A program made the translations under genes and the position numbers. Positions 1 through 64,000 of a stretch of DNA of 64,000 bases are shown here, piece after piece. The notes below the pieces were generated by a model. That model worked only from the letters and a program-made list of their open reading frames with translations. It had not been told where the DNA came from and ran no database searches. This DNA is from Candidatus Latescibacterota bacterium (lineage in GTDB: Bacteria > Latescibacterota > UBA2968 > UBA8231): positions 2,976,001 to 3,040,000 of the forward strand of contig OZ244561.1 in NCBI GenBank assembly GCA_965217585.1, written 5' to 3'. The number at the start of each line of letters is the position of its first letter. The stretch's first letter is position 1.

Positions 1-225
1 AATTTCCTCGTCAATAACGGGGATTACGCCCGTGGTACACTCCACATCTACAACCTCCTAGGTCAGGAGGTAGCGCAGTACCGTCTGCGCGGCACAACTA
101 CGCAAAGGATCGTCTGGAACGCCGGTGGCACTGTCGCAACAGGCCCGTACCTGGCGCGATTGTCACTCGTGGACTCCGATGGCGAAGTCCAGATCGAGAC
201 GGCGCGGATCCTCTACCTCAAATAG
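1..225 (+). CDS. 3' end of a secreted protein with T9SS type A / FlgD-like C-terminal domain (partial)
   Basis: Frame 1 reads ...GTLHIYNLLGQEVAQYRL...IVWNAGGTVATGPYLARL...RILYLK* (TAG 223-225). IYNLLGQ.V and G.Y..RL are hallmarks of this C-terminal domain. Confidence 0.8.
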   Translation, partial: NFLVNNGDYARGTLHIYNLLGQEVAQYRLRGTTTQRIVWNAGGTVATGPYLARLSLVDSDGEVQIETARILYLK

Positions 226-236
226 GCCAGTCGCCA

Positions 237-2321
237 ATGTTGAGACTCTTCGCGGTCATACCTGTCGTCCTTGCGGTTTCATTGGCCGGTGCCGATGGGT
301 TGATGCTCCCTGCGGAGCCGGACTATCCGCATGACTTCCTGCGCAACCGAATGACGCATGTAGAAGTAGAAATGCACGGGGTTGTCGCCGTCACTTCGGT
401 CTATCAGGAGTTCGTCAACGAGTGGCATAGGGAGACCGACGCGGTTTATTCCTTCCCACTGCCACCAGACGCAAGGGCTACGGAAGTTCTGTACTGGCGG
501 GACGGCAAGGTGCTGGAGGCGGTACTCAGGGTGCGCGACCAAGCGGTGAACCCGGGAACCGGGGAAGGCGGGCCCGCTGCTCTTCTCAACCGCTATCTAG
601 GTCGCAACGGGATTCGCATCAGGATCGACGGGATCGCGCCGCAAGAGATTCAGCGCGTGCAACTGACTTACATTGGGCTTTGCGACTACAAGCAAGGTGA
701 ATGCCGTTATCGCTACCCATTGGATACGAGCGATTTTGTAAAACGTCCATTGGATCATTTGCAGTTCAACTTCATCGTGCGCTCGAATTCGAATATCGTG
801 GATTTCGGTCTGCCCACGCATTCGGAGCACCGAACAGTTTACTCCGCGGCGAAGGAACTCGAAATCGAATTCTCCCGGCCGAAGAGTTACCTGAACCGCG
901 ATCTCGAGTTCTTCTACACGGTAGAACAAAACGCTCTAGGGGTCGATTTCTACTCAGCAGCTAACGATACCTCAGACGGCCACTTCGCCCTTTTTTTGCG
1001 GCCCGAAAACCACCCCGGTGAAGGAAGGGTGCTGCCAAGACAGGTGCTCTTCCTCCTTGCCAATTCCACCCGCATGTTCGGTGCCAAATTGGACCAGAGC
1101 ATCCGGGCGATTTCGAGATCCCTCGAACAACTCGGCCCCGAAGACCGCTTCAACATCCTCCTGTTCAACAATCAGGTTTCGCTGTGGAAGCCGATCCCGG
1201 TCGCTGCCGACAGGGTCCACGTTGCCGCAGCGGTCGATTTTCTGATGACGGTAGAAACCGCCACAGGCTCTCGGCTTGACGACGGCTTGCAGGAGTGTCT
1301 TGCCCAGATCTCCAGCGATGATTTCAGCAACGCCATCCTCGTCTTCACCGACGGACGCTCCCCCCTCGATCCGCGGGAGATCGAGGCTTTGAACGAGCAT
1401 CGAGTCGGCATCTTTCCCATCGGCATCGGCACGGATCTGGACCGGGCGCGGTTGGAGATGACCGCGGCATTGAACTACGGATTTGTGACCTATCTCGACG
1501 AGGACTTCGGCCTTGAGGAGGCCATGGTGGGTGTTTTCGAGCGCATCAGCAACCCCATCATGAAAAATACAGTAATGGAGTACGGAAGAGCTGACTTGTT
1601 CGAGATCCTCCCTCGCAAAATTCCAGACACGTACTCGGGTTCGTATTTTTTCACCACCGGCCGGTACAGGATTCCGGGCCCGTCCAGTTTCAGCCTCGCA
1701 GGTTTTTCCGCCGCAGGTTTGGTGACCTTCGATTTCACGTTGGATTTCAGTGACAAAAGGGAATTTCCTTTCACCGAGCAGCTATGGGCCAAGGAGTTTA
1801 TCGATGCGCTTGAACGCGAAATCGAAGTGTACGGCGAGACGCAGGAGCTCAAAGACCAAGTGATCGAGCTGAGTCTCACGTACAATATTCGCAGCCGTTA
1901 TACAGCGTACGTAGCGGAGGCAGAGGAATACAGTAGCGGTGACGATAGTGTTACGGAGGCAGAGGAATACGATAGCGATGACGATGATCTTGCTTTTACT
2001 GCAATCTTCGAGGAGAAAGAGGATTCCCTTCCCACCTCCGCCATTCTCGGCAGTTACCCTAATCCGTTCAATACATGGACGAAAATTAGCCTGTTCGTCC
2101 ATGAACGGGACGCGCGCGTGATAAAACTTTTAAAAATTTACAATCTGTTGGGACAGCTCGTGGCAGTTGTAGATGTAAGCCACCTACCCGCGGGCATGCA
2201 CGAAATGTCGTTAGAAGTTGGGGGTATTTTGGAAGGAAATCTGGCCAGCGGACTGTACATCGTGCGCTTGCAAGTGCAAAATACCATCACCAGCGCGGTC
2301 CGGATTAATCTGGTCAGGTAA
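237..2321 (+). CDS. VIT + von Willebrand A domain protein with T9SS/FlgD-like C-terminal domain
   Basis: Signal peptide; VIT-like VYQEFVN...AVYSFPLPPDA; VWA with DRFNILLF and VFTDG; C-terminal SYPNPFN...IYNLLGQLV...ASGLYIVRL. Confidence 0.85.
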   Translation: MLRLFAVIPVVLAVSLAGADGLMLPAEPDYPHDFLRNRMTHVEVEMHGVVAVTSVYQEFVNEWHRETDAVYSFPLPPDARATEVLYWRDGKVLEAVLRVRDQAVNPGTGEGGPAALLNRYLGRNGIRIRIDGIAPQEIQRVQLTYIGLCDYKQGECRYRYPLDTSDFVKRPLDHLQFNFIVRSNSNIVDFGLPTHSEHRTVYSAAKELEIEFSRPKSYLNRDLEFFYTVEQNALGVDFYSAANDTSDGHFALFLRPENHPGEGRVLPRQVLFLLANSTRMFGAKLDQSIRAISRSLEQLGPEDRFNILLFNNQVSLWKPIPVAADRVHVAAAVDFLMTVETATGSRLDDGLQECLAQISSDDFSNAILVFTDGRSPLDPREIEALNEHRVGIFPIGIGTDLDRARLEMTAALNYGFVTYLDEDFGLEEAMVGVFERISNPIMKNTVMEYGRADLFEILPRKIPDTYSGSYFFTTGRYRIPGPSSFSLAGFSAAGLVTFDFTLDFSDKREFPFTEQLWAKEFIDALEREIEVYGETQELKDQVIELSLTYNIRSRYTAYVAEAEEYSSGDDSVTEAEEYDSDDDDLAFTAIFEEKEDSLPTSAILGSYPNPFNTWTKISLFVHERDARVIKLLKIYNLLGQLVAVVDVSHLPAGMHEMSLEVGGILEGNLASGLYIVRLQVQNTITSAVRINLVR

Positions 2322-2382
2322 GACGGGAATTGTCTGCCTACGCCACCGTCGATAGCCGCTCGACCTTGATTTGGTAGGCGCA

Positions 2383-3066
2383 GTGAAACTGATCGTTACC
2401 AACGACGACGGCATCGAAGCAGAGGGCCTGCAGACCCTGGTCCATCTGGCGTCGCGGTGGGGCGAGGTCGTCGTTGTCGCGCCGGCGGAGCCTCAGTCCG
2501 GTGTCGGACATCAGTTGACAACTGATAGGCCCATTCGCGTGGATAAACTGACGGAAGAACGCTACAGGATATGGGGCACGCCGGCCGACTGTTCCCGTCT
2601 GGCGCTCAACTGCCTAGCATCCGATGCTGACTGGGTGCTCTCCGGGATCAACCACGGCGGCAATCTCGGGGTGGATGTGTACGAATCCGGCACGGTAGCT
2701 GCCGCTAGGGAGGCTGCTATTCACGGTTGTAAGGCCATCGCCCTGTCCCACTATACCGTAAAAGGCCGGTCGATCGACTGGCCGCTGGCCACCGAACGGC
2801 TCCGGCCGGTTTTGGATAAGGTGCTGAACGAGACGCTGGAAGCCGGATGTTTTCTGAACGTGAACCTGCCCCATCCTGAGCACAACCGAATACGCTTGGA
2901 AACGAAACATGCCCCGGTGGACCCAAGCCCCCACAGAACCACATTCTCGCGAACCGGTGATGGATTTCTATACACCGGAATCTATCAAGAGCGCTGGCGA
3001 CAACCCGGCAGTGACGTGGACCACTGTTTCAAGGGGCACGTTTCGCTGTCGAAAATCGCTGTTTGA
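2383..3066 (+). CDS. surE: 5'/3'-nucleotidase SurE
   Basis: TNDDG, VAP..QSG.G, GTPADC, SGINHGGNLG, YESGTVAAAREA motifs; GTG start at 2383 preferred. Confidence 0.93.
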   Translation: MKLIVTNDDGIEAEGLQTLVHLASRWGEVVVVAPAEPQSGVGHQLTTDRPIRVDKLTEERYRIWGTPADCSRLALNCLASDADWVLSGINHGGNLGVDVYESGTVAAAREAAIHGCKAIALSHYTVKGRSIDWPLATERLRPVLDKVLNETLEAGCFLNVNLPHPEHNRIRLETKHAPVDPSPHRTTFSRTGDGFLYTGIYQERWRQPGSDVDHCFKGHVSLSKIAV

Positions 3067-3108
3067 ATAGGTTGCAATTTAATCGACGAAACACGGCGGA
3101 GCAGATCG

Positions 3109-4269
3109 ATGAAGATAGCTGACGTTAGAGCATTCCCGTTGCGGATTAGTGAACGCGCCGAGGAGGCGTCGCGATCGCCAACGATTGATGTCGGCGAATA
3201 CTATGTGAATCGTTCAGCGTCCACCACGATCTACTCGCACCATCACGAGACCACCGTTATCCGGGTTGAGACGGACAACGGGATCGTCGGGTGGGGTGAG
3301 GCGCAGTCGCCGGTGTCGCCGAACACTACTGCGACGGTAGTGCGCGAATTGGTGAGGCCGTTAGTGATGGGGTGCGATCCGTTCGACATTGAGGCGATTT
3401 GGACGCGCAACTATGGTGCAATGCGGGAGCGCGGACATTCGACGGGTTTCTACATCGACGCTATCGCAGGGACTGACATCGCGTTGTGGGATGTGGTAGG
3501 AAAGGCTATCGGGAAGCCGGTGCACAAGATCGCGGGTGGGCGGTATCGAGAGGAGATACCGCTCTACGCAGGGATTGGGGGCACAGACCCGGTGAAGGTT
3601 GCGGATGCGGCTGAGGAGCATGTGGGCTATGGGTACAAGGCGTTGAAGCTGCACTTGTTGTTGGATGTGGAGGGCGTTGCGGAGATTTGCCGCGCAGTGC
3701 GGCAGCGCGTCGGGCCGGGCATCATGCTGATGGTCGATACACACATGCGGCAGACAGTTGCGAGCTCGATCCTGCTGGGTCGCGAACTGGAAAAGCTAAG
3801 TTTCACTTGGCTGGAGGCACCAATAATGCCGGAGGATATCCCGGGTCAGGCTGAGATAACCCGGGCGTTGGATATGGCGGTGGCGGTAGGGGAGTGGACG
3901 CGCACTCGCTACGAGATGCGCGAGCAATTCGAGCGCCGAGCGTATGACATCTTGATGCACGACATCGCGCGGACGGGGATTACCGAGGGGCATCGGATTG
4001 CGACGCTGGCCGACACCTACAACATTCCGGTCGCGCCGCATGTCGGAGGGGGTGGGATCCTGGCGGTTGCTGCGACAGTCGAGTGGTCGGCGTCGTGTCC
4101 GAACTTCATGATCATGGAGCACAGCCATCACGCCAACGCGGTCAAGAGCCGGATCCTCAAGGAGCCGTACGAACCTGAAAACGGCTACTACAAGGTTACG
4201 GATCGGCCGGGTTTGGGTGTTGAGGTGGATGAGGCGGCGTTGGAGACGTACGCGTTTCCGGAGAGTTGA
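3109..4269 (+). CDS. mandelate racemase/muconate lactonizing enzyme family protein
   Basis: G.GWGE, DIALWD..GK, KxK (YKALKL), metal ligands in MVD/WLEAP/VGE, APH, C-terminal PGLGVEVD. Confidence 0.9.
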   Translation: MKIADVRAFPLRISERAEEASRSPTIDVGEYYVNRSASTTIYSHHHETTVIRVETDNGIVGWGEAQSPVSPNTTATVVRELVRPLVMGCDPFDIEAIWTRNYGAMRERGHSTGFYIDAIAGTDIALWDVVGKAIGKPVHKIAGGRYREEIPLYAGIGGTDPVKVADAAEEHVGYGYKALKLHLLLDVEGVAEICRAVRQRVGPGIMLMVDTHMRQTVASSILLGRELEKLSFTWLEAPIMPEDIPGQAEITRALDMAVAVGEWTRTRYEMREQFERRAYDILMHDIARTGITEGHRIATLADTYNIPVAPHVGGGGILAVAATVEWSASCPNFMIMEHSHHANAVKSRILKEPYEPENGYYKVTDRPGLGVEVDEAALETYAFPES

Positions 4270-4314
4270 GAAACCCTACATTGACTGGTTGTTGCAAGCA
4301 GGAGGGTATATTCA

Positions 4315-5121
4315 ATGTTAGCCGATTTGGAAGTTGGTCAGTTTTGGACATTCGGGTTCGTCGTCTTGAGGAGTTGCCTGAGCGAGAATGAGGTAGATCG
4401 CCTTCAGGAAGCACACAATCGCGTCATTGCAGACGCACCGGAGTACAACTATTTCGCTGAGAACGGCACCCAGAAGCTCAGCCCCTTCGTTCAGGCGGAC
4501 GATGCCTTCGCGGAGTTAATCGAGCATCCCTGCGCGATGGAAGCCATGCGCGATATCTGGGGGAAGGAGTGCCTGTACATCGCTGGTAGCGATATGTGGG
4601 CGAATCGAGACGATACCCCTTGGCACACCGACGGTCATCCGGGGCGACAGACGGTCACGCTCAAGACCGCTATCTACCTCGATGAGCAGGACAAAGGCTT
4701 TGGAGCACTGAACCTGATTCCCGGCAGCCACCATCCGGAATTCTCTGCGGCGCTATTCCGCTCTTGTGGGTACTGGGACCGGGGGAGGCCCCGGCTACAC
4801 CTCAATCCCGATGCAATTCCAGGGACGGTTTCCCTCCAAACGCGACCTGGAGACGTTGTGTTGTGGGACAATCGCCTGTGGCACTCGGCCTTCAGACGCC
4901 AAGACGGTCGTCCGCGGCGGACGATGTTCATTGGCTATATGCCGGACCCCCAAGATGACCTGCTTGCGGTCAAAGACCTCCAAATGATGGTTGAAACGGC
5001 TTTGCGCGAGAAGCAGTCGTTCGTTTACAGCAAGGAGATGATGGAAAAGGGCGGTGCGGGGCGCGAGAAGATGGCGGCGCGGCTGGAGGAGTTGGGTGTA
5101 GAGCGGGTGAGAGAGCCATGA
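4315..5121 (+). CDS. phytanoyl-CoA dioxygenase (PhyH) family protein
   Basis: F...GFVVL start, WHTD, LNLIPGSH, GDVVLWDNRLWH, R..R; GGAGG upstream. Confidence 0.88.
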   Translation: MLADLEVGQFWTFGFVVLRSCLSENEVDRLQEAHNRVIADAPEYNYFAENGTQKLSPFVQADDAFAELIEHPCAMEAMRDIWGKECLYIAGSDMWANRDDTPWHTDGHPGRQTVTLKTAIYLDEQDKGFGALNLIPGSHHPEFSAALFRSCGYWDRGRPRLHLNPDAIPGTVSLQTRPGDVVLWDNRLWHSAFRRQDGRPRRTMFIGYMPDPQDDLLAVKDLQMMVETALREKQSFVYSKEMMEKGGAGREKMAARLEELGVERVREP

Positions 5122-5125
5122 ATTT

Positions 5126-5165
5126 GATTCCGCCGGAAATCTCAGTGCTGAAATCCGGCGGAATC
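5126..5165. terminator. stem-loop between convergent genes (probable terminator)
   Basis: GATTCCGCCGGA ... TCCGGCGGAATC 12-bp perfect arms with inner TCAG/CTGA, immediately after the PhyH stop. Confidence 0.6.
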
Positions 5166-5238
5166 GATGGGGTCCTATGTATTCCTGCTGTCAGAAACTC
5201 GCCTTCGGACATCGGTGCAGGATATATGCTGTCCGGTT

Positions 5239-6936
5239 TCACTCATCGCGGAGGCATCCGTTTATCTTGTGATTTGGATCGTCGGGCAAACCGGCGTGGT
5301 CGATATTCGCGTCGACACCACTGGAAACCGCCGTGATGGTGGACCCCTTGTAATGGACAACCTGATTTGGCTCAACCGATATTCCTGTTCTATCCCGATC
5401 GTTCCTGGAAACACAGTACTCAAAGACCAGCCTTTCCGTGCCTGATCCGGACTTGTAGTCGGCTATTTCCCATAATGGATTCGAGTCAATTTCGAAAACC
5501 AGAAACGGTGCGCCTGTTACCGCTACAGGCATGTCGAAGATCACTGCTACCTTTATGATCTCACCACGGCCATAGGTGGTACCACTCTCGGGAGTGGAAA
5601 TTATCCGGATTCTCTCAATTACAGGTATTGGTTCTTGCTCGGCTCGTATCGTCGATGACCACGCTCCGCTACCTTCGCTATTGTTGGCCCGCACCTGAAT
5701 TTCGTAGGCATCTTCCGTCAAATCCTCTAGCGTGACGGTCGTCGCTGTCAGATCGGTGTCTGTTACTTCGGTCCAGGCCGCTGCTCCGGCCGCTCGGTAG
5801 CGATAGTCGTAATCGGTGACCTCGAAGCCTGCTGGGAATTCCACCAAGCTCCCGTTTTCGCTGAAGCCTTCAGACGCGGTCCAGTTCACGTCAATCTTGG
5901 TGTCGTCGGTGTCCTGAAATCCGGCTGCTATATCTTCCGGTGGCACCGGAGATCCTACGTCCTTGACTCGGATGGTCACGTCGAGCACCGAGCCACTGCA
6001 CCCTGTTGGAGTTCCTTCATTGTTTAGGAGATGGATGTCGTGCGTGTTTACGACGCGTATCTGGTACTCGTTGTCCGCGTTGCTGTCGCCAGGCGTTTCA
6101 TAGTCCGGCGCGGTCTTGAAGGCCAGCGACACGGTTCCCGCTGTCGCCCTCTCTTCCGAATCGAGGGAAAACAGGGCATTGTCATCGCCGCCGTCGGGTA
6201 GCATGTATTCATTGAAGATAGTAACGATTTCACAGCGGATAGAGGGCGGCGACCAGGCGAATCCCCACTCCCGATGCGCGGCTGTGACCGCCGTCCAAGT
6301 GGGCAACCCGCTCTCGGGAATCGTTGCCCCTTCGTACATCTCGATGGGAGTCGGGATCTCCCAGCGTTGGTCTCCTATGTATTCGGCTGGGGCTGAGAAC
6401 TGGGCCGAGCCGTCGTACACTGGGTGCACATTGAATTGCATGGGATCGCTTTCATCGGTTCCATCACTTGCGTAGATTGCAGACGGCAGAGTGGGGATGG
6501 TGGCGACTTCCCCGTAAACTGAGGTGAATTGGGCGGGGGTTATATCGCCGTTTCCCTGAAATACGAAGTTGTTGCCTTCCCGCGTGATCTTGAACAGAGC
6601 TTCCGCAGGGGTCTGAATGCCCGAAAGACCGGGCACTGCGAACGCGAACCGATAAGAGATGGCGTCGCCGTCCGGGTCCGTCGCTGGCTCCCCTCCGAAC
6701 TCTAGCCGAGCTACGGGACCCCTCGGAAGCAAGAGGGTCAACTCTTGTCCTGCTGTGGAACTATTGAAACTTGGGGGATGGTTGGCTCCGTGGTCCTTGG
6801 TTGCCACCGCTTTGCCAGCGGGAAACAATTGGTTCTGTTGAGCCGGTTGGGTCGCTTGGGTCGGCTTGGAGTCGTTGCCACAGGCGACTACAAAAAGCGC
6901 CAGCATAAGGCTTAGGTATAAAGATAGCCGTTTCAT
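5239..6936 (-). CDS. lipoprotein with cadherin-like, fibronectin type III and Ig-like domains
   Basis: ATG 6936 with GGAG; lipobox VVAC; APDYETPGDSNADNEYQIRV (cadherin-like); VTDYDYRYR...YEIQVRANNSEGSGAWS (FN3); C-terminal YKSGSGTERLVFEY module. Confidence 0.8.
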   Translation of the reverse strand: MKRLSLYLSLMLALFVVACGNDSKPTQATQPAQQNQLFPAGKAVATKDHGANHPPSFNSSTAGQELTLLLPRGPVARLEFGGEPATDPDGDAISYRFAFAVPGLSGIQTPAEALFKITREGNNFVFQGNGDITPAQFTSVYGEVATIPTLPSAIYASDGTDESDPMQFNVHPVYDGSAQFSAPAEYIGDQRWEIPTPIEMYEGATIPESGLPTWTAVTAAHREWGFAWSPPSIRCEIVTIFNEYMLPDGGDDNALFSLDSEERATAGTVSLAFKTAPDYETPGDSNADNEYQIRVVNTHDIHLLNNEGTPTGCSGSVLDVTIRVKDVGSPVPPEDIAAGFQDTDDTKIDVNWTASEGFSENGSLVEFPAGFEVTDYDYRYRAAGAAAWTEVTDTDLTATTVTLEDLTEDAYEIQVRANNSEGSGAWSSTIRAEQEPIPVIERIRIISTPESGTTYGRGEIIKVAVIFDMPVAVTGAPFLVFEIDSNPLWEIADYKSGSGTERLVFEYCVSRNDRDRTGISVEPNQVVHYKGSTITAVSSGVDANIDHAGLPDDPNHKINGCLRDE

Positions 6937-6952
6937 AATCGTAGCTCCGTGG

Positions 6953-7176
6953 TTACGAGGTAAGGGAAAGGAAAAGGATGGAATTGCCGCTATCGTCGGG
7001 GAAGCGCGGGACCGGAGGTCGGAGGCGACTGCCGTCGGTATAGATGAGGTGAGTTTGACCGGCGACTCGTTCGATGGCGAACCAGTCGCGGTCGAGGGAG
7101 AGCGTGAACTCGCCGGAGGCTGTGTTGCCGCCGACATGTTCAATGTCGAGGTGTCCTGTGCGAAATCACCGGTCAT
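6953..7176 (-). pseudogene. frameshifted remnant of a PPC (pre-peptidase C-terminal)-like repeat protein
   Basis: GGAGG + ATG gives MTGDFAQDTST; a shifted frame continues VGGNTASGEFTLSLDRDWFAIERVAGQTHLIY...*, resembling the DF.ADTST..VGG..GE...D.DWFAV.L.AG repeat. Confidence 0.5.
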
Positions 7177-7320
7177 AAGGCAGCCTCCCGTCTACGTCGT
7201 CTACGCCTAAATGCGCTACCGTTGGTGAGTGCACTCACCTTTCAAAACGGGTGAAGGGGTGCTTCCGTTCCCGCGAAGTCTTGCCGTCCTTTATTTCGCC
7301 CCTTGTGGACGATATTAAGA

Positions 7321-7356
7321 CCTTGACAGAGGCCCCCCCCAAGACGCCTTATTATG
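7321..7356 (+). promoter_or_regulatory. putative promoter CCTTGACAGA-N16-CCTTATTATG
   Basis: TTGACA and TATTAT (21-nt spacer) upstream of the PhyH gene at 7418; both boxes and the spacing are repeated at 9276-9311. Confidence 0.5.
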
Positions 7357-7417
7357 CCCATGCGTTAGCTGGTGGACCAGAGACGCGTTTCGCCTGTGCA
7401 GAGGTAAAGGGAAAATC

Positions 7418-8221
7418 ATGACAGATCTCACCATGAGTGCCGAACAGATTCGCCAGTTTGACGAGGACGGCTACCTAATCCTCGAAAACCTCTTGCCCCC
7501 GGAGGACGTCGAGCGGATTATGCGCATCGCCCGCTGCGACCCGCAGTTGGCTGCCGACGCCAAGGGCAACCAGAATTACGAAGGCGAAGGACTCGACACC
7601 CGCTTGGCTTATCGCCCCGACCTTGCCGACGATGTGTACAGCGCCCTAGCTCGCAGCCGCCGACTCGTCGAACCGCTCGAACAGTTGTTCGGCGACCGGG
7701 TGCGCTACTACTATCAATTGCAAATGATGAAAGATCCTCAGACCGGCGGGTGGCAGTACCACCAGGACTACGGCTACCACTACGAGCAATTCTTCTACCC
7801 CGCGTTCGCCAGCGTCATGGTCGCCCTCGATCCGGCTACCCGCGCCAATGGCTGCCTGAAAGTGGTGCGAGGCTCCAACCGCCTAGGTCGGCTCGAACAC
7901 CAGTCCTCCGGCTCCCAGCGCATCGCCGATCCGCAGCGAGTCGCAATGGCGCTGCGGGAAATGGAGGAAGTGTATTGCGAACTAGCGCCGGGATCGGTCC
8001 TATACTTTCACGGCAACACGCTGCACGCCTCAGAGCCAAACCTTAGCTCGCAGCCGCGTTGGTCGCTCATCTATGCGTACGTGGCTGCCTCCAATACGTA
8101 CGTCCTACCCGACTGGCCCGACGACCAGTGCCCTCTCCTAGAAAAATGGGACGATTCCAAAGTGGACGCCGCTGCTCGGCGGCATTGGGAGGCTGTGGCC
8201 GCAACTAAGAAAGGAGGATAA
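7418..8221 (+). CDS. phytanoyl-CoA dioxygenase (PhyH/EctD-like) family protein
   Basis: EQIRQFDEDGYL, YHQD, DPATRANGCLKVVRGS, FHGNTLHAS.PN.S..PR. Confidence 0.9.
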   Translation: MTDLTMSAEQIRQFDEDGYLILENLLPPEDVERIMRIARCDPQLAADAKGNQNYEGEGLDTRLAYRPDLADDVYSALARSRRLVEPLEQLFGDRVRYYYQLQMMKDPQTGGWQYHQDYGYHYEQFFYPAFASVMVALDPATRANGCLKVVRGSNRLGRLEHQSSGSQRIADPQRVAMALREMEEVYCELAPGSVLYFHGNTLHASEPNLSSQPRWSLIYAYVAASNTYVLPDWPDDQCPLLEKWDDSKVDAAARRHWEAVAATKKGG

Positions 8222-8223
8222 GC

Positions 8224-9042
8224 GTGGAGAATTCCACAGGGAACGTTGCAGCCGTCTTAATGGTTGCTTCTACGTTATGCGTTATTCATGCCGTCCCTGG
8301 GCTGTCGCAGCCGGCCGATGCTAAAAGAAAGGTGTACGTCGGCACCATGGTGGCCGTCATTTTTGGCCAGGACCTGCACCATAAAACGGCTTTTACCACC
8401 CCTGATAATGAAGAGATGACAGTTTCGAGCCATCTCGTTATTGATTACGGAATCGGGTTCGCGGGCATTGCGGGAAAAGGAATTTCCGATTATGCGGCGC
8501 TTGAATTTACCGGCTCTTGGTCGAGGCTGCCATCCCATCTCGAAGTTCCCCTGCCCTTACCCACCTTCTTTACGGAGGGGCTCTCCCAAAGCGGTTTTGA
8601 ACTACCTAGCGGTTTTAACTATGACGGGAAATTAGTGGCACTGCAGTCGAAGATTGATCTTTTGCTTTACCCGACAAAGATGGCCACGAGTCCCAGCGGC
8701 GGCGCGAAGCCGTACTTGGGAGGTGGCGTGGGAATCGTACGATCGGACATGGACATGGATATTGAAAAGGAGGGGTCGCAGGCAGTTGTCGAGACTTTGG
8801 GGAGTTTTGCCGAACTGGTTCCCGAAAATCTTGCCGGACTGATTCCCGAAAATCTTGCCGGACTGATTCCCGAAAAGATAGACGAAAAAGAAACGGATCT
8901 GCAGTTGACCCTGCGGGCGGGCGTAAACATGCCCTTCAACAGCATGGACTTAGATTTGGGTTGGCAGTTCTACAGAACATACGTTAAAGGGAAAGACAAC
9001 GATTCTCACGTGGCGGGCGGCATCCTGAAGTACGTGTTTTAA
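8224..9042 (+). CDS. outer membrane beta-barrel protein (OmpA/OmpW-like)
   Basis: Signal peptide, KPYLGGGVG strand, alternating amphipathic strands, C-terminal LKYVF. Confidence 0.7.
   Translation: MENSTGNVAAVLMVASTLCVIHAVPGLSQPADAKRKVYVGTMVAVIFGQDLHHKTAFTTPDNEEMTVSSHLVIDYGIGFAGIAGKGISDYAALEFTGSWSRLPSHLEVPLPLPTFFTEGLSQSGFELPSGFNYDGKLVALQSKIDLLLYPTKMATSPSGGAKPYLGGGVGIVRSDMDMDIEKEGSQAVVETLGSFAELVPENLAGLIPENLAGLIPEKIDEKETDLQLTLRAGVNMPFNSMDLDLGWQFYRTYVKGKDNDSHVAGGILKYVF
8807..8876 (+). repeat. 24-bp in-frame tandem repeat (IPENLAGL)
   Basis: CCCGAAAATCTTGCCGGACTGATT x2 (8821-8868) with partial flanking copies. Confidence 0.9.
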
Positions 9043-9275
9043 GCGCTCCTTGTGCCAGCCGGGTTGCCAGCGGCCCCGGCCTATCGGCATGCGCTCGCTC
9101 ATGTTTGCTCCTTTCATCTGCGCCAAAAAGCGTTTGGCGTTCCCGGCAAAGTGATCCTCGACCTCATTGCCGTCAACCCCAGCATCTCAGCGATTTGGCG
9201 CTCCTGATTGAGCTGACGAAGGCACCCCATAGCCGGATTTCGACATGGCCCTCATGGCCCTGTGTGCTCCCGGTA

Positions 9276-9311
9276 CCTTGACAGAATTATCGCTCATGGT
9301 TCCTTATTATG
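9276..9311 (+). promoter_or_regulatory. putative promoter CCTTGACAGA-N16-CCTTATTATG of the LacI gene
   Basis: Identical 10-nt boxes and spacing to 7321-7356. Confidence 0.5.
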
Positions 9312-9364
9312 ACTATACACAAATGGAGCCACTTATATCGCTTAATTAACGATGGGATTAGCTA

Positions 9365-10399
9365 ATGAAAAAAAAGCAAGCTACCATCAAAGATATTGCA
9401 CGGGAGTTGAAGATTTCGCATTCGACCGTCTCTCGGGCACTATCTCAGGATCGGAAGGTGTCGGCCTTGGTCAAAGAGCAGACCCGAACGCGGGTGAAAC
9501 GAGTAGCCGCCGAGCTGGACTACAGCCCCAATTTGATGGCGCAGGGGTTTGTGACGGGGAAGACGGGTACCTTGGGTCTGCTGACCCATCAGGTTTCCCG
9601 GGCGATATTTAGCAGTCAGACCAATCAGATTCTGAAGGTGGCTGACAAGCAGAAGTATCATATCTTGGTGGGCATGGCCGCTAACCGGACTCCTCTGATT
9701 CCACTAGACGACCAGACCATTCAGATCAAGCAGTTGCTTTCCCGGGGTGTAGACGGGCTGTTCATTAATACGCGGGGCCACAAAGATGAGCCCGAGCGAA
9801 TTTTGGATGTCGTGCGGGAACGAGTGCCCGTGGTGACGTTTATCTACCCGACGCCCAACCTGAGCGGGGTCGTGTTGGACCTGATAACAGATTTTTTTGA
9901 GGTCACAGAGCATTTGATCAAGTTGGGCCACGAGCGGATCGGGTTTATCGGCCCGGACTGGGATGAGGCCAGCCCGGTTTCAGCCAAGGCCAAGGGGTAT
10001 TTACAGGCGATGCAAAAGCACGGCCTGTCGCACGAATTCCTACCGGCCTTGGGCATCCATGCGAAGGGGGGGTATCGTCAGAGTAAAAGGCTCGGCGACC
10101 GGTTTACGGCTCTTGTGTGCCGGGATGATTATACGGCCATAGGCGTTTGTCGCGGGCTACGGGAATCAGGTCTTCGCGTCCCCGAGGATGTGGCTGTGGT
10201 GGGGCACGACGATACCGACGTGGCGGCGTATGTGACACCGGCACTGACGACCTTGACAACTCCCTACGAGGCGATTGCCCAAGCGGCGATGGAGCTGATG
10301 CTGGAACAGCTTGAGGGGGAGGAGACGCCTCGGCAAATAACCTTGAAATCGCCTCTGGTCGTGCGGGAATCCTGCGGGGCGAACATAAGTGAAAAATGA
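9365..10399 (+). CDS. LacI family transcriptional regulator
   Basis: TIKDIARELKISHSTVSRAL HTH, Y.PN hinge, VDGL, LGHERIGFI, VPEDVAVVG.DD, PALTT, LVVRES. Confidence 0.95.
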   Translation: MKKKQATIKDIARELKISHSTVSRALSQDRKVSALVKEQTRTRVKRVAAELDYSPNLMAQGFVTGKTGTLGLLTHQVSRAIFSSQTNQILKVADKQKYHILVGMAANRTPLIPLDDQTIQIKQLLSRGVDGLFINTRGHKDEPERILDVVRERVPVVTFIYPTPNLSGVVLDLITDFFEVTEHLIKLGHERIGFIGPDWDEASPVSAKAKGYLQAMQKHGLSHEFLPALGIHAKGGYRQSKRLGDRFTALVCRDDYTAIGVCRGLRESGLRVPEDVAVVGHDDTDVAAYVTPALTTLTTPYEAIAQAAMELMLEQLEGEETPRQITLKSPLVVRESCGANISEK

Positions 10400-10414
10400 T
10401 CGAAAGGGCGCGCA

Positions 10415-10443
10415 TTGCCCCGAGTGAGGGCGTGGCCTATATT
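10415..10443 (+). promoter_or_regulatory. sigma70-like promoter of the thiamine operon
   Basis: TTGCCC-N17-TATATT just upstream of the TPP riboswitch. Confidence 0.55.
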
Positions 10444-10465
10444 ACAGAGACATTGAGAATATAGC

Positions 10466-10550
10466 TTCCGTTGGGGGTGGTCCGGCAGCGGGCCTGAGAT
10501 TTTATACCCTTCGAACCTGAACTGGATCGTGCCAGCGTAGGGAAACGGAT
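10466..10550 (+). promoter_or_regulatory. TPP riboswitch (THI element)
   Basis: GGGGTG...CTGAGA...ATACCCTTCGAACCTGAACTGGATCGTGCCAGCGTAGGGAA core; P1 TCCGTT/AACGGA; upstream of thiamine genes. Confidence 0.95.
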
Positions 10551-10571
10551 GCCGTACGCACCGCGTACGCT

Positions 10572-10603
10572 CCGCTGGCCCATCTTGGGCGAGCGGTTTT
10601 TTT
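10572..10603 (+). terminator. intrinsic terminator / riboswitch expression platform
   Basis: CCGCTGGCCCA-TCT-TGGGCGAGCGG stem followed by T7. Confidence 0.8.
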
Positions 10604-10653
10604 ATGCCCCTCGACGGAATTCTTCCGCAAGTGCGAAACGAGGGAGCAGATCT

Positions 10654-12996
10654 ATGAAAATTTCAATGCCGTTGGCCAGCTTGCTGGCCGGTTTATTGAC
10701 GCTGTCGGCGCTATCCTTGGCGCAGGCCGAGGAAATCTCCGGTCAGGTATTGGATGCGGCCACAGGTCGCCCTTTGGAAGGGGCCAATGTGCAGGCCGGG
10801 AACACGGCCACCACCACCGACGTCCAAGGCCGCTTCAGGGTGGAGGCGGCCCCGGGCGATTCCCTCGACATTTCCTTTATCGGCTACCAGCGCGCACGGG
10901 TAGCGGTCGTCTCGCCGCTGGTCGTGGCCCTGGAGCGCACGGTTTTGCAAGTGCCCGCAGTGGTGGTGGAAGGCGGCTTGATGCGCCAGCGACTCGACCG
11001 CTTAGCCGCCAGCGTCACGGTGGTAGATGGGGACCGTTCCCGGGCCAGCGGGGCCGGGCACTTGCAGGACGCGACCCATGCGGTGCCCAATTTGAATTGG
11101 GCTGGCGGCTCGTCCCGGCCGCGCTATTTCCAGATCCGGGGCATTGGCGAGCGCAGCCATTACGCTGGCGAAGGGCCGCCTAGTTTTTCAGTGGGATTCG
11201 TCATGGACGATGTTGACTTGAGCGGCATGGGCACGGCCGGTTTGCTCTTTGACGTCGATCAGGTCGAAGTCTTCAAAGGCCCCCAGTCAACCATTTTTGG
11301 CCCCAACGCCTTGGCCGGCCTGATCAACTTGCGCTCAGCCGATCCCCAGCGGGGGTTTGCCGGGATGGGCAGCGCCGAGATGGGCAGCGATGGCTTAGGG
11401 CGTTTTTCCGGGGCGGTGAATCTGCCGGTGGGGACCGATTTGGCGCTGCGCGTGGGGTACGAAAACGGCCGCGCCAACGGCTTTCGCAGCAACGCCTTCC
11501 TCGACGCCGACGATACCAACCACCGGCGCGAGCAGTTGCTGCGCGCCAAGGTGGGCTGGACCCCGGCGGCCGGCCCCGAGATCTTGGGCACCTTCTTTTG
11601 GGCCGATATGGACAACGGGTACGACGCCTGGGTGCCCGACAACAACGAGGACTTGACCACCTATTCCGACAAGCTGGGCAAGGACCGCCAGCAGACGACC
11701 GGGGCCTCGCTCAAGAGCACTTGGGGGCTGGGCGCGAGTGGTGCCGAATTGGTCGCGATTACCGCGTTTTCGCGTAGCGAATTGGAGCACAGCTACGACG
11801 GCGATTGGGGCAACGACGAGTACTGGCTGCAAGCGCCGTACAACTTCGATCCAGCCGTCGAGGGATGGAACTACGACTTCTTCGACCGCAATGTGCGCGA
11901 CCGCACGGTTCTGAGCCAAGAGGCCCGGCTCTTGGTCGAGGAACTGGTGGTGGGAGCCTATTGGAAGCGCCTCGAAGAGGAAGACAATGCCGCGGGCTAT
12001 TTGTTCGGCGGCGACGCCACGGACCTGAACGGGCGCTACGAGATCGACAACTTGGCCTTTTACGGCCAGTACGGGCTGGCCTTGGGCCAAGGGTTGCGGT
12101 TGGAAGTCAATGCTCGGCTCGATCGCAACGATACGGCTTATGAGGGGACGACGACGAATTACGGGGCTGACAGCACCAGCACCGCTTTCGCCGTCGATCA
12201 ATGGCTGGGTGGCGGCAAAACGGCCCTCAGTTACGACTGGCGTCCGGGCCATACCCTGTACGCTTCGGCCTCGCGCGGCTATCGCTCCGGCGGGGTCAAC
12301 CAGCACCCGTACTTGGCCGCGGAGAACCGCCCTTACGACCCCGAATACATAGTCAATTTTGAAATCGGCTGGCGCGCTAGTGGGCCGCGTTATTCCACCG
12401 GGCTGACCCTGTTCCACGCCCTGCGCTCGGACCAGCAGGTCGAACTGTCGAGTCAGCAGGATCCGGGCGACCCCAACAGCTTTTTCTATTTCACGGCCAA
12501 TGCCGTCTCAGGCCGCAACAGCGGCTTGGAATGGGAGCAGACCGTCCGCCTTTTGCCCCAAGTCGAACTCTTCGGCTCGCTGGGTGTGCTCACTACTCAC
12601 ATCGATACTTACACCTTCCCCACGGAAGACGGGGAAGTAACGCTGGGGGACCGGGCCGCAGCTCACGCCCCCAACTACACCTTTAGCTTGGGCGGCAAAT
12701 ACCGCCATCAGTCGGGCTTGGAGGCGCGGCTGGCCCTGACTGGCATGGATCAATTCTTCTTCTCCGATGGCCACGACCAAGTCTCAGAGCCTTATCGATT
12801 GGTCAACGGCCACATCGCCTACCAGTGGGAAGCATGGTCCCTGCAACTATGGGGCCGCAACCTGCTCGATGAGCGCTATGGGGTGCGGGGCTTCTACTTT
12901 GGCCTAGAGCCGCCCGATTACGCCGATAAGCTGTACAAAACCTACGGCGATCCGCGCCAGATCGGCGTGCGGCTGACGACGCAGTTTGGAGACTAA
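10654..12996 (+). CDS. TonB-dependent receptor, probable thiamine uptake
   Basis: ATG 10654 after GGGAG; N-terminal carboxypeptidase-like domain (GQVLDAATGRPLEGANV), plug IRGIG...VEVFKGPQSTIFG.NA, C-terminal NLLDE.Y...PRQIGVRL; under the TPP riboswitch. Confidence 0.9.
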   Translation: MKISMPLASLLAGLLTLSALSLAQAEEISGQVLDAATGRPLEGANVQAGNTATTTDVQGRFRVEAAPGDSLDISFIGYQRARVAVVSPLVVALERTVLQVPAVVVEGGLMRQRLDRLAASVTVVDGDRSRASGAGHLQDATHAVPNLNWAGGSSRPRYFQIRGIGERSHYAGEGPPSFSVGFVMDDVDLSGMGTAGLLFDVDQVEVFKGPQSTIFGPNALAGLINLRSADPQRGFAGMGSAEMGSDGLGRFSGAVNLPVGTDLALRVGYENGRANGFRSNAFLDADDTNHRREQLLRAKVGWTPAAGPEILGTFFWADMDNGYDAWVPDNNEDLTTYSDKLGKDRQQTTGASLKSTWGLGASGAELVAITAFSRSELEHSYDGDWGNDEYWLQAPYNFDPAVEGWNYDFFDRNVRDRTVLSQEARLLVEELVVGAYWKRLEEEDNAAGYLFGGDATDLNGRYEIDNLAFYGQYGLALGQGLRLEVNARLDRNDTAYEGTTTNYGADSTSTAFAVDQWLGGGKTALSYDWRPGHTLYASASRGYRSGGVNQHPYLAAENRPYDPEYIVNFEIGWRASGPRYSTGLTLFHALRSDQQVELSSQQDPGDPNSFFYFTANAVSGRNSGLEWEQTVRLLPQVELFGSLGVLTTHIDTYTFPTEDGEVTLGDRAAAHAPNYTFSLGGKYRHQSGLEARLALTGMDQFFFSDGHDQVSEPYRLVNGHIAYQWEAWSLQLWGRNLLDERYGVRGFYFGLEPPDYADKLYKTYGDPRQIGVRLTTQFGD

Positions 12997-13000
12997 AGTC

Positions 13001-13669
13001 GTGAGCGGTCAGTCCGCTTTAATCGTCGGCAACGGCGAGCCACCTTCCCGAGCACTATTCGCCGCCTGTGCTCGGGAAGCCGAGTTGATTCTGTGCGCCG
13101 ACGGCGGTGCTAATATCGCCTCGGCGTACGGGTACGTGCCCGATTACATCGTCGGCGATCTCGACTCGGTCAGCCGCCAAAGCAAGGCCGCCCTTGCCGC
13201 CGACCGCCTTATCCTCGTTGACCCCGAGGGCGATGTGGGCACGGATGGCCAAAAGGTCCTCAACCACGCTGTCGCTTTGGGTGTTACCAAAGCCGTCCTC
13301 CTCGGTTTTACGGGACGGCGCACCGATCACCTGCTGGGCAATTTGAGTCTGCTCAAGACCTTTGCCGACCACCTCACCTTGCGATTAGTTGACGACTACT
13401 GCGACATCCGCCTCATCGACCGCCGCATCCGCTTTCGCGCCGCCCTTGGCCAGAAAATTTCCCTGTGCCCACTCGACGGCGCGGCGGAAGGTATTGAGAC
13501 GTTTGGATTAAAATGGCCCTTGCGGTCCGAGAGCCTGATCCCGGGCGTGCGCGAGGGCATCTCCAATGAGGTGGTGGACAATCCGGTCGAGATTAGGGTC
13601 GGGCGCGGCGACTTGCTGTTGTGTGTGCAGCGAGAGCGCGCGTCCGGGCAGATCGAGTTGCTGGATTAG
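13001..13669 (+). CDS. thiN: thiamine pyrophosphokinase
   Basis: LIVGNGE, CADGGAN, PDYIVGDLDS, TD, G.RTDHLLGN, GLKWPL, GISNEV. Confidence 0.92.
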   Translation: MSGQSALIVGNGEPPSRALFAACAREAELILCADGGANIASAYGYVPDYIVGDLDSVSRQSKAALAADRLILVDPEGDVGTDGQKVLNHAVALGVTKAVLLGFTGRRTDHLLGNLSLLKTFADHLTLRLVDDYCDIRLIDRRIRFRAALGQKISLCPLDGAAEGIETFGLKWPLRSESLIPGVREGISNEVVDNPVEIRVGRGDLLLCVQRERASGQIELLD

Positions 13670-13681
13670 TTCCCCGACGAA

Positions 13682-14632
13682 TCAGGCCGAGCAGCTAGCG
13701 CCCCCGAGGACGCAAAACTGGGCGCAGTGGGGGTGGTTGAGCTTCACCGGGCCCCAGGCTTCGGTTAGGGTCCGGCCCATCTCAAAGGCCGCGTCATACG
13801 GTAGCAGGGTACAGGAGAGCACGACCGGAGAATCCACTCCCTTGCGCTTGACGACCATGCGCGACGAGGCGCACATGATGTCGTCGGGCGATTGGCCGAG
13901 CAGGTCCCAGCAGCCGGTGGTGATCTCGGGAACATCAACGGAGGAGTTCATCTCTGGGAAGATGATGAGCTGGCTGGGGTCGATCGCGTCAATGCGCACG
14001 CCGAGGTCGGCGAAGAGACGGGCGAAGCCAGCGCGCAATTCGCTCTCTTCGTCACCCCAGAGCGTGCGGCCGGCGGCTGTTAGGCGGAAGCCGCAATCGG
14101 AGAGCCAGCGCAAGCCCTCGATCATCGGTGCCCAAGAGCGCTCGCCGCGCTCCGCCTCGTGCAGCGCCGACTCGTAGTGGTCGATGGAGACGCGGATCGT
14201 CAGCCGGTCGCCGTGCGCGTCGCGCAGCCGCAGCAGGCCGTCGGCGCACTTCATCATCGGTCGCATGGCGTTGGTCAGCACCAAGCTCTCGAAGCCCCGT
14301 CCCAGCACGTCCTCAAGCATGCCGAGCATCTCGGGATTCATAAAAGGCTCGCCGCCGGTGAAGCCGATTTCGCGCGTGCTCAGCCGGTCGCGCTCAATTT
14401 CGTCGAGGTACGCTGCCACCTCTGCTGCTGTGAGGTACATTAGACGGTCGTTGCGCGGACTCGATTCGATGTAGCAGTTGGCACACTCTAGGTTGCAAAG
14501 GGTGCCGGTGTTGAACCACAAGGTTTCCAGCCGCGTCAACGCCACGCGAGCTCGCTCCTCTCCGTCGGCGGTGACGTCGGGGTCTTGGAACTTGCGTGGG
14601 TCTAGGCGGGGCGGGGCTTGCGCTTGGGTCAT
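13682..14632 (-). CDS. radical SAM protein
   Basis: CNLECANC (CxxxCxxC), FTGGEPF, LTN, VSID, Cys-rich C-terminus HPHCAQFCVLGGASCS. Confidence 0.88.
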   Translation of the reverse strand: MTQAQAPPRLDPRKFQDPDVTADGEERARVALTRLETLWFNTGTLCNLECANCYIESSPRNDRLMYLTAAEVAAYLDEIERDRLSTREIGFTGGEPFMNPEMLGMLEDVLGRGFESLVLTNAMRPMMKCADGLLRLRDAHGDRLTIRVSIDHYESALHEAERGERSWAPMIEGLRWLSDCGFRLTAAGRTLWGDEESELRAGFARLFADLGVRIDAIDPSQLIIFPEMNSSVDVPEITTGCWDLLGQSPDDIMCASSRMVVKRKGVDSPVVLSCTLLPYDAAFEMGRTLTEAWGPVKLNHPHCAQFCVLGGASCSA

Positions 14633-14825
14633 GCTGCCTCCGGTCTGGGTCTCGTCATCCAAGGCGACGGGGATGCGGGTGTTGACCGCTTGGGCGTCGT
14701 GCGGCTGCTAAAAGAGTCGATAGCTTAATAGACTGTCAAGGTAAGCTACAGTTCTGGGAGCCGTATTTACAGGGGCTATGGCGAAGGAAGATTGCGGCGC
14801 GATCGTAAAGTAGAGTCTTATCTAG

Positions 14826-14948
14826 GGCATCCGCGACGGCCTCTCCAACGAGGTGGTGGACAACCCGGTCGAAATGGTGGGACGCGGCGATCTGCTGTTG
14901 TGCGTGCAGCGGCAGAGCGCGTCCGGGCAGATCGAGCCGCTGAATTAG
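14826..14948 (+). pseudogene. duplicated, diverged 3' end of thiN
   Basis: Reads GIRDGLSNEVVDNPVEMVGRGDLLLCVQRQSASGQIEPLN*, versus thiN 13544-13669 GVREGISNEVVDNPVEIRVGRGDLLLCVQRERASGQIELLD*. Confidence 0.9.
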
Positions 14949-15607
14949 TCGCTGTCCCAAGCCAGCGATAGCTGAATCCCAACCTGCCCGGTCCCCAATT
15001 CCAAGCGCGGCGCGATCTCCACTCCCTGCTCCTGCTTTTCGTCGCCCAACGCGAGCAACTGCCACCCAGCGAGGGCAAAGGCCGCCGCAGTCATCCAGCT
15101 CATCTGGCTTTGGGTGTCGCGGCTGTTGGCGCGGTCCAAAAAGCGCTCGGCTTCTTGCGGCGTGCTGGCCTTTTGGTAGCGCCGATAAGCGTCGTCGCCC
15201 TGCTGGCGAAAGTCCCAGCTTTTGACGAGCAGTATCGCGCTCCCGCTGCAAAGGGCCCAGCCCCAAGCGCGGCGCGACGTCATCCAGCCACGATCTGCGC
15301 CCCTTACCGACCATGCCACCGCCCCTAAACCCATCGCCCCCATCACCACCGCCCGCGTGTCGAATCGTCGGCGCTCGTCGTAGAAGATCTGCGCGTCGCT
15401 GCTGGACTCTGTCCGCTCGTAGCGCTCGTCGGCCCGGTTGGCTTCCCGCCGCGCCTGATAGGCTTCGCTGAGCAGCCAGCCGCCGGCACCCAGCGCGATA
15501 TAGCTGGCTACTTTGCGCGAGAGGCGCGGACCATCCGCTCGCGCCTCTCCGAGCGACGCCAGCGTCAGGATGCAGGCCAGTGTTAGAATGCTCCGTCTGT
15601 TGTTCAC
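14945..15607 (-). CDS. hypothetical membrane protein with two internal TM-helix repeats (DUF5683-like)
   Basis: Signal peptide; two similar units (TM, A..Y..Y...S..A..F.D.....DT, TM); GTGA overlap with the TolC-family gene stop. Confidence 0.7.
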   Translation of the reverse strand: MNNRRSILTLACILTLASLGEARADGPRLSRKVASYIALGAGGWLLSEAYQARREANRADERYERTESSSDAQIFYDERRRFDTRAVVMGAMGLGAVAWSVRGADRGWMTSRRAWGWALCSGSAILLVKSWDFRQQGDDAYRRYQKASTPQEAERFLDRANSRDTQSQMSWMTAAAFALAGWQLLALGDEKQEQGVEIAPRLELGTGQVGIQLSLAWDSD

Positions 15608-16983
15608 CGCAGGTCTCCACGCCCTCTGGCGGCGACGGGTTTCCCCACCGCTTGGTCGAGCTGGGCTAGCTGGATGTGGTAGTTGAAAATGGCCTGGACT
15701 AAGTCGTTGCGCGCCGCAAAAAGGCTCGCTTGCGCTTGGAGCCGCTCTAGCTGCGTTCCGGTGGACAAAGCATAGCGCTCCTGCGCCAGCTTGTAGCTTT
15801 CCTCGGCAGCGCTGACCGCGATCTGGTTGGCCTCAATGCTGCGCCGATATAGCTCGATATTGAGGAAGGCTCTTTTAATATCCAGTGCCACCTGCCGCTT
15901 AGCTTGGTCGAAGTCTTCCATGCGCTGGCGGTAGTTCAGCTTTTGCGACTTGATGGAATTCTGGGTGCTCAAGCGGTTGAATAACGGCAGCCCCAGGCTC
16001 ACGCTGAACGAGTAGCCGTAGTTTTTCAAAAAGAGATCTTCCGGCCCCGCAAACGTCTCGTCGGCCCGCAGTCGCCAGTTGTAGCCGGTGCTCATGCTCA
16101 CGGTCGGGTGCAGCAACTCGTAGCGGGTCCCGCGCAGGTCCTCCTCGGCTTGCAGCAATAAAAACTCCTGCGACCGCAAGTCCGGGCGGTGCTCCAGCGC
16201 CAAGGCCAAGGCTTCCTCGTAGCTCAGCGCGAGCGGTACCATCGCAAATTCCTCCTCGACCGGCACAATCGGTTCGTAGGTCCGCAAGCCCATGGCAAAG
16301 GCCAAGTCGGCACCAGTCACCGCGACGCTGTTTTCGCGGTCGATTAGGTTCGCCCGTGCGCTGGCCAACGCGGCCCGCTCCGTCAGCACATCCGACAGGG
16401 GCACCGAGCGGACCTCGAAGAGCGTCTCGGCCCGGCGCAGGCTCTCCTCTGAGACCCGCACCTGCTCGGTCTGTACCTTCATCAGTTCAATAGCCTGCAA
16501 TAAGCTGAAGTATCCCTGCTTGACCTCAAAGACTACTTGCTGCTGGCTCGTACTCAGGTCCATCTCGGCCGCCTTGTGCCCCAGTTTGCTCGACGCTAGG
16601 GCGGTCCAGTTGCCGCGATTGTACAGGTTCATACTGAAGCCGGTACCCAGCGACTGCGAGCCGCTGGAGGTGCTCTCGCCGAGGGTAGAGGTGACCTCGC
16701 CGGTGGCTGGATCGACAAAGGATCCCTCGCGCGGCCCGGAGACGCTGCGCGACATCCCGTAGGAGGCGCTGATCGATGGTAGAAAGGCATTGCGAGCGTT
16801 CCCGATTTGGATCGCCGCGGCTTCGATATTGGAGCGGCCCTGGATGACCGCGGCGCTCTGCTCTAGGGCGATGGCGATGCAGTCGTCCATGCTCAAGCGG
16901 AGCGCCGCTGGCTCTGCTGCGCCGCTGGGGCGCGTCAGGACCCCCACCACCAGCCAGCAGAAAACGGTGTGTTTACTTTTCAC
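15604..16983 (-). CDS. TolC family outer membrane efflux protein
   Basis: LSMDDCIAIALEQS, FLPSISAS, VKQGYFSLL, ALEHRPDL, LPLF, A.ESYKLAQERY..G; GTG start overlaps the upstream stop. Confidence 0.9.
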   Translation of the reverse strand: MKSKHTVFCWLVVGVLTRPSGAAEPAALRLSMDDCIAIALEQSAAVIQGRSNIEAAAIQIGNARNAFLPSISASYGMSRSVSGPREGSFVDPATGEVTSTLGESTSSGSQSLGTGFSMNLYNRGNWTALASSKLGHKAAEMDLSTSQQQVVFEVKQGYFSLLQAIELMKVQTEQVRVSEESLRRAETLFEVRSVPLSDVLTERAALASARANLIDRENSVAVTGADLAFAMGLRTYEPIVPVEEEFAMVPLALSYEEALALALEHRPDLRSQEFLLLQAEEDLRGTRYELLHPTVSMSTGYNWRLRADETFAGPEDLFLKNYGYSFSVSLGLPLFNRLSTQNSIKSQKLNYRQRMEDFDQAKRQVALDIKRAFLNIELYRRSIEANQIAVSAAEESYKLAQERYALSTGTQLERLQAQASLFAARNDLVQAIFNYHIQLAQLDQAVGKPVAARGRGDLR

Positions 16984-17699
16984 GAGAGCAGCCTTTCTCG
17001 CTGCGCCATCTGCCGCAGCCCCGAAAAGAGCAAGAGCGCACCGCCGAGCACCAGCGTCGCGCGGTTGAGCGCGACCATCTCGGCCCACACCGCATCGTCT
17101 AGGCCCAGCGGCAGGCTAAAGGGATTTAAGAAGAGAAAGTAAGCGGTCTCCGCCAGCGACTCGGCGCTCAGCAATACCGCGACCAGTACTCCCAGCGAAA
17201 GCATCCCGGCCGTATTGCTGCTCTTGCAGAGCACCGAAAAGAAGAAGGTCAGATTGGCGATCAGAAACGCCGGTGCGAACGCATTGAGTCCGCCCAGCGC
17301 GAACGGAAATTCGGCGAAGAGGAAATAGGCCGCCGCACTCATGCCCAGCAGGGTCGCCGCCAATAGCAGGTAAACGGCCACCATCCGCAGCGCCCAGATC
17401 CCGTAGTGCGAGGTGGAAGTGCTAAAGAGCGCCTCCAGCGTCCGGCGGTCGCGCTCGCCGGCCACCAGATCCATCGCTAGGTAAATCGCCAAGACCGCGC
17501 CGGGGATCTCCACCAGCACGTAGGGGGCCTGCCCGGCGCTGAACCCCTCGTCCGGCCGGAACACCGCCAGTGCGTAGAGCACTCCGTAGTATGTGGCGAT
17601 ACCCAAAACCATGAGCAGCAGCTTGCGGTGAAAGACGATCCGCGCACTGAGCCAGCACTGGGCGACTAAGCTGGCAAACAGGGTGGTCCAAGTCAGCAC
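16980..17699 (-). CDS. ABC-2 type transporter permease
   Basis: About six TM helices, cytoplasmic GERDRRTLEALFSTS motif, NPF near the C-terminus. Confidence 0.8.
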   Translation of the reverse strand: MLTWTTLFASLVAQCWLSARIVFHRKLLLMVLGIATYYGVLYALAVFRPDEGFSAGQAPYVLVEIPGAVLAIYLAMDLVAGERDRRTLEALFSTSTSHYGIWALRMVAVYLLLAATLLGMSAAAYFLFAEFPFALGGLNAFAPAFLIANLTFFFSVLCKSSNTAGMLSLGVLVAVLLSAESLAETAYFLFLNPFSLPLGLDDAVWAEMVALNRATLVLGGALLLFSGLRQMAQRERLLS

Positions 17700-20600
17700 G
17701 AGGGCACGTTCTCCCGTCTCAACACATAGATGTAGGCGTCCTCCAGCGTCGGCTCGACGGGCACGGCCGCCAGCCCCGGCACGGCGTCCGCAGCCAGAAA
17801 CCGCACGCGAATGCCGGCGGGTGCGCGCAAGTGCGAGATCACGTTGACCTGCTCGCCGATCCGGGATAGCTCCTCTTCGGCGACGACCGCCTCCCACGCA
17901 TGGCCTTGCGCCAGATCGCGCATGGCCTGCGGCGTGCCCTCGTAGAGGATGCGGCCGGCATTGAGCACTGCGAGGCGGTTGCAGCTACCGGAAATATCCT
18001 CGACGATGTGGGTCGAGAAAAGGACGATCCGCTCCTGACTGATCCGCGCCAACAGGTTGCGGAAGCGAATCCGCTCCACCGGATCTAGGCCCGCGGTCGG
18101 CTCGTCAACGACGATGATCTGCGGCAGATGCAGCAGGGTCTGCGCGATCCCCACGCGCTGCTTCATGCCGCCGGAAAACGAGCCGATCAGGTCGTCTTGC
18201 CGCCCGTCGAGATTGACCTGTTCGAGGCTGGCACCGACCCGGGCGCGGCGCAGGGCCGGGTCGCGGAATCCCTCCAGCAGGGCGCGATACTCTAGATACT
18301 GATAGGCCGTCAGGTGCTCGTAGAGGCCGAAGTGCTGGGGCAAATAGCCGATCACCCCCTGCACTGGGCCGCGGCGGGTGACATTGACGCCGTCAAAGGC
18401 CACCGATCCCGAGCTTGGCTCCAGCACTTGCGATATGATCCGCATCAGCGTCGTCTTGCCGGCCCCGTTGGGGCCGAGCAGGCCGAACATGCCGCGCCCG
18501 ATCTCCAAGTTGACCCCATAGAGGGCTTGGTATTGCGGCCTTTCCACGCCGATCAGGGGCAGGGCCGCCGCCCCGCGATACGCCCTGCGCACCAGCCACG
18601 CCAGCCGACCTGCCAGCGCCGCCGGATCCACCTCGCCGCGGCGCACCCGGTCGGCCAACAGACGCGCCCCCTGATAGCCCAGCCACACCGCCAGCGAGGC
18701 GACCGTCAGCGAAGGCAGTGCCAAGCGTTGATGTACATAGCCAACCAATAGCAGCGGCACCGCCCATTGCGCCAGCGCGTGCGCCCCCGCGCCCAGACCA
18801 AGCAAAGCCCCCTGCCGCAGCACGTGGGCCACCAAGCCCCACGTCGCCAGCGAGAGCAGGTAGAGCCAGAGCGCGTCCGCAAAGTAGGTGTGTAGAAAGC
18901 CGAGGAGCACCAACAGCGGCAGCTTCCAGCTCAAGCCGTCCTTGATCGCTTTGCGATCTACCGGGTCAATACCTTGAGTCCGCAGTCTTGAGTCGCGGCG
19001 GTCGAAGCGCGTCCACTCCCGGCGGAAGCGCCCGGGGGCACCGTAGATCTTGGTCAGGGTTTGCAGGCGGATCGAATGCACCGCCGGCACCTCGTGCCGC
19101 GCCGCCCGGGCGCGGTAGATCCGCAGGGCAAGCGCGGCCACTCCGAGCAGCAAAAACCACAGCGGCAGCGCCAAGAGCACCGGCCAGAACAGGCTCGCGG
19201 ACTCCATATACAACGCGACCACAGCCGCCGCCGCGACCACAGTCGCCAATCCCACGCCGACGCGGCCGATCCCCCTGAGCCACGCCCGCACCTGATCCAG
19301 CCCCATATAGGCCACCGGCACGAAGATCAGCGTCGAGACCATCGACACCGCCAGCCCCCCCAAGACGGTGATGGCGAAGGGCGGCCAGACCTCGTAGTCG
19401 CCGCCGAAGTCGAGCGCCAAAGGCATCACGCCCAACAGGGTCGTCGCCGAGGTCATCAGGATCGGCCGCACCCTGGAGCGAGCGGCCGCCAGCACCGCCC
19501 GCTCGCGGCGGCAGCCTTCCCGCTCGCGGAGCGTGCCAATGGCGTCGATGAGGATAATGCCGTTGTTGACGGCAATGCCGATCAACACGATAAAGCCCAG
19601 CAGAGCCATCGGCCCCGCCTGCGAGCTTAGCCCGGTGCCCGTCAGCATCAGCGCCCAGCACGAGCCAATCGCCGCGGTCGGCAGGGTGCAAAAGATCAGC
19701 AGCGGCGAGGCGAACGATTCAAAGAGCGAGGCCAGCACCATGTAGGTCAGCACCGCCGCGATCCCCATCATCCAGTAGTAGATCGCATCCGTTGCGACCT
19801 CGGCGATCTCGATGGTGTAGTCGCCGGGCAGCACCAAGTCTTGGACCACTGCCCGCACTTGGTCCCGCGCCGCGTCGAGCAGGGGCTGCGAGTCGAGGAT
19901 TTCGTCTGTGAACTGATAGGAGACCACCACGCGCCGCGCTTGGTCGGTGCGCAGGATACTATTGCGCCCCTCGTCGGTGCGCACCTTGGCCAGCTCCGCA
20001 AGCGGCACATACTCACCCGTACTGGTCAGCACCGGAATGGCCCCAACCCCGGCGCGCCCGGGCCCATCGGCCTCTGGGTCTGCGGTCGGCCGCACCTCGA
20101 TGGGGATCTCGCTGCCGTCGGCCTTGAGGAAATCCGTCTGTGCTGCGAAGCCTTCTGGATTGGCGTTGGCTATCGCGCTCAGGACGGTGTTGACGCGCAG
20201 GTCGTGGTCGAAAAGCGCCAGCGGACGGGGAATCACCTGGATCTCGGGGCCGCTGCGCTGGAGGTCGGGCCGCACGCTGTTGGCGTCGATTTCCTCCAAC
20301 TCTTCGAGCCGATAGGACAAATCGTCGGCGATCATCTGCAACACCGCGAAGTCGTACCCCTTGATCAGCGCCGTCTCTGAGGTGGCCCCCGCCTGCAAGT
20401 TGAAACCCCCGGTCCCCCCGGTCCCCCCGGTCCCCCCCCCGCGTCCGCCACCCCGTCCCCTGCCGCCGCCGAAACTGCTAGCCTGCGGTTCGTAGCCGAT
20501 CAGGGCACCCTGAATTTCCTGCAACTCGCCGTCGAGCTGGTCCTTCAATTCCTCGGCCGACACCCGCTCGGGCCGCTCGTCGCGGTCGAGGAGCATCACC

Positions 20601-22396
20601 GTGACGCTGCCCTGCCCCTCCTGGACGCTGGTCGTAAACCGCTCAATGCCCGGCAGTACTTGCACCGCGTCCTCAATCTGTCGCATCACCTCGTCTGTCG
20701 CATCGAGGGTCGCGCCGTCGGAGAGACTCGCGTACACCGAAAACCGAGTCTCCGCGGCGATGACTTCCTGTTGCAGCAGGAAAAAGAACGCGGCCACCAA
20801 CGTCGCCAGCAGCACCAGGAACACGCCGCAAGCCACTGCGCCCCGATGGCGCAAACTGGCCTTGAGGAACAGCGTGTACCTCCCCATTAGCCTTCCCGTG
20901 CCCAAAGGTGCCGATGCCTGACGCTCGAGCATCCGCGCCGCCAACGCGGGTACCAGCGACAGGGCCACCAGCAGCGAGGCCAGCAGCGGGAAGGTGATCG
21001 CCAGCGCCAACTCGCGCAGAATGTCCTGGAAGTCGCTCTGGATAAAGACTACCGGCAAAAAGACCAGTGCCGTTGTCGCCGTCGCCGCGATCACTGCCTT
21101 GCTCACTTCCTCCGTGCCGTCGCGCGCCGCCTCTACGGGCGATTTGCCCCGCTCGAAGTGCTTGAAGATGCTCTCCATCACCACGATGCTGTTGTCGGTC
21201 AGCATCCCCATCGCCAGTGCCAGCCCGCAGAGCGAGAGCACGTTGAGCGTTAGATCCGAGGCGTACATCAAGTTGAACGTCGCCAGCAGCGAAGCCGGAA
21301 TCGCCAGTAGCAGGATGGCCACAAAGTGCGCATTGCGCAGAAAGAGGAACAGCACCGCCAACCCCAACACCAGCCCGACCAACGCCGCCTGTTTCAGGGT
21401 GTCGAGCGAGTCCTCCATCAGCGCGGCTTGGTTGTTGGTGACGATCAGCGACACACCCTCGGGCGCGAAGTCGCGGTTGAGCTGGGCGATCGCCGTGGCC
21501 ACTGCATCGGCGACCGCGATCAGGTTGGCCTCGTCCTCTTTCTGGATCAGGATCCCCACCGCCGACTGGCCGTTGACCCGGCTCAAGTCCGTGCGCTGCT
21601 GCAACCCGTAACCCACCTCGGCCACATCCCCCAAGCGCAGCGGGATCGACGCGTCGATGAGGGTCTCGTCAATCTGCCGCAAGTCGCCAAACTGCCCCTG
21701 AAAGCTGACCGGAAAGACTTGGCTGCCGTCGTACACCGCGCCGAGATAGACCCGGGGCTGGTTGGCGTCGGCGAGCGCGTTGCGCAGATCGGCCATCGTC
21801 AACTGGTAGGCTTGCAGGCGCTCCGGCTCGGCGACGATCTCCACCGCGCTTTGCCGACCGCCCAATACCTGGGCGCTGACCACCCCTTCGACCGCGGCCA
21901 GCGCGGGGGCGATATGTTCCTCGGTGTAGTCCCTGAGCCAGTTGAGGTCCGCCTCTGCTGCCAGGACCTGCAATTCCATCACCGTCGCGCTCAGATCGTT
22001 CTCGTCGAAGCGCTGCACCGCGATTTGGGTCCGGGCGGGAAAACTTGGTTGCAGGCGGTCCATCCGGCTCTGCACCTGCAAGAGCGCGAATTTCATATCC
22101 GTGCCCGGCTCGTAGGATATCCGCACATTGCCCCGGTTGAGCGAGGCGGTAGAAGTCATTTCCACCACGCCTTCGAGCTGACTTATTTCCTCCTCGACCG
22201 GCATCACCAACTCGCGCTCGACCTGTTCGGGTGCCATGCCCTGCTGCGCGATCGCGACGAAGATCTCGGGGTACACCACCTCGGGCATCAGCTCCACGGG
22301 CAGGCGGTCGAGCGAGATCAGCCCCAACAGCGAGACCGCGGAGAAAAACATCGCCGTCGTCACTGGGCGGCGGATGGAGAAGGCCGACAAGCTCAC
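17693..22396 (-). CDS. RND (AcrB-like) permease fused to a C-terminal ABC ATPase domain, ~1567 aa
   Basis: SIRRPV N-terminus, TDNSIVV, VNNGII, RVRPILMT; then extra TMs; then GPNGAGKTT, GYLPQ, FSGGMKQR, VDEPTAGLDP, STH, all in one open frame; GTG 22396 overlaps the previous stop. Confidence 0.88.
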   Translation of the reverse strand: MSLSAFSIRRPVTTAMFFSAVSLLGLISLDRLPVELMPEVVYPEIFVAIAQQGMAPEQVERELVMPVEEEISQLEGVVEMTSTASLNRGNVRISYEPGTDMKFALLQVQSRMDRLQPSFPARTQIAVQRFDENDLSATVMELQVLAAEADLNWLRDYTEEHIAPALAAVEGVVSAQVLGGRQSAVEIVAEPERLQAYQLTMADLRNALADANQPRVYLGAVYDGSQVFPVSFQGQFGDLRQIDETLIDASIPLRLGDVAEVGYGLQQRTDLSRVNGQSAVGILIQKEDEANLIAVADAVATAIAQLNRDFAPEGVSLIVTNNQAALMEDSLDTLKQAALVGLVLGLAVLFLFLRNAHFVAILLLAIPASLLATFNLMYASDLTLNVLSLCGLALAMGMLTDNSIVVMESIFKHFERGKSPVEAARDGTEEVSKAVIAATATTALVFLPVVFIQSDFQDILRELALAITFPLLASLLVALSLVPALAARMLERQASAPLGTGRLMGRYTLFLKASLRHRGAVACGVFLVLLATLVAAFFFLLQQEVIAAETRFSVYASLSDGATLDATDEVMRQIEDAVQVLPGIERFTTSVQEGQGSVTVMLLDRDERPERVSAEELKDQLDGELQEIQGALIGYEPQASSFGGGRGRGGGRGGGTGGTGGTGGFNLQAGATSETALIKGYDFAVLQMIADDLSYRLEELEEIDANSVRPDLQRSGPEIQVIPRPLALFDHDLRVNTVLSAIANANPEGFAAQTDFLKADGSEIPIEVRPTADPEADGPGRAGVGAIPVLTSTGEYVPLAELAKVRTDEGRNSILRTDQARRVVVSYQFTDEILDSQPLLDAARDQVRAVVQDLVLPGDYTIEIAEVATDAIYYWMMGIAAVLTYMVLASLFESFASPLLIFCTLPTAAIGSCWALMLTGTGLSSQAGPMALLGFIVLIGIAVNNGIILIDAIGTLREREGCRRERAVLAAARSRVRPILMTSATTLLGVMPLALDFGGDYEVWPPFAITVLGGLAVSMVSTLIFVPVAYMGLDQVRAWLRGIGRVGVGLATVVAAAAVVALYMESASLFWPVLLALPLWFLLLGVAALALRIYRARAARHEVPAVHSIRLQTLTKIYGAPGRFRREWTRFDRRDSRLRTQGIDPVDRKAIKDGLSWKLPLLVLLGFLHTYFADALWLYLLSLATWGLVAHVLRQGALLGLGAGAHALAQWAVPLLLVGYVHQRLALPSLTVASLAVWLGYQGARLLADRVRRGEVDPAALAGRLAWLVRRAYRGAAALPLIGVERPQYQALYGVNLEIGRGMFGLLGPNGAGKTTLMRIISQVLEPSSGSVAFDGVNVTRRGPVQGVIGYLPQHFGLYEHLTAYQYLEYRALLEGFRDPALRRARVGASLEQVNLDGRQDDLIGSFSGGMKQRVGIAQTLLHLPQIIVVDEPTAGLDPVERIRFRNLLARISQERIVLFSTHIVEDISGSCNRLAVLNAGRILYEGTPQAMRDLAQGHAWEAVVAEEELSRIGEQVNVISHLRAPAGIRVRFLAADAVPGLAAVPVEPTLEDAYIYVLRRENVPSC

Positions 22397-25300
22397 CGCA
22401 GCCGCTCCACCGTCTCGTAGGCCACGGGAATGACCACCAGCGTCATCAGCGTCGCGGAAATAAGTCCGCCGATCACCGCAATCGCCATCGGCGCCCGCAA
22501 GGCCGCCCCTTCGCCCACCCCGATTGCCATCGGCGCGAGCGCCAAAATCGTGGTTGCCGTCGTCATCAGGATCGGCCGCAGCCGGTCCTGCGCGCCCTGC
22601 AGCACGGCCGCGCGCACCGTCGGCAACTGCGCCCGTAGCTGGTTGATGCGATCGACCAATACGATAGAGTCGTTGACCGCGATCCCGCCCAGCATGATGA
22701 TGCCGATATAGGCCATTGCGCTCAGCGGCTCGCCCAGCCCCCAGAAGGCCCACACCACGCCGACGCCAGCCAGCGGCACGGTCAGCATCACGGTAAAGGG
22801 GTGCAGCAGCGACTCAAAAAGCGAGGCCATCACCATGTACACCAGCACCACCGAGAGCAGCAGCGCGAACTGCAAGTCGGCAAAGGACTCCTGTCGCTCG
22901 CGCTCCTCGCCGCCGATGGCGATCCGATAACCACGGGGCAGGGCCATGCTATTGACGACCTGCTCGACCTGCCCGATGGCCTCGCCCAACACCGCGCCTT
23001 CGACCAGATAACCCGCCACCCGCCCGACCCGGCGCTGGTCCTCGCGCAAAATCTCGCGCGGCCCTTCGACAAGTATGGGATCCGACAAATCGCCCAGAGC
23101 CAGAATCGCCCCATCGGGCGCATCAATCCGCAACTGCGGCAGCTCGCGCAAGTCGAAGCGCGCAAAACCGACGCGGATGTCGCGCGAGCGTTGGTCTTTG
23201 GACAACTCGCCGATTACCTCGCCCGACAGCCGGCGCTCCAGCGCCTGCACGATGGTCGCGACGGTCAGCCCGCTGGCGACGACCGCGTCCTCGCGCAGCC
23301 GCAGGTCGATCTCAGGTTGGCCGCCTTGGAAGTTCGAAGTGACGTTGTACACGCTCGGCAGCTCCTCCAAGCGGGCGGCGAGATCGGCGCACAGGCGGCG
23401 CAACACTTCCACCTCGTCGCCAATAATCTCCACTTGGACCGGGGCCGTCCGCTCGCCCAGCACTCCTTCGAGCGCGGTCTCGTGTAGCTGGTATTGCACG
23501 TCTAGTTCGGGGATTTGCGCCAATTGCGCGTCAACGACCTCGACCAGTTGCGGCAGGTTGCGACTGGTCTGCTGGGCCAGCGCGACCGACAGCGTGGCGC
23601 GGTTGGGTCCGGTAGGGTCGCCGATGTTGGCCAGCCGCGCCGGGTCCACGCCCGCCCGGGCGTACACTCCGGCCACATCGTCGCCGCCTACCTCGCCGAT
23701 GATCTCCCCCACCCGCTTGGCCACCCGATCGGTCAGCTCCAGCCGCGACCCTTGCGCCAGTGACAACTCCACGTGGAAAAGCCCTTGGTCTTCGCGCGGG
23801 ATAAACTCGGTGGGGATTGCGCGGGCGACGTAGGCCGTGCCCGCGCCCGTTGCGGCCACCAGCAACAAAACCACTCCCTTGTGGTCGAGCACCGCGTTGA
23901 GCAAAGCGCGGAAGCGCAACCAGCGCTGCTCGGTTGTCGCCCCGCCGCGCCCGCGCAAAAAACGCGAGGTTAGCATCGGCACGGTCATCATCGCCACCGC
24001 CAGTGACGAGACGAGCGAAAAAGCCACGGTCCAGGCTTGGTCCTTAAACAGTTCGCTGGTCAGCCCTTGCAGGTAAACGATCGGCAGGAAAACCGACACG
24101 GTCGTCAGCGTCGAGGCCGTAATCGCCACCCCGACCTCGCTGGCTCCCTTTGTCGAAGCTTGGCGCGCGTCTTCGCCCCGCTCGAGGTGGCGGTAGATAT
24201 TCTCAATGACCACGATCGCGTTATCGACCAGCATCCCCGCCCCTAGCGCCAAGCCGCCGAGGGTCATGATATTGAGCGTCAGATCCTCGAAATACATCAG
24301 GGTAAAGGTCGCTAGAATTGAAATCGGAATCGCCAGGCCGATCACCAAAGTCGCCGTCCACGAGCGCAAGAAAAACAGCAATACCCCCACCGCCAACACC
24401 GCCCCGTGCAGCGCCGCCTCTTTGACCTCGGCTACGGCCTCCTCGATAAAGCGCGCTTGGTTTTCAACCACTGCAAAGCGCAACTCGGGCAAGTCTTGGT
24501 CGAGCTCGCCGATGGATTCGAGCACCCGGTTGATGACCTGTACCGTATTGCTACCGGCCTCCTTGTAGAGCGCCAAGCCGATGCACTCGACTCCGTCGAG
24601 CCGCACGATCGTCTCCCGTTCCGCGTACTCCAGCGCCACCCGTCCCACTTCGCGCACGTAAACCGGCACCTGCAACCCCGCCTCGACGCCTGCCCCCTGC
24701 CGCGCCCCGACGATCACATTGCGCACGTCCGCTAGGTCTTTGAGCCGCCCCAGCCCCTTGACCTGGTACGATTGCTGCGCCTCGCGCAAGGTCCCCCCGG
24801 ACACGTCCTCATTGGCCGAGGTAATCGCCGCGATGACTTGGTCGGCGTCCTGCCCAAAGGCTTCGAGCAGGTACGGATCCAACGTCACCCGGATTTCTTT
24901 TTCCGCATCTCCTTCGATGTCTGCCGAGGCCACCCCGGCGAGTGCTTCCAGCTTGGGCTTGACCACGGTCTCGACCGCGCCCAACAGCTCGTCGAGGTCG
25001 GCCAACTCCGTCGCCGAGACCGCGATCCGCATCACCGGCAGCGCCTGCGGGTCCTCCTGAATGACATCGAGCGTTTCAATATCCTCGTCGGTGGCGTACA
25101 CCCCCATCTTCTTCTGCACGTCGATCAGGGCAAAATCCATATCCGCTTCCCAATCGAACTCGGCCACCACCACGGACTGCCCTGAGCGGGTGATCGAATA
25201 GACCCGAGCGACTCCGCTGATCGTGCTGATGTCGCGCTCCAGCCGCCGCGTATATTGCTCTTCCACCTCCTGCGGCGCCTTGCCGGGCACCTGCAAGTCA

Positions 25301-25440
25301 ACTGTGATGACCGGCGTGTGCATGTTGGGCAGCAGGTCGGTCCCCAATTTGCTTAGGGAGATCGCCCCCAACAGCGCCACCGCGAGGGTCAGCATCAACA
25401 CGGTGACGGGATAGCGGGTGGAAAACTCAGGTAGCGACAT
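22393..25440 (-). CDS. RND (AcrB/AcrD/AcrF family) efflux permease
   Basis: FSTRYPV, LVDNAIVVIENI, VNDSIVLVD, RLRPILMTT, PMAIAVIGGL. Confidence 0.93.
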   Translation of the reverse strand: MSLPEFSTRYPVTVLMLTLAVALLGAISLSKLGTDLLPNMHTPVITVDLQVPGKAPQEVEEQYTRRLERDISTISGVARVYSITRSGQSVVVAEFDWEADMDFALIDVQKKMGVYATDEDIETLDVIQEDPQALPVMRIAVSATELADLDELLGAVETVVKPKLEALAGVASADIEGDAEKEIRVTLDPYLLEAFGQDADQVIAAITSANEDVSGGTLREAQQSYQVKGLGRLKDLADVRNVIVGARQGAGVEAGLQVPVYVREVGRVALEYAERETIVRLDGVECIGLALYKEAGSNTVQVINRVLESIGELDQDLPELRFAVVENQARFIEEAVAEVKEAALHGAVLAVGVLLFFLRSWTATLVIGLAIPISILATFTLMYFEDLTLNIMTLGGLALGAGMLVDNAIVVIENIYRHLERGEDARQASTKGASEVGVAITASTLTTVSVFLPIVYLQGLTSELFKDQAWTVAFSLVSSLAVAMMTVPMLTSRFLRGRGGATTEQRWLRFRALLNAVLDHKGVVLLLVAATGAGTAYVARAIPTEFIPREDQGLFHVELSLAQGSRLELTDRVAKRVGEIIGEVGGDDVAGVYARAGVDPARLANIGDPTGPNRATLSVALAQQTSRNLPQLVEVVDAQLAQIPELDVQYQLHETALEGVLGERTAPVQVEIIGDEVEVLRRLCADLAARLEELPSVYNVTSNFQGGQPEIDLRLREDAVVASGLTVATIVQALERRLSGEVIGELSKDQRSRDIRVGFARFDLRELPQLRIDAPDGAILALGDLSDPILVEGPREILREDQRRVGRVAGYLVEGAVLGEAIGQVEQVVNSMALPRGYRIAIGGEERERQESFADLQFALLLSVVLVYMVMASLFESLLHPFTVMLTVPLAGVGVVWAFWGLGEPLSAMAYIGIIMLGGIAVNDSIVLVDRINQLRAQLPTVRAAVLQGAQDRLRPILMTTATTILALAPMAIGVGEGAALRAPMAIAVIGGLISATLMTLVVIPVAYETVERLR

Positions 25441-25450
25441 AATGCGAGTA

Positions 25451-26548
25451 CTATCTCCCCGGCCCGCCCCGACCACCTGCCCCCCTAGCCTCTCCGGTCC
25501 CCGTTACACTGACCCGCGTCCGCGACCGCAGGGTCTCGTAGTTGCTCGTAATCAGCCGCTCCCCCTCCTCCACGCCGCGCAGCACCTCCACGAACGTTTC
25601 GTCCTCTAGCCCGGTCTCAATTTCCCGCATCTGCGCCCGTGCGCTTTCTTCGACGAATACGACCTCGCGATTCCTCCTCACTAGCACCAACTCGCGCGGT
25701 ACCAGCACCACGTCGGCGTGCGACTCGACCACGATCTCGGCCTTGACGAACATCCCTGGCCGCAGCAAGTGCTCGGGGTTGTCTATCGCCGCCACCGCGC
25801 GAAAGGTCCGCGTCGCGGCATCCACCACCGGGTCAACCGCGACGATGCGGCCGGCGAACACCTCGTCCGGGTAGGAGTAATCGACCGCCCGCACGGGCTG
25901 ATCCAGCGCGATGTGGCGGATTTGCGAGTTGGGAATCTGCAAGTCGAGCAGCACCGCGCTGTAATCGACGATGCGGCAGATCTGGATGTTCGCCTCGACC
26001 AGCGTCTGCTCGCTGGCGTCGGTGAACTCGCTGAGCACCCCGGAGATCGGGGCGGTAATTGCGGTCTTGCCGATCTGGACCAAGGCGTCGTCGTAGTCCG
26101 ACTGCGCGTCGGCCAAATCCTTGCGCGCCGCTTCGACATCGAACTGGGTCACCAAGCCGCGCTCGACTAGGACTTCTTGTTCGGCGAGGGTTTGGCGCGC
26201 GTTCTGCACGGCCAGCTTGCGCGCCTCCAGCCGGGCACCGACCACCAGTTCCTCGTTGTCGAGGCGGGCGAGCACTTGGCCCTGCTGCACGGCCATCCCC
26301 TCGGTCGGCTTGCGCCCGTCGCCTAGTTGGACCAGCGACAGGAACCCCCGCGTCTCGGTGACCACCACTGCTTCCTGCACTGACCGCAGGGTGCCGGTGG
26401 AGGTAACGACGGACTCGATGGTCCCCAACCCCACCGGCTGCACGGTGACCGGGACCGTCAAATCGGCCGTCTGCTGGACGGTCTCGCTTTCGCAGCCGAT
26501 TAGCAACAGGAGCGCCCATGCCGAGGCGCATAGGATTGTATATCGCAT
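25451..26548 (-). CDS. RND periplasmic adaptor (MFP) lipoprotein
   Basis: Lipobox LIGC; V..GQVLARLD, ITAPISGV, P.VD.ATRTF, LRPGMF; GAGG upstream of ATG. Confidence 0.92.
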   Translation of the reverse strand: MRYTILCASAWALLLLIGCESETVQQTADLTVPVTVQPVGLGTIESVVTSTGTLRSVQEAVVVTETRGFLSLVQLGDGRKPTEGMAVQQGQVLARLDNEELVVGARLEARKLAVQNARQTLAEQEVLVERGLVTQFDVEAARKDLADAQSDYDDALVQIGKTAITAPISGVLSEFTDASEQTLVEANIQICRIVDYSAVLLDLQIPNSQIRHIALDQPVRAVDYSYPDEVFAGRIVAVDPVVDAATRTFRAVAAIDNPEHLLRPGMFVKAEIVVESHADVVLVPRELVLVRRNREVVFVEESARAQMREIETGLEDETFVEVLRGVEEGERLITSNYETLRSRTRVSVTGTGEARGAGGRGGPGR

Positions 26549-26563
26549 ATTTACCTCAGAGCA

Positions 26564-26588
26564 GGGCAAGCACAAGGGCTGCCCCGAC
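26564..26588 (-). repeat. degenerate REP-like palindrome
   Basis: Minus strand GTCGGGGCAGCCCTTGTGCTTGCCC resembles the element at 32844-32868. Confidence 0.55.
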
Positions 26589-26635
26589 AAGATTTGTTGG
26601 TATAGATGCTTTAGGATGTGCCCTACGGATATGTC

Positions 26636-29600
26636 TCAAAATACCTTGTTCAACCAACGGGTAATAGCGCTCGGTTGCTGCCGCCCGCCACCGCGACCGC
26701 CGCGACCGCCGCGACCGCCGCGACCGCGCCAATTGCCGAAAGACCCCACATCTTCCTCGTAGGCGGCCTCTGGGTTGTCTGGGTCAATCCAGCGCCAGCG
26801 CACTGCATCGGCGTAGAGTTGGCCGCTGGCTTGGTCGGACAGCTCGACCCGCGCCCTTTCGCCTTCGGCAAAGTGAAATCGCCCCAGCAAATTCCAGCCG
26901 CCTTGCAGCGTCTCGCTCTTGAGCGCGAGAGTATCTACCACACCCCCATGCGCGACCGCGAGCGAAAACGATTCGGCCAAGCTCAACCCAAAGCGCCGAC
27001 TAAACCGCGACGGCACGAAATAGTACGCCACGTCGTAGAAGCCCGCCTTGGGCAGCGTGGTCGTCCACACCGCCGGCTGCGCCCCATCGCCGGGCGGCTT
27101 CCAGCGGAAATTGGTCTCGTAGCGGCCGAAGGCAAGAGGCAGCTCCTGCACCTGCCAGTTGTCGCCTCTAAGCCCGGGGCGCAGGTAGCGTTGCACCCGG
27201 CGGATCGGCATGGAAAAGCCCTCGTCGTCGTTGTCGACTACGATCTCCGAGAAAAAGTTTTCCTCGTCTTCTACGACTCGCACGTAGGATTTGGGATAGC
27301 CGGCAAAGACCTGCTCGGGGATGCTCAAGGCGGCGACAATCGGCCGCTGGTTTTTGGCCAAAAACGGCTCGACCATCACCCGGAACGGCCGTGCAAAAAG
27401 CACCATGGACACCTCGACCTCCTGCCCGCCTTCAATGGCAATCGCCTTTGCGGCTTGGTCCTCGCGCCCAAGGGCCTGCACCTCGACAAAGCCGCGGCCC
27501 GGCTCGCCGTTTTTGATCCGCACGATCACCTGGTACACCACTGCGCCCCAGCCGTCGTCCATCTTCTTGGCCGTCGCCCGGGTCAGGGTATAGCCCGGCA
27601 CGTGGGTTCCGTAGATCCAGTCGTGGACTAGCTGCTGCACGTCGATCTTCTGGCGGCCAACTTCCCCGTCGGGGACGACCGCATCCTCAAAATCGGCAAA
27701 GGAGACCTGCTGGTACTTGTTGTTCTCGTCAAAGGTGCCGACCGCTTCGATAAATTGGTCGGCCCCCAGCACCGACTTGACGACCCGGAAGATGGACAGG
27801 CTCTTGGCTTTGAGGATCGACCGGTAGAGGGCGGGTTCGGCGGCTTTGTCCATTTCCGCCAGCGAGTGCTGCTGCATCTCTACCACCAGCGTGTCCCAAG
27901 CCGGGCCGGTGTTAGCGGCGGGCCGGGGGGCACCGCCGGGGCCGCCGCCCCGAGAGCGCATCATGCTGCTGATCATCCGCGCCATTCCGCCGCTCATCCG
28001 GCCGCCCCAGCGGCTCGAAAACATCGCCATCCGCAAGTCGGCGCTGACGTCTTCCTGCATGTAGAGCGGCAACCCGCGCGCGACTAGGTCGGCGTGCTCG
28101 CCGCCGAAGCCGCGGTCAAAGGACCATAGCTGCACCAGTGGGCTGCGAAACAGGCCGCTACGCCCTCCTTCGGGACTCAAGAAATCCTGGAAGAGTGCCC
28201 CGACCAGCACGTCTTTTTTGGCTTGCGCCTCGTCTTGGTCGCCGCGCCGCCGCGCCATCCGCGCATCAAAGTCGCGCTGGAAGCGGTGGCCCATCAACAC
28301 GTCCTCCTCAATCATCAGCACCCCTGGCTGCACTAGGCCACCGCGCTCCTCCCAGCCCTCGTAGTACCACTGCACCAAGAAGGGCACCTCCACCAGCGAG
28401 AGCCTCGGGTACGAGTATTTCAGCCCCGTCTCCTGCTCCATCGCGTCGAAAAGCTGGTCGATGGTCTCTACTACTTTGTCGGGAGCGTCGGCGAAAAAGC
28501 GCACCGGGCGCAGGTGGGCCGGATGGACATAGAGGGCGAACTCGACCTCGCGGACCGTGGTCTTATAGACCTCGTAGCGGCCGGCGTGTAGAGAAAAAAG
28601 CGGCACCGGATAATCCACCTGCCACTGCGTGCGGACGCGCCCGCCTTGGTCCTCTTGGGCTATGGGTCGCCCCTGCGTGACCACCTCCAGCCCAGCGGGC
28701 ACCGACACCGCGATCTCTGCCGTGGCAAACGAAGGCGGCGGCGGCACTTGCGGGTGGTAGGCTACCCCGGCGATGGGATACCAGCCGCTGCGTGGGGGCA
28801 AAAAGACCGATTCGCCGCGGATCCAGGCCGTCAGGTCGCCCTTGATAAACGGCCACTTGTTCTTGTGCAGCCGCACCTCGTCGCGCAGCAGATCAAAGCC
28901 TTGGCGGTCGATGTCGCCGTCGTAGGCCAGCGTCAAGGTCTGCTCAGCCCCGGCGGCCAGCGGCGCGGCGACCCGGATCACGGCCGCACCCCGCTTCCAC
29001 CCCAACTCGTTGCCGGCCGCATCCTGCACCGACCGCAGCGTCAAGCCGGGGTTGAGCGCAAAAATCAGCGTATCCAGCGCGCCGTCGTGGTCGTTGTACA
29101 ATCGCAACTGGGCCTTGGCCGCCAGCGGCGCATCCTCGCCAGCCAACGCGACCTCCAGCCGGTAGTGCGCCACCTGCGGTACCGGCGCGTCTGCGTAGCG
29201 ATATTGCTCGGCGAGCAGGCGCTGGCGATAGGCTTGGTTGGCTTGGTCTTGGGCGTCGATGTGCTGATACAGCCCCACCGCCGCCAACAGCCCCACCCCG
29301 GCCATGCCCCGGCCGACCCAAGCCCATCCCAGCGACTGGGACAGGCGCGGATAGCGCTCTATCGACAGGCCAAAAAAGAACAGCCCGAGGGCTAAGTAAA
29401 AAAGCCGCTGGTCGATCACCCGCGATATATCGCCCAAGCCGATCATGTCCGAGTAGAAAAGCGGGGCGAAAAAGGCCCCAAAGTCCCACCAGCCGCCGTA
29501 GCCCTCGCCGAGGTAAAACAACACCGCGAGCGCGTAGGCCATAGTCAGCAGGGCGACAGCCGTCTGGTGCCGCAACACAGCGCCTAAAAAGAAGGTCAGG

Positions 29601-30094
29601 GCCGACATGTACAGCAGCGCCGGCAGGGTCATCACCAGCAGGTACAGCAGATAGGGCCGCAGCGTGAACGGCGCGTCGAGCAGGCTGATCTTGGCCGCTT
29701 GGACGGCCACCGTCAAAACCAGCACCGCCAAGCTCAAGGTCAGCAGTGCCCCGAGGACCCCGAGGTACTTGCCGATGACCAGTTCGGCGGTCGCTATCGG
29801 CCGCCCGGCGATCACCTCGTGGACCCCGGCCCGCTCGTCGGCGGCGCGGAAGTCGCCGACGATAAAGGCGATCACGACCGCCTGTACATAGCTATAGACG
29901 TAAAAGGGGACAAACGCCCCCATGCCCAGCGCCGAGCTGAACTCGATCCCCCGCGCTTCGAGCACGGCTAAGCCGACGCCAATCAGCAGCGGCAGCGCGA
30001 CCCCGATGCTGCCGAGGATGCGGAAGCGGGTGGTCCGCAAGAGCAGCATCCGCTCGTAGCGGGCCACGCCGAGGATGTTGTGGACGGCGCGCAT
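26636..30094 (-). CDS. ABC-2 permease fused to an M1-aminopeptidase-like domain (no HExxH) and a C-terminal golvesin/xanthan-lyase-like beta-sandwich
   Basis: N-terminal TMs with DERAGVHEVIAGRP...GKYLG; M1-like YRLEV, WYP, YPRLSLVEVP, K....VLG.DQF; C-terminal IVVDNDD.GF...W...G.YDV...GWNLLGRF...ADAVRW. Confidence 0.78.
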   Translation of the reverse strand: MRAVHNILGVARYERMLLLRTTRFRILGSIGVALPLLIGVGLAVLEARGIEFSSALGMGAFVPFYVYSYVQAVVIAFIVGDFRAADERAGVHEVIAGRPIATAELVIGKYLGVLGALLTLSLAVLVLTVAVQAAKISLLDAPFTLRPYLLYLLVMTLPALLYMSALTFFLGAVLRHQTAVALLTMAYALAVLFYLGEGYGGWWDFGAFFAPLFYSDMIGLGDISRVIDQRLFYLALGLFFFGLSIERYPRLSQSLGWAWVGRGMAGVGLLAAVGLYQHIDAQDQANQAYRQRLLAEQYRYADAPVPQVAHYRLEVALAGEDAPLAAKAQLRLYNDHDGALDTLIFALNPGLTLRSVQDAAGNELGWKRGAAVIRVAAPLAAGAEQTLTLAYDGDIDRQGFDLLRDEVRLHKNKWPFIKGDLTAWIRGESVFLPPRSGWYPIAGVAYHPQVPPPPSFATAEIAVSVPAGLEVVTQGRPIAQEDQGGRVRTQWQVDYPVPLFSLHAGRYEVYKTTVREVEFALYVHPAHLRPVRFFADAPDKVVETIDQLFDAMEQETGLKYSYPRLSLVEVPFLVQWYYEGWEERGGLVQPGVLMIEEDVLMGHRFQRDFDARMARRRGDQDEAQAKKDVLVGALFQDFLSPEGGRSGLFRSPLVQLWSFDRGFGGEHADLVARGLPLYMQEDVSADLRMAMFSSRWGGRMSGGMARMISSMMRSRGGGPGGAPRPAANTGPAWDTLVVEMQQHSLAEMDKAAEPALYRSILKAKSLSIFRVVKSVLGADQFIEAVGTFDENNKYQQVSFADFEDAVVPDGEVGRQKIDVQQLVHDWIYGTHVPGYTLTRATAKKMDDGWGAVVYQVIVRIKNGEPGRGFVEVQALGREDQAAKAIAIEGGQEVEVSMVLFARPFRVMVEPFLAKNQRPIVAALSIPEQVFAGYPKSYVRVVEDEENFFSEIVVDNDDEGFSMPIRRVQRYLRPGLRGDNWQVQELPLAFGRYETNFRWKPPGDGAQPAVWTTTLPKAGFYDVAYYFVPSRFSRRFGLSLAESFSLAVAHGGVVDTLALKSETLQGGWNLLGRFHFAEGERARVELSDQASGQLYADAVRWRWIDPDNPEAAYEEDVGSFGNWRGRGGRGGRGGRGGGRQQPSAITRWLNKVF

Positions 30095-30099
30095 GGCGT

Positions 30100-30972
30100 T
30101 TAGGCCGATCCCATAAAATAGATATAGGCGTCTTCGAGGCTGGGCGCGGTCGGCACGGCACCCGGCGGCGGTGCTGCGTCGCCGACGATCCTGAGCGCCA
30201 TGCCGACGCCGTCGGCGCTGATGTTGACCACGCTAAAGCGGCTGGCGATGGCCTCAAACCCGTCGTCGTCGGTCTGCAAAAGCCAGGTTTTGCCCTCGGC
30301 CTTGGCGACGAAGTCCGCGGGTGCGCCGTGGAAGCGCAGCCGTCCCTGATGCAATACGGCCAAGTCCTCGCAGGTGCTCGAAATATCGCCGACGATGTGG
30401 GTCGAGATGAGAATGGTGCGGCTGGCGCTCAGCCTCCCCAAAATGGCCCGGAAGCGGATCCGCTCCTCTGGGTCAAGCCCGACGGTCGGCTCATCGACGA
30501 TGATAAACTCAGGGTCGGCCAAAATCACCTGCGCGATGCCAAGCCGCCGCCGCATCCCCCCCGAAAAGGTGCCGGTCTTGCGCTCGCGCACCTCGTAGAG
30601 ACCCACGTCCTCCAAAGCTTGGGCGACCCTTTCGCGGCGCTGCCGCTGGCCGTGCAACCCGCCGAGCCGCCCCATGTAGTCGAGGAATTCCCAAGCCGAA
30701 AGCTGCGGGTACGCGCCGAAGTGCTGCGGCAAGTAGCCGAGCCGCCGCCGCACCTCGGCGCGGTCCTTTTGCAAGTCCCAGCCGTCGATCTCCACCGCGC
30801 CCGCGCTGGGCACCATCTGGGTGGAGAGAATTTTGATCAGCGTGGTCTTACCCGCGCCGTTGGGTCCTAAGAGACCAAACGTCCCGTGGCGGATCTCCAA
30901 GCTCAGGTCAGCAAGCGCCGGAACCTCGTTGCGGCCATAGGTCTTGCTCAGGTTTTGGATGCGTATTCTCAA
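30100..30972 (-). CDS. ABC transporter ATP-binding protein
   Basis: IQNLSKTY, GPNGAGKTT, GYLPQ, FSGGMRRR, VDEPTVGLDP, STH, PSLEDAY. Confidence 0.95.
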   Translation of the reverse strand: MRIRIQNLSKTYGRNEVPALADLSLEIRHGTFGLLGPNGAGKTTLIKILSTQMVPSAGAVEIDGWDLQKDRAEVRRRLGYLPQHFGAYPQLSAWEFLDYMGRLGGLHGQRQRRERVAQALEDVGLYEVRERKTGTFSGGMRRRLGIAQVILADPEFIIVDEPTVGLDPEERIRFRAILGRLSASRTILISTHIVGDISSTCEDLAVLHQGRLRFHGAPADFVAKAEGKTWLLQTDDDGFEAIASRFSVVNISADGVGMALRIVGDAAPPPGAVPTAPSLEDAYIYFMGSA

Positions 30973-31430
30973 AAACCACCGCCACCACCGCCACCACCGC
31001 CGCGGGGACCGCCGCGGGGACCGCCGCGGCCGCCGAAGTTCCTGCGGCGCTCTTGCTGCTCTTGCATATGCGCTTTCAGTGCCTCGACCTGCTCTTTCTC
31101 CAAGACCTCAGTAAGCACCCCCATGATCTTGGTTTGTATCTCCATTTGCATCTCGCGCATGGTCTCGCGCATGGACCGGAAATCGACCTCGCCGCTGAAC
31201 ATCTTCGCCATTGCCTGCTGTCGCTTTGCGTAGAGCGGCTTGAGGCTGGTCCGCAGTGCGAGTACCTGCTCGTCGGTCACGTTGAATTTCTCCTCGAACG
31301 CCAGCAGACCGAAAATCTGGTCCGGCGACATACCGCCGCGACCACCGCCGCCCGGCTGCGCTTCAAGCGGCAAAACGCCCAACAGACCAATGCCCAAGGC
31401 CCAAAAGGCCGACTTGCGAATGCGTGTCAT
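30969..31430 (-). CDS. small periplasmic helical protein, Spy/CpxP-like, with Gly/Arg-rich termini
   Basis: ATG 31430 with GGAGGA; signal peptide; VTDEQ and VLEKEQ (LTxxQ-like) motifs; Met-rich helices. Confidence 0.7.
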   Translation of the reverse strand: MTRIRKSAFWALGIGLLGVLPLEAQPGGGGRGGMSPDQIFGLLAFEEKFNVTDEQVLALRTSLKPLYAKRQQAMAKMFSGEVDFRSMRETMREMQMEIQTKIMGVLTEVLEKEQVEALKAHMQEQQERRRNFGGRGGPRGGPRGGGGGGGGGF

Positions 31431-31470
31431 ACAATCCTCCACGTAAAAGGTTGGGATGAAACTACAGACA

Positions 31471-31499
31471 TTAGACACCCCGTCCCTCCGATCCATTCC
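31471..31499 (-). promoter_or_regulatory. ECF (sigmaE-like) promoter of the ABC-RND operon
   Basis: Minus strand GGAAT-N18-GTCTAA, about 40 nt upstream of the first ATG. Confidence 0.55.
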
Positions 31500-31583
31500 C
31501 GCCTTTCGCCCGATAGTGGGTGCTGATGGATAAAGGGCCAGTAAGGCGGAGAACGCAAGAAGGCCCTCTTGCGCGGGACGGAT

Positions 31584-31712
31584 CTCCTCGGTTTTACGGG
31601 ACGGCGCACCGACCACTTGCTGTGCAACCCGGTCGAAATTCGGGTCGGGCGCGGCGACTTGTTGCTGTACGGGCCGCGGGAAGGAGGCGCTGGCGAAACT
31701 TTGGTGAGATGA
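31584..31712 (+). pseudogene. internally deleted thiN remnant
   Basis: 29-nt exact match to thiN 13298-13326, continuing LLGFTGRRTDHLL, joined at CAA to NPVEIRVGRGDLLL (thiN ~13579 onward), i.e. a 240-nt in-frame deletion. Confidence 0.88.
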
Positions 31713-31746
31713 GTAGGTTGTCTGCTGCATAGAAAGGAGAGCCACC

Positions 31747-32823
31747 ATGAAGACGCACACAGTAGCGATCATCGGCCTCGGGCGCATGGGCAGCACCATC
31801 GACGACGAAGGGCACGGCGACGTGCCCTATTCGGTCGCGGCCGCGACCAAGGCGAGCGAGCGGTTGGAACTCGTGGCCGGAGCGGACCTCCTGCCGGATA
31901 AGCGCGATGCCTTTCAAAGCCGCTGGGGAGCAGCCGTGTACGAAGACTTCCGCGACATGATCCGTCGCGAAGAGCCAGACCTCGTGGCCATCTGCACGGC
32001 GGCCTGTTTGCCCAAGCCCGCCAGAGAGGCCCCGGACGCGAGTTTTCGCGGCGATTCGCACGCCGACCTAGCGGTGGCGGTGGCCGATCTGGGCGTGCCG
32101 ATGATCTTCCTCGAAAAGGCCATGGCCAGTTCAATGGAGCGCGCCGACGAAATCCGCGATGCCGTAAAGCGCAACAACGCACTCTTCAACACGGGCGTCC
32201 TGCGTCGCTTTGACAACCGCTACGAGGTGGTCAAGGACGCGGTCGCCGCCGGTCAGGTCGGCGAGGTCCGGGCCGCGATTCACTACGCCAGCTCCAGCCT
32301 GATGCACGGGCACATCCATTCGATCGACACGGTGTCCTATCTCATCGGCGACCCGGCGATTGCCGCCGTGCGCGGCGAGCTTTTGCCCCGAGGCTTGCAA
32401 GTCGAGGGCAATCACATTCCGGCCGACCCTTTGGCCACCTATCAACTGCGCTTTGCCAACGGCGTCGAAGCGTGGTCAATTCCCGCGACCCCGTGGGAAT
32501 TCGAGGTCATCGGCTCGGAGGGCGCAATTCGCTCGTGCAACAACGGGGCCGACGTTTTGCTGCGTCGGCCCGGTGCCGTGCAAGGACGGAGCGCCTTGTG
32601 GGAGGAGGTGCCCGTCGATCCGGTGACGCCGCGCAGTACGACGCAGTGCTGCTTGGAGGATTTGGTAGCGGCGCGCGAATCCGGCCAACCCACGCGCGGC
32701 CACATCGACGTGACTCACCACATCACAGAAGCCACCATCGCCGTAGCCGAGAGCCACCGCCAAGGCGGCGCTTGGGTAGAGTTGCCGCTGCCTGCGCGTG
32801 ACCTGTACATTTTTCACATCTAG
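31747..32823 (+). CDS. Gfo/Idh/MocA family oxidoreductase
   Basis: VAIIGLGRMG, PDLVAICT, LEKAMA, RRF, H.ID; AGGAG RBS. Confidence 0.92.
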   Translation: MKTHTVAIIGLGRMGSTIDDEGHGDVPYSVAAATKASERLELVAGADLLPDKRDAFQSRWGAAVYEDFRDMIRREEPDLVAICTAACLPKPAREAPDASFRGDSHADLAVAVADLGVPMIFLEKAMASSMERADEIRDAVKRNNALFNTGVLRRFDNRYEVVKDAVAAGQVGEVRAAIHYASSSLMHGHIHSIDTVSYLIGDPAIAAVRGELLPRGLQVEGNHIPADPLATYQLRFANGVEAWSIPATPWEFEVIGSEGAIRSCNNGADVLLRRPGAVQGRSALWEEVPVDPVTPRSTTQCCLEDLVAARESGQPTRGHIDVTHHITEATIAVAESHRQGGAWVELPLPARDLYIFHI

Positions 32824-32843
32824 AAAGAGACGCCCACCCCACA

Positions 32844-32868
32844 GGGCACCCACGAGGGGTGCCCCTAC
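32844..32868 (-). repeat. REP element (GTAG-type extragenic palindrome)
   Basis: Minus strand GTAG-GGGCACCC-CTCGT-GGGTGCCC in an intergenic position. Confidence 0.75.
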
Positions 32869-32886
32869 ACTTACTAAAGGATACAC

Positions 32887-33672
32887 GTGTTAAAAGCAGG
32901 CATATTTCTCGATATGGAGAATCTCAACCGCTGTGGCGGCTACGCCATCCGGTTTCGCCAGATCAAGGCTCTGGTGGAGGCGCAGCAGGCGGTTGTGGTG
33001 CGGGCCAACGCCTATATGGCCATTGACCGCGAGCGCGAAAACACGGACCCAGAGTATCGCCAAAAGAGGGAAACGTATCGCAATCGAGCGCGGCGGGAGG
33101 GCTACCACCTGATACTCAAGGAAGTGCGGCGCTATCTCACTTCGGAAGGCGAGACCATCGTCAAGGCCGACGCCGACCTAGAGTTGGCGATAGATGCCCT
33201 GTTGCAGTCGGAGAATTTGGACTACGTGTTGTTGGGCACCGGCGACGGCGACTTCGTGCGCTTGGTGCGCGCCCTGCAAAACCGGGGCAAGCGGGTCGAT
33301 TTGCTGTCTTTTATGAACACCAGCACCGCGCTGCGCCAAGAGGTAGATTACCACTTTTCCGGGTACTTGGTGCCCGGCATTCTATTTTCTGACCGCGATT
33401 CAACCCAGCGCCTGCGCGGCATCCTGCACGCGGTCAACGAGGAGAAGGGCTACGGGTTCTTGACTGCGCAGACCGACTTGGGGCTGGACACCATACGCGA
33501 GGATATTTTTCTGCACATTACCGACCTGCGCATGGCGAGGGGCGGGGTGGTGTCCAATGCGGACTTTGCCCAGTTGAGGATGCGCGGCACGATTATCGAG
33601 TTTGAGGTGGAGGACGATGGTGATCGGAAGAAGGCCGTCAACGCCGTGGAGTTCCGACCGGAGCTACTGTAA
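32887..33672 (+). CDS. NYN (LabA/DUF88, PIN-fold) domain protein with C-terminal cold-shock/OB domain
   Basis: FLDMENL, KADADLELAID, GDGDFV.LV.ALQNRGKRV, S.ALR..VD; then EKGYGFL (RNP1) and DIFLHI (RNP2). Confidence 0.88.
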   Translation: MLKAGIFLDMENLNRCGGYAIRFRQIKALVEAQQAVVVRANAYMAIDRERENTDPEYRQKRETYRNRARREGYHLILKEVRRYLTSEGETIVKADADLELAIDALLQSENLDYVLLGTGDGDFVRLVRALQNRGKRVDLLSFMNTSTALRQEVDYHFSGYLVPGILFSDRDSTQRLRGILHAVNEEKGYGFLTAQTDLGLDTIREDIFLHITDLRMARGGVVSNADFAQLRMRGTIIEFEVEDDGDRKKAVNAVEFRPELL

Positions 33673-33673
33673 G

Positions 33674-34405
33674 ATGAAGAAGGACTGGTGCGCTGAGGAG
33701 TTTCGCTGCATGGTCGCCCTCGGCGAGAGCACCACTGCTGGCGGCTGGAGCACCGCTCCCGATCGCTGCTGGGTGCCTCTCCTAGGCGCGCTCATCAACG
33801 ACTTCCAGACCACGCCTATGCGGGTCGTCAACTCTGGAATCGGCGCCAACCTCATCGCTAGGCGCAGCCCGGCGTACGAGGAGAGCGGCAAGCCGGCTGC
33901 CGACGAGCGCCTCGACAGACACGTCCTCTCCTACGACCCCGACCTGCTCGCGATCTCCTACGGCCTCAACGACGCCCGGGGCGGTACGCCATTGGCCCAG
34001 TTTTGCGAGGACCTCGCCCTGCTCGTGGGGCGCGTGCGCCAACGTGGGAATCCACTCATCCTGTTGCTCGGCCCCTACTTCATGACCGACTTCACCGTCG
34101 GGGGGAAGACCTGGAGTCACGCCGATCTGCCCCTGTTTGGGAGCTTCAACACGGCCACGGCCGAGGTGGCGGCACAACTCGACTGTCTGTACGTCGATCT
34201 GCTGGTCGCGAGCGGTGAAGCGCCTTGGATGGTCCACTACGACGGCGTGCATCAAAACGACCTCGGCCACCGGATCGTCGCCAACCGCATCTTTGAGGTG
34301 CTCGCCCAAAATTGTTCCTGCCTGGCGAAGCGGACCCGGCAGGCCGAGCGGAGCAGTCCGAGGTGGAGGGACGAGTCGGTGCTGAAGTCCGACTACGGCT
34401 TCTGA
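33674..34405 (+). CDS. SGNH/GDSL hydrolase
   Basis: ALGESTTAG, NSGIGAN, YGLND, DGVHQN.LGH. Confidence 0.88.
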   Translation: MKKDWCAEEFRCMVALGESTTAGGWSTAPDRCWVPLLGALINDFQTTPMRVVNSGIGANLIARRSPAYEESGKPAADERLDRHVLSYDPDLLAISYGLNDARGGTPLAQFCEDLALLVGRVRQRGNPLILLLGPYFMTDFTVGGKTWSHADLPLFGSFNTATAEVAAQLDCLYVDLLVASGEAPWMVHYDGVHQNDLGHRIVANRIFEVLAQNCSCLAKRTRQAERSSPRWRDESVLKSDYGF

Positions 34406-34505
34406 CCATGAGCGCGCGAGAACTGGACCTAGCGATGAGATTCCAATGTGCAGGAGTCCGGTCGGACGAGTTCAGGCTGTCTGTTGAGCTGCGGGGAAAG
34501 GAGGT

Positions 34506-35540
34506 ATGAACGCCATGCTTCGCGTCGCTATCGCCGGCTGCCACCGCCAGATCCTGCGCAAGCCGACGAGCCACAACTTCGCCGCCGCCTTCTGCGCCAA
34601 TCCCGACGCGGAAGTCGTCGGTGTCTTCGACTACGGCGAACGGGAACGCGCAGAATTCGTCGAGTGCTGGCGGGATGTGTGGGGAGAGGTGCCGGCCTTT
34701 GACGACTACGAGCAGCTTCTCGAGGAGGTCGCTCCCGACATCGTCTGCATCGCCACCCGACAGACGATGCACGCCGACCAGATCGAAGGGGCGGTGGCCG
34801 CCGGCGTTCGCGGGATTCTGAGTGACAAACCGCTAGCCACGACCCTCGCCGAAATGGATCGCATCGTCGCGGCCTGTGCGGAGACTCCCCTTGCCTTCGC
34901 CCTCGACCGGCGCTGGGACTCCGCCTATCGGGCGCTAAGCTCGGCCATCGCTGGCGGCCTGATCGGCGAGGTGACCAGCCTGGTGGCATACGGCATCCCG
35001 AATACAATCAATCACGGCTGTCACTGGTACGACGCCATGCTCGCGCTGCTGGGAGATCCGGAGCCCGCATGGGTCAGCGGCTTTGTAGATCCCGGCGACC
35101 CTGAGGATGAGCGCCGCCGGATCGATCCGCCCTGCCGTGCGCAGATCGGGATGGACAACGGCGCTGTCGCCTATGTAACCTGCGACGGACCCAAAGGCCC
35201 CGCCTTTGAGGTCGTGGGGGATGGCGGACGGATTTCCGTACTCGCCGACGCGAGCGCAGCCCGCATCTGGAGGGACGACTCTGAAGAGTCATTTCCCCTG
35301 CCGCCGAAGGGGGAAGGCTGGCCGGCCGGCATGAACATGGTGAGCGACCTGGTCCGCGCTGTCAAAGAGGGTGGCCGCACCGCGTGCGACATCTGTGAGG
35401 CCCGACGCGCAACCGAAATCGGATTCGCCATCTGCTCTTCCTCGGAGCGGGAAGGCGTCAGGGTTGCGCTACCCGCAGCAGATCGCTTGCTCCGCGTCGA
35501 GTCGTATCCGTGGGGGAACGAAGCTCCGAATGCGCTCTAA
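34506..35540 (+). CDS. Gfo/Idh/MocA family oxidoreductase
   Basis: RVAIAGC, PDIVCIAT, DKPLA, RRW, HGCH.YD; AGGAGG RBS. Confidence 0.9.
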   Translation: MNAMLRVAIAGCHRQILRKPTSHNFAAAFCANPDAEVVGVFDYGERERAEFVECWRDVWGEVPAFDDYEQLLEEVAPDIVCIATRQTMHADQIEGAVAAGVRGILSDKPLATTLAEMDRIVAACAETPLAFALDRRWDSAYRALSSAIAGGLIGEVTSLVAYGIPNTINHGCHWYDAMLALLGDPEPAWVSGFVDPGDPEDERRRIDPPCRAQIGMDNGAVAYVTCDGPKGPAFEVVGDGGRISVLADASAARIWRDDSEESFPLPPKGEGWPAGMNMVSDLVRAVKEGGRTACDICEARRATEIGFAICSSSEREGVRVALPAADRLLRVESYPWGNEAPNAL

Positions 35541-35613
35541 CCCAATTTGCGGGACTCGCGGTCGAAGGCGAAAGCCTGGTTTGCGCCGCTACCTAGGCGA
35601 CAGGCCGGGTGAA

Positions 35614-36456
35614 TCACCCCCGCGACGGTTCGGCGTTTTCCCGCCGATGCCGCTGATGCACTTCCGCCATCTTGAAGTCGTTGTCTATGACCTGCTGCAA
35701 ATGCACCATGCGCTCTGGCCCCGCGGTGCGCAACATGGCCTCGCCGTGGATGCGGTCAATCCAGAACCGCCCCTCGTTGGCCAGCGCGTTCTGGAAGTCT
35801 GCTAGGCGCTCGTCGGGCACGTGTTCGTAGAAGTTCATGGTGTACATGCGCCGCCGCTGCGAGCCGCCAAAGGCGGCGTGCTTGGTGTTGTGCCAAAATA
35901 CGACAATGTCGCCCGGCTGCGTCTCCACTACTTGGCACGGCACTTGGTCGGGGGCCACCCCCCACGCTGCTTCGCTGTCGGGCAGGGCCTCTTGCAGGCT
36001 GTCGGCATAGGCGTCGCCGCAGCGGTGACTGCCCGGAATGACGCGCACTGCGCCCGTGTCCCGGGTCAGCGGATCTAGGTAAAAAGCGATCTTAATGCTG
36101 GGAATGCGCTCGCCGTTGTACCCATCCGAATGCCAGCGCGTATCACCGACGTAGAAATTGCCGTCGCCGCTGGTGTAGTTGAAATCATCGCCCAAAATGC
36201 TGGCGGTAATATCGTGGATGCGCGGATCGTCGAGTAAGCTGCTCAAGTATTCGCTTTGGTCGGGGAAGGGCACGATGCACGAGCGCGCCTGCCCTGCGTG
36301 CTGTTTGCCGTGGTGCCCGCCGCCGTGCGCGGCCCATACGGCTTCGAATTCCTCGATAATGCGGTCGATGCAATTGGCCATCAGGCCGGGGAAGTACAGA
36401 TAGCCGAAGGTATTGAAATAATTGAGCTGTTGTTCGCTAAGGCGGGTCTCAGACAT
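35614..36456 (-). CDS. phytanoyl-CoA dioxygenase (PhyH) family protein
   Basis: ATG 36456 after GGAGGAG; FNTFGYL, WHSD, VRVIPGSH, PGDIVVF.H..KH, RRM. Confidence 0.88.
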   Translation of the reverse strand: MSETRLSEQQLNYFNTFGYLYFPGLMANCIDRIIEEFEAVWAAHGGGHHGKQHAGQARSCIVPFPDQSEYLSSLLDDPRIHDITASILGDDFNYTSGDGNFYVGDTRWHSDGYNGERIPSIKIAFYLDPLTRDTGAVRVIPGSHRCGDAYADSLQEALPDSEAAWGVAPDQVPCQVVETQPGDIVVFWHNTKHAAFGGSQRRRMYTMNFYEHVPDERLADFQNALANEGRFWIDRIHGEAMLRTAGPERMVHLQQVIDNDFKMAEVHQRHRRENAEPSRG

Positions 36457-36547
36457 TTGTCTCCTCCAGATTATTCCTACAGGCTCACCTCTGCACTTTG
36501 GTCTCTTTAAGGCGAGCACGATGGTCGCTATACCAACTGAGGACGGC

Positions 36548-39500
36548 TTACCAGTATAAGGTACTGCGCAACTTGAGCGCGTGCCCGGGCTGGGCCGCCC
36601 TGCGCTCGCGGCGCTCGCCGGCCAACTCCACGCGCAACGACCGCTCCACGCGCAGCCGCCCGCCCAAGCCATAGGTGCGCGTGCCCCGGCCCGACGACGC
36701 GACATTGGCATACGGGGTCAGCAGACCGTCCAGTGCCCCTAGGCCGTACCCCATTTCCGCGTTGAACAGACCGCCCTCGTCGGCCCGGGTGGGCCGCGCC
36801 AAGTCCGCCGCAGTGCGCTGCGACCAGAGGCGACCCATTCCGCTTGTCGCAGTTCCCCAAGACGACCGCAGCCGCAGCGCCAAGCCCCGACCCAATGCGC
36901 CCGGGTCTAGGTTGACCGAGCCGCCCACGCCCCACTCCTCATAGCCGTTGTCCTGATGCACTAGCAGCCGTCGCGCCGTCGCCTGCAGCGCCAAGCCCCG
37001 CTGCCGGTTGGTATAGCCCAAGCCGCCGCCCACTTCCAGCCCCAGCCCCGTCTCCGCATCGCCGCCGTCGTGGCGCATGCCCACTTCCAGCGACGGCGAC
37101 ATCCGGCCCGAGGACAACTCCACGGAGCGGCTCCCTTCCAGCAGGAGGCGCAACCGGCTCGTCAGCGTCTCTAGCGCCGGTCGAATTGCGGCGTCTGTAT
37201 CCATCCGCACCAAGAAGGCGTCCGACTTGAGCGCCACGTCGAAGTCGGACGATGCCGTCGGCGACAGCAGTGCGCCCCGTGCGCCCAATCCACCCATCTG
37301 CATCCCGATGCCCGCGTCGGAACGGTCCCCCATTCGTTCCATCTGGCCGCGCCCGTAGCCGAGCAATCCCCACGCCGACAGTCGCTCGGTCACCGCGACG
37401 CGCAAGTAGGGATGTACGCTCGTCAGATAGCTTTCCAGTTCGCCTTTGCGGAAAGGCTCCGCGGCCGTGTGGACATCGAACTCGCCGGTGCCCACGCTAT
37501 GTGCCACCGCCAAGCCGGCCAGCATCCGACCCTGTTGCCAATCACCGCCGAGCAGGCCAGTTGCCGCACCACCCGTAAGCGACAAATCGACCTCCTCGCT
37601 CCTGAAGCGGGTCGTCGCTCCCCGCCCCCAAGCTGTCCAGCGGGTACCCTGCTCTTCGCCAGACCCAGCCGACGACACTTGGAAGGAACTGCGGGACAGA
37701 ATATCTGCGAAGGAACTTCTCGTCAGATGATAGAAGGGATGGCGGGATAGAACATCTGAGAAGGAAGCATTCTTGGTCGGGACAGCCCGGCCGCTCGCAT
37801 TTGCCCACCCCCGCCCGGACATAGCCTCCAACGTCACCCGCTGGCCGCCCACCGTCAGATGTGCGCCCCCTCCAGACCGACCCGTTAGGCGGTCCGAAAC
37901 CGCGTCCATTACTTGGCTGGCCGTCGTCCGCCCAAACCGCGCCAGCCACGCCTTCTCCACTGAGGGGTCATCGTCGGTGATCGTACCCGTGGCGGTGCCG
38001 TCGGCTATTGTCGCGTTGGCCGGGTTGCTCACCGCGATGGTGAAGGTCTCGTCGGCTTCATCCAGCGCGTCGTTGAACATTGCCACCGCGAGGGTCTGCT
38101 CGGTCTGGCCGGGCGCGAAGGTCAGACGGCCTTCTGTCGCCGCGTAATCTGCATCTGCCGTTGCCGTGCCGTCAGCGGTCGTCCAATCGACCGTCACCTC
38201 AAGACCACTGACCGCTTCCAGCGTCACCGCGAAGGTGATTTCCCCGTCGCCTTCGGCTGCCTCGGCGTCGGCGATGGTCAGGGCCGGGGTGTCGTCGTTG
38301 TCGGCGATCGTGCCGGTCGCCTCCGCATCGTCCAAGGTCGCATTCGCTGCGTTAGTCAATGCGACGGTGAAGGTCTCGTCGGCTTCGTCCAGCGCGTCGT
38401 CTAGCAGCGGTACGGTAATCGTCTGCTCTGTTTCCAAGGCGTTGAAGCGCAGCGTGCCCGTCGTCTCCGCATAGTCGGCACCTTGGGTCGCCGTGCCATC
38501 GGCGGTCGTCCAATCGACTGTTACCTCAAGGCTGCTGGCCATGTTCAGCCGCACAGTGAAGGTGATCTGCTCGTCGCCTTCGGCTGCCTCGGCGTCGGCG
38601 ATGGTCAGGGCCGGGGTATCGTCTTCGGAGATCGTCACTTCGACGTCTGCTGCGGATATGCCCTCGTAATCGCCGCCGCTGACGGCGTGCGTCAGCATTA
38701 CCGGGTCGTCGGCTACCGCGTCGTCGTCGTGGGCTGCGGTTACCGCGACCGTCTGTGCCTGATTCCAATTAGCCGCCGTGAATGTCAACTCTGTTTGATC
38801 CACCGTAATGTCCGCGTCCTCTGGCACCTGTACTGCGACCGTCACGTTTGCCGTCGGCTGCGAAGTCAGTACCATCGTGTAGCTTTTGGAATCGCCTTCC
38901 GGTACCTCCAGCGCGGCAGTTGAGATCGTCACCTCGGCGGTGTCGTCTTCGGTGATCGACACCACGACGCCTGCTGCGGATATGCCTTCGTAGTCTCCAC
39001 CGCTGACGGCGTGCGTCAGCATTACCGGGTCGTCGGCTACCGCGTCGGCATCCTGAGCGGCGGTCACCTTCACCGTTTGCGCCTGATTCCAATTAGCCGC
39101 CGTGAATGTCAACTCTGTTTGATCCACCGTAATGTCCGCGTCCTCTGGCACCTGTACTGCGACCGTCACGTTTGCTGTCGGCTGCGAAGTCAGCACCATC
39201 GTGTAGCTTTTGGAAGCGCCTTCCGGTACCTCCAGCGCGGCAGTTGAGATCGTCACCTCGGCGGTGTCGTCTTCGGTAATCGACACCACGACGCCTGCTG
39301 CGGATATGCCCTCGTAGTCTCCGCCGCTGATCGCGTGCGTCAGCATTACCGGATCGTCGGCTACCGCGTCGTCGTCGTGGGCTGCCGTTACTGAGATCGT
39401 CTGCGCCTGATTCCAATTAGCCGCCGTGAATGTCAACTCTGTTTGATCCACCGTAATGTCCGTGTCCTCTGGCACCTGTACTGCGACCGTCACGTTTGCC

Positions 39501-42500
39501 GTCGGCTGCGAAGTCAGTACCATCGTGTAGCTTTTGGAATCGCCTTCCGGCACCTCCAGCGCGGCAGTTGAGATCGTCACCTCGGCGGTGTCGTCTTCGG
39601 TGATCGACACCACGACGCCTGCTGCGGATATGCCCTCATAGTCTCCACCGCTGACGGCGTGCGTCAGCACCACCGGATCGTCGGCTACCGCGTCGTCGTC
39701 GTGGGCTGCGGTTACCGCGACCGTTTGCGCCTGATTCCAATTAGCCGCCGTGAACGTCAGCGCCGATGGGGCCACCGCAATGTCCGTGTCCTCTGGCACC
39801 TGTACTGCGACCGGCACGTTTGCTGTCGGCTGCGAAGTCAGTACCATCGTGTAGCTTTTGGAAGCGCCTTCCGGTACCTCCAGCGCAGCAGTTGAGATCG
39901 TCACCTCGGCGGTGTCGTCTTCGGTAATCGACACCACGACGCCTGCTGCGGATATGCCTTCGTAGTCTCCGCCGCTGACGGCGTGCGTCAGCATTACCGG
40001 GTCGTCGGCTACCGCGTCGTCGTCGTGGGCTGCCGTTACCGCGACCGTCTGCGCCTGATTCCAATTGTCCGTCGTGAACATCAGCGCCGATGGGGCCACC
40101 GTAATGTCTGTGTCCTCTGGCACCTGTACTGCGACCGTCACGTCTGCTGTCGGCTGCGAAGTCAGCACCATCGTGTAGCTTTTGGAATCGCCTTCCGGTA
40201 CCTCCAGCGCGGCAGTTGAGATCGTCACCTCGGCGGTGTCGTCTTCGGTGATCGACACCACGACGCCTGCTGCGGATATGCCCTCGTAATCGCCGCCACT
40301 GATCGCGTGCGTCAGCACCACCGGATCGTCGGCTACCGCGTCGGCATCCTGAGCGGCGGTCACCTTCACCGTTTGCGCCTGATTCCAATTAGCCGCCGTG
40401 AACGTCAACGCCGATGGGGCCACCGTAATGTCTGTGTCCTCCGGCACCTGTATTACGACCGTCACGTCTGCCGTCGGCTCCGAGGTCAGCACTACCGTGT
40501 AGCTCGCGCTGCCACCCTCGTCCACCGTCAACGCTGTTGGGGTCACTGTTACGCCGCGCTCGTCGTTGTCGATGACTGGTACCGTGGCACTGGCCGCATC
40601 GCCCGCCCGATGGGTTGCGCCATCCGTGACCGTCGCCGTCACTGCGCCGTCCGCCTCGTCGCGCTCGTCGTCATCTGTCGCCACCTTAAGCGTCGCGTTT
40701 GACGCATCCACCGCGAACACTGCTTCGCTGGGTGCTCCGTCCGCGAGGAACGCGCCGCGCTCCGTTACACTCAGCGGCACGGTCAGCGGCACGGTCAGGT
40801 CGCCTACCCGCGTCAGCGTGAACGTCATCGTCCCGCCTTCTTCCACTGCCGCTGGGTCTGCCGCCACGCTCACCACCGGCAGGTCGTTATCGGTGATTAC
40901 GCCGGTCGCCTCGCCATTTTTGATCGTCGCGTTCTTCGGTTCACTCAATAGGACCGTGAACGCTTCGGCCGCCTCGTCTAGGTCGTCGTCGATGATGGGT
41001 ACGCGGATCGTCTGCGCCGTCTCTAAGACGGGGAAGGTCAGCGTCCCGGTCGTTCCCTCATAGTCAGTGTCCGCCATCGCTGTGCTGTCGGCGGTCGCAT
41101 ACTCTACTGTCACTGTCTGGCTGCTGGCCACGTTCAGCGTCACGGTGAACTCCAGCACTTCGTCCCCCTCCGCTGCTGCTCCGTCAGTGATCGACAACTC
41201 CGGCGTGTCGTTCTCGGTGATGGTGACCGTCACGGATTCGGCCGTTACCGTGCCGTAGTCGCCGCCACGGACCGCGTGCGTCAGCACCACCGGATCGTCG
41301 GCCACGGCGTCGTCGTCGTGGACAGCCGTTACTGTTACCGTCTGCGGTATCCTCCAATTCTCGGCCGTGAATGTCAATTCCGTCTCGTCCACCGCGACCT
41401 CCGCGTCTTCGGGCACCTGCACTGCGACCGTCACGTTTGCCGTCGGCTCCGAAGTTAACACCACCGTGTAGCTCGCGCTGTCGCCCTCGGGTACCGTCAA
41501 CGCCGTCGGGGTTACGGTCACGCCGCGCACGTCGTTGTCGGTGACCGGTGCCGTCGCGCGGTTGGATTCGCTTACCCGGTGAGTCGCGCCATCCGTGATC
41601 GTCGCCGTCACCGCGCCGTCCGCCTCGTCGCGCTCGTCGTCGTCTGTCGCCACCTGAAGCGTCGTTGTCTCCGCATCTACATCGAACGTCGCCTCGGTGG
41701 GTGCTCCATCCGCGAGGAACGCGCCGCGCTCCGTCACGTCCACCGGCACCGTCAGCGGCACGGTCAGGTCGCCCACTCGCGTCAGTGTGAACGTCACCGT
41801 CGCGCCTTCTTCCACCGCTGTCGGGTCGGCTGCCACGCTTACCACCGGCAGATCGTTGTCGGCGATCACGCCGGTCGCCTCGCCATCTCCGCTTGTCGCG
41901 TTGGAAGCATTGCTCAGCGCGACCGTGAACGCTTCGGCCGCCTCGTCTAGGTCGTCGTCGATGATGGGTACGCGGATCGTCTGCGCCGTCTCTAAGACGG
42001 GGAAGGTCAGCGTCCCGGTCGTTCCCTCATAGTCAGTGTCCGCCATCGCTGTGCTGTCGGCGGTCGCATACTCTACTGTCACTGTCTGGCTGCTGGCCAC
42101 GTTCAGCGTCACGGTGAACTCCAGCACTTCGTCCCCCTCCGCTGCTGCTCCGTCAGTGATCGACAACTCCGGCGTGTCGTTCTCGGTGATGGTGACCGTC
42201 ACGGATTCGGCCGTTACCGTGCCGTAGTTGCCGCCACGGACCGCGTGCGTCAGCACCACCGGATCGTCGGCCACGGCGTCGTCGTCGTGGACAGCCGTTA
42301 CTGTTACCGTCTGCGCCTGATTCCAATTCTCGGCCGTGAATGTCAATTCCGTCTCGTCCACCGCGACCTCCGCGTCTTCGGGCACCTGCACTGCGACCGT
42401 CACGTTTGCCGTCGGCTCCGTGTCCAGCACCACCGTGTAGCTCGTGCTGCTGCCCTCGGGTACCGTCAGCGCCGTCGGGGTTACGGTCACGCCGCGCACA

Positions 42501-45500
42501 TCGTTGTCGGTGACCGGTGCCGTCGCGCGGTTGGATTCGCTTACCCGGTGAGTCGCGCCATCCGTGATCGTCGCCGTCACCGCGCCGTCCGCCTCGTCGC
42601 GCTCGTCGTCGTCTGTCGCCACCTGAAGCGTCGTTGTCTCCGCATCTACATCGAACGTCGCCTTGGTGGGTGCTCCATCCGCGAGGAACGCGCCGCGCTC
42701 CGTCACGTCCACTGGCACCGTCATTGGCACGGTCAGGTCGCCCACTCGCGTCAGTGTGAACGTCACGGTCGCGCCTTCTTCCACCGCCGCTGGGTCGGCC
42801 GCCACGCTTACCACCGGCCGGTCGTTGTCGGCGATCACGCCGGTCGCCTCGCCCTCTTCGATCGTCGCGTTGGAAGCATTGCTCAGCGCGACCGTGAACG
42901 CTTCGGCCGCCTCGTTTAGGTCGTCATCAATGATGGGCACGCGGATCGTTTGGGTCGTCTCCAAAGCGGGAAAAGCTAGCGTGCCGGTCGTTGTCCCGTA
43001 ATCCGTCCCCGCCGTCGCCGTGCCATCGGCGGTCGCGTAATCGACCGTCACCGTCTGGCTGCTGGCCACGCTCAGCCGCACTGAAAACGCCATCGCCCCG
43101 TCGCCCTCCGCCGCCGCCGCGTCGGCGATCAATAGTGTCGGCGTGTCGTCCTCAATGATCGTTGCCTCAACGCTGGCTGCCGTTACCAACCCGTAGTTGC
43201 CGCCGCTGACTGCGTGACGGATCGTCACTGGATCGTCGGCCACGGCGTCGGCATCCTGAGCCGCGGTCCCTGTTATCGTCTGCGGTATCCTCCAATTCTC
43301 GGCCGTGAATGTCAATTCCGTCTCGTCCACCGCGACCTCTGCGTCTTCGGGTACCTGCACTGCGACCGTCACGTTTGCCGTCGGCTCCGAAGTTAACACC
43401 ACCGTGTAGCTCGCGCTGTCGCCCTCGGGTACCGTCAACGCCGTCGGGGTTACGGTCACGCCGCGCACGTCGTTGTCGGTGACCGGCACCGTCGCGCGGT
43501 TGGATTCGCTTACCCGGAGGGTCGCGCCATCCGTGATCGTCGCCGTCACCGCGCCGTTTACTTCGTCCACATCATCATCGACCGTCGCCACCTGAAGCGT
43601 CGTATTTATCGCACCCACCGCGAACATCGCCTCGGTGGGTGCTCCGTCCGCGAGGAACGCGCCGCGCTCCGTCACGTCCACCGGCACCGTCAGCGGCACG
43701 GTCAGGTCGCCCACTCGCGTCAGCGTGAACGTCACGGTCGCGCCTTCTTCCACCGCCGCTGGGTCGGCCGCCACGCTTACCACCGGCCGGTCGTTGTCGG
43801 CGATCACGCCGGTCGCCTTGCCCTCTTCGATCGTCGCGTTGGAAGCATTGCTCAGCGCGACCGTGAACGCTTCGGCCGCCTCGTTTAGGTCGTCGTCGAT
43901 GATGGGCACGCGGATCGTTTGGGTCGTCTCCAAAGCGGGAAAAGCTAGCGTGCCGGTCGTTGTCCCGTAATCCGTCCCCGCCGTCGCCGTGCCATCGGCG
44001 GTCGCGTAATCGACCGTCACCGTCTGGCTGCTGGCCACGCTCAGCCGCACTGAAAACGCCATCGCCCCGTCGCCCTCCGCTGCCGCCGCGTCGGCGATCA
44101 ATAGTGTCGGCGTGTCGTCCTCAATGATCGTTGCCTCAACGCTGGCTGCCGTTACCAACCCGTAGTCGCCGCCGCTGACTGCGTGACGGATCGTCACTGG
44201 ATCGTCGGCCACGGCGTCGGCATCCTGAGCCGCGGTCCCTGTTATCGTCTGCGGTATCCTCCAATTCTCGGCCGTGAATGTCAATTCCGTCTCGTCCACC
44301 GCGACCTCTGCGTCTTCGGGTACCTGCACTGCGACCGTCACGTTTGCCGTCGGCTCCGAAGTTAACACCACCGTGTAGCTCGCGCTGTCGCCCTCGGGTA
44401 CCGTCAACGCCGTCGGGGTTACGGTCACGCCGCGCACGTCGTTGTCGGTGACCGGCACCGTCGCGCGGTTGGATTCGCTTACCCGGAGGGTCGCGCCATC
44501 CGTGATCGTCGCCGTCACCGCGCCGTTTACTTCGTCCACATCATCATCGACCGTCGCCACCTGAAGCGTCGTATTTATCGCACCCACCGCGAACATCGCC
44601 TCGGTGGGTGCTCCGTCCGCGAGGAACGCGCCGCGCTCCGTCACGTCCACCGGCACCGTCAGCGGCACGGTCAGGTCGCCCACTCGCGTCAGCGTGAACG
44701 TCACGGTCGCGCCTTCTTCCACCGCCGCTGGGTCGGCCGCCACGCTGACTACCGGCAGGTCGTTGTCGGCGATCACGCCGGTCGCCTTGCCCTCTTCGAT
44801 CGTCGCGTTGGAAGCATTGCTCAGCGCGACCGTGAACGCTTCGGCCGCCTCGTTTAGGTCGTCGTCGATGATGGGCACGCGGATCGTTTGGGTCGTCTCC
44901 AAAGCGGGAAAAGCTAGCGTGCCGGTCGTTGTCCCGTAATCCGTCCCCGCCGTCGCCGTGCCATCGGCGGTCGCGTAATCGACCGTCACCGTCTGGCTGC
45001 TGGCCACGCTCAGCCGCACTGAAAACGCCATCGCCCCATCGCCCTCCGCCGCCGCTGCGTCGGCGATCAATAGTGTCGGCGTGTCGTCCTCAATGATTGT
45101 TACCTCAACGCTGGCTGCCGTTACCAACCCGTAGTCGCCGCCGCTGACTGCGTGACGGATCGTCACTGGATCGTCGGCCACGGCGTCGGCATCCTGAGCC
45201 GCGGTCCCTGTTATCGTCTGCGGTATCCTCCAATTCTCGGCCGTGAATGTCAATTCCGTCTCGTCCACCGCGACCTCTGCGCCTTCGGGCATCTGTGTCG
45301 TGACCGTCACGTTTGCCGTCGGCTCCGAAGTTAACACCACCGTGTAGCTCGCGCTGTCGCCCTCAGGAATCATCAACGCCGTCGGGGTTACGGTCACGCC
45401 GCGCACGTCGTTGTCGGTGACCGGCACCGTCGCGCGGTTGGATTCGCTTACCCGGAGGGTCGCGCCATCCGTGATCGTCGCCGTCACCGCGCCGTTTACT

Positions 45501-48500
45501 TCGTCCACATCATCGTCCACCGTCGCCACCTGAAGCGTCGTTGTCTCCGCATCTACATCGAACGTCGCCTCGGTGGGTGCTCCGTCCGCGAGGAACGCGC
45601 CGCGCTCCGTCACGTCCACCGGCACCGTCATTGGCACGGTCAAGTCGCCCACTCGCTTCAGCATGAACGTCACTGTCGCGCCTTCTTCCACCGCTGTCGG
45701 GTCGGCTGCCACGCTGACTACCGGCAGGTCGTTGTCGGCGATCACGCCGGTCGCCTTGCCATCTTCGATCGTCGCGTTGGAAGCATTGCTCAGCGCGACC
45801 GTGAACGCTTCGGCCGCCTCGTTTAGGTCGTCGTCGATGATGGGCACGCGGATCGTTTGGGTCGTCTCCAAAGCGGGAAAAGCTAGCGTGCCGGTCGTTG
45901 TCCCGTAATCCGTCCCCGCCGTCGCCGTGCCATCGGCGGTCGCGTAATCGACCGTCACCGTCTGGCTGCTGGCCACGCTCAGCCGCACTGAAAACGCCAT
46001 CTCCCCGTCGCCCTCCGCTGCCGCTGCGTCGGCGATCAATAGTGTCGGCGTGTCGTCCTCAATGATTGTTACCTCAACGCTGGCTGCCGTTACCAACCCG
46101 TAGTCGCCGCCGCTGACTGCGTGACGGATCGTCACTGGATCGTCGGCCACGGCGTCGGCATCCTGAGCCGCGGTCCCTGTTATCGTCTGCGGTATCCTCC
46201 AATTCTCGGCCGTGAATGTCAATTCCGTCTCGTCCACCGCGACCTCTGCGCCTTCGGGCATCTGTGTCGTGACCGTCACGTTTGCCGTCGGCTCCGAAGT
46301 TAACACCACCGTGTAGCTCGCGCTGTCGCCCTCAGGAATCATCAACGCCGTCGGGGTTACGGTCACGCCGCGCACGTCGTTGTCGGTGACCGGCACCGTC
46401 GCGCGGTTGGATTCGCTTACCCGGAGGGTCGCGCCATCCGTGATCGTCGCCGTTACCGCGCCGTTTACTTCGTCCACATCATCGTCCACCGTCGCCACCT
46501 GAAGCGTCGTTGTCTCCGCATCTACATCGAACGTCGCCTCGGTGGGTGCTCCGTCCGCGAGGAACGCGCCGCGCTCCGTCACGTCCACCGGCACCGTCAT
46601 TGGCACGGTCAGGTCGCCCACTCGCGTCAGCGTGAACGTCACGGTCGCGCCTTCTTCCACCGCTGTCGGGTCGGCCGCCACGCTGACTACCGGCAGGTCG
46701 TTGTCGGCGATCACGCCGGTCGCCTTGCCTACTTCGATCGTCGCGTTGGAAGCATTGCTCAGCGCGACCGTGAACGCTTCGGCCGCCTCGTCTAGGTCGT
46801 CGTCGATGATAGGCACGCGGATGGTCTGTCCCGTCTCCAAGGCGGGGAAAATCAGCGTCCCGGTCGTCGTCTCGTAATCCTTGTCCGCCGTCGCCGTGCC
46901 GGTCGAAGTCATATACTCTGCCGTCACCGTCTTGCTACTGGCCACGCTCAGCCGCACCTGGAACGCTAGCTCCCCGTCGCCCTCCGCTGCCGCCGCGTCG
47001 GCGATCAATAGTGTCGGCATATCGTCTTCAAGGATCGTCACCGCAACGCTAGCCGCTGCCACCGTGTCGTAGTCGCCGCCGCTGACTGCATGAGTTAGCA
47101 CCACCGGATCGTCGGCTACGGCGTCGGCATCCTGAGCCGCCGTTACCGTTACCGTCTGCGCCTGATTCCAATCTTCGGCTGTGAACGTCAATTCCGTCTC
47201 GTCCACCGAGACCTCCGCGTCCTCTGGCACCTGCACGGCCACGGTCACGTCCGCTGTTGGCTCCGTGTCCAGCACCACCGTATAGTTCGCGCTGCCGCCT
47301 TCGGGCACGAGCAGCGCTGTCGGGGTCACGGTCACGCCGGGCACGTCATTGTCGATGACCGGCACCGTCGCGCTGGCCGCATCGCCTACCCGGTGGGTCG
47401 CGCCGCTGGTGATAGTCGCCGTCACCGCGCCGTGCTCCTCGTCGCTCCCATCGTCGTCTGTCGCCATCAGAAGCGTCGTCGTTGCTGCATTCGCCGTGAA
47501 TGTCGCCTCGGTAGGTACCTCATCGGCGAGGAACGCGCCGCGCTCCGTTACCCGTACTGGCACCGTCAGCGGCACGGTCAGGTCGCCTACCCGCGTCAGC
47601 GTAAACGTCACCGTCCCACCTTCTACCACTCCTGCTAGGTCTGCCGCTATGCTGACCACCGGCAGGTCGTTGTCGGCGATCACGCCCGTTGCCTTGCCTA
47701 CTTCGATCGTCGCGTTCTCCGGCTCGCTCAACGCGACCGTGAACGCTTCCGCCGTCTCGTCTAGGTCGTCATCCATGATAGGCACGCGGATCGTCTGATT
47801 CGTCCTTCCAGCCGGGAAGGTCAGCGTCCCGGTTGTCGCCTCGTAATCCGTCCCCGCTATCGCTGTGCCGTCCGCCGTCGCATACTCGACCGTCACCGTC
47901 TGGATGCTGGCCACGCTCAGCCGCACTGAAAACGCCATCGCCCCATCGCCCTCTGACGCCTCCGCGTCGGCGATCCGGATCGTCGGTGGGTCGTCCTCAA
48001 GGATTGTCACCGCAACGCTGGCCGCGGGCACCGCACCGTAGTCGCCGCCGCCAACCGCATGACGGATCGTCACTGGATCGTCGGCCACCGAGTCGGCGTC
48101 CTGAGCCGCGGTCACCGCAACCATCTGCGTCGTCCTCCAGTTGGCCGCGGTGAATGTCAACGCCGTCGGGGTCACCGAAATTTCCGCGTTCGCCGGTACT
48201 TGCACTGCGACCGTCACATTCGCCGTCGGCTCCGTGTCCAGGTCTATCATGTAACTGAGACTGCCGCCCTCGCGAATCGTCAGTGCCGTCGGGGTCACGG
48301 TCACGCCGCGTACGTCGTTGTCGGTGACCGGCACGGTGGCACTGGCCGCATCGCTTATCTGATGGGTCGGGCCCTCCATGATCGTTGCTGTCACCGCGCC
48401 GTGCGCCTCGTCGCGCCCATCGTCGTCTGTCGCCACCAGAAGCGTCGTCGTCGCTGCATTCGCCGCGAATGTCGCTTCGGTGGGAACCTCGTCCGTGAGG

Positions 48501-51500
48501 AACGCACCGCGCTCCGTTACGCGTACCGGCACCGTTAGCGGCGCGGTCAGATTGCCTACCCGCGTCAGCGTAAACGCTACTGTCCCGCCTTCCTCCACCG
48601 CTGTCGGGTCTGCTTCGACGCTGACCACTGCTGTCGAGTCTGCTTCGACGCTGACCACTGCTGTCGAGTCTGCTTCGACGCTGACCACTGCTGTCGAGTC
48701 TGCTTCGACGCTGACCACTGTTGTCGAGTCTGCTTCGACGCTGACCACCGGCAGATCGTTGTCGGCGATCACGCCCGTCGTCCTGCCCTCTCCAATCGTC
48801 GCGTTGGAATTGCGCAACAAGACTGTGAACGTCTCCTCTTCCTCCTCCACGTTGTCGTCAATGATGGGCACGCGGATCGTCCGCCTCGTCGTCTCAGCCG
48901 GGAAGGTCAGGGTCCCGGTCCTCGCTTCGTAATCCCTCCCCGCCGTCGCCGTGCCGCTCGCAGTCGCGTACTTCACCGTCACTTCTTGGCGGCTCGCTGT
49001 GCTTAGCTGCACCGCGAACCTTAGTGCCGCGTCGTCCTCCGACGCCTCATAGCGCGCCGCCGCAAACGACACCGTCACGTCGCTCTTGACCACCTCTGTA
49101 TCGGTTCGCGTCTCAACCTCTGTATCGGTCTGCGTCTCAACCTCTGTATCGGTCTGCGTCTCAACCTCTGCATCGGTTCGCGTCTCAACCTCTGTATCGG
49201 TCTGCGTCTCAACCCCATCGGGCCCGTCGTTGTCGGTGACCTCCACCGTCGCAGTGGCCGCATCGCCTATCTGATAGGTTTCGCCATCCGTGATCGTCGC
49301 GGTCACCGCACCGTTTTCTTCTTCCACCTTATCGTCCACCGTCGCCATCTGAAGCGTCGTCTCCAGCGCATTCACCGCGAATGTCGCCTCGGTGGGTGCT
49401 CCGTCGGCGAGGAAGGTGCCGCGCTCCGTTATACTTACCGGCACCGTCATTGGCACGGTCAGGTTGCCTGTCCGCGTCAGTGTAAACGTCACTGTCTCGC
49501 CTTCTTCCACCACGGTCTGGTTGGTCGTCACGATGATCAACGGCAGGTCGTTGTCGGTGATCTCCACCGTGGCGCTGGCCGCATCGCCTACCTGATAGGT
49601 CTCGCCATCCGTGATCGTCGCAGTCACCGCACCGTTTTCTTCGTCCACCTCATCGTCCACTGTTGCCACCTGAAGCGTGGTCGTCGCTGCATTCTCTGCG
49701 AATGTCGCTTCGGTGGGTGCTCCGTCGGCGAGGAACGCGCCGCGCTCGGTTATACTTACCGGCACCGTCAGCGGCATAGTCAGATCGCTGGTCCGCGTCA
49801 GTGTAAACGTCACTGTCTCGCCTTCTTCCACCACGGTCTGGTTGGTCGTCACGATGATCAACGGCAGGTCGTTGTCGGCGATCACGCCTGTCGCCTCGCC
49901 TACTCCAATCGTCGCGTTGGATCTGATCAACCTGACTGTGAACGTCTCCTCTTGCTCGACCACATCGTCATCAATGATGGGCACGCGGATCGTCCGCCTC
50001 GTCGTCCCAGCCGGAAAGGTCAGGTCACCACCTGTCGCTTCGTAATCCTCCCCCGTCTTTGCTGTGCCGGTCTGAGTCGAGTACGTCACCATCGCCTCTT
50101 GGCCGACCTCTTTGCTCAACTGCACCGAAAACTCCAGTACCTCGTCGCCCTCCGACGCCTCATAGCGCGTCCTCGTAAACGACAGCGTCACATCCTTTGG
50201 CAGCGGGGTGAGGGGTATTCCCGATGGGGTGCCGCCCGTTCCCGGTGGGGTGTCGTCTGTTTCCGGTGGGGTGTCGTCTGTTTCCGGTGGGGTGTCGTCT
50301 GTTTCCGGTGGGGTGTCGTCTGTTTCCGGTGGGGTGTCGTCTGTTTCCGGTGGGGTGTCGTCTGTTTCCGGTATGTTGGGGTTTGGTCCCGGTGGTTGAG
50401 GATTTGGTCCCGTCGATCTCGTCGAACCCGTTCCCGAAGGCGACCACTCGCTCGCTCCGTTTGAGTTCGTTGCTCGGATCTGGACGTCGTACGAAGTGCC
50501 CTCGTCGAGGTCGGTGATCGTCACCGACAACTCGGTACTCAGCGGATCTGTCTCCTCCGTCCAGGCTTGGTCCGAATCGCTCGTCTTCTTGTAGCGGTAG
50601 TCGTAGTCGGTGATTGGCGGACCTTCGTTATCGGGTGCCGACCAGTTTACGTTCAGGCTCGTCTCAGACTCCGCCGTAACGGACGGTGCCCTCGGCGTGC
50701 TCGGCTTCTCGTTGGGCTCATTCGTCACCGTTACTGTGATCGTCTGGTCTGCCGTCCTTTCCCGGGTTCCCGTGCCGCTGGTTGCACGCACGATCACCAC
50801 ATAATTGTTGTCGCTTCCTACGTCCTGCGGAGCCTCAAAGTTTGGTGCCGTTTTGAACGTCAGCACGCCCGTTGACGACACAATCGAGAACAGATTCCGG
50901 TCCGCTCCGCCCTCGATCGAGTAGCGCTCAATGTCATCCTGACTGTCGTCGTCCACCGCTACGACTGGCAGCACTGACGTCGTGTTCTCAGGTATGCTCG
51001 GCGTCGATGAACTGGTGAACCTCGGATCTTCGTTGGCCTCCGTCGCACCCGTCGTACCGGTTCCCTCCAGCGACCACTCGCTCTCCCCCTCCGGGCTATT
51101 CGCTCGGATCTGGACGTCGTACGCGGTGTTCGCGTTGAGGTTCGGGATCGTCACCTCCAACGCGGTGATGTCACCCTGATTGGTCACCTCCGTCCAGCTT
51201 CCCTGCGGCGAGTCCGTCCGATACCGGTAGTCGTAGTCGTTGATTGGCGGACCCGTGTTCGTAGGTTCCGACCAGCGCACCATCAGGCTCGTCTCAGACG
51301 CCATCGACACCGATGGTGCTCCCGGCGTGCCCGGCTTCTCGTCCTCGTCCGTCACTGTTACTGTGATCGTCTGGTCGATCGTCTTCTGTCGGCTCCCGGT
51401 GCCGCTAGTGGCACGTACCTCCACCATATAATTGTTGCCGCCCCCGGCGGCCTGCGGAGCCTCAAAGTTAGGTGCCGTGATAAACCTCAGAACGCCCGTT

Positions 51501-52678
51501 GACGACAGCGAGAATTTCGCTGCGTCCGCTCCACCCACCTTATCGTAGCGCTGGATGGAGTCGTCGTCGTCCTCCGCTGTGACCGTCATTACTGACGTTG
51601 TGTTCTCCTGCACGTCCTTCGCATCTTCGCTGGTGAAGCTCGGTGCCTTGTTGGCTTGCGTCGATCCGGTTCCCGAATTCGACCAACCACTCGTTCCCTC
51701 GTCGCTCTTTGCTCGGATCTGGACTTCGTACTCAGTGCCCTCGTCGAGGCTGCCGATCGTCACCGGCGATCCGGTGGTCGTCCCCTCCGTCCAGTCTTGA
51801 TTCGAAGCGCTCGTCTTCTTGTACTGGTAATCGTAGCCGGTGATTGGCGGCCCCTTGTTTTCTGGAGCCGACCAAGTCACCCTCAGACTCGTCTGAGACA
51901 CCGGCGATACCCCCGGTGCATTAGGCGTGCCCGGCGGCTCCGTCACGTCGTCTACCGTTACTGTGATCGTCTGGGTTGCCGTCTTCACCCGGTTTCCCGT
52001 GCCGCTGGTCGCACGCACCTCCACCACATACACGTTGCCTCCCGAGCCCTGCGGATTCTCGAAGTCTGGTGCCGTGTTAAACGTGAGTGCGCCCGTTGAC
52101 GAATTCAGCGAGAATTTCGCCGCATCCGCCCCGCCCACGATATCGTAGCTCTCGATGTTGTCCTCGCTGTTGCTGTCCGACGCTATGACCGTCAGCACAA
52201 ACGTCTCGTTTTCTCGCACGCTCGCTGTCGCTGAACCACTGAACTCCGGTGCCACGTTGACTTTCGGTGGTGGCGGTGATGTTCCGTCCGGACAGTTCCC
52301 TTCCGAGAAATGATACGAATCGTTTGCTTCATTGTACACTCCCGGTTCCTCCACACATTTATCCCAACCGCCTATACCATCGTCTGTACCGTCCTCCTTT
52401 ATGTGCATATGCCAATGGGTCTTGGCGGGTTTATAGTCATCGTCTGGATGATTTGCTATAAACTCGCTCCAGTGCGCGTTAAGAGTATGCGTGTCACATA
52501 CGTTATCTCCACCCGTTTCACACTTACCTCCCTCGCTAACTAGGACTTTCGGGGTATTATGTCCGAATGTGGGTAATGCCGATGTCATCGAAACGAAGAT
52601 GCAAATGATGAGCGCGAATCCCGTGCGGGAGAGCAAGGTGTTCTCGTTGTGGTACCGAGCGGCAATCACGTCGCGCAC
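36548..52678 (-). CDS. giant (5376 aa) autotransporter adhesin with cadherin, FN3 and Calx-beta repeats
   Basis: Signal peptide; three cadherin+FN3 pairs (APDFENP, ITGYDYQY); many Calx-beta units (YATADGTATAG.DY..GTLTF...IIDD...E.F.V.L); WLARFGRT linker and beta-barrel (RHDGGDAETG.G.E.GGG) ending in W. Exact start uncertain. Confidence 0.9.
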   Translation of the reverse strand: MRDVIAARYHNENTLLSRTGFALIICIFVSMTSALPTFGHNTPKVLVSEGGKCETGGDNVCDTHTLNAHWSEFIANHPDDDYKPAKTHWHMHIKEDGTDDGIGGWDKCVEEPGVYNEANDSYHFSEGNCPDGTSPPPPKVNVAPEFSGSATASVRENETFVLTVIASDSNSEDNIESYDIVGGADAAKFSLNSSTGALTFNTAPDFENPQGSGGNVYVVEVRATSGTGNRVKTATQTITVTVDDVTEPPGTPNAPGVSPVSQTSLRVTWSAPENKGPPITGYDYQYKKTSASNQDWTEGTTTGSPVTIGSLDEGTEYEVQIRAKSDEGTSGWSNSGTGSTQANKAPSFTSEDAKDVQENTTSVMTVTAEDDDDSIQRYDKVGGADAAKFSLSSTGVLRFITAPNFEAPQAAGGGNNYMVEVRATSGTGSRQKTIDQTITVTVTDEDEKPGTPGAPSVSMASETSLMVRWSEPTNTGPPINDYDYRYRTDSPQGSWTEVTNQGDITALEVTIPNLNANTAYDVQIRANSPEGESEWSLEGTGTTGATEANEDPRFTSSSTPSIPENTTSVLPVVAVDDDSQDDIERYSIEGGADRNLFSIVSSTGVLTFKTAPNFEAPQDVGSDNNYVVIVRATSGTGTRERTADQTITVTVTNEPNEKPSTPRAPSVTAESETSLNVNWSAPDNEGPPITDYDYRYKKTSDSDQAWTEETDPLSTELSVTITDLDEGTSYDVQIRATNSNGASEWSPSGTGSTRSTGPNPQPPGPNPNIPETDDTPPETDDTPPETDDTPPETDDTPPETDDTPPETDDTPPGTGGTPSGIPLTPLPKDVTLSFTRTRYEASEGDEVLEFSVQLSKEVGQEAMVTYSTQTGTAKTGEDYEATGGDLTFPAGTTRRTIRVPIIDDDVVEQEETFTVRLIRSNATIGVGEATGVIADNDLPLIIVTTNQTVVEEGETVTFTLTRTSDLTMPLTVPVSITERGAFLADGAPTEATFAENAATTTLQVATVDDEVDEENGAVTATITDGETYQVGDAASATVEITDNDLPLIIVTTNQTVVEEGETVTFTLTRTGNLTVPMTVPVSITERGTFLADGAPTEATFAVNALETTLQMATVDDKVEEENGAVTATITDGETYQIGDAATATVEVTDNDGPDGVETQTDTEVETRTDAEVETQTDTEVETQTDTEVETRTDTEVVKSDVTVSFAAARYEASEDDAALRFAVQLSTASRQEVTVKYATASGTATAGRDYEARTGTLTFPAETTRRTIRVPIIDDNVEEEEETFTVLLRNSNATIGEGRTTGVIADNDLPVVSVEADSTTVVSVEADSTAVVSVEADSTAVVSVEADSTAVVSVEADPTAVEEGGTVAFTLTRVGNLTAPLTVPVRVTERGAFLTDEVPTEATFAANAATTTLLVATDDDGRDEAHGAVTATIMEGPTHQISDAASATVPVTDNDVRGVTVTPTALTIREGGSLSYMIDLDTEPTANVTVAVQVPANAEISVTPTALTFTAANWRTTQMVAVTAAQDADSVADDPVTIRHAVGGGDYGAVPAASVAVTILEDDPPTIRIADAEASEGDGAMAFSVRLSVASIQTVTVEYATADGTAIAGTDYEATTGTLTFPAGRTNQTIRVPIMDDDLDETAEAFTVALSEPENATIEVGKATGVIADNDLPVVSIAADLAGVVEGGTVTFTLTRVGDLTVPLTVPVRVTERGAFLADEVPTEATFTANAATTTLLMATDDDGSDEEHGAVTATITSGATHRVGDAASATVPVIDNDVPGVTVTPTALLVPEGGSANYTVVLDTEPTADVTVAVQVPEDAEVSVDETELTFTAEDWNQAQTVTVTAAQDADAVADDPVVLTHAVSGGDYDTVAAASVAVTILEDDMPTLLIADAAAAEGDGELAFQVRLSVASSKTVTAEYMTSTGTATADKDYETTTGTLIFPALETGQTIRVPIIDDDLDEAAEAFTVALSNASNATIEVGKATGVIADNDLPVVSVAADPTAVEEGATVTFTLTRVGDLTVPMTVPVDVTERGAFLADGAPTEATFDVDAETTTLQVATVDDDVDEVNGAVTATITDGATLRVSESNRATVPVTDNDVRGVTVTPTALMIPEGDSASYTVVLTSEPTANVTVTTQMPEGAEVAVDETELTFTAENWRIPQTITGTAAQDADAVADDPVTIRHAVSGGDYGLVTAASVEVTIIEDDTPTLLIADAAAAEGDGEMAFSVRLSVASSQTVTVDYATADGTATAGTDYGTTTGTLAFPALETTQTIRVPIIDDDLNEAAEAFTVALSNASNATIEDGKATGVIADNDLPVVSVAADPTAVEEGATVTFMLKRVGDLTVPMTVPVDVTERGAFLADGAPTEATFDVDAETTTLQVATVDDDVDEVNGAVTATITDGATLRVSESNRATVPVTDNDVRGVTVTPTALMIPEGDSASYTVVLTSEPTANVTVTTQMPEGAEVAVDETELTFTAENWRIPQTITGTAAQDADAVADDPVTIRHAVSGGDYGLVTAASVEVTIIEDDTPTLLIADAAAAEGDGAMAFSVRLSVASSQTVTVDYATADGTATAGTDYGTTTGTLAFPALETTQTIRVPIIDDDLNEAAEAFTVALSNASNATIEEGKATGVIADNDLPVVSVAADPAAVEEGATVTFTLTRVGDLTVPLTVPVDVTERGAFLADGAPTEAMFAVGAINTTLQVATVDDDVDEVNGAVTATITDGATLRVSESNRATVPVTDNDVRGVTVTPTALTVPEGDSASYTVVLTSEPTANVTVAVQVPEDAEVAVDETELTFTAENWRIPQTITGTAAQDADAVADDPVTIRHAVSGGDYGLVTAASVEATIIEDDTPTLLIADAAAAEGDGAMAFSVRLSVASSQTVTVDYATADGTATAGTDYGTTTGTLAFPALETTQTIRVPIIDDDLNEAAEAFTVALSNASNATIEEGKATGVIADNDRPVVSVAADPAAVEEGATVTFTLTRVGDLTVPLTVPVDVTERGAFLADGAPTEAMFAVGAINTTLQVATVDDDVDEVNGAVTATITDGATLRVSESNRATVPVTDNDVRGVTVTPTALTVPEGDSASYTVVLTSEPTANVTVAVQVPEDAEVAVDETELTFTAENWRIPQTITGTAAQDADAVADDPVTIRHAVSGGNYGLVTAASVEATIIEDDTPTLLIADAAAAEGDGAMAFSVRLSVASSQTVTVDYATADGTATAGTDYGTTTGTLAFPALETTQTIRVPIIDDDLNEAAEAFTVALSNASNATIEEGEATGVIADNDRPVVSVAADPAAVEEGATVTFTLTRVGDLTVPMTVPVDVTERGAFLADGAPTKATFDVDAETTTLQVATDDDERDEADGAVTATITDGATHRVSESNRATAPVTDNDVRGVTVTPTALTVPEGSSTSYTVVLDTEPTANVTVAVQVPEDAEVAVDETELTFTAENWNQAQTVTVTAVHDDDAVADDPVVLTHAVRGGNYGTVTAESVTVTITENDTPELSITDGAAAEGDEVLEFTVTLNVASSQTVTVEYATADSTAMADTDYEGTTGTLTFPVLETAQTIRVPIIDDDLDEAAEAFTVALSNASNATSGDGEATGVIADNDLPVVSVAADPTAVEEGATVTFTLTRVGDLTVPLTVPVDVTERGAFLADGAPTEATFDVDAETTTLQVATDDDERDEADGAVTATITDGATHRVSESNRATAPVTDNDVRGVTVTPTALTVPEGDSASYTVVLTSEPTANVTVAVQVPEDAEVAVDETELTFTAENWRIPQTVTVTAVHDDDAVADDPVVLTHAVRGGDYGTVTAESVTVTITENDTPELSITDGAAAEGDEVLEFTVTLNVASSQTVTVEYATADSTAMADTDYEGTTGTLTFPVLETAQTIRVPIIDDDLDEAAEAFTVLLSEPKNATIKNGEATGVITDNDLPVVSVAADPAAVEEGGTMTFTLTRVGDLTVPLTVPLSVTERGAFLADGAPSEAVFAVDASNATLKVATDDDERDEADGAVTATVTDGATHRAGDAASATVPVIDNDERGVTVTPTALTVDEGGSASYTVVLTSEPTADVTVVIQVPEDTDITVAPSALTFTAANWNQAQTVKVTAAQDADAVADDPVVLTHAISGGDYEGISAAGVVVSITEDDTAEVTISTAALEVPEGDSKSYTMVLTSQPTADVTVAVQVPEDTDITVAPSALMFTTDNWNQAQTVAVTAAHDDDAVADDPVMLTHAVSGGDYEGISAAGVVVSITEDDTAEVTISTAALEVPEGASKSYTMVLTSQPTANVPVAVQVPEDTDIAVAPSALTFTAANWNQAQTVAVTAAHDDDAVADDPVVLTHAVSGGDYEGISAAGVVVSITEDDTAEVTISTAALEVPEGDSKSYTMVLTSQPTANVTVAVQVPEDTDITVDQTELTFTAANWNQAQTISVTAAHDDDAVADDPVMLTHAISGGDYEGISAAGVVVSITEDDTAEVTISTAALEVPEGASKSYTMVLTSQPTANVTVAVQVPEDADITVDQTELTFTAANWNQAQTVKVTAAQDADAVADDPVMLTHAVSGGDYEGISAAGVVVSITEDDTAEVTISTAALEVPEGDSKSYTMVLTSQPTANVTVAVQVPEDADITVDQTELTFTAANWNQAQTVAVTAAHDDDAVADDPVMLTHAVSGGDYEGISAADVEVTISEDDTPALTIADAEAAEGDEQITFTVRLNMASSLEVTVDWTTADGTATQGADYAETTGTLRFNALETEQTITVPLLDDALDEADETFTVALTNAANATLDDAEATGTIADNDDTPALTIADAEAAEGDGEITFAVTLEAVSGLEVTVDWTTADGTATADADYAATEGRLTFAPGQTEQTLAVAMFNDALDEADETFTIAVSNPANATIADGTATGTITDDDPSVEKAWLARFGRTTASQVMDAVSDRLTGRSGGGAHLTVGGQRVTLEAMSGRGWANASGRAVPTKNASFSDVLSRHPFYHLTRSSFADILSRSSFQVSSAGSGEEQGTRWTAWGRGATTRFRSEEVDLSLTGGAATGLLGGDWQQGRMLAGLAVAHSVGTGEFDVHTAAEPFRKGELESYLTSVHPYLRVAVTERLSAWGLLGYGRGQMERMGDRSDAGIGMQMGGLGARGALLSPTASSDFDVALKSDAFLVRMDTDAAIRPALETLTSRLRLLLEGSRSVELSSGRMSPSLEVGMRHDGGDAETGLGLEVGGGLGYTNRQRGLALQATARRLLVHQDNGYEEWGVGGSVNLDPGALGRGLALRLRSSWGTATSGMGRLWSQRTAADLARPTRADEGGLFNAEMGYGLGALDGLLTPYANVASSGRGTRTYGLGGRLRVERSLRVELAGERRERRAAQPGHALKLRSTLYW
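38620..40560 (-). repeat. about six tandem 324-bp (108-aa) domain repeats in the adhesin
   Basis: AEVTISTAALEVPEG...GISAAGVVVSITEDDT units; shadow ORFs recur at 324-nt spacing. Boundaries approximate. Confidence 0.85.
40700..47750 (-). repeat. about seven tandem 969-bp (323-aa) three-domain repeats in the adhesin
   Basis: Near-identical shadow ORFs at 41697, 42663, 43635, 44604, 45573, 46542. Boundaries approximate. Confidence 0.88.
48601..48750 (-). repeat. 30-bp in-frame tandem repeat x5 (VVSVEADSTA)
   Basis: CTGTCGAGTCTGCTTCGACGCTGACCACTG units on the + strand. Confidence 0.95.
49092..49214 (-). repeat. 24-bp in-frame tandem repeat x5 (ETQTDTEV)
   Basis: ACCTCTGTATCGGTCTGCGTCTCA units on the + strand. 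Confidence 0.95.
50242..50372 (-). repeat. 21-bp in-frame tandem repeat x6 (PPETDDT)
   Basis: CCGGTGGGGTGTCGTCTGTTT perfect units on the + strand. Confidence 0.95.
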
Positions 52679-52983
52679 TCGCTCGGTGGCGTTGACATGG
52701 AGGGACCAGGCGGCAAATAATCGGTGAGACGCATTATTATCCTAAGGGGCCTGGCAAAACAGGCACCGATCAGCGGGGAAATATTCTAAGAGCTTGAAGA
52801 GCAGCGATAACCTGAAGGCGATTGCTTGACAAACACCTTCAGTACCGTGGGGGGGGAGGATACTTTAAAAATATACTATATAAGATGCTATATGGAAAGG
52901 AGATACTACATATTGAATGGGACGATATATCGTCTAAAAACAATCAGATTGGCCCATAGACGACTTGGTAACAGGTGTTTATA

Positions 52984-53028
52984 ACAAAGGTCTATTTATC
53001 GCTCCTGAGACGATAAATAGACCTTTGT
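52984..53028. terminator. long stem-loop terminator downstream of the metalloprotease
   Basis: ACAAAGGTCTATTTATCG / CGATAAATAGACCTTTGT 18-bp arms with T-rich flanks. Confidence 0.75.
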
Positions 53029-53034
53029 ATTTTT

Positions 53035-55737
53035 TTATAAACTCCGCTCCAAACCGGCCTCCAGCGCAGCCTCAATCCGCGCCTTGGTCTCTTCGAGATG
53101 AGCGCGGCTGTACGCGTCCAGACCGCTGCCTTCTAGCCGCGTCTTGATCTGTGCGGCGATGGTCTGCAAATCCGCTCGGGCCAAGGTGCGGGCATCCTCG
53201 GGCGTCCCTCGGGCGGGTCGGAGCACCAGCCCGATCAGTTTTTGTAGCTGTGCCCGCTGCAAGTTGCGGCGAAAGCTGTCGATGGAGCTACCCGTCTCCA
53301 ACTCCGCCCAGATAGCCTGCCGCAGTCCAGCAAACAGATCGACCATCCCGAAGGTCTCGTCGCCTTCGTAGCGCAGCTCCAGATCCTGTAGCCGGCTCAG
53401 CAGAGTTGGATCGTAGAACCGGTCGAGCGGCCGCCGTTGGATGCTCAGCACCCTATCGTGGATGGGATAGTCGATCCGCCGCACGTCGAACACCGACCAA
53501 GTGAAATCCACCCAGCGCTCCGGTGCCAGCTTGTTGAGCAACTCCGGCGACCAGCGGAAGGCGTCCGGCCCGAACACGTGCTTCACCAGAAAGTCGAGCG
53601 CCTCTCGCTGCCGGGCGGGCGGCACTGGCTGTAATGGGAGCCGTCCATCGCCGACGTGGTCGCGGTAGTGATACAGGCCGCCGATGTAGCGGCTGACATT
53701 GCCCGCCCCCGAAAAGTAGGGCCTAAAGCCCCAGCCGAATACCCGCCGCAGGGTTTGGTAGCGCTCGCCCTTCTGCTCGAATTTGTCCTCCACTTTGGCC
53801 CACAGCTCTTTCGATAGGGCGATCTGGTCGCGGTAGTGGGCAATCGGGTCGTCGCGCAAGTCCCAGCGCGCCGCGCTCGGATCGATCCCCCGGGTCCAGT
53901 ACAGGGCGTCCTCGTCCGTGCCGTAGGCCAGATCTTTCTCCGCGACTTGGCCGGCGATCTTGGCCAGTTGGGCTTGCTCGCTCGCGGGACTGTCCGCCTC
54001 TACCGGCCGGTAGGCGTATTCGATGGCCCAGTAGTCGTACGGCCCCAGCGTCGTCTGGTAGTACTCCCCCTGCTTGTGCCCCTCTGGGGCGATATTGACC
54101 GGATTGTAGTCCATTACCGAACTGGAGATGCCCTCTTTGTCGGTGACGCGATGGTCGTGTAGCTCGTCGAGTGCGTGGATGGTGCTGCCCTTGAAATTGT
54201 GCCGCAGGCCGAGGGTGTGGCCCACTTCGTGCGCGATCAACTCGACGATTAGCTGGCGAATGAATTCCTTTTCGTCCACCTCGCCCCCGCCAGCCGCGGC
54301 CCGAGCTTCCAGCAAGTGCCACCCGAAAGCGGCCTCCTGCCTCAGCCCGTCGGCCATGTCGCAGAATCCCCTGTTGTAGTTCCCGGTCAGCCCCATAGCC
54401 GCGGCGAGCGAATCAGGCCCTCGTCCCACAGGATCGACCAGTTCGGTGAACTCTAAGTGGGCATAGCGGATAAAGTCCGCGCTGATCCGTATATCGGCGT
54501 CGAAAATCTCGCCGGTAAAGGGATTGGTACGCGACGGCCCCACCGCGTACCCCTGGCCGGGCTGCACCATCCAGCGCACCGAGTTGTAGCGCACGTCGGC
54601 TGCGTCCCACTCGGCGTCGTCCGGCTGCTGCTTGGCCACAATCGCCCCCTCAAAGCCGAGCGGCTCGAATGCCTTATTCCACACCAGAATCCCCTCCTGC
54701 ACCGCGTCCCGGTACTCCGGTGGAATCGTGTTTTCCAGCCAGAACACAATCGGCTTTTTGGGAGGCGATTGGTCAAACTTGGGCTCGGCTTTCTCTAGAT
54801 GCCAGCGATTGATGTAGCGTACGTACGGATCGTCCTTGAGCACCGAGGTGTAGTCCTGGTGCAAGGTCGTGAAATGCCCCACTCGGTCGTCGGCCAAGCG
54901 CGGGCGAAAATCCGACTCGGGCAGACTGGACAGGCTGTAGTGGTAGATGTGCTGGAAACTCCGCGTATCCGCCAAGGTGGGGATGTCTCTTTGGGGTGAG
55001 TCGGTCGCAAAGTGCAGCACTACGTCGATCTCGGTATTGTGCGGGAAATTCTTCAACGCGCCGAAATAGCTGTTGTCGCTGTCGAAGCTATACGAACCCT
55101 TTTTGAGGTACTCGCTGAAGAAGGAACTTACCAAGGCGATGTCCTGAACGAAGAAATCATTCGGGTCCACCAGCACCGCGCCGGTTTCGGGGTGAGGCTG
55201 TCCCTCAATGCTGCCGACGCCGAGAATCGAGTCGGACAGGCCCCGGTCCACGGCCCGGTGGATGGCCGCGTCCGGCTCGGCCCGGTAATACACATTCTTG
55301 TGAGCGAAGAACACCTTTTTGCCGACCCGCTGAAAAACAAAGGGAAACGTGCCCCAGCCCCGACCTATGGAGACCAGTGAGGCCGAATCAAAGAAGTAGC
55401 CGTCTCCCTGTGTGCGCGTGATGCTGCACAGGTGGATCTGGTCGAACTGGTCGGGCCGAATGGCCAGGAATACTTTGTTCTCCTCTGGATCCCGGTACAG
55501 CTCGAACAGGCCTTCGATCTTGTCAAAGTCCTTGATTACTTTCGCAAATTTGGGGCTTTTGTCTTCCTCGTCTTCCTCGTCCTCTTTGTCCTTTTCGTCC
55601 TCTTCGTCCTCTTCGTCCTTTTCCTTGTCGGCGGCCTCTTCCTCGACGGCCTCTTCTTTTTCCTCCTTCGCCCAGACGGTCCCCACCCCCCATAAGCCGA
55701 GGATGGCGACCAGCAATATCCATTTGAATGCGCGCAT
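53035..55737 (-). CDS. secreted zinc metalloprotease (metzincin; DUF5117/DUF4953, EcxA-like)
   Basis: HEVGHTLGLRHNF, Met-turn SSVMDY, PRLADDRVGHF, GPYD.WAIEYAY; signal peptide and acidic N-terminal tract. Confidence 0.92.
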   Translation of the reverse strand: MRAFKWILLVAILGLWGVGTVWAKEEKEEAVEEEAADKEKDEEDEEDEKDKEDEEDEEDKSPKFAKVIKDFDKIEGLFELYRDPEENKVFLAIRPDQFDQIHLCSITRTQGDGYFFDSASLVSIGRGWGTFPFVFQRVGKKVFFAHKNVYYRAEPDAAIHRAVDRGLSDSILGVGSIEGQPHPETGAVLVDPNDFFVQDIALVSSFFSEYLKKGSYSFDSDNSYFGALKNFPHNTEIDVVLHFATDSPQRDIPTLADTRSFQHIYHYSLSSLPESDFRPRLADDRVGHFTTLHQDYTSVLKDDPYVRYINRWHLEKAEPKFDQSPPKKPIVFWLENTIPPEYRDAVQEGILVWNKAFEPLGFEGAIVAKQQPDDAEWDAADVRYNSVRWMVQPGQGYAVGPSRTNPFTGEIFDADIRISADFIRYAHLEFTELVDPVGRGPDSLAAAMGLTGNYNRGFCDMADGLRQEAAFGWHLLEARAAAGGGEVDEKEFIRQLIVELIAHEVGHTLGLRHNFKGSTIHALDELHDHRVTDKEGISSSVMDYNPVNIAPEGHKQGEYYQTTLGPYDYWAIEYAYRPVEADSPASEQAQLAKIAGQVAEKDLAYGTDEDALYWTRGIDPSAARWDLRDDPIAHYRDQIALSKELWAKVEDKFEQKGERYQTLRRVFGWGFRPYFSGAGNVSRYIGGLYHYRDHVGDGRLPLQPVPPARQREALDFLVKHVFGPDAFRWSPELLNKLAPERWVDFTWSVFDVRRIDYPIHDRVLSIQRRPLDRFYDPTLLSRLQDLELRYEGDETFGMVDLFAGLRQAIWAELETGSSIDSFRRNLQRAQLQKLIGLVLRPARGTPEDARTLARADLQTIAAQIKTRLEGSGLDAYSRAHLEETKARIEAALEAGLERSL

Positions 55738-55779
55738 AGTACTACTCAGCTCCAATCTCAGGTTGCCTCGTGGTTTGGA

Positions 55780-56199
55780 TTATTCACAGTAAACTCGGAC
55801 CTTGTCGTCCCCATCCTGGATATTGACCTCGATATCGCTTAGTGCGTCTATGAGCTGATCGAGGTCCTCGGTTCGCAGGTTGTGAATGTCGATGTCGATG
55901 CCGTTTCTCTCCATCGTCTTGTTGATGCCCTGCGCTGCCTGATCCGGAAGCAGGTTGTGCAGCTTGACTCCGGCCTTGATCAGCGCCAGCGGCACCCGGA
56001 CGTCGACGTGCTCGTCCCCGTCCGAGGCGATGGTGACTCGCAGATACCGGGCCGCTCCCGTGCGGGGGGGGGCTAGCGGCTGTACCGCTGTAGTCGCCTC
56101 TGGACCCTCGTCAACGAGGGAAAGCAGGCGCTCGGCCTCATCGACGGACACCTTGCCTTCGGATAGCATCTCGAGTACGCGTCTGCTGTTTTCGTTCAT
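55780..56199 (-). CDS. SHOCT-like domain protein (DUF2089-operon partner)
   Basis: RRVLEMLSEGKVSVDEAERLL; V.VRVPLALIKAG; KVRVYCE. Confidence 0.8.
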   Translation of the reverse strand: MNENSRRVLEMLSEGKVSVDEAERLLSLVDEGPEATTAVQPLAPPRTGAARYLRVTIASDGDEHVDVRVPLALIKAGVKLHNLLPDQAAQGINKTMERNGIDIDIHNLRTEDLDQLIDALSDIEVNIQDGDDKVRVYCE

Positions 56200-56229
56200 G
56201 GCTGTCCTCCTGTTCGTTGCTGAGTTTGG

Positions 56230-57276
56230 CTACTGAATCGCAATGGAGCCGTTCACGGTCTTGGCGGTCAATTCGGCCTCACCTTCGCCCACCGTCCCCT
56301 TGAGCTTGTGGCGCTTATCGACCGACGCGACGAAGCCCGGCACCTCGCAGCGGACTCGCCCGTTGACCGTCGCAGCCGTTAGCTTGAGGCTCGGCTCGGC
56401 GTCCAGCGCTACCTTTATGTTGCCGTTCGAGGTGGCTAGCCTGTTGCCGTTTCCGGGCTCGATGCTCCCCTGAAACTTTATCGACCCGTTGGTCGTCCGC
56501 GCATCGAAGCGGCCGTGTGCGTCCTCGATGGACACGCGACTGTTTAAGGTGGCGAGCACGGCCGAGCCTGAGAGCGTCTTGACCGTGATTGGGGCGTTTT
56601 TGGTCGTCGCGTTCAGGTCGCCCTTGAAATTTTCGACCCTTATGGGCCCGTTCTTGGTATGTACCGCTCCACCGCCTTCCGTTCCCTGGAGTTCCACCGG
56701 CCCGTTGCTAGTCGCCAAGTCAACGCTAGTTGTGACGGGCACAGTCACCTCAATATTTGCTCCGGAGCGCTGGCGGGAGAATCCGTGCAGGAATTCCTCG
56801 GATTGCCGATCCGACTTGGCCTCGACCGTGACGAGGTCGCCTTCCTGCACGGCGCTGTACTCGATGCCGTGGGGGTTCTTCAGCCTGGCCCGCACGCGAA
56901 TTGAGCCGGGGCTGCCGGCATGGACCCGGATGCGGCCGTTGAAGCCGCGCACTACAAGGCGCGGGTTGTCGCCCACTGCGAAAGTGTCGTCGCGCATGGA
57001 CGTCTTGCCCTCCTTGTCGCGGGCGTCGTTTTCGCTCTCTGACCACCCGGATAGAGATTCTTCAAGTCCTTCGAGTCCTTCTTCGAGTCCTTCGAGGGTG
57101 TCTTGCACCGCCTCAACGCCAGGTATCGGAGGTATCGGAGCATCAATTCCGCACCCCTTGCGGGTTTTGACGCGGTGGGTGCCTTGCAGCGCCTCCAAGA
57201 GACGCTCGGCCTCCTCTACAGTCACCTTCCCCTCCGCGAGCATGTCGAGGACTCTGCGTCGCTCTTCAGTCATCAC
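56230..57276 (-). CDS. DUF4097 beta-strand repeat protein with N-terminal SHOCT-like domain (YvlB/LiaX-like)
   Basis: EERRRVLDMLAEGKVTVEEAERLL; repeated T.NG.I motifs. Confidence 0.85.
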   Translation of the reverse strand: MMTEERRRVLDMLAEGKVTVEEAERLLEALQGTHRVKTRKGCGIDAPIPPIPGVEAVQDTLEGLEEGLEGLEESLSGWSESENDARDKEGKTSMRDDTFAVGDNPRLVVRGFNGRIRVHAGSPGSIRVRARLKNPHGIEYSAVQEGDLVTVEAKSDRQSEEFLHGFSRQRSGANIEVTVPVTTSVDLATSNGPVELQGTEGGGAVHTKNGPIRVENFKGDLNATTKNAPITVKTLSGSAVLATLNSRVSIEDAHGRFDARTTNGSIKFQGSIEPGNGNRLATSNGNIKVALDAEPSLKLTAATVNGRVRCEVPGFVASVDKRHKLKGTVGEGEAELTAKTVNGSIAIQ

Positions 57277-57282
57277 AGCCTC

Positions 57283-57558
57283 CTAGTCGATTGAAATGAA
57301 CACGCGATCCTCGCCAGAGACTACGTCGAAGCGTAGGCCGCGCAGCGAGGCAAGCACGTACAGAAGTAAAGGGCCGGCCAGCAGGACGGAACGACCCCGA
57401 GTGCGGTGCCCTGAGCGCGCCGCTACTAGTAATGCAACAGGTGTCCCCAGCAGCACCACGACGAGAATGACCGGCCACAGCACTATGAGCGGGATCCACA
57501 GCCGAATGCGGCGTTTGTCGTTCTGGACCCGTACTCTCAGGAACACCGGTGGCAGCAT
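57283..57558 (-). CDS. small membrane protein
   Basis: RLWIPLIVLWP TM segment; coupled to its neighbours (TGATG overlap at 57558). Confidence 0.75.
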   Translation of the reverse strand: MLPPVFLRVRVQNDKRRIRLWIPLIVLWPVILVVVLLGTPVALLVAARSGHRTRGRSVLLAGPLLLYVLASLRGLRFDVVSGEDRVFISID

Positions 57559-57947
57559 CAGGAGAGCCTCCGCAGCGCCTCTTCGACGTCGATCTCGCCG
57601 CTGTCTAGGCTGTCGAGTACTGCCGCCGATTGAGGACTCAAGCGTGGTGGGCTAGCCGATTCTGTGGTTCGAGGTACCGTCTCGACGAACTGTAGCTGCT
57701 CTGCAATGGCATTCAACCGGTTCTTAACTGTCGGGTAGCTGATGCCAAATATGCGCTCCATCTCCTTGATCGAGCCGTGGACTTGGACGAAGGCCATTGC
57801 GAATACCTGGTCCTCGGCGGAAAGACGCGCCAAAATAGGCAGCTCGAATTGCCCTTCGATCGCGATATCGCTGTCCGGCAAGGAAACCCGTTCCACTACG
57901 ATACGCGCCCCCTTCGTCAGATCGGTTAGCTCTTTCCAGTCTTTGAT
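57558..57947 (-). CDS. DUF2089 family HTH protein; apparent ATC start
   Basis: LARLSAEDQVF..AFV..HGSIKEMERIFGISYPTVKNRL; the frame extends upstream to ATC-KDWKELTDLTKG behind GGAGG. Confidence 0.85.
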   Translation of the reverse strand: MKDWKELTDLTKGARIVVERVSLPDSDIAIEGQFELPILARLSAEDQVFAMAFVQVHGSIKEMERIFGISYPTVKNRLNAIAEQLQFVETVPRTTESASPPRLSPQSAAVLDSLDSGEIDVEEALRRLS

Positions 57948-57980
57948 GGCGATACCTCCAAATAATTAAATTTAGGCGTA

Positions 57981-58008
57981 ATTATAGCCATATAATTTAA
58001 AAAGTCAA
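57981..58008 (-). promoter_or_regulatory. sigma70 promoter of the DUF2089 operon in an AT-rich patch
   Basis: Minus strand TTGACT-N16-TATAAT. Confidence 0.7.
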
Positions 58009-58075
58009 TTATTAAATTGATAAAATTAATTTTTAATGATTGGCTCGATTAACTAACTTGGAAAGGATTCGGATG

Positions 58076-59191
58076 CTAGTCTTCCTCCACGGCTGCGGAC
58101 ACCGCGTTGGAAACCCGCCGCAACAGGCTCCCGTTAGCGACCATTTGGTTGGTTAGCACCACGCAGCTTAGCTGGTGCTCTGCGTCCGCCCACGCCACCG
58201 TGCCGGTCGCCCCGGTGTGGCCGAAGGTGTGCGGCGACACCAGATCGCCCCAAAAGGCCCACACCCGCGCCCCGCACACGCCCCACCCAAGGCCCCACGG
58301 CGCGTCGAGCGTCCCGTTCTGGTCCCGCGTCATCGCCGAGACCGCAGCCCGGCTGAAGATGCGCTGGTCGCCGTACGCGCCGCCGTTGAGCATGGTTTGC
58401 AAGAGGATCGCCAGATCGCGTCCGGTGCTGTGCATGCCGCCCCACGGCGCCCCGAAATCGCGCCAGTACGGGGAATTCCATCCCCAGCTCCGCAGTTCTT
58501 CGTCCTCTTCGGTATCTGTCCCGCACCACACGGTGTCCTCGATCGCCCAATCGCCTATGCCCAACGCGCTGCGCTCCATGCCTAGCGGCGCGAAAATTTC
58601 CTCGCGTTCAAAGTCGCGCAACCGCTGGCCGCTGACGCGCTCGACGATCGCGGCCGCCAGCAGGATGCCTTTGCTCTGGTAGCGGAAATCGGTCGCCGGT
58701 TTGTAGAGCAGGGGCGTCTGCATGGCGCGCTCGACAAAGACCTCTACCGGCTCGTGTGCCCGCCGCAGGCTGACATTCTCCGGCAGCATGTCGGGCATTC
58801 CCGATATGTGCGATAGCAGGTGGCGGACCTTGATGTCGGGCCGGTCGCCGCCTGTGAACTGGGGTAGGTAGTCGGCGGCCGGGTCGTCGAGCGAAATTAG
58901 CCCGCGGTCAACGAGAATCATCAGCGCACAAGCTGTGACCGGCTTGGTGATCGACGCGAGGAGAAAGATCGAATCCGCATCGACCGGCTGGCCGGTGTTA
59001 GGTTTCCGCTGGCCGGCCCCGCGTGCGAAGACCTCTTTGCCGTGCCGCGCTACCGTCAGCGAGGCCGCGCTGATCTGGCCTGCTTCGGCAGCAGCCGTGA
59101 GCAGGCCGAAGGCCCGTTCGAGTTGTGCGGCCGACATGCCGACAGCCGCTGGGTCGCCCGTTTGCAAAATCGTTCCGTCCGTTGTCATCAT
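58076..59191 (-). CDS. serine hydrolase, beta-lactamase class C/esterase family
   Basis: LASITK (SxxK), LLSHISG, FRYQS, FGHTGATG. Confidence 0.9.
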   Translation of the reverse strand: MMTTDGTILQTGDPAAVGMSAAQLERAFGLLTAAAEAGQISAASLTVARHGKEVFARGAGQRKPNTGQPVDADSIFLLASITKPVTACALMILVDRGLISLDDPAADYLPQFTGGDRPDIKVRHLLSHISGMPDMLPENVSLRRAHEPVEVFVERAMQTPLLYKPATDFRYQSKGILLAAAIVERVSGQRLRDFEREEIFAPLGMERSALGIGDWAIEDTVWCGTDTEEDEELRSWGWNSPYWRDFGAPWGGMHSTGRDLAILLQTMLNGGAYGDQRIFSRAAVSAMTRDQNGTLDAPWGLGWGVCGARVWAFWGDLVSPHTFGHTGATGTVAWADAEHQLSCVVLTNQMVANGSLLRRVSNAVSAAVEED

Positions 59192-59253
59192 GTGCTCCTT
59201 TTCGCGAGTACTCTATCTGCATGGATGTGAGCTTCGGATATACAAAGTGCTCC

Positions 59254-59979
59254 TCAACCGACTAATTCGACCACTTCCCTTAACCCGGCTACCACTCGCA
59301 CCCCGTCCTCCGTCCATTCTGGCTCTGCCGGAGAGCCATCCGCGCCGAGCGATCGCTGAATCAACACCGGTCGCAGCCCCGCTGCCCTAGCTCCTGCTAT
59401 GTCGTCTTCCGGTGAATCGCCGACGAAGAGCGCCTCGTCCGTCGTCAACCCGGTCTGCTCCAGGGCCGGGGCAAAGATCGCCGGGTCGGGCTTTTTGACG
59501 CCGACATCGCCGGAGACTACTACTACGTCAAAAAAGGGGCGCAACGCCAGCTCGTCTAGCAACCGATGGACGTGCGGCGGATGGTCGAAGTTGGAGATCA
59601 GCGCCAGCTTGTAGCGGCCTTGCAGCTCGCCGAGCACGCTTTTGGCCTCTGGGTCGAGCGGCGTGTGTGCGTGCCACGCCGCCACGCTCGCCGCGCTGGT
59701 CCGCCGCAATTCCTCCAACTCCAATTCCAAGCCTAGCTCTAAGCCCAACTCGCGGATGCGACGCTCGTACACGGTTAGCCCGTCGTCCTGTACTGGCGGC
59801 TCGGGTTGGAGCAAGAATTCCTTACATACTCGGATCAACGTTTCGTCATCAAACGCACGGCCACTAGCGACCAACTCGCGGCGTATGGCATGGAACCAAC
59901 TCTCTCCCGCAGCTTCCATATTGCCGTAGCACAACAAGGTGCCGTAGAGATCGAAGAATACTCCTCGTATTTCAGCCAT
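59254..59979 (-). CDS. HAD family hydrolase
   Basis: FFDLYGTL, ISN, KKPDPAIF, VGDS..DDI.GA. Confidence 0.9.
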   Translation of the reverse strand: MAEIRGVFFDLYGTLLCYGNMEAAGESWFHAIRRELVASGRAFDDETLIRVCKEFLLQPEPPVQDDGLTVYERRIRELGLELGLELELEELRRTSAASVAAWHAHTPLDPEAKSVLGELQGRYKLALISNFDHPPHVHRLLDELALRPFFDVVVVSGDVGVKKPDPAIFAPALEQTGLTTDEALFVGDSPEDDIAGARAAGLRPVLIQRSLGADGSPAEPEWTEDGVRVVAGLREVVELVG

Positions 59980-60039
59980 TGATGGTCTTTCTAATTGGCT
60001 TAGGGCGGACTTGCCCACGTCCTGCAACGAGCGGCGCAA

Positions 60040-60675
60040 TCACAACCGTTTCCCCACCCACAGAGCACCTCGGCGCACCACTTCCTGGAAGGAGGGGTTT
60101 TCCAGCACCGCCTTATCGTGGCCCAAGGCAAAGAAGAACACTCGGCCCTGACCATAAGTGTGGTGATAGGCCATGACGTGGGTCTCGTCGCGACCGGGGT
60201 CATAGGCGTGCATGAGGTGATGCGAGCGGCTGGGGTCGTGCTTGAGGTAGTGCAACTCGTCGGTCACGGCAAAGTCTTTAAGGCCCGCGGCAATGGGGTC
60301 GTCGGGGTCGGAGATGGTGACGGTGAAATCCATGTACGGGCTGTGGCCGTCGAAGAAGCCGTTGAGCATTTGGTGATAGCCGGCGTTGTCGCGGAAGGAG
60401 GCGTCTGCGGTATGCAGGCCAAAGAAGCCGCCGCCGCGTTCGATAAAGTGCAAAAGCTCCTGTTCTTGGGCTTGGGTGAAGTGGCCGACATCCGTGAAGA
60501 AGAGGGTGGCGTCGTACGCGTTAAGGCCGCTGGCCATAATCTCGTAGTCGCGCGAGAAATCGGCCTCGATCTGGGCGTCTTGGTTCAGCAGGTCGGTCAG
60601 AAATCGGCCTTGGCCTTCGTGGTCGTGGTAGATGCCTTCGGTGCCGACGAATACTAAAAGTTTAACGGGAGCCAT
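60040..60675 (-). CDS. ThuA domain-containing protein
   Basis: YHDH, GGGFFGLH, F.GH, PI..GL.DF..TDEL.Y, YGQGRVFF.ALGH. Confidence 0.88.
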   Translation of the reverse strand: MAPVKLLVFVGTEGIYHDHEGQGRFLTDLLNQDAQIEADFSRDYEIMASGLNAYDATLFFTDVGHFTQAQEQELLHFIERGGGFFGLHTADASFRDNAGYHQMLNGFFDGHSPYMDFTVTISDPDDPIAAGLKDFAVTDELHYLKHDPSRSHHLMHAYDPGRDETHVMAYHHTYGQGRVFFFALGHDKAVLENPSFQEVVRRGALWVGKRL

Positions 60676-60785
60676 GGCGAGTTTCTCCTTTTGTTATTGG
60701 GTTAGTTGGGAGCGGCGGTAGAGGAGGTAGTACCAGAGTCCACGCGAGCGGCGACCAGACTTGGGACGCGGGAATGTGCCCCACA

Positions 60786-61832
60786 TCAAGCCCAGCGGAT
60801 TGGGACCTCCAAATCTCGGGCTAGTTCGTCCACTTGGTCGGCTAAGGTGGCTTCAAGGGCAATGCCGTGTTTTAGGTAGTCGGCGCGCCGCTGGTAACTG
60901 CCTTCGCCCGGCCACTGCACGGGGCCCTGCTCGGGTGCTGCTTCCACCGATTTAATATGGGCCTTCAGATCGGCGCTGCGGTCGTGTAGCCAGTCGCCAA
61001 AGGGCTTGAGGGCGATAAAGCACTTGGTGGAGCCGCCGGCCGAATCCGTTGGCCGGCCCTCGGTGCCCTGCTCAAAAGCGAGGAGGCTGCCGGCCAGCCC
61101 AGCCGTGAGCAGATCGACCATAAAGGCAAGTCCTGAGCCTTTGTGCTGACCCATGGGCAAAAAGCGCCACGATTGCAGCAAGTCACTCGGATCTGTAGTG
61201 GGCCTTCCGCGCTCGTCCAAGCCCCAACCTTCGGGGACGCTGCGTCCGGCGGCCTCGGCTTGGCGCACGCGGCTTATGGAGGATTGGGTCATGGCCAAGT
61301 CGAGGACCACAGGCTCGCCGTCGGCCGTGGGAATGCCAATGGCGAGGGGATTGTTGCCTAGGGAAGGGACGCGCGTGCCCCAGGCGGGAAAGTTGGCGAA
61401 CGCGTTGGTGAAGGCTAGGCCGACCAGCCCGGCGCGGGCGGCCCGCAAAGCGTAGCTATGCCCGCGCCCCCAGTGCCCGACGTTGCGGACGACGCAGGTG
61501 CCCACGCCGTATTGTTGCGCTCGTTCGAGTGCCCAATCCATGCCCTGCGCCGAAGAAAAGCGGCCAATGCCTCCGCCGACATCGATCAGCCGGGAGGCTG
61601 GGTACTCGACGATGGTTTCAAAGCGGGGATCGGGCGTCAAAATTCCCTGGCGGATGTAATTGATCGCCGAGGGCAATAAGGCGACGCCGTGGGTGTGGCC
61701 GCCGTGCAGGTCCACTTCAGCGCCGATTTGGGCTTCGACTGCGGCTACGTGCGGCGGCACTCCTACGGCTGCGAGAGCGTCGAGGAAGAATTGTTCTAGA
61801 TCGGTGTGGGCGATGCGCTTGGGCTGGTTCAT
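60786..61832 (-). CDS. Ldh_2 family oxidoreductase (type 2 malate/L-lactate dehydrogenase-like)
   Basis: DL.G..THG, N.GHWGR, LGNNPLAIG, LD.AM, GRPTTDP, P.G.HKGSGL; ATG overlaps the mazF stop. Confidence 0.9.
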   Translation of the reverse strand: MNQPKRIAHTDLEQFFLDALAAVGVPPHVAAVEAQIGAEVDLHGGHTHGVALLPSAINYIRQGILTPDPRFETIVEYPASRLIDVGGGIGRFSSAQGMDWALERAQQYGVGTCVVRNVGHWGRGHSYALRAARAGLVGLAFTNAFANFPAWGTRVPSLGNNPLAIGIPTADGEPVVLDLAMTQSSISRVRQAEAAGRSVPEGWGLDERGRPTTDPSDLLQSWRFLPMGQHKGSGLAFMVDLLTAGLAGSLLAFEQGTEGRPTDSAGGSTKCFIALKPFGDWLHDRSADLKAHIKSVEAAPEQGPVQWPGEGSYQRRADYLKHGIALEATLADQVDELARDLEVPIRWA

Positions 61833-62179
61833 TATTGGCCCGGATTGTACAGGCAGGCGTCTAGGAGGCTTAAAACTTCGTCGAGCACTGCTCCGGGGGC
61901 CTTCCCAACGAACTTTACTTTGCGGCTTGCGTAATCGACGGATTTGATCTGTTCGACCATGATATACCCCGTAAGGGATGATTCGCTTGGAATTTCCACG
62001 TGAAAGGGGATATTCCTTTTTGTCTTGGTTATCGGGCACACCATGGCAAGACCGGTGTGCCTGTTGAACAGAGTGTTGCTGACTACCAATGCGGGACGTC
62101 GCCCTTTTTGCTCGTGTCCCGCCTGTGGATCAAAAGTCAAAATCACGAAATCCCCTTTCTGCGGAATATAACGGGGCAT
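61832..62179 (-). CDS. mazF: type II toxin, PemK/MazF family endoribonuclease
   Basis: YIPQKGD, FDPQAGHEQKGRRPALVVS, CPIT, EQIKSVD. Confidence 0.95.
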   Translation of the reverse strand: MPRYIPQKGDFVILTFDPQAGHEQKGRRPALVVSNTLFNRHTGLAMVCPITKTKRNIPFHVEIPSESSLTGYIMVEQIKSVDYASRKVKFVGKAPGAVLDEVLSLLDACLYNPGQ

Positions 62180-62425
62180 TTACCAGACTTCCTTCCCAAT
62201 AGGCCCGTCCCAATCCAGTTCTTCAACTCGGTACTCTTTGGGCATCTTTGACAGCAACTCCTGCAAATCATATCTCCCGCGAACTTTAGTCGTAGCCTCA
62301 ATTATAATTCGTCCATTTTTGACGGAAATATCCACTTCGTCGCCCACGTTTAGCTGCGCTTCTTGGAGGATGGTCTTGGCCAACCGAAGCCCTTGGCTGT
62401 TTCCCCATTTCTGTATTGTAGTCAA
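62180..62425 (-). CDS. mazE: AbrB/MazE family antitoxin
   Basis: IQKWGNSQGLRL, Y.LQELL, E.DW..P.GKEVW; TTG 62425 behind AGGAGG (ATG 62443 is an alternative). Confidence 0.92.
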   Translation of the reverse strand: MTTIQKWGNSQGLRLAKTILQEAQLNVGDEVDISVKNGRIIIEATTKVRGRYDLQELLSKMPKEYRVEELDWDGPIGKEVW

Positions 62426-62451
62426 CTTGGCTAACCTCCTCATAAGGTGAT

Positions 62452-62490
62452 GTATATCCAAAGTATATCCCGTGAGAAGCCGAAGGGCAA
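62452..62490 (-). promoter_or_regulatory. mazEF promoter and probable autoregulatory operator
   Basis: Minus strand TTGCCC-N17-TATACT overlapped by two GGATATAC repeats. Confidence 0.65.
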
Positions 62491-62584
62491 GGTGGTCTGT
62501 TAGCGGCCCTGGCGGCAAAGTCCACAGGTCGCGGAGAGAACGCGCCCGTCAGCCTCCCGTAGAGCGATAGTGCCGCACGCCCAC

Positions 62585-63814
62585 TTACCAGCCGCGCACC
62601 ATATAGGCCTGCAACACGCCACTTTCATCGGAATTGAAGAAGCCCGATCCGCCATCCGGCGAGAGGAAAGGATGGATGTGGGTGTCCTTCTGCCAGGACG
62701 ATCCGGGGTCCACGATCTTCCGCGCATTCGCGAGCGCGCCGTCCTCTTCCTCGGGAAGGTCGAACAGCCAGACCGCGCCGCCCCCGTCTTTCGGGCCCGC
62801 ATCCGCGATCAAACGGGTCCCGTCTAGGTCCGTTGCGAAATGCCAGAAATCGGGCCCGGCAAAGGAGCGGGACAGGTCGTTGCGCCAGCCGCCCGGCGTG
62901 CTGATGCCTTCATCGCCGACGTGCGCTACCGCCCTGCCCGAGATGAGCTGTCTTTCGTCCGGTTTGCGCGTCGAGGTGCTGGTGATGGCAATGTCGCTTC
63001 TTCCCTGCCAGCACTGATGACCCTGACAGAACTCGTTCCCATCCCTGCCCCAGGGGAAGTCGCGCAGCTTTGTGCCATCGTCCCGGATCAGGTGGATGTC
63101 CGCGCCCAGTCCGCTGACGAGCTTTTCCACCCTGCCATCGGCGGCAATGATATTCCCGTGATTTTCTTGGATCATGATGTCGTGGGAAGCCACGGGGTCC
63201 GTTTGACGCGTGTACTGCGGGTGCAGGTTGCACCAGGTGGGACCGTGCAAGACCAACCGTACGGAGGGCTCTTCAATCTCGAAGACGAGCAGACCCCAGG
63301 GTGCTTCTGCGCTGTTGCCGTCCCCGAGAAATCCCGAGATGGCGATGCGCCCGCCATCGGATGAAATCGTCGAAAGCGGATACGGTCGGCTCAGCCTGAA
63401 ATCGGTCTCTGGAATCGCGTGATCTAGGACGTAGACGATCTCGCGTTCAGACCCATCCAGCCCGACCCGCTTCAGCGTCAGTCGTCCGCCTCCTCCGGGC
63501 TCTGTTTCATTGACGAAGTAGTACAGGTGGGCACCATCTGGTGAGATAGACGGCCCCGTCGTTCCACGCTCGGTGGTGATCGGCGTTAGGCTGCAATTGT
63601 CTTCCAAGTTGCAAACCAGAAACTGGTGCTCGGGGTCCTGCGGATCAGAGCCGTGAGGATGCGCTGAGCGGTGGAGGATCAGCCGCTGTGAATCGGGCGT
63701 GAAGATCTGCGCCTCCATATAGACATGCGATGAGGGAATCGACTCAGCCGTGAGCTGAATGACTTTTAGATTGTCCCGCTCGGTCTCGGGGACGAGGTCA
63801 GGTCGGACTTTCAT
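62585..63814 (-). CDS. oligogalacturonate lyase-like / TolB-like beta-propeller protein
   Basis: VIQLT, H.Y....FTPD, ISPDG, H..W, HIHPFLSPDG..FFNSD..G..Q.Y. Confidence 0.75.
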   Translation of the reverse strand: MKVRPDLVPETERDNLKVIQLTAESIPSSHVYMEAQIFTPDSQRLILHRSAHPHGSDPQDPEHQFLVCNLEDNCSLTPITTERGTTGPSISPDGAHLYYFVNETEPGGGGRLTLKRVGLDGSEREIVYVLDHAIPETDFRLSRPYPLSTISSDGGRIAISGFLGDGNSAEAPWGLLVFEIEEPSVRLVLHGPTWCNLHPQYTRQTDPVASHDIMIQENHGNIIAADGRVEKLVSGLGADIHLIRDDGTKLRDFPWGRDGNEFCQGHQCWQGRSDIAITSTSTRKPDERQLISGRAVAHVGDEGISTPGGWRNDLSRSFAGPDFWHFATDLDGTRLIADAGPKDGGGAVWLFDLPEEEDGALANARKIVDPGSSWQKDTHIHPFLSPDGGSGFFNSDESGVLQAYMVRGW

Positions 63815-63827
63815 TCGCTTTTATTCC

Positions 63828-64000
63828 TCACTCCTTAACGACCGGGTACATGGCCGCAATGTGCTCCGGCCCTGAGGCGCAGCAGCCGCCGATGATCCGG
63901 GCACCCATCCGCTTCCACTCGCCGGCAAACTCCGCCATGCGGGAGGGGTAGTAGTCGGCATTTTGCAGGATGTCCACGCTGGCACTGGGTTTTTGGTTCG
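63828..64000 (-). CDS. homocysteine S-methyltransferase family protein, C-terminal part (partial)
   Basis: ...YPSRMAEFAGEWKRMGARIIGGCCASGPEHIAAM...KE*; IIGGCC zinc-binding motif. Confidence 0.85.
   Translation of the reverse strand, partial: NQKPSASVDILQNADYYPSRMAEFAGEWKRMGARIIGGCCASGPEHIAAMYPVVKE

Follow-up and report, generated by a model that had tools for sequence, protein, structure and literature searches.

In a 64,000-nucleotide stretch of DNA from a Latescibacterota genome (the window), we found a gene whose 1567-residue product contains both a complete proton-driven RND efflux pump and an ATP-driven ABC motor. This protein is probably a conserved chimeric transporter subunit, in which a complete RND permease is followed by two extra helices and then by an ABC-2-type ATPase whose nucleotide-binding domain (NBD) has a hairpin loop split by a membrane segment. 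RND and ABC pumps are conventionally presented as distinct machines, each with its own energy source, that cooperate via the periplasm if at all, whereas here they are parts of one polypeptide. The fusion is conserved in Gemmatimonadota-like bacteria, Latescibacterota, Acidobacteriota, KSB1 and Bacteroidales.

The fusion gene and its locus

The fusion gene (P0001) occupies positions 17693..22396 on the minus strand as a single open frame, and its translation has Pfam matches to ACR_tran (1.7e-188) and ABC_tran (1.6e-26). The open reading frame 17693..22753 contains no stop codon and holds in its single frame all the motifs of the fused NBD quoted in the original prediction, which had placed them correctly to the base. 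It runs without stops through the RND part, two transmembrane helices, NBD strand 1, the insert and the rest of the NBD. Translation likely starts at the GTG at 22396, in overlap with the stop codon of the RND gene upstream; homologs of 1550-1600 aa begin at the equivalent place, and it is from such homologs that we judge the fusion frame to be intact. From the N- to the C-terminus the protein consists of an AcrB-type RND permease, two extra transmembrane helices, the motif IRLQTLTKIY, an insert of 169 residues, and the remaining NBD. Proteins of this kind are currently labeled in databases as either 'RND permease' or 'ABC domain protein', and the fusion falls short of the curated cut-off of every NCBIfam model, as do two neighboring products described below, a permease of ~240 aa and a protein of 1152 aa. 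Short or rearranged forms also occur in databases (P0123, P0124 and P0207), and two relatives have one in-frame TGA each in the region.

The RND permease domain (P0001 residues 1-1031; 19304..22396, minus strand) is complete: it matches PF00873 over profile positions 2-1018 of 1021 (629 bits), so that the 12-TM two-loop architecture is matched over its full length, and it scores 525.9 bits with the NCBIfam model RND_permease_2, below the cut-off of 1250. Upstream of the fusion is RND1, an unfused paralogous RND permease of 1027 aa (22393..25476, minus strand; Pfam ACR_tran 1.6e-223) that has 32% identity to the fused RND domain, RND2. The proton-relay residues of AcrB are D407, D408, K940, R971 and T978. 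The equivalents of D407, R971 and T978 are kept, and those of D408 and K940 are N and V, respectively, in both RND1 and RND2 at all 6 loci that we inspected. The TM4 and TM11 residues are alike in the two paralogs; their single difference is one Asp in TM10, and the Bacteroidales RND1 is also without that Asp. These residues lend no support to a reading of the fused RND domain as an inactive proton pump, with ATP in place of protons, although such a pump is still conceivable.

The other genes of the locus are on the same (minus) strand. A periplasmic adaptor, or membrane fusion protein, is encoded at 25451..26590 (NCBIfam RND_mfp, 176.6 bits against a cut-off of 94.9; Pfam HlyD_D23), and a TolC-type outer membrane factor at 15604..17088 (Pfam OEP 7.5e-65; TIGR01844 1.9e-50), although the true start of the latter is probably further in than listed. 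Directly after the fusion, with a GTG start 4 nt before the fusion stop, comes a 239-aa permease of the six-helix type (16983..17699). Beyond the adaptor there are a gene for an 1152-aa protein with ABC-2-permease-like, M1-peptidase-like and Golvesin_C regions, recognized by profile matches (26636..30094), and a gene for a free ABC-2-type ATPase with an uninterrupted strand1-strand2 hairpin (30100..30972; Pfam ABC_tran 1.3e-31). The 1152-aa protein, the likely partner of the free ATPase, is syntenic at three further loci (L093, L094 and L095) and absent from the two Bacteroidales loci (L001 and L002). The order adaptor-RND1-fusion-permease is found at 6 of the 6 loci inspected, which are the window and these five, so that RND1 precedes the fusion in every one of them. 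The original prediction concerned the interrupted ATPase; the complete N-terminal RND pump, the two transmembrane helices before strand 1, the permease as the next gene, and RND1 upstream are additional to it.

The detached first strand and the membrane insert

The NBD is in two pieces. The detached first strand with the A-loop tyrosine (S-IRLQTLTKIYG, 19040..19075, minus strand; K1116 and Y1118) is recognizable from a structural model, from alignments and from conservation, and the NBD from strand 2 onward, together with a C-terminal domain, occupies 17696..18532 on the same strand (P0001 residues 1289-1567). For the details that follow, residues are numbered in a 533-aa C-terminal fragment of the protein, in which K82 and Y84 correspond to K1116 and Y1118 of P0001. 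The motifs IRLQTLTKIYG (19040-19072), ALYGVNLEI (18500-18526) and GPNGAGKT (Walker A, 18452-18475) follow one another on the minus strand, and the gap between the end of the first and the start of the second, put at about 170 residues in the original prediction, is exactly 171. Counted from the sequence, the A-loop tyrosine is 190 residues from Walker A in the fusion and 24 in the free ATPase. The continuous strand1-strand2 hairpin, with its ~24 residues between these points, is absent throughout the family, where the distance is 181-314 residues. Among 122 full-length relatives, 120 have the strand motif 181-314 residues (median 197) ahead of Walker A, the two misses being Walker-A spelling variants outside the regular expression used. 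The A-loop residue at the end of the strand is Y in 115 of these 120 proteins and F in 5, and K82 and Y84 are invariant in all 53 sequences of our alignment, in which the arrangement is kept, in line with the original prediction. Six-frame translation of the window gives 127,996 residues, in which a loose strand-1 pattern occurs only 6 times; two of these occurrences are the two ABC strands. Because the pattern is so rare in the window, and because 120 of 122 full-length relatives have it at the equivalent site, the strand-1 match is not due to chance.

The rest of the NBD has a full set of ATPase motifs: GPNGAGKT, LPQ (Q-loop), the signature SGGMKQR, VVDEPTAGLD (Walker B, catalytic Glu and D-loop, whose Asp is fragment D404) and STH (H-loop) are invariant in 53 of 53 sequences, and PF00005 matches with 93.9 bits (cut-off 25). 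By sequence, the closest paralog of the fused NBD is the free ATPase of the same locus (45% identity over fragment residues 252-529; hhalign probability 100%), which has the N-terminus IRIQNLSKTYGRNEVPALADLSLEI and, later, GPNGAGKT. The GldA and DrrA profiles match the free ATPase from profile position 1. On the fused NBD, matches to GldA, DrrA and the free ATPase begin at position 14-16, and strand 1 is exactly what is missing–residues 1-13 of the free ATPase are precisely the part absent from the contiguous profile match. Profile models miss strand 1 in this way.

Structural modeling places the detached strand back in the domain, at its canonical position in the antiparallel sheet. An AlphaFold2 model of the 533-aa fragment (mean pLDDT 85.9, pTM 0.70) has residues 74-84 as a beta strand (IRLQTLTKIYG is 75-85), with pLDDT 91 and 82 for the blocks 71-80 and 81-90, and the sheet is closed in cis in this monomer model; without the NBD, residues 74-84 are modeled as coil. 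Known NBDs superpose on the model from residues 70-74, and all 50 solved NBD chains listed align from model residues 69-74, most of them from chain residue 1-5. For example, 1vpl aligns at 232 of 238 residues (Z 27.0, rmsd 1.6 Å; model 73..526 to chain 2..239), and the best Foldseek match, 4yer (E 4.4e-22), aligns at 268 (Z 27.7, rmsd 3.7 Å). These results agree with the strand pairing proposed in the original prediction, with the pairing read from the DSSP strand state, the aligned ranges and the loss of the strand without the NBD, rather than from coordinates. A network trained on NBDs may, though, put any strand-1-like peptide into the sheet.

The insert in the strand1-strand2 loop comprises 169 residues (P0001 1120-1288; fragment 86-254; 18533..19039, minus strand), as delimited by AlphaFold2, hydropathy and homologs. 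It consists, in order, of a basic amphipathic helix, four membrane helices, and a basic return segment with a further helix. Where the original prediction had counted roughly four hydrophobic helices, AlphaFold2 has four (fragment 114-137, 141-167, 169-191 and 194-218; 18641..18955, minus strand) and the family-averaged hydropathy has four hydrophobic segments; block-mean pLDDT is 90-96 over these helices when the membrane part is modeled alone. Ahead of strand 1, AlphaFold2 and hydropathy place two extra membrane helices after RND TM12 (P0001 1045-1065 and 1070-1099; fragment 11-31 and 36-65; 19100..19264, minus strand), which in this model return the chain to the cytoplasm. About 35 and 36 non-membrane residues tie the ends of strand 1 and strand 2 to the bundle in the AlphaFold2 model, and W94, W123 and P246 are invariant within the insert in the alignment of 53.

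The charge pattern of the 53 homologs has a bearing on topology. The median count of charged residues in the cores of the insert helices is 0. Both predicted outer turns are short and fixed (3 and 7 residues, with median K+R of 0 and 1), and the three predicted cytoplasmic segments are rich in K and R (net charge +4, +3 and +9). This combination argues that both NBD pieces are cytoplasmic, and the distribution of charge fits four membrane spans with both ends of the insert in the cytoplasm, the topology on which the idea of a membrane-anchored NBD depended. The hydrophobic cores of helices A, C and D are only 14-18 residues long, so two re-entrant hairpins could conceivably take the place of four full spans.

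We searched for relatives of the insert by sequence and by structure. A 206-aa query of strand 1 plus the insert gave 40 matches at E ≤ 0.001 among 1.84 billion cluster representatives, and all 15 matches of at least 1500 aa aligned at about residues 1090-1320. Shorter matches, from this and the homolog search, were considered as candidates for a stand-alone protein that has the insert and no RND part; they are mostly on contigs of a few kb and fragment-like, with few on long contigs (P0122, P0123, P0124 and P0128). With the membrane part folded alone, Foldseek gave no match in the PDB at E ≤ 0.001, and the best of 48,161 chains in VIA-align had Z 9.3 (rmsd 2.9 Å, 84 aligned residues), under the tool's guide of ~13 for noise among helical bundles; the top VIA-align matches are generic two- or three-helix hairpins. 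A search of the ESM Atlas with residues 61-255 gave no usable match. No relative of the modeled membrane part thus emerged among these solved structures, which is not proof of a new fold.

The downstream permease and the distribution of the fusion

The likely membrane partner of the split NBD, judging from synteny and modeling, is the 239-aa permease. An ORF of ~240 aa starts between -56 and +14 nt from the fusion stop at 17 of 17 loci, from 15 genomes. Its likeness to ABC-2 permeases is marginal: the Pfam family ABC2_membrane_2 (PF12679) scores 26.9 bits on the permease of the window, just under its cut-off of 27.2, and the orthologs at L001, L002 (Bacteroidales) and L094 have no Pfam match at E ≤ 0.001, although some relatives carry PF12679 or PF12698. 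Complex predictions of the NBD with the permease scored 0.69, 0.67 and 0.70, compared with 0.00 for the best of three controls, with at least 93% agreement in contacts between runs and partner pLDDT of at least 77. Of 157 solved complexes, 116 reached the calibration mark for such scores, as did 2 of 215 mismatched pairs; these counts are only a rough guide here, because the alignments used were our own. The predicted interface joins the groove of the Q-loop and helical subdomain of the NBD (285-349) to the N-terminal helix (2-25) and the loop 85-101 of the permease. As this is the pattern of ABC-2 exporters, the complex score may reflect likeness to solved structures. The insert helices (114-218) are outside the confident contacts with the permease.

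All of the best 120 rows of the homolog search contain both PF00873 and PF00005 (38-88% identity), with source names that include Gemmatimonadota, Latescibacterota, Acidobacteriota, KSB1 and Bacteroidales. The parts follow one another in an unchanged order in more than 100 independent clusters, whose proteins are about 1550-1600 aa long. Within the phylum of the window, the insert is present in 84 of 168 genomes, in 34 of the 52 of high quality, and in 27 of 49 genera; within its own genus the fusion is patchy (7 of 25 genomes, counting the window's own). Because several phyla have the fusion, and because half of the genomes sampled from its own phylum have it too, we regard its layout, on this comparative evidence, as old and under selection, as the original prediction had argued. 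A locus search using back-translated generic NBD motifs is unfit for estimating distribution–the insert is present at only 2 of the 80 loci that it kept (L001 and L002), and the remaining loci have ordinary ATPases.

Possible mechanism and comparison with known transporters

The protein complex is most likely an ABC-2 exporter hard-wired to a tripartite RND pump, a function that we infer from its parts. The hairpin loop between strands 1 and 2, directly past the A-loop tyrosine, would have been expanded into a four-helix membrane bundle, while strand 1 would still complete the NBD sheet and the tyrosine would still be positioned for adenine stacking. With strand 1 in the sheet and the tyrosine in place, as the sequence and model suggest, the ATPase should be whole and catalytically competent. 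It would be attached to the membrane on either side of strand 1 and again ahead of strand 2, three points in all, and would drive the ABC-2-like permease of ~240 aa that is the product of the next gene. Together with RND1 in a mixed trimer, two fused protomers, arranged as in MdtB2C, could supply the NBD dimer needed for ATP hydrolysis. The result would be a relay in which the ABC part, using ATP, moves substrate from the cytoplasm or the inner leaflet, and the RND/adaptor/TolC part, using protons, then expels it across the outer membrane. The symmetry of an RND trimer differs from that of an ABC dimer, and the 2:1 solution suggested here is borrowed by analogy from MdtBC. Inner-membrane transporters that feed tripartite pumps are discussed in an earlier paper (PMC4338810), and the fusion offers a direct handle on whether such a hand-over of substrate takes place.

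A bolder version, about which we are doubtful, is that the four-helix bundle is a transmission element joining the adenine-stacking A-loop to the RND membrane domain, so that nucleotide state and proton/substrate state control each other in a tripartite pump energized by both ATP and the proton-motive force, with the ATPase dimer formed by exactly the two fused protomers of an RND1·(RND2::NBD)2 trimer. If true, the two great efflux superfamilies would here be coupled energetically in a new way. The NBD might even be a regulator and not a motor, in which case ATP binding or hydrolysis would gate or reset the RND pump by way of the bundle linked to the A-loop, and the small downstream protein would serve only as an anchor or scaffold. 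The insert does have the look of a transmission element, as it begins one residue past the adenine-stacking tyrosine and has its own invariant residues (W94, W123 and P246); its helices make no confident contacts with the permease, and the permease is only marginally ABC-2-like. We nevertheless consider a purely regulatory role unlikely, because an invariant catalytic set that includes the catalytic Glu and the H-loop His (53 of 53), strict synteny of the permease (17 of 17 loci) and its docking in the canonical coupling groove are together the signature of a working ABC transporter.

Two further explanations concern the detached strand itself. Strand 1 could be swapped in trans, completing the sheet of the neighboring protomer and locking two fusions into an obligate dimer. 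The linkers, of ~35 and 36 non-membrane residues, are long enough for this, and cis and trans are indistinguishable in a monomer model, but nothing that we observed requires a swap and the model closes the sheet in cis with good local scores (the pLDDT values given above for 71-80 and 81-90), so we see it as quite improbable. It is scarcely credible that the arrangement is an artifact or accident, whether an assembly error, a frameshift or a read-through, or that IRLQTLTKIY is a chance look-alike within a linker and the NBD simply has no strand 1. The short or rearranged database forms and the TGA codons of two relatives are of the kind that such errors would produce, but the same part order recurs in the >100 independent clusters, 120 of 122 full-length members have the motif, its K and Y are invariant in the alignment of 53, and the predicted fold places the strand correctly. 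For practical purposes this explanation is refuted.

In the full-text literature that we searched, which covers few subscription journals, we found no description of an RND-ABC fusion or of a membrane insertion in an NBD. The best sequence and fold matches of the fused NBD are ATPases of ABC-2/type V exporters–DrrA (profile E 5.2e-47), GldA (7.3e-51), NosF (7osf; Foldseek E 5.0e-19 against the model) and TM_1403 (PDB 4yer)–with which it has an extra C-terminal domain in common, and the predicted contact through the N-terminal helix and coupling loop of the permease is as in these exporters. The known type V exporter ATPases, however, are free soluble subunits with a continuous hairpin, whereas here a membrane bundle splits the NBD and an RND pump precedes it. 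The tandem paralogous RND genes behind one adaptor gene, seen at all 6 loci, resemble MdtABC/MuxABC, and MdtBC is reported to work as a B2C1 heterotrimer (PMC7015380, citing Kim et al. 2010). Sequence identity with MdtB and MdtC is nonetheless only 25-26%, TM4 has DN and not DD, there is no Lys at the K940 position, and one of the RND paralogs here carries an ABC module.

As in MacAB-TolC, there is a covalent link between an ABC ATPase and membrane helices, with an adaptor and a TolC-type duct as further components, and the MacB NBD (5lj9_B) superposes on the model with Z 26.5 (rmsd 2.3 Å, 219 aligned residues). MacB, which works without an RND protein, has its NBD ahead of its own four-helix permease, on the N-terminal side (PMC8277102), whereas the NBD here follows an RND pump, on the C-terminal side, and has an interrupted fold.

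The insert occupies the same site in the ABC fold as the 'regulatory insertion' of CFTR NBD1. The fusion indicates that the fold tolerates a whole membrane domain in this loop, which is relevant to NBD folding, domain-boundary prediction and automatic annotation. The CFTR segment is ~30 residues long, soluble, partly disordered and phosphorylated; the bacterial insert, in contrast, has 169 residues, is well ordered in the model, forms four membrane helices and is present family-wide. CFTR halves are reported to have been co-expressed with the chain cut inside the regulatory insertion (residues 1-414 plus a second piece).

ABC-type heads interrupted by a very long insert, and closed by distant segments, also occur in SMC and Rad50. 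Neither is known as a transporter, and what separates the Walker A half from the signature half in them is a soluble coiled coil, whereas the insert of the fusion is a membrane bundle in the strand1-strand2 loop.

The fusion gene and its neighbors

The fusion gene is contained in a single long minus-strand open frame (17693..22753). Its likely start codon is the GTG at 22396, which overlaps the upstream gene's stop and agrees with the starts of homologs, for example VTLAGIAVRRPVTT in the related locus L093. From this GTG the product, P0001, is 1567 aa long. It contains a complete AcrB-type RND domain (Pfam profile positions 2-1018 of 1021, E 1.7e-188) and, about 260 residues later, an ABC ATPase domain whose Pfam match begins only with strand 2, at position 4 of the profile. 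Below we number residues by the 533-aa C-terminal fragment (17696-19294; the P0001 number is the fragment number + 1034). The motif strings quoted in the original prediction are all present where it placed them, and the free ATPase with which it compared the fused nucleotide-binding domain (NBD) is an ORF in the same string of genes.

All genes of this string are on the minus strand: the free ABC ATPase (30100-30972), a 1152-aa protein with ABC-2-like, M1-like and Golvesin_C parts (26636-30094), a periplasmic adaptor (25451-26590), an unfused RND gene (RND1; 22393-25476), the fusion gene, a 239-aa permease (16983-17699) that starts 4 nt before the fusion's stop, and a TolC-type outer membrane factor. 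An ORF of about 240 aa begins between -56 and +14 nt from the fusion's stop at 17 of 17 loci (15 genomes), and the order adaptor-RND1-fusion-permease is retained in all six loci inspected. The outer membrane factor is placed first at two loci from Bacteroidales, which lack the free ATPase and the giant permease. RND1 of the window is 40.9% identical to its Bacteroidales counterpart, compared to 26-32% between RND1 and the RND domain of the fusion (RND2). Because RND1 orthologs are nearer to each other than to RND2, the RND duplication predates the split of these lineages.

In both RND paralogs (22393-25476 and 19304-22396 in the window, and those of loci L001, L002 and L093-L095), AcrB D407-D408 is replaced by DN and K940 by V, and the equivalents of R971 and T978 are retained. 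In the window's class, RND1 carries an additional Asp in TM10 (AVND), absent from RND2 and from Bacteroidales RND1. Within its periplasmic portion, the fused RND domain includes a low-complexity run rich in Gly, Arg and Thr, GGGRGRGGGRGGGTGGTGGTGG (20405-20470, minus strand; P0001 residues 643-664); 44 of 122 full-length relatives have a stretch of 20 residues with at least 12 Gly somewhere within residues 561-760. The 1152-aa protein, a neighbor of the free ATPase that keeps its syntenic position in L093, L094 and L095, has weak ABC-2 permease and M1-peptidase regions and a Golvesin_C domain (3.8e-14). Elsewhere in the window is a giant open frame of 5376 aa (36548-52678, minus strand).

Predicted fold and topology of the interrupted NBD

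We modeled the fragment by AlphaFold2 with a 53-sequence alignment (mean pLDDT 85.9, pTM 0.70). The model begins with two membrane helices (11-31 and 36-65), followed by IRLQTLTKIY as a beta strand (74-84), two short basic helices, the four long helices of the insert (114-137, 141-167, 169-191 and 194-218), a further helix (232-243), and then strand 2 (255-266), Walker A and the remaining NBD. All 50 listed solved NBD chains superpose in VIA-align from model residues 69-74, most of them from chain residue 1-5, so the detached strand sits at the canonical strand-1 position of the predicted NBD sheet. For example, 232 of the 238 residues of 1vpl align at 1.6 Å (Z 27.0, model 73..526), and 4yer aligns over 268 residues (Z 27.7, rmsd 3.7 Å). 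As far as prediction goes, this bears out the claim that the peptide ahead of the insert belongs to the NBD fold. When the membrane part was modeled without the NBD (pLDDT 89.7) the strand-1 residues were coil, as expected if the strand state needs pairing with the NBD.

Profile comparison aligned the free ATPase with the fused NBD from ATPase residue 14 and fragment residue 252 onward (probability 100%, 45% identity), leaving ATPase residues 1-13, which comprise strand 1 and the A-loop, with no contiguous counterpart. Matches of the GldA and DrrA profiles likewise begin at position 14-16. The closest known relatives of the fused NBD are the DrrA, GldA, NosF and TM_1403 ATPases; structure searches identified no solved relative of the membrane bundle.

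The C-terminus of an AcrB-type RND protein is cytoplasmic, and in the model the two helices after the RND domain lead the chain back to the cytoplasm. Among the 53 aligned homologs, the cores of the four insert helices have a median of zero charged residues, and the two turns predicted to face outward have fixed lengths of 3 and 7 residues, with medians of 0 and 1 for K+R. All three stretches that the prediction assigns to the cytoplasm are basic: K+R is 9 (net +4) after strand 1, 5 (net +3) in the middle loop, and 12 (net +9) in the return segment. Helix count and charge pattern thus place both NBD pieces on the cytoplasmic side, as the original prediction required of its topology. In helices A, C and D the hydrophobic core spans only 14-18 residues, so the insert may form re-entrant hairpins instead of full spans.

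A candidate permease partner and possible mechanism

We predicted the complex of the fragment with the downstream permease, both supplied as alignments, alongside three controls. The pair scored 0.69, 0.67 and 0.70, compared to 0.00 for the best control, with at least 93% contact agreement between runs and a partner pLDDT of at least 77. Of 157 solved complexes used for calibration, 116 reached the mark, as did 2 of 215 mismatched pairs; for our pair these counts are rough, since we supplied our own alignments. On the NBD side the predicted interface is a groove at the Q-loop and helical subdomain (285-349); on the permease side it comprises the N-terminal helix (2-25) and loop 85-101, which contains the invariant E89 and L91. 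It also reaches the two linker helices and Y84-G85. No confident contact involves the four insert helices. The prediction supports binding, although the interface follows the ABC-2 exporter pattern, so the high score may stem from likeness to solved complexes.

These models are consistent with the NBD being a complete ABC-2-type motor whose hairpin loop has been turned into a membrane bundle. Bundle and linker helices would pin the motor beneath the RND membrane domain, and the motor would most likely power the downstream permease. Since ATP hydrolysis requires an NBD dimer, RND pumps are trimers, and a second, unfused RND gene is universally conserved, a mixed trimer of two fused protomers and RND1 is suggested. 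MdtB2C1 is a precedent for a mixed RND trimer (PMC7015380), and inner-membrane exporters are known to cooperate with tripartite pumps (PMC4338810); the simplest function would be a hard-wired version of such cooperation. The parts of the fusion are familiar, but their covalent union and the interrupted NBD topology are not. In full-text literature covering few subscription journals, neither an RND-ABC fusion nor an NBD with a membrane insertion turned up.

There are three less likely rivals to the reading of the NBD as a motor completed by its own strand 1: a regulatory NBD, a strand swapped in trans and, very unlikely, an artefact.

Conservation, distribution and aberrant forms

Each of the 120 best matches to P0001 residues 1030-1567 contains PF00873 together with PF00005; lengths are mostly 1540-1650 aa, with 38-88% identity and usually 99-100% of the query region covered. 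Organism names among the homologs include Gemmatimonadota, Latescibacterota, Acidobacteriota, KSB1 and Bacteroidales, with Zixibacteria, Krumholzibacterium and Chryseosolibacter also found among fragment-length homologs. K82, Y84, W94, W123, P246 and every catalytic NBD motif are invariant in the 53-sequence alignment. The strand-1 motif lies 181-314 residues (median 197) ahead of Walker A in 120 of 122 full-length relatives, and the other two, with GPNAAGKT and GSNGAGKS, failed only the Walker A regular expression; the loose form of the motif occurs 6 times in the 127,996 six-frame residues of the window. Searching 1.84 billion cluster representatives with strand 1 plus insert (206 aa) yielded only 40 proteins at E ≤ 0.001, and all 15 matches of at least 1500 aa aligned at about residues 1090-1320. 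These few matches and their constant position indicate that the insert belongs to this fusion family.

Among the genomes of 41 close relatives, 20 carry the full module: 7 of 25 in the window's genus (own genome counted), 12 of 12 in a sister family and the single genome (1 of 1) from another. Phylum-wide, 84 of 168 genomes carry the insert; the share is 34 of 52 among high-quality genomes and 27 of 49 among genera. In two sister families, where the module is near-universal, the counts are 29 of 31 and 19 of 22. Patchiness within the genus, compared to near-universality in two sister families, suggests loss or transfer.

Four short forms of 308-639 aa (P0122, P0123, P0124 and P0128) lie on very long contigs; in the alignment of P0123 the RND periplasmic region is joined directly to the second linker helix. 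Two genomes of the window's genus, G015 and G017, carry a single in-frame TGA and some 48 additional bases within the module. Broken copies, sequencing indels or splits made by gene calling may account for these short forms and TGA-bearing modules. A further protein, P0207 (678 aa, on a 2669-nt contig), permutes the natural gene order: residues 18-147 align with the N-terminal ~145 residues of the downstream permease (58% identity, E 5e-48), and the linker helix follows, then strand 1, insert and NBD. Either the assembly is chimeric, or this is a genuine rearranged permease::split-NBD form that lacks RND.
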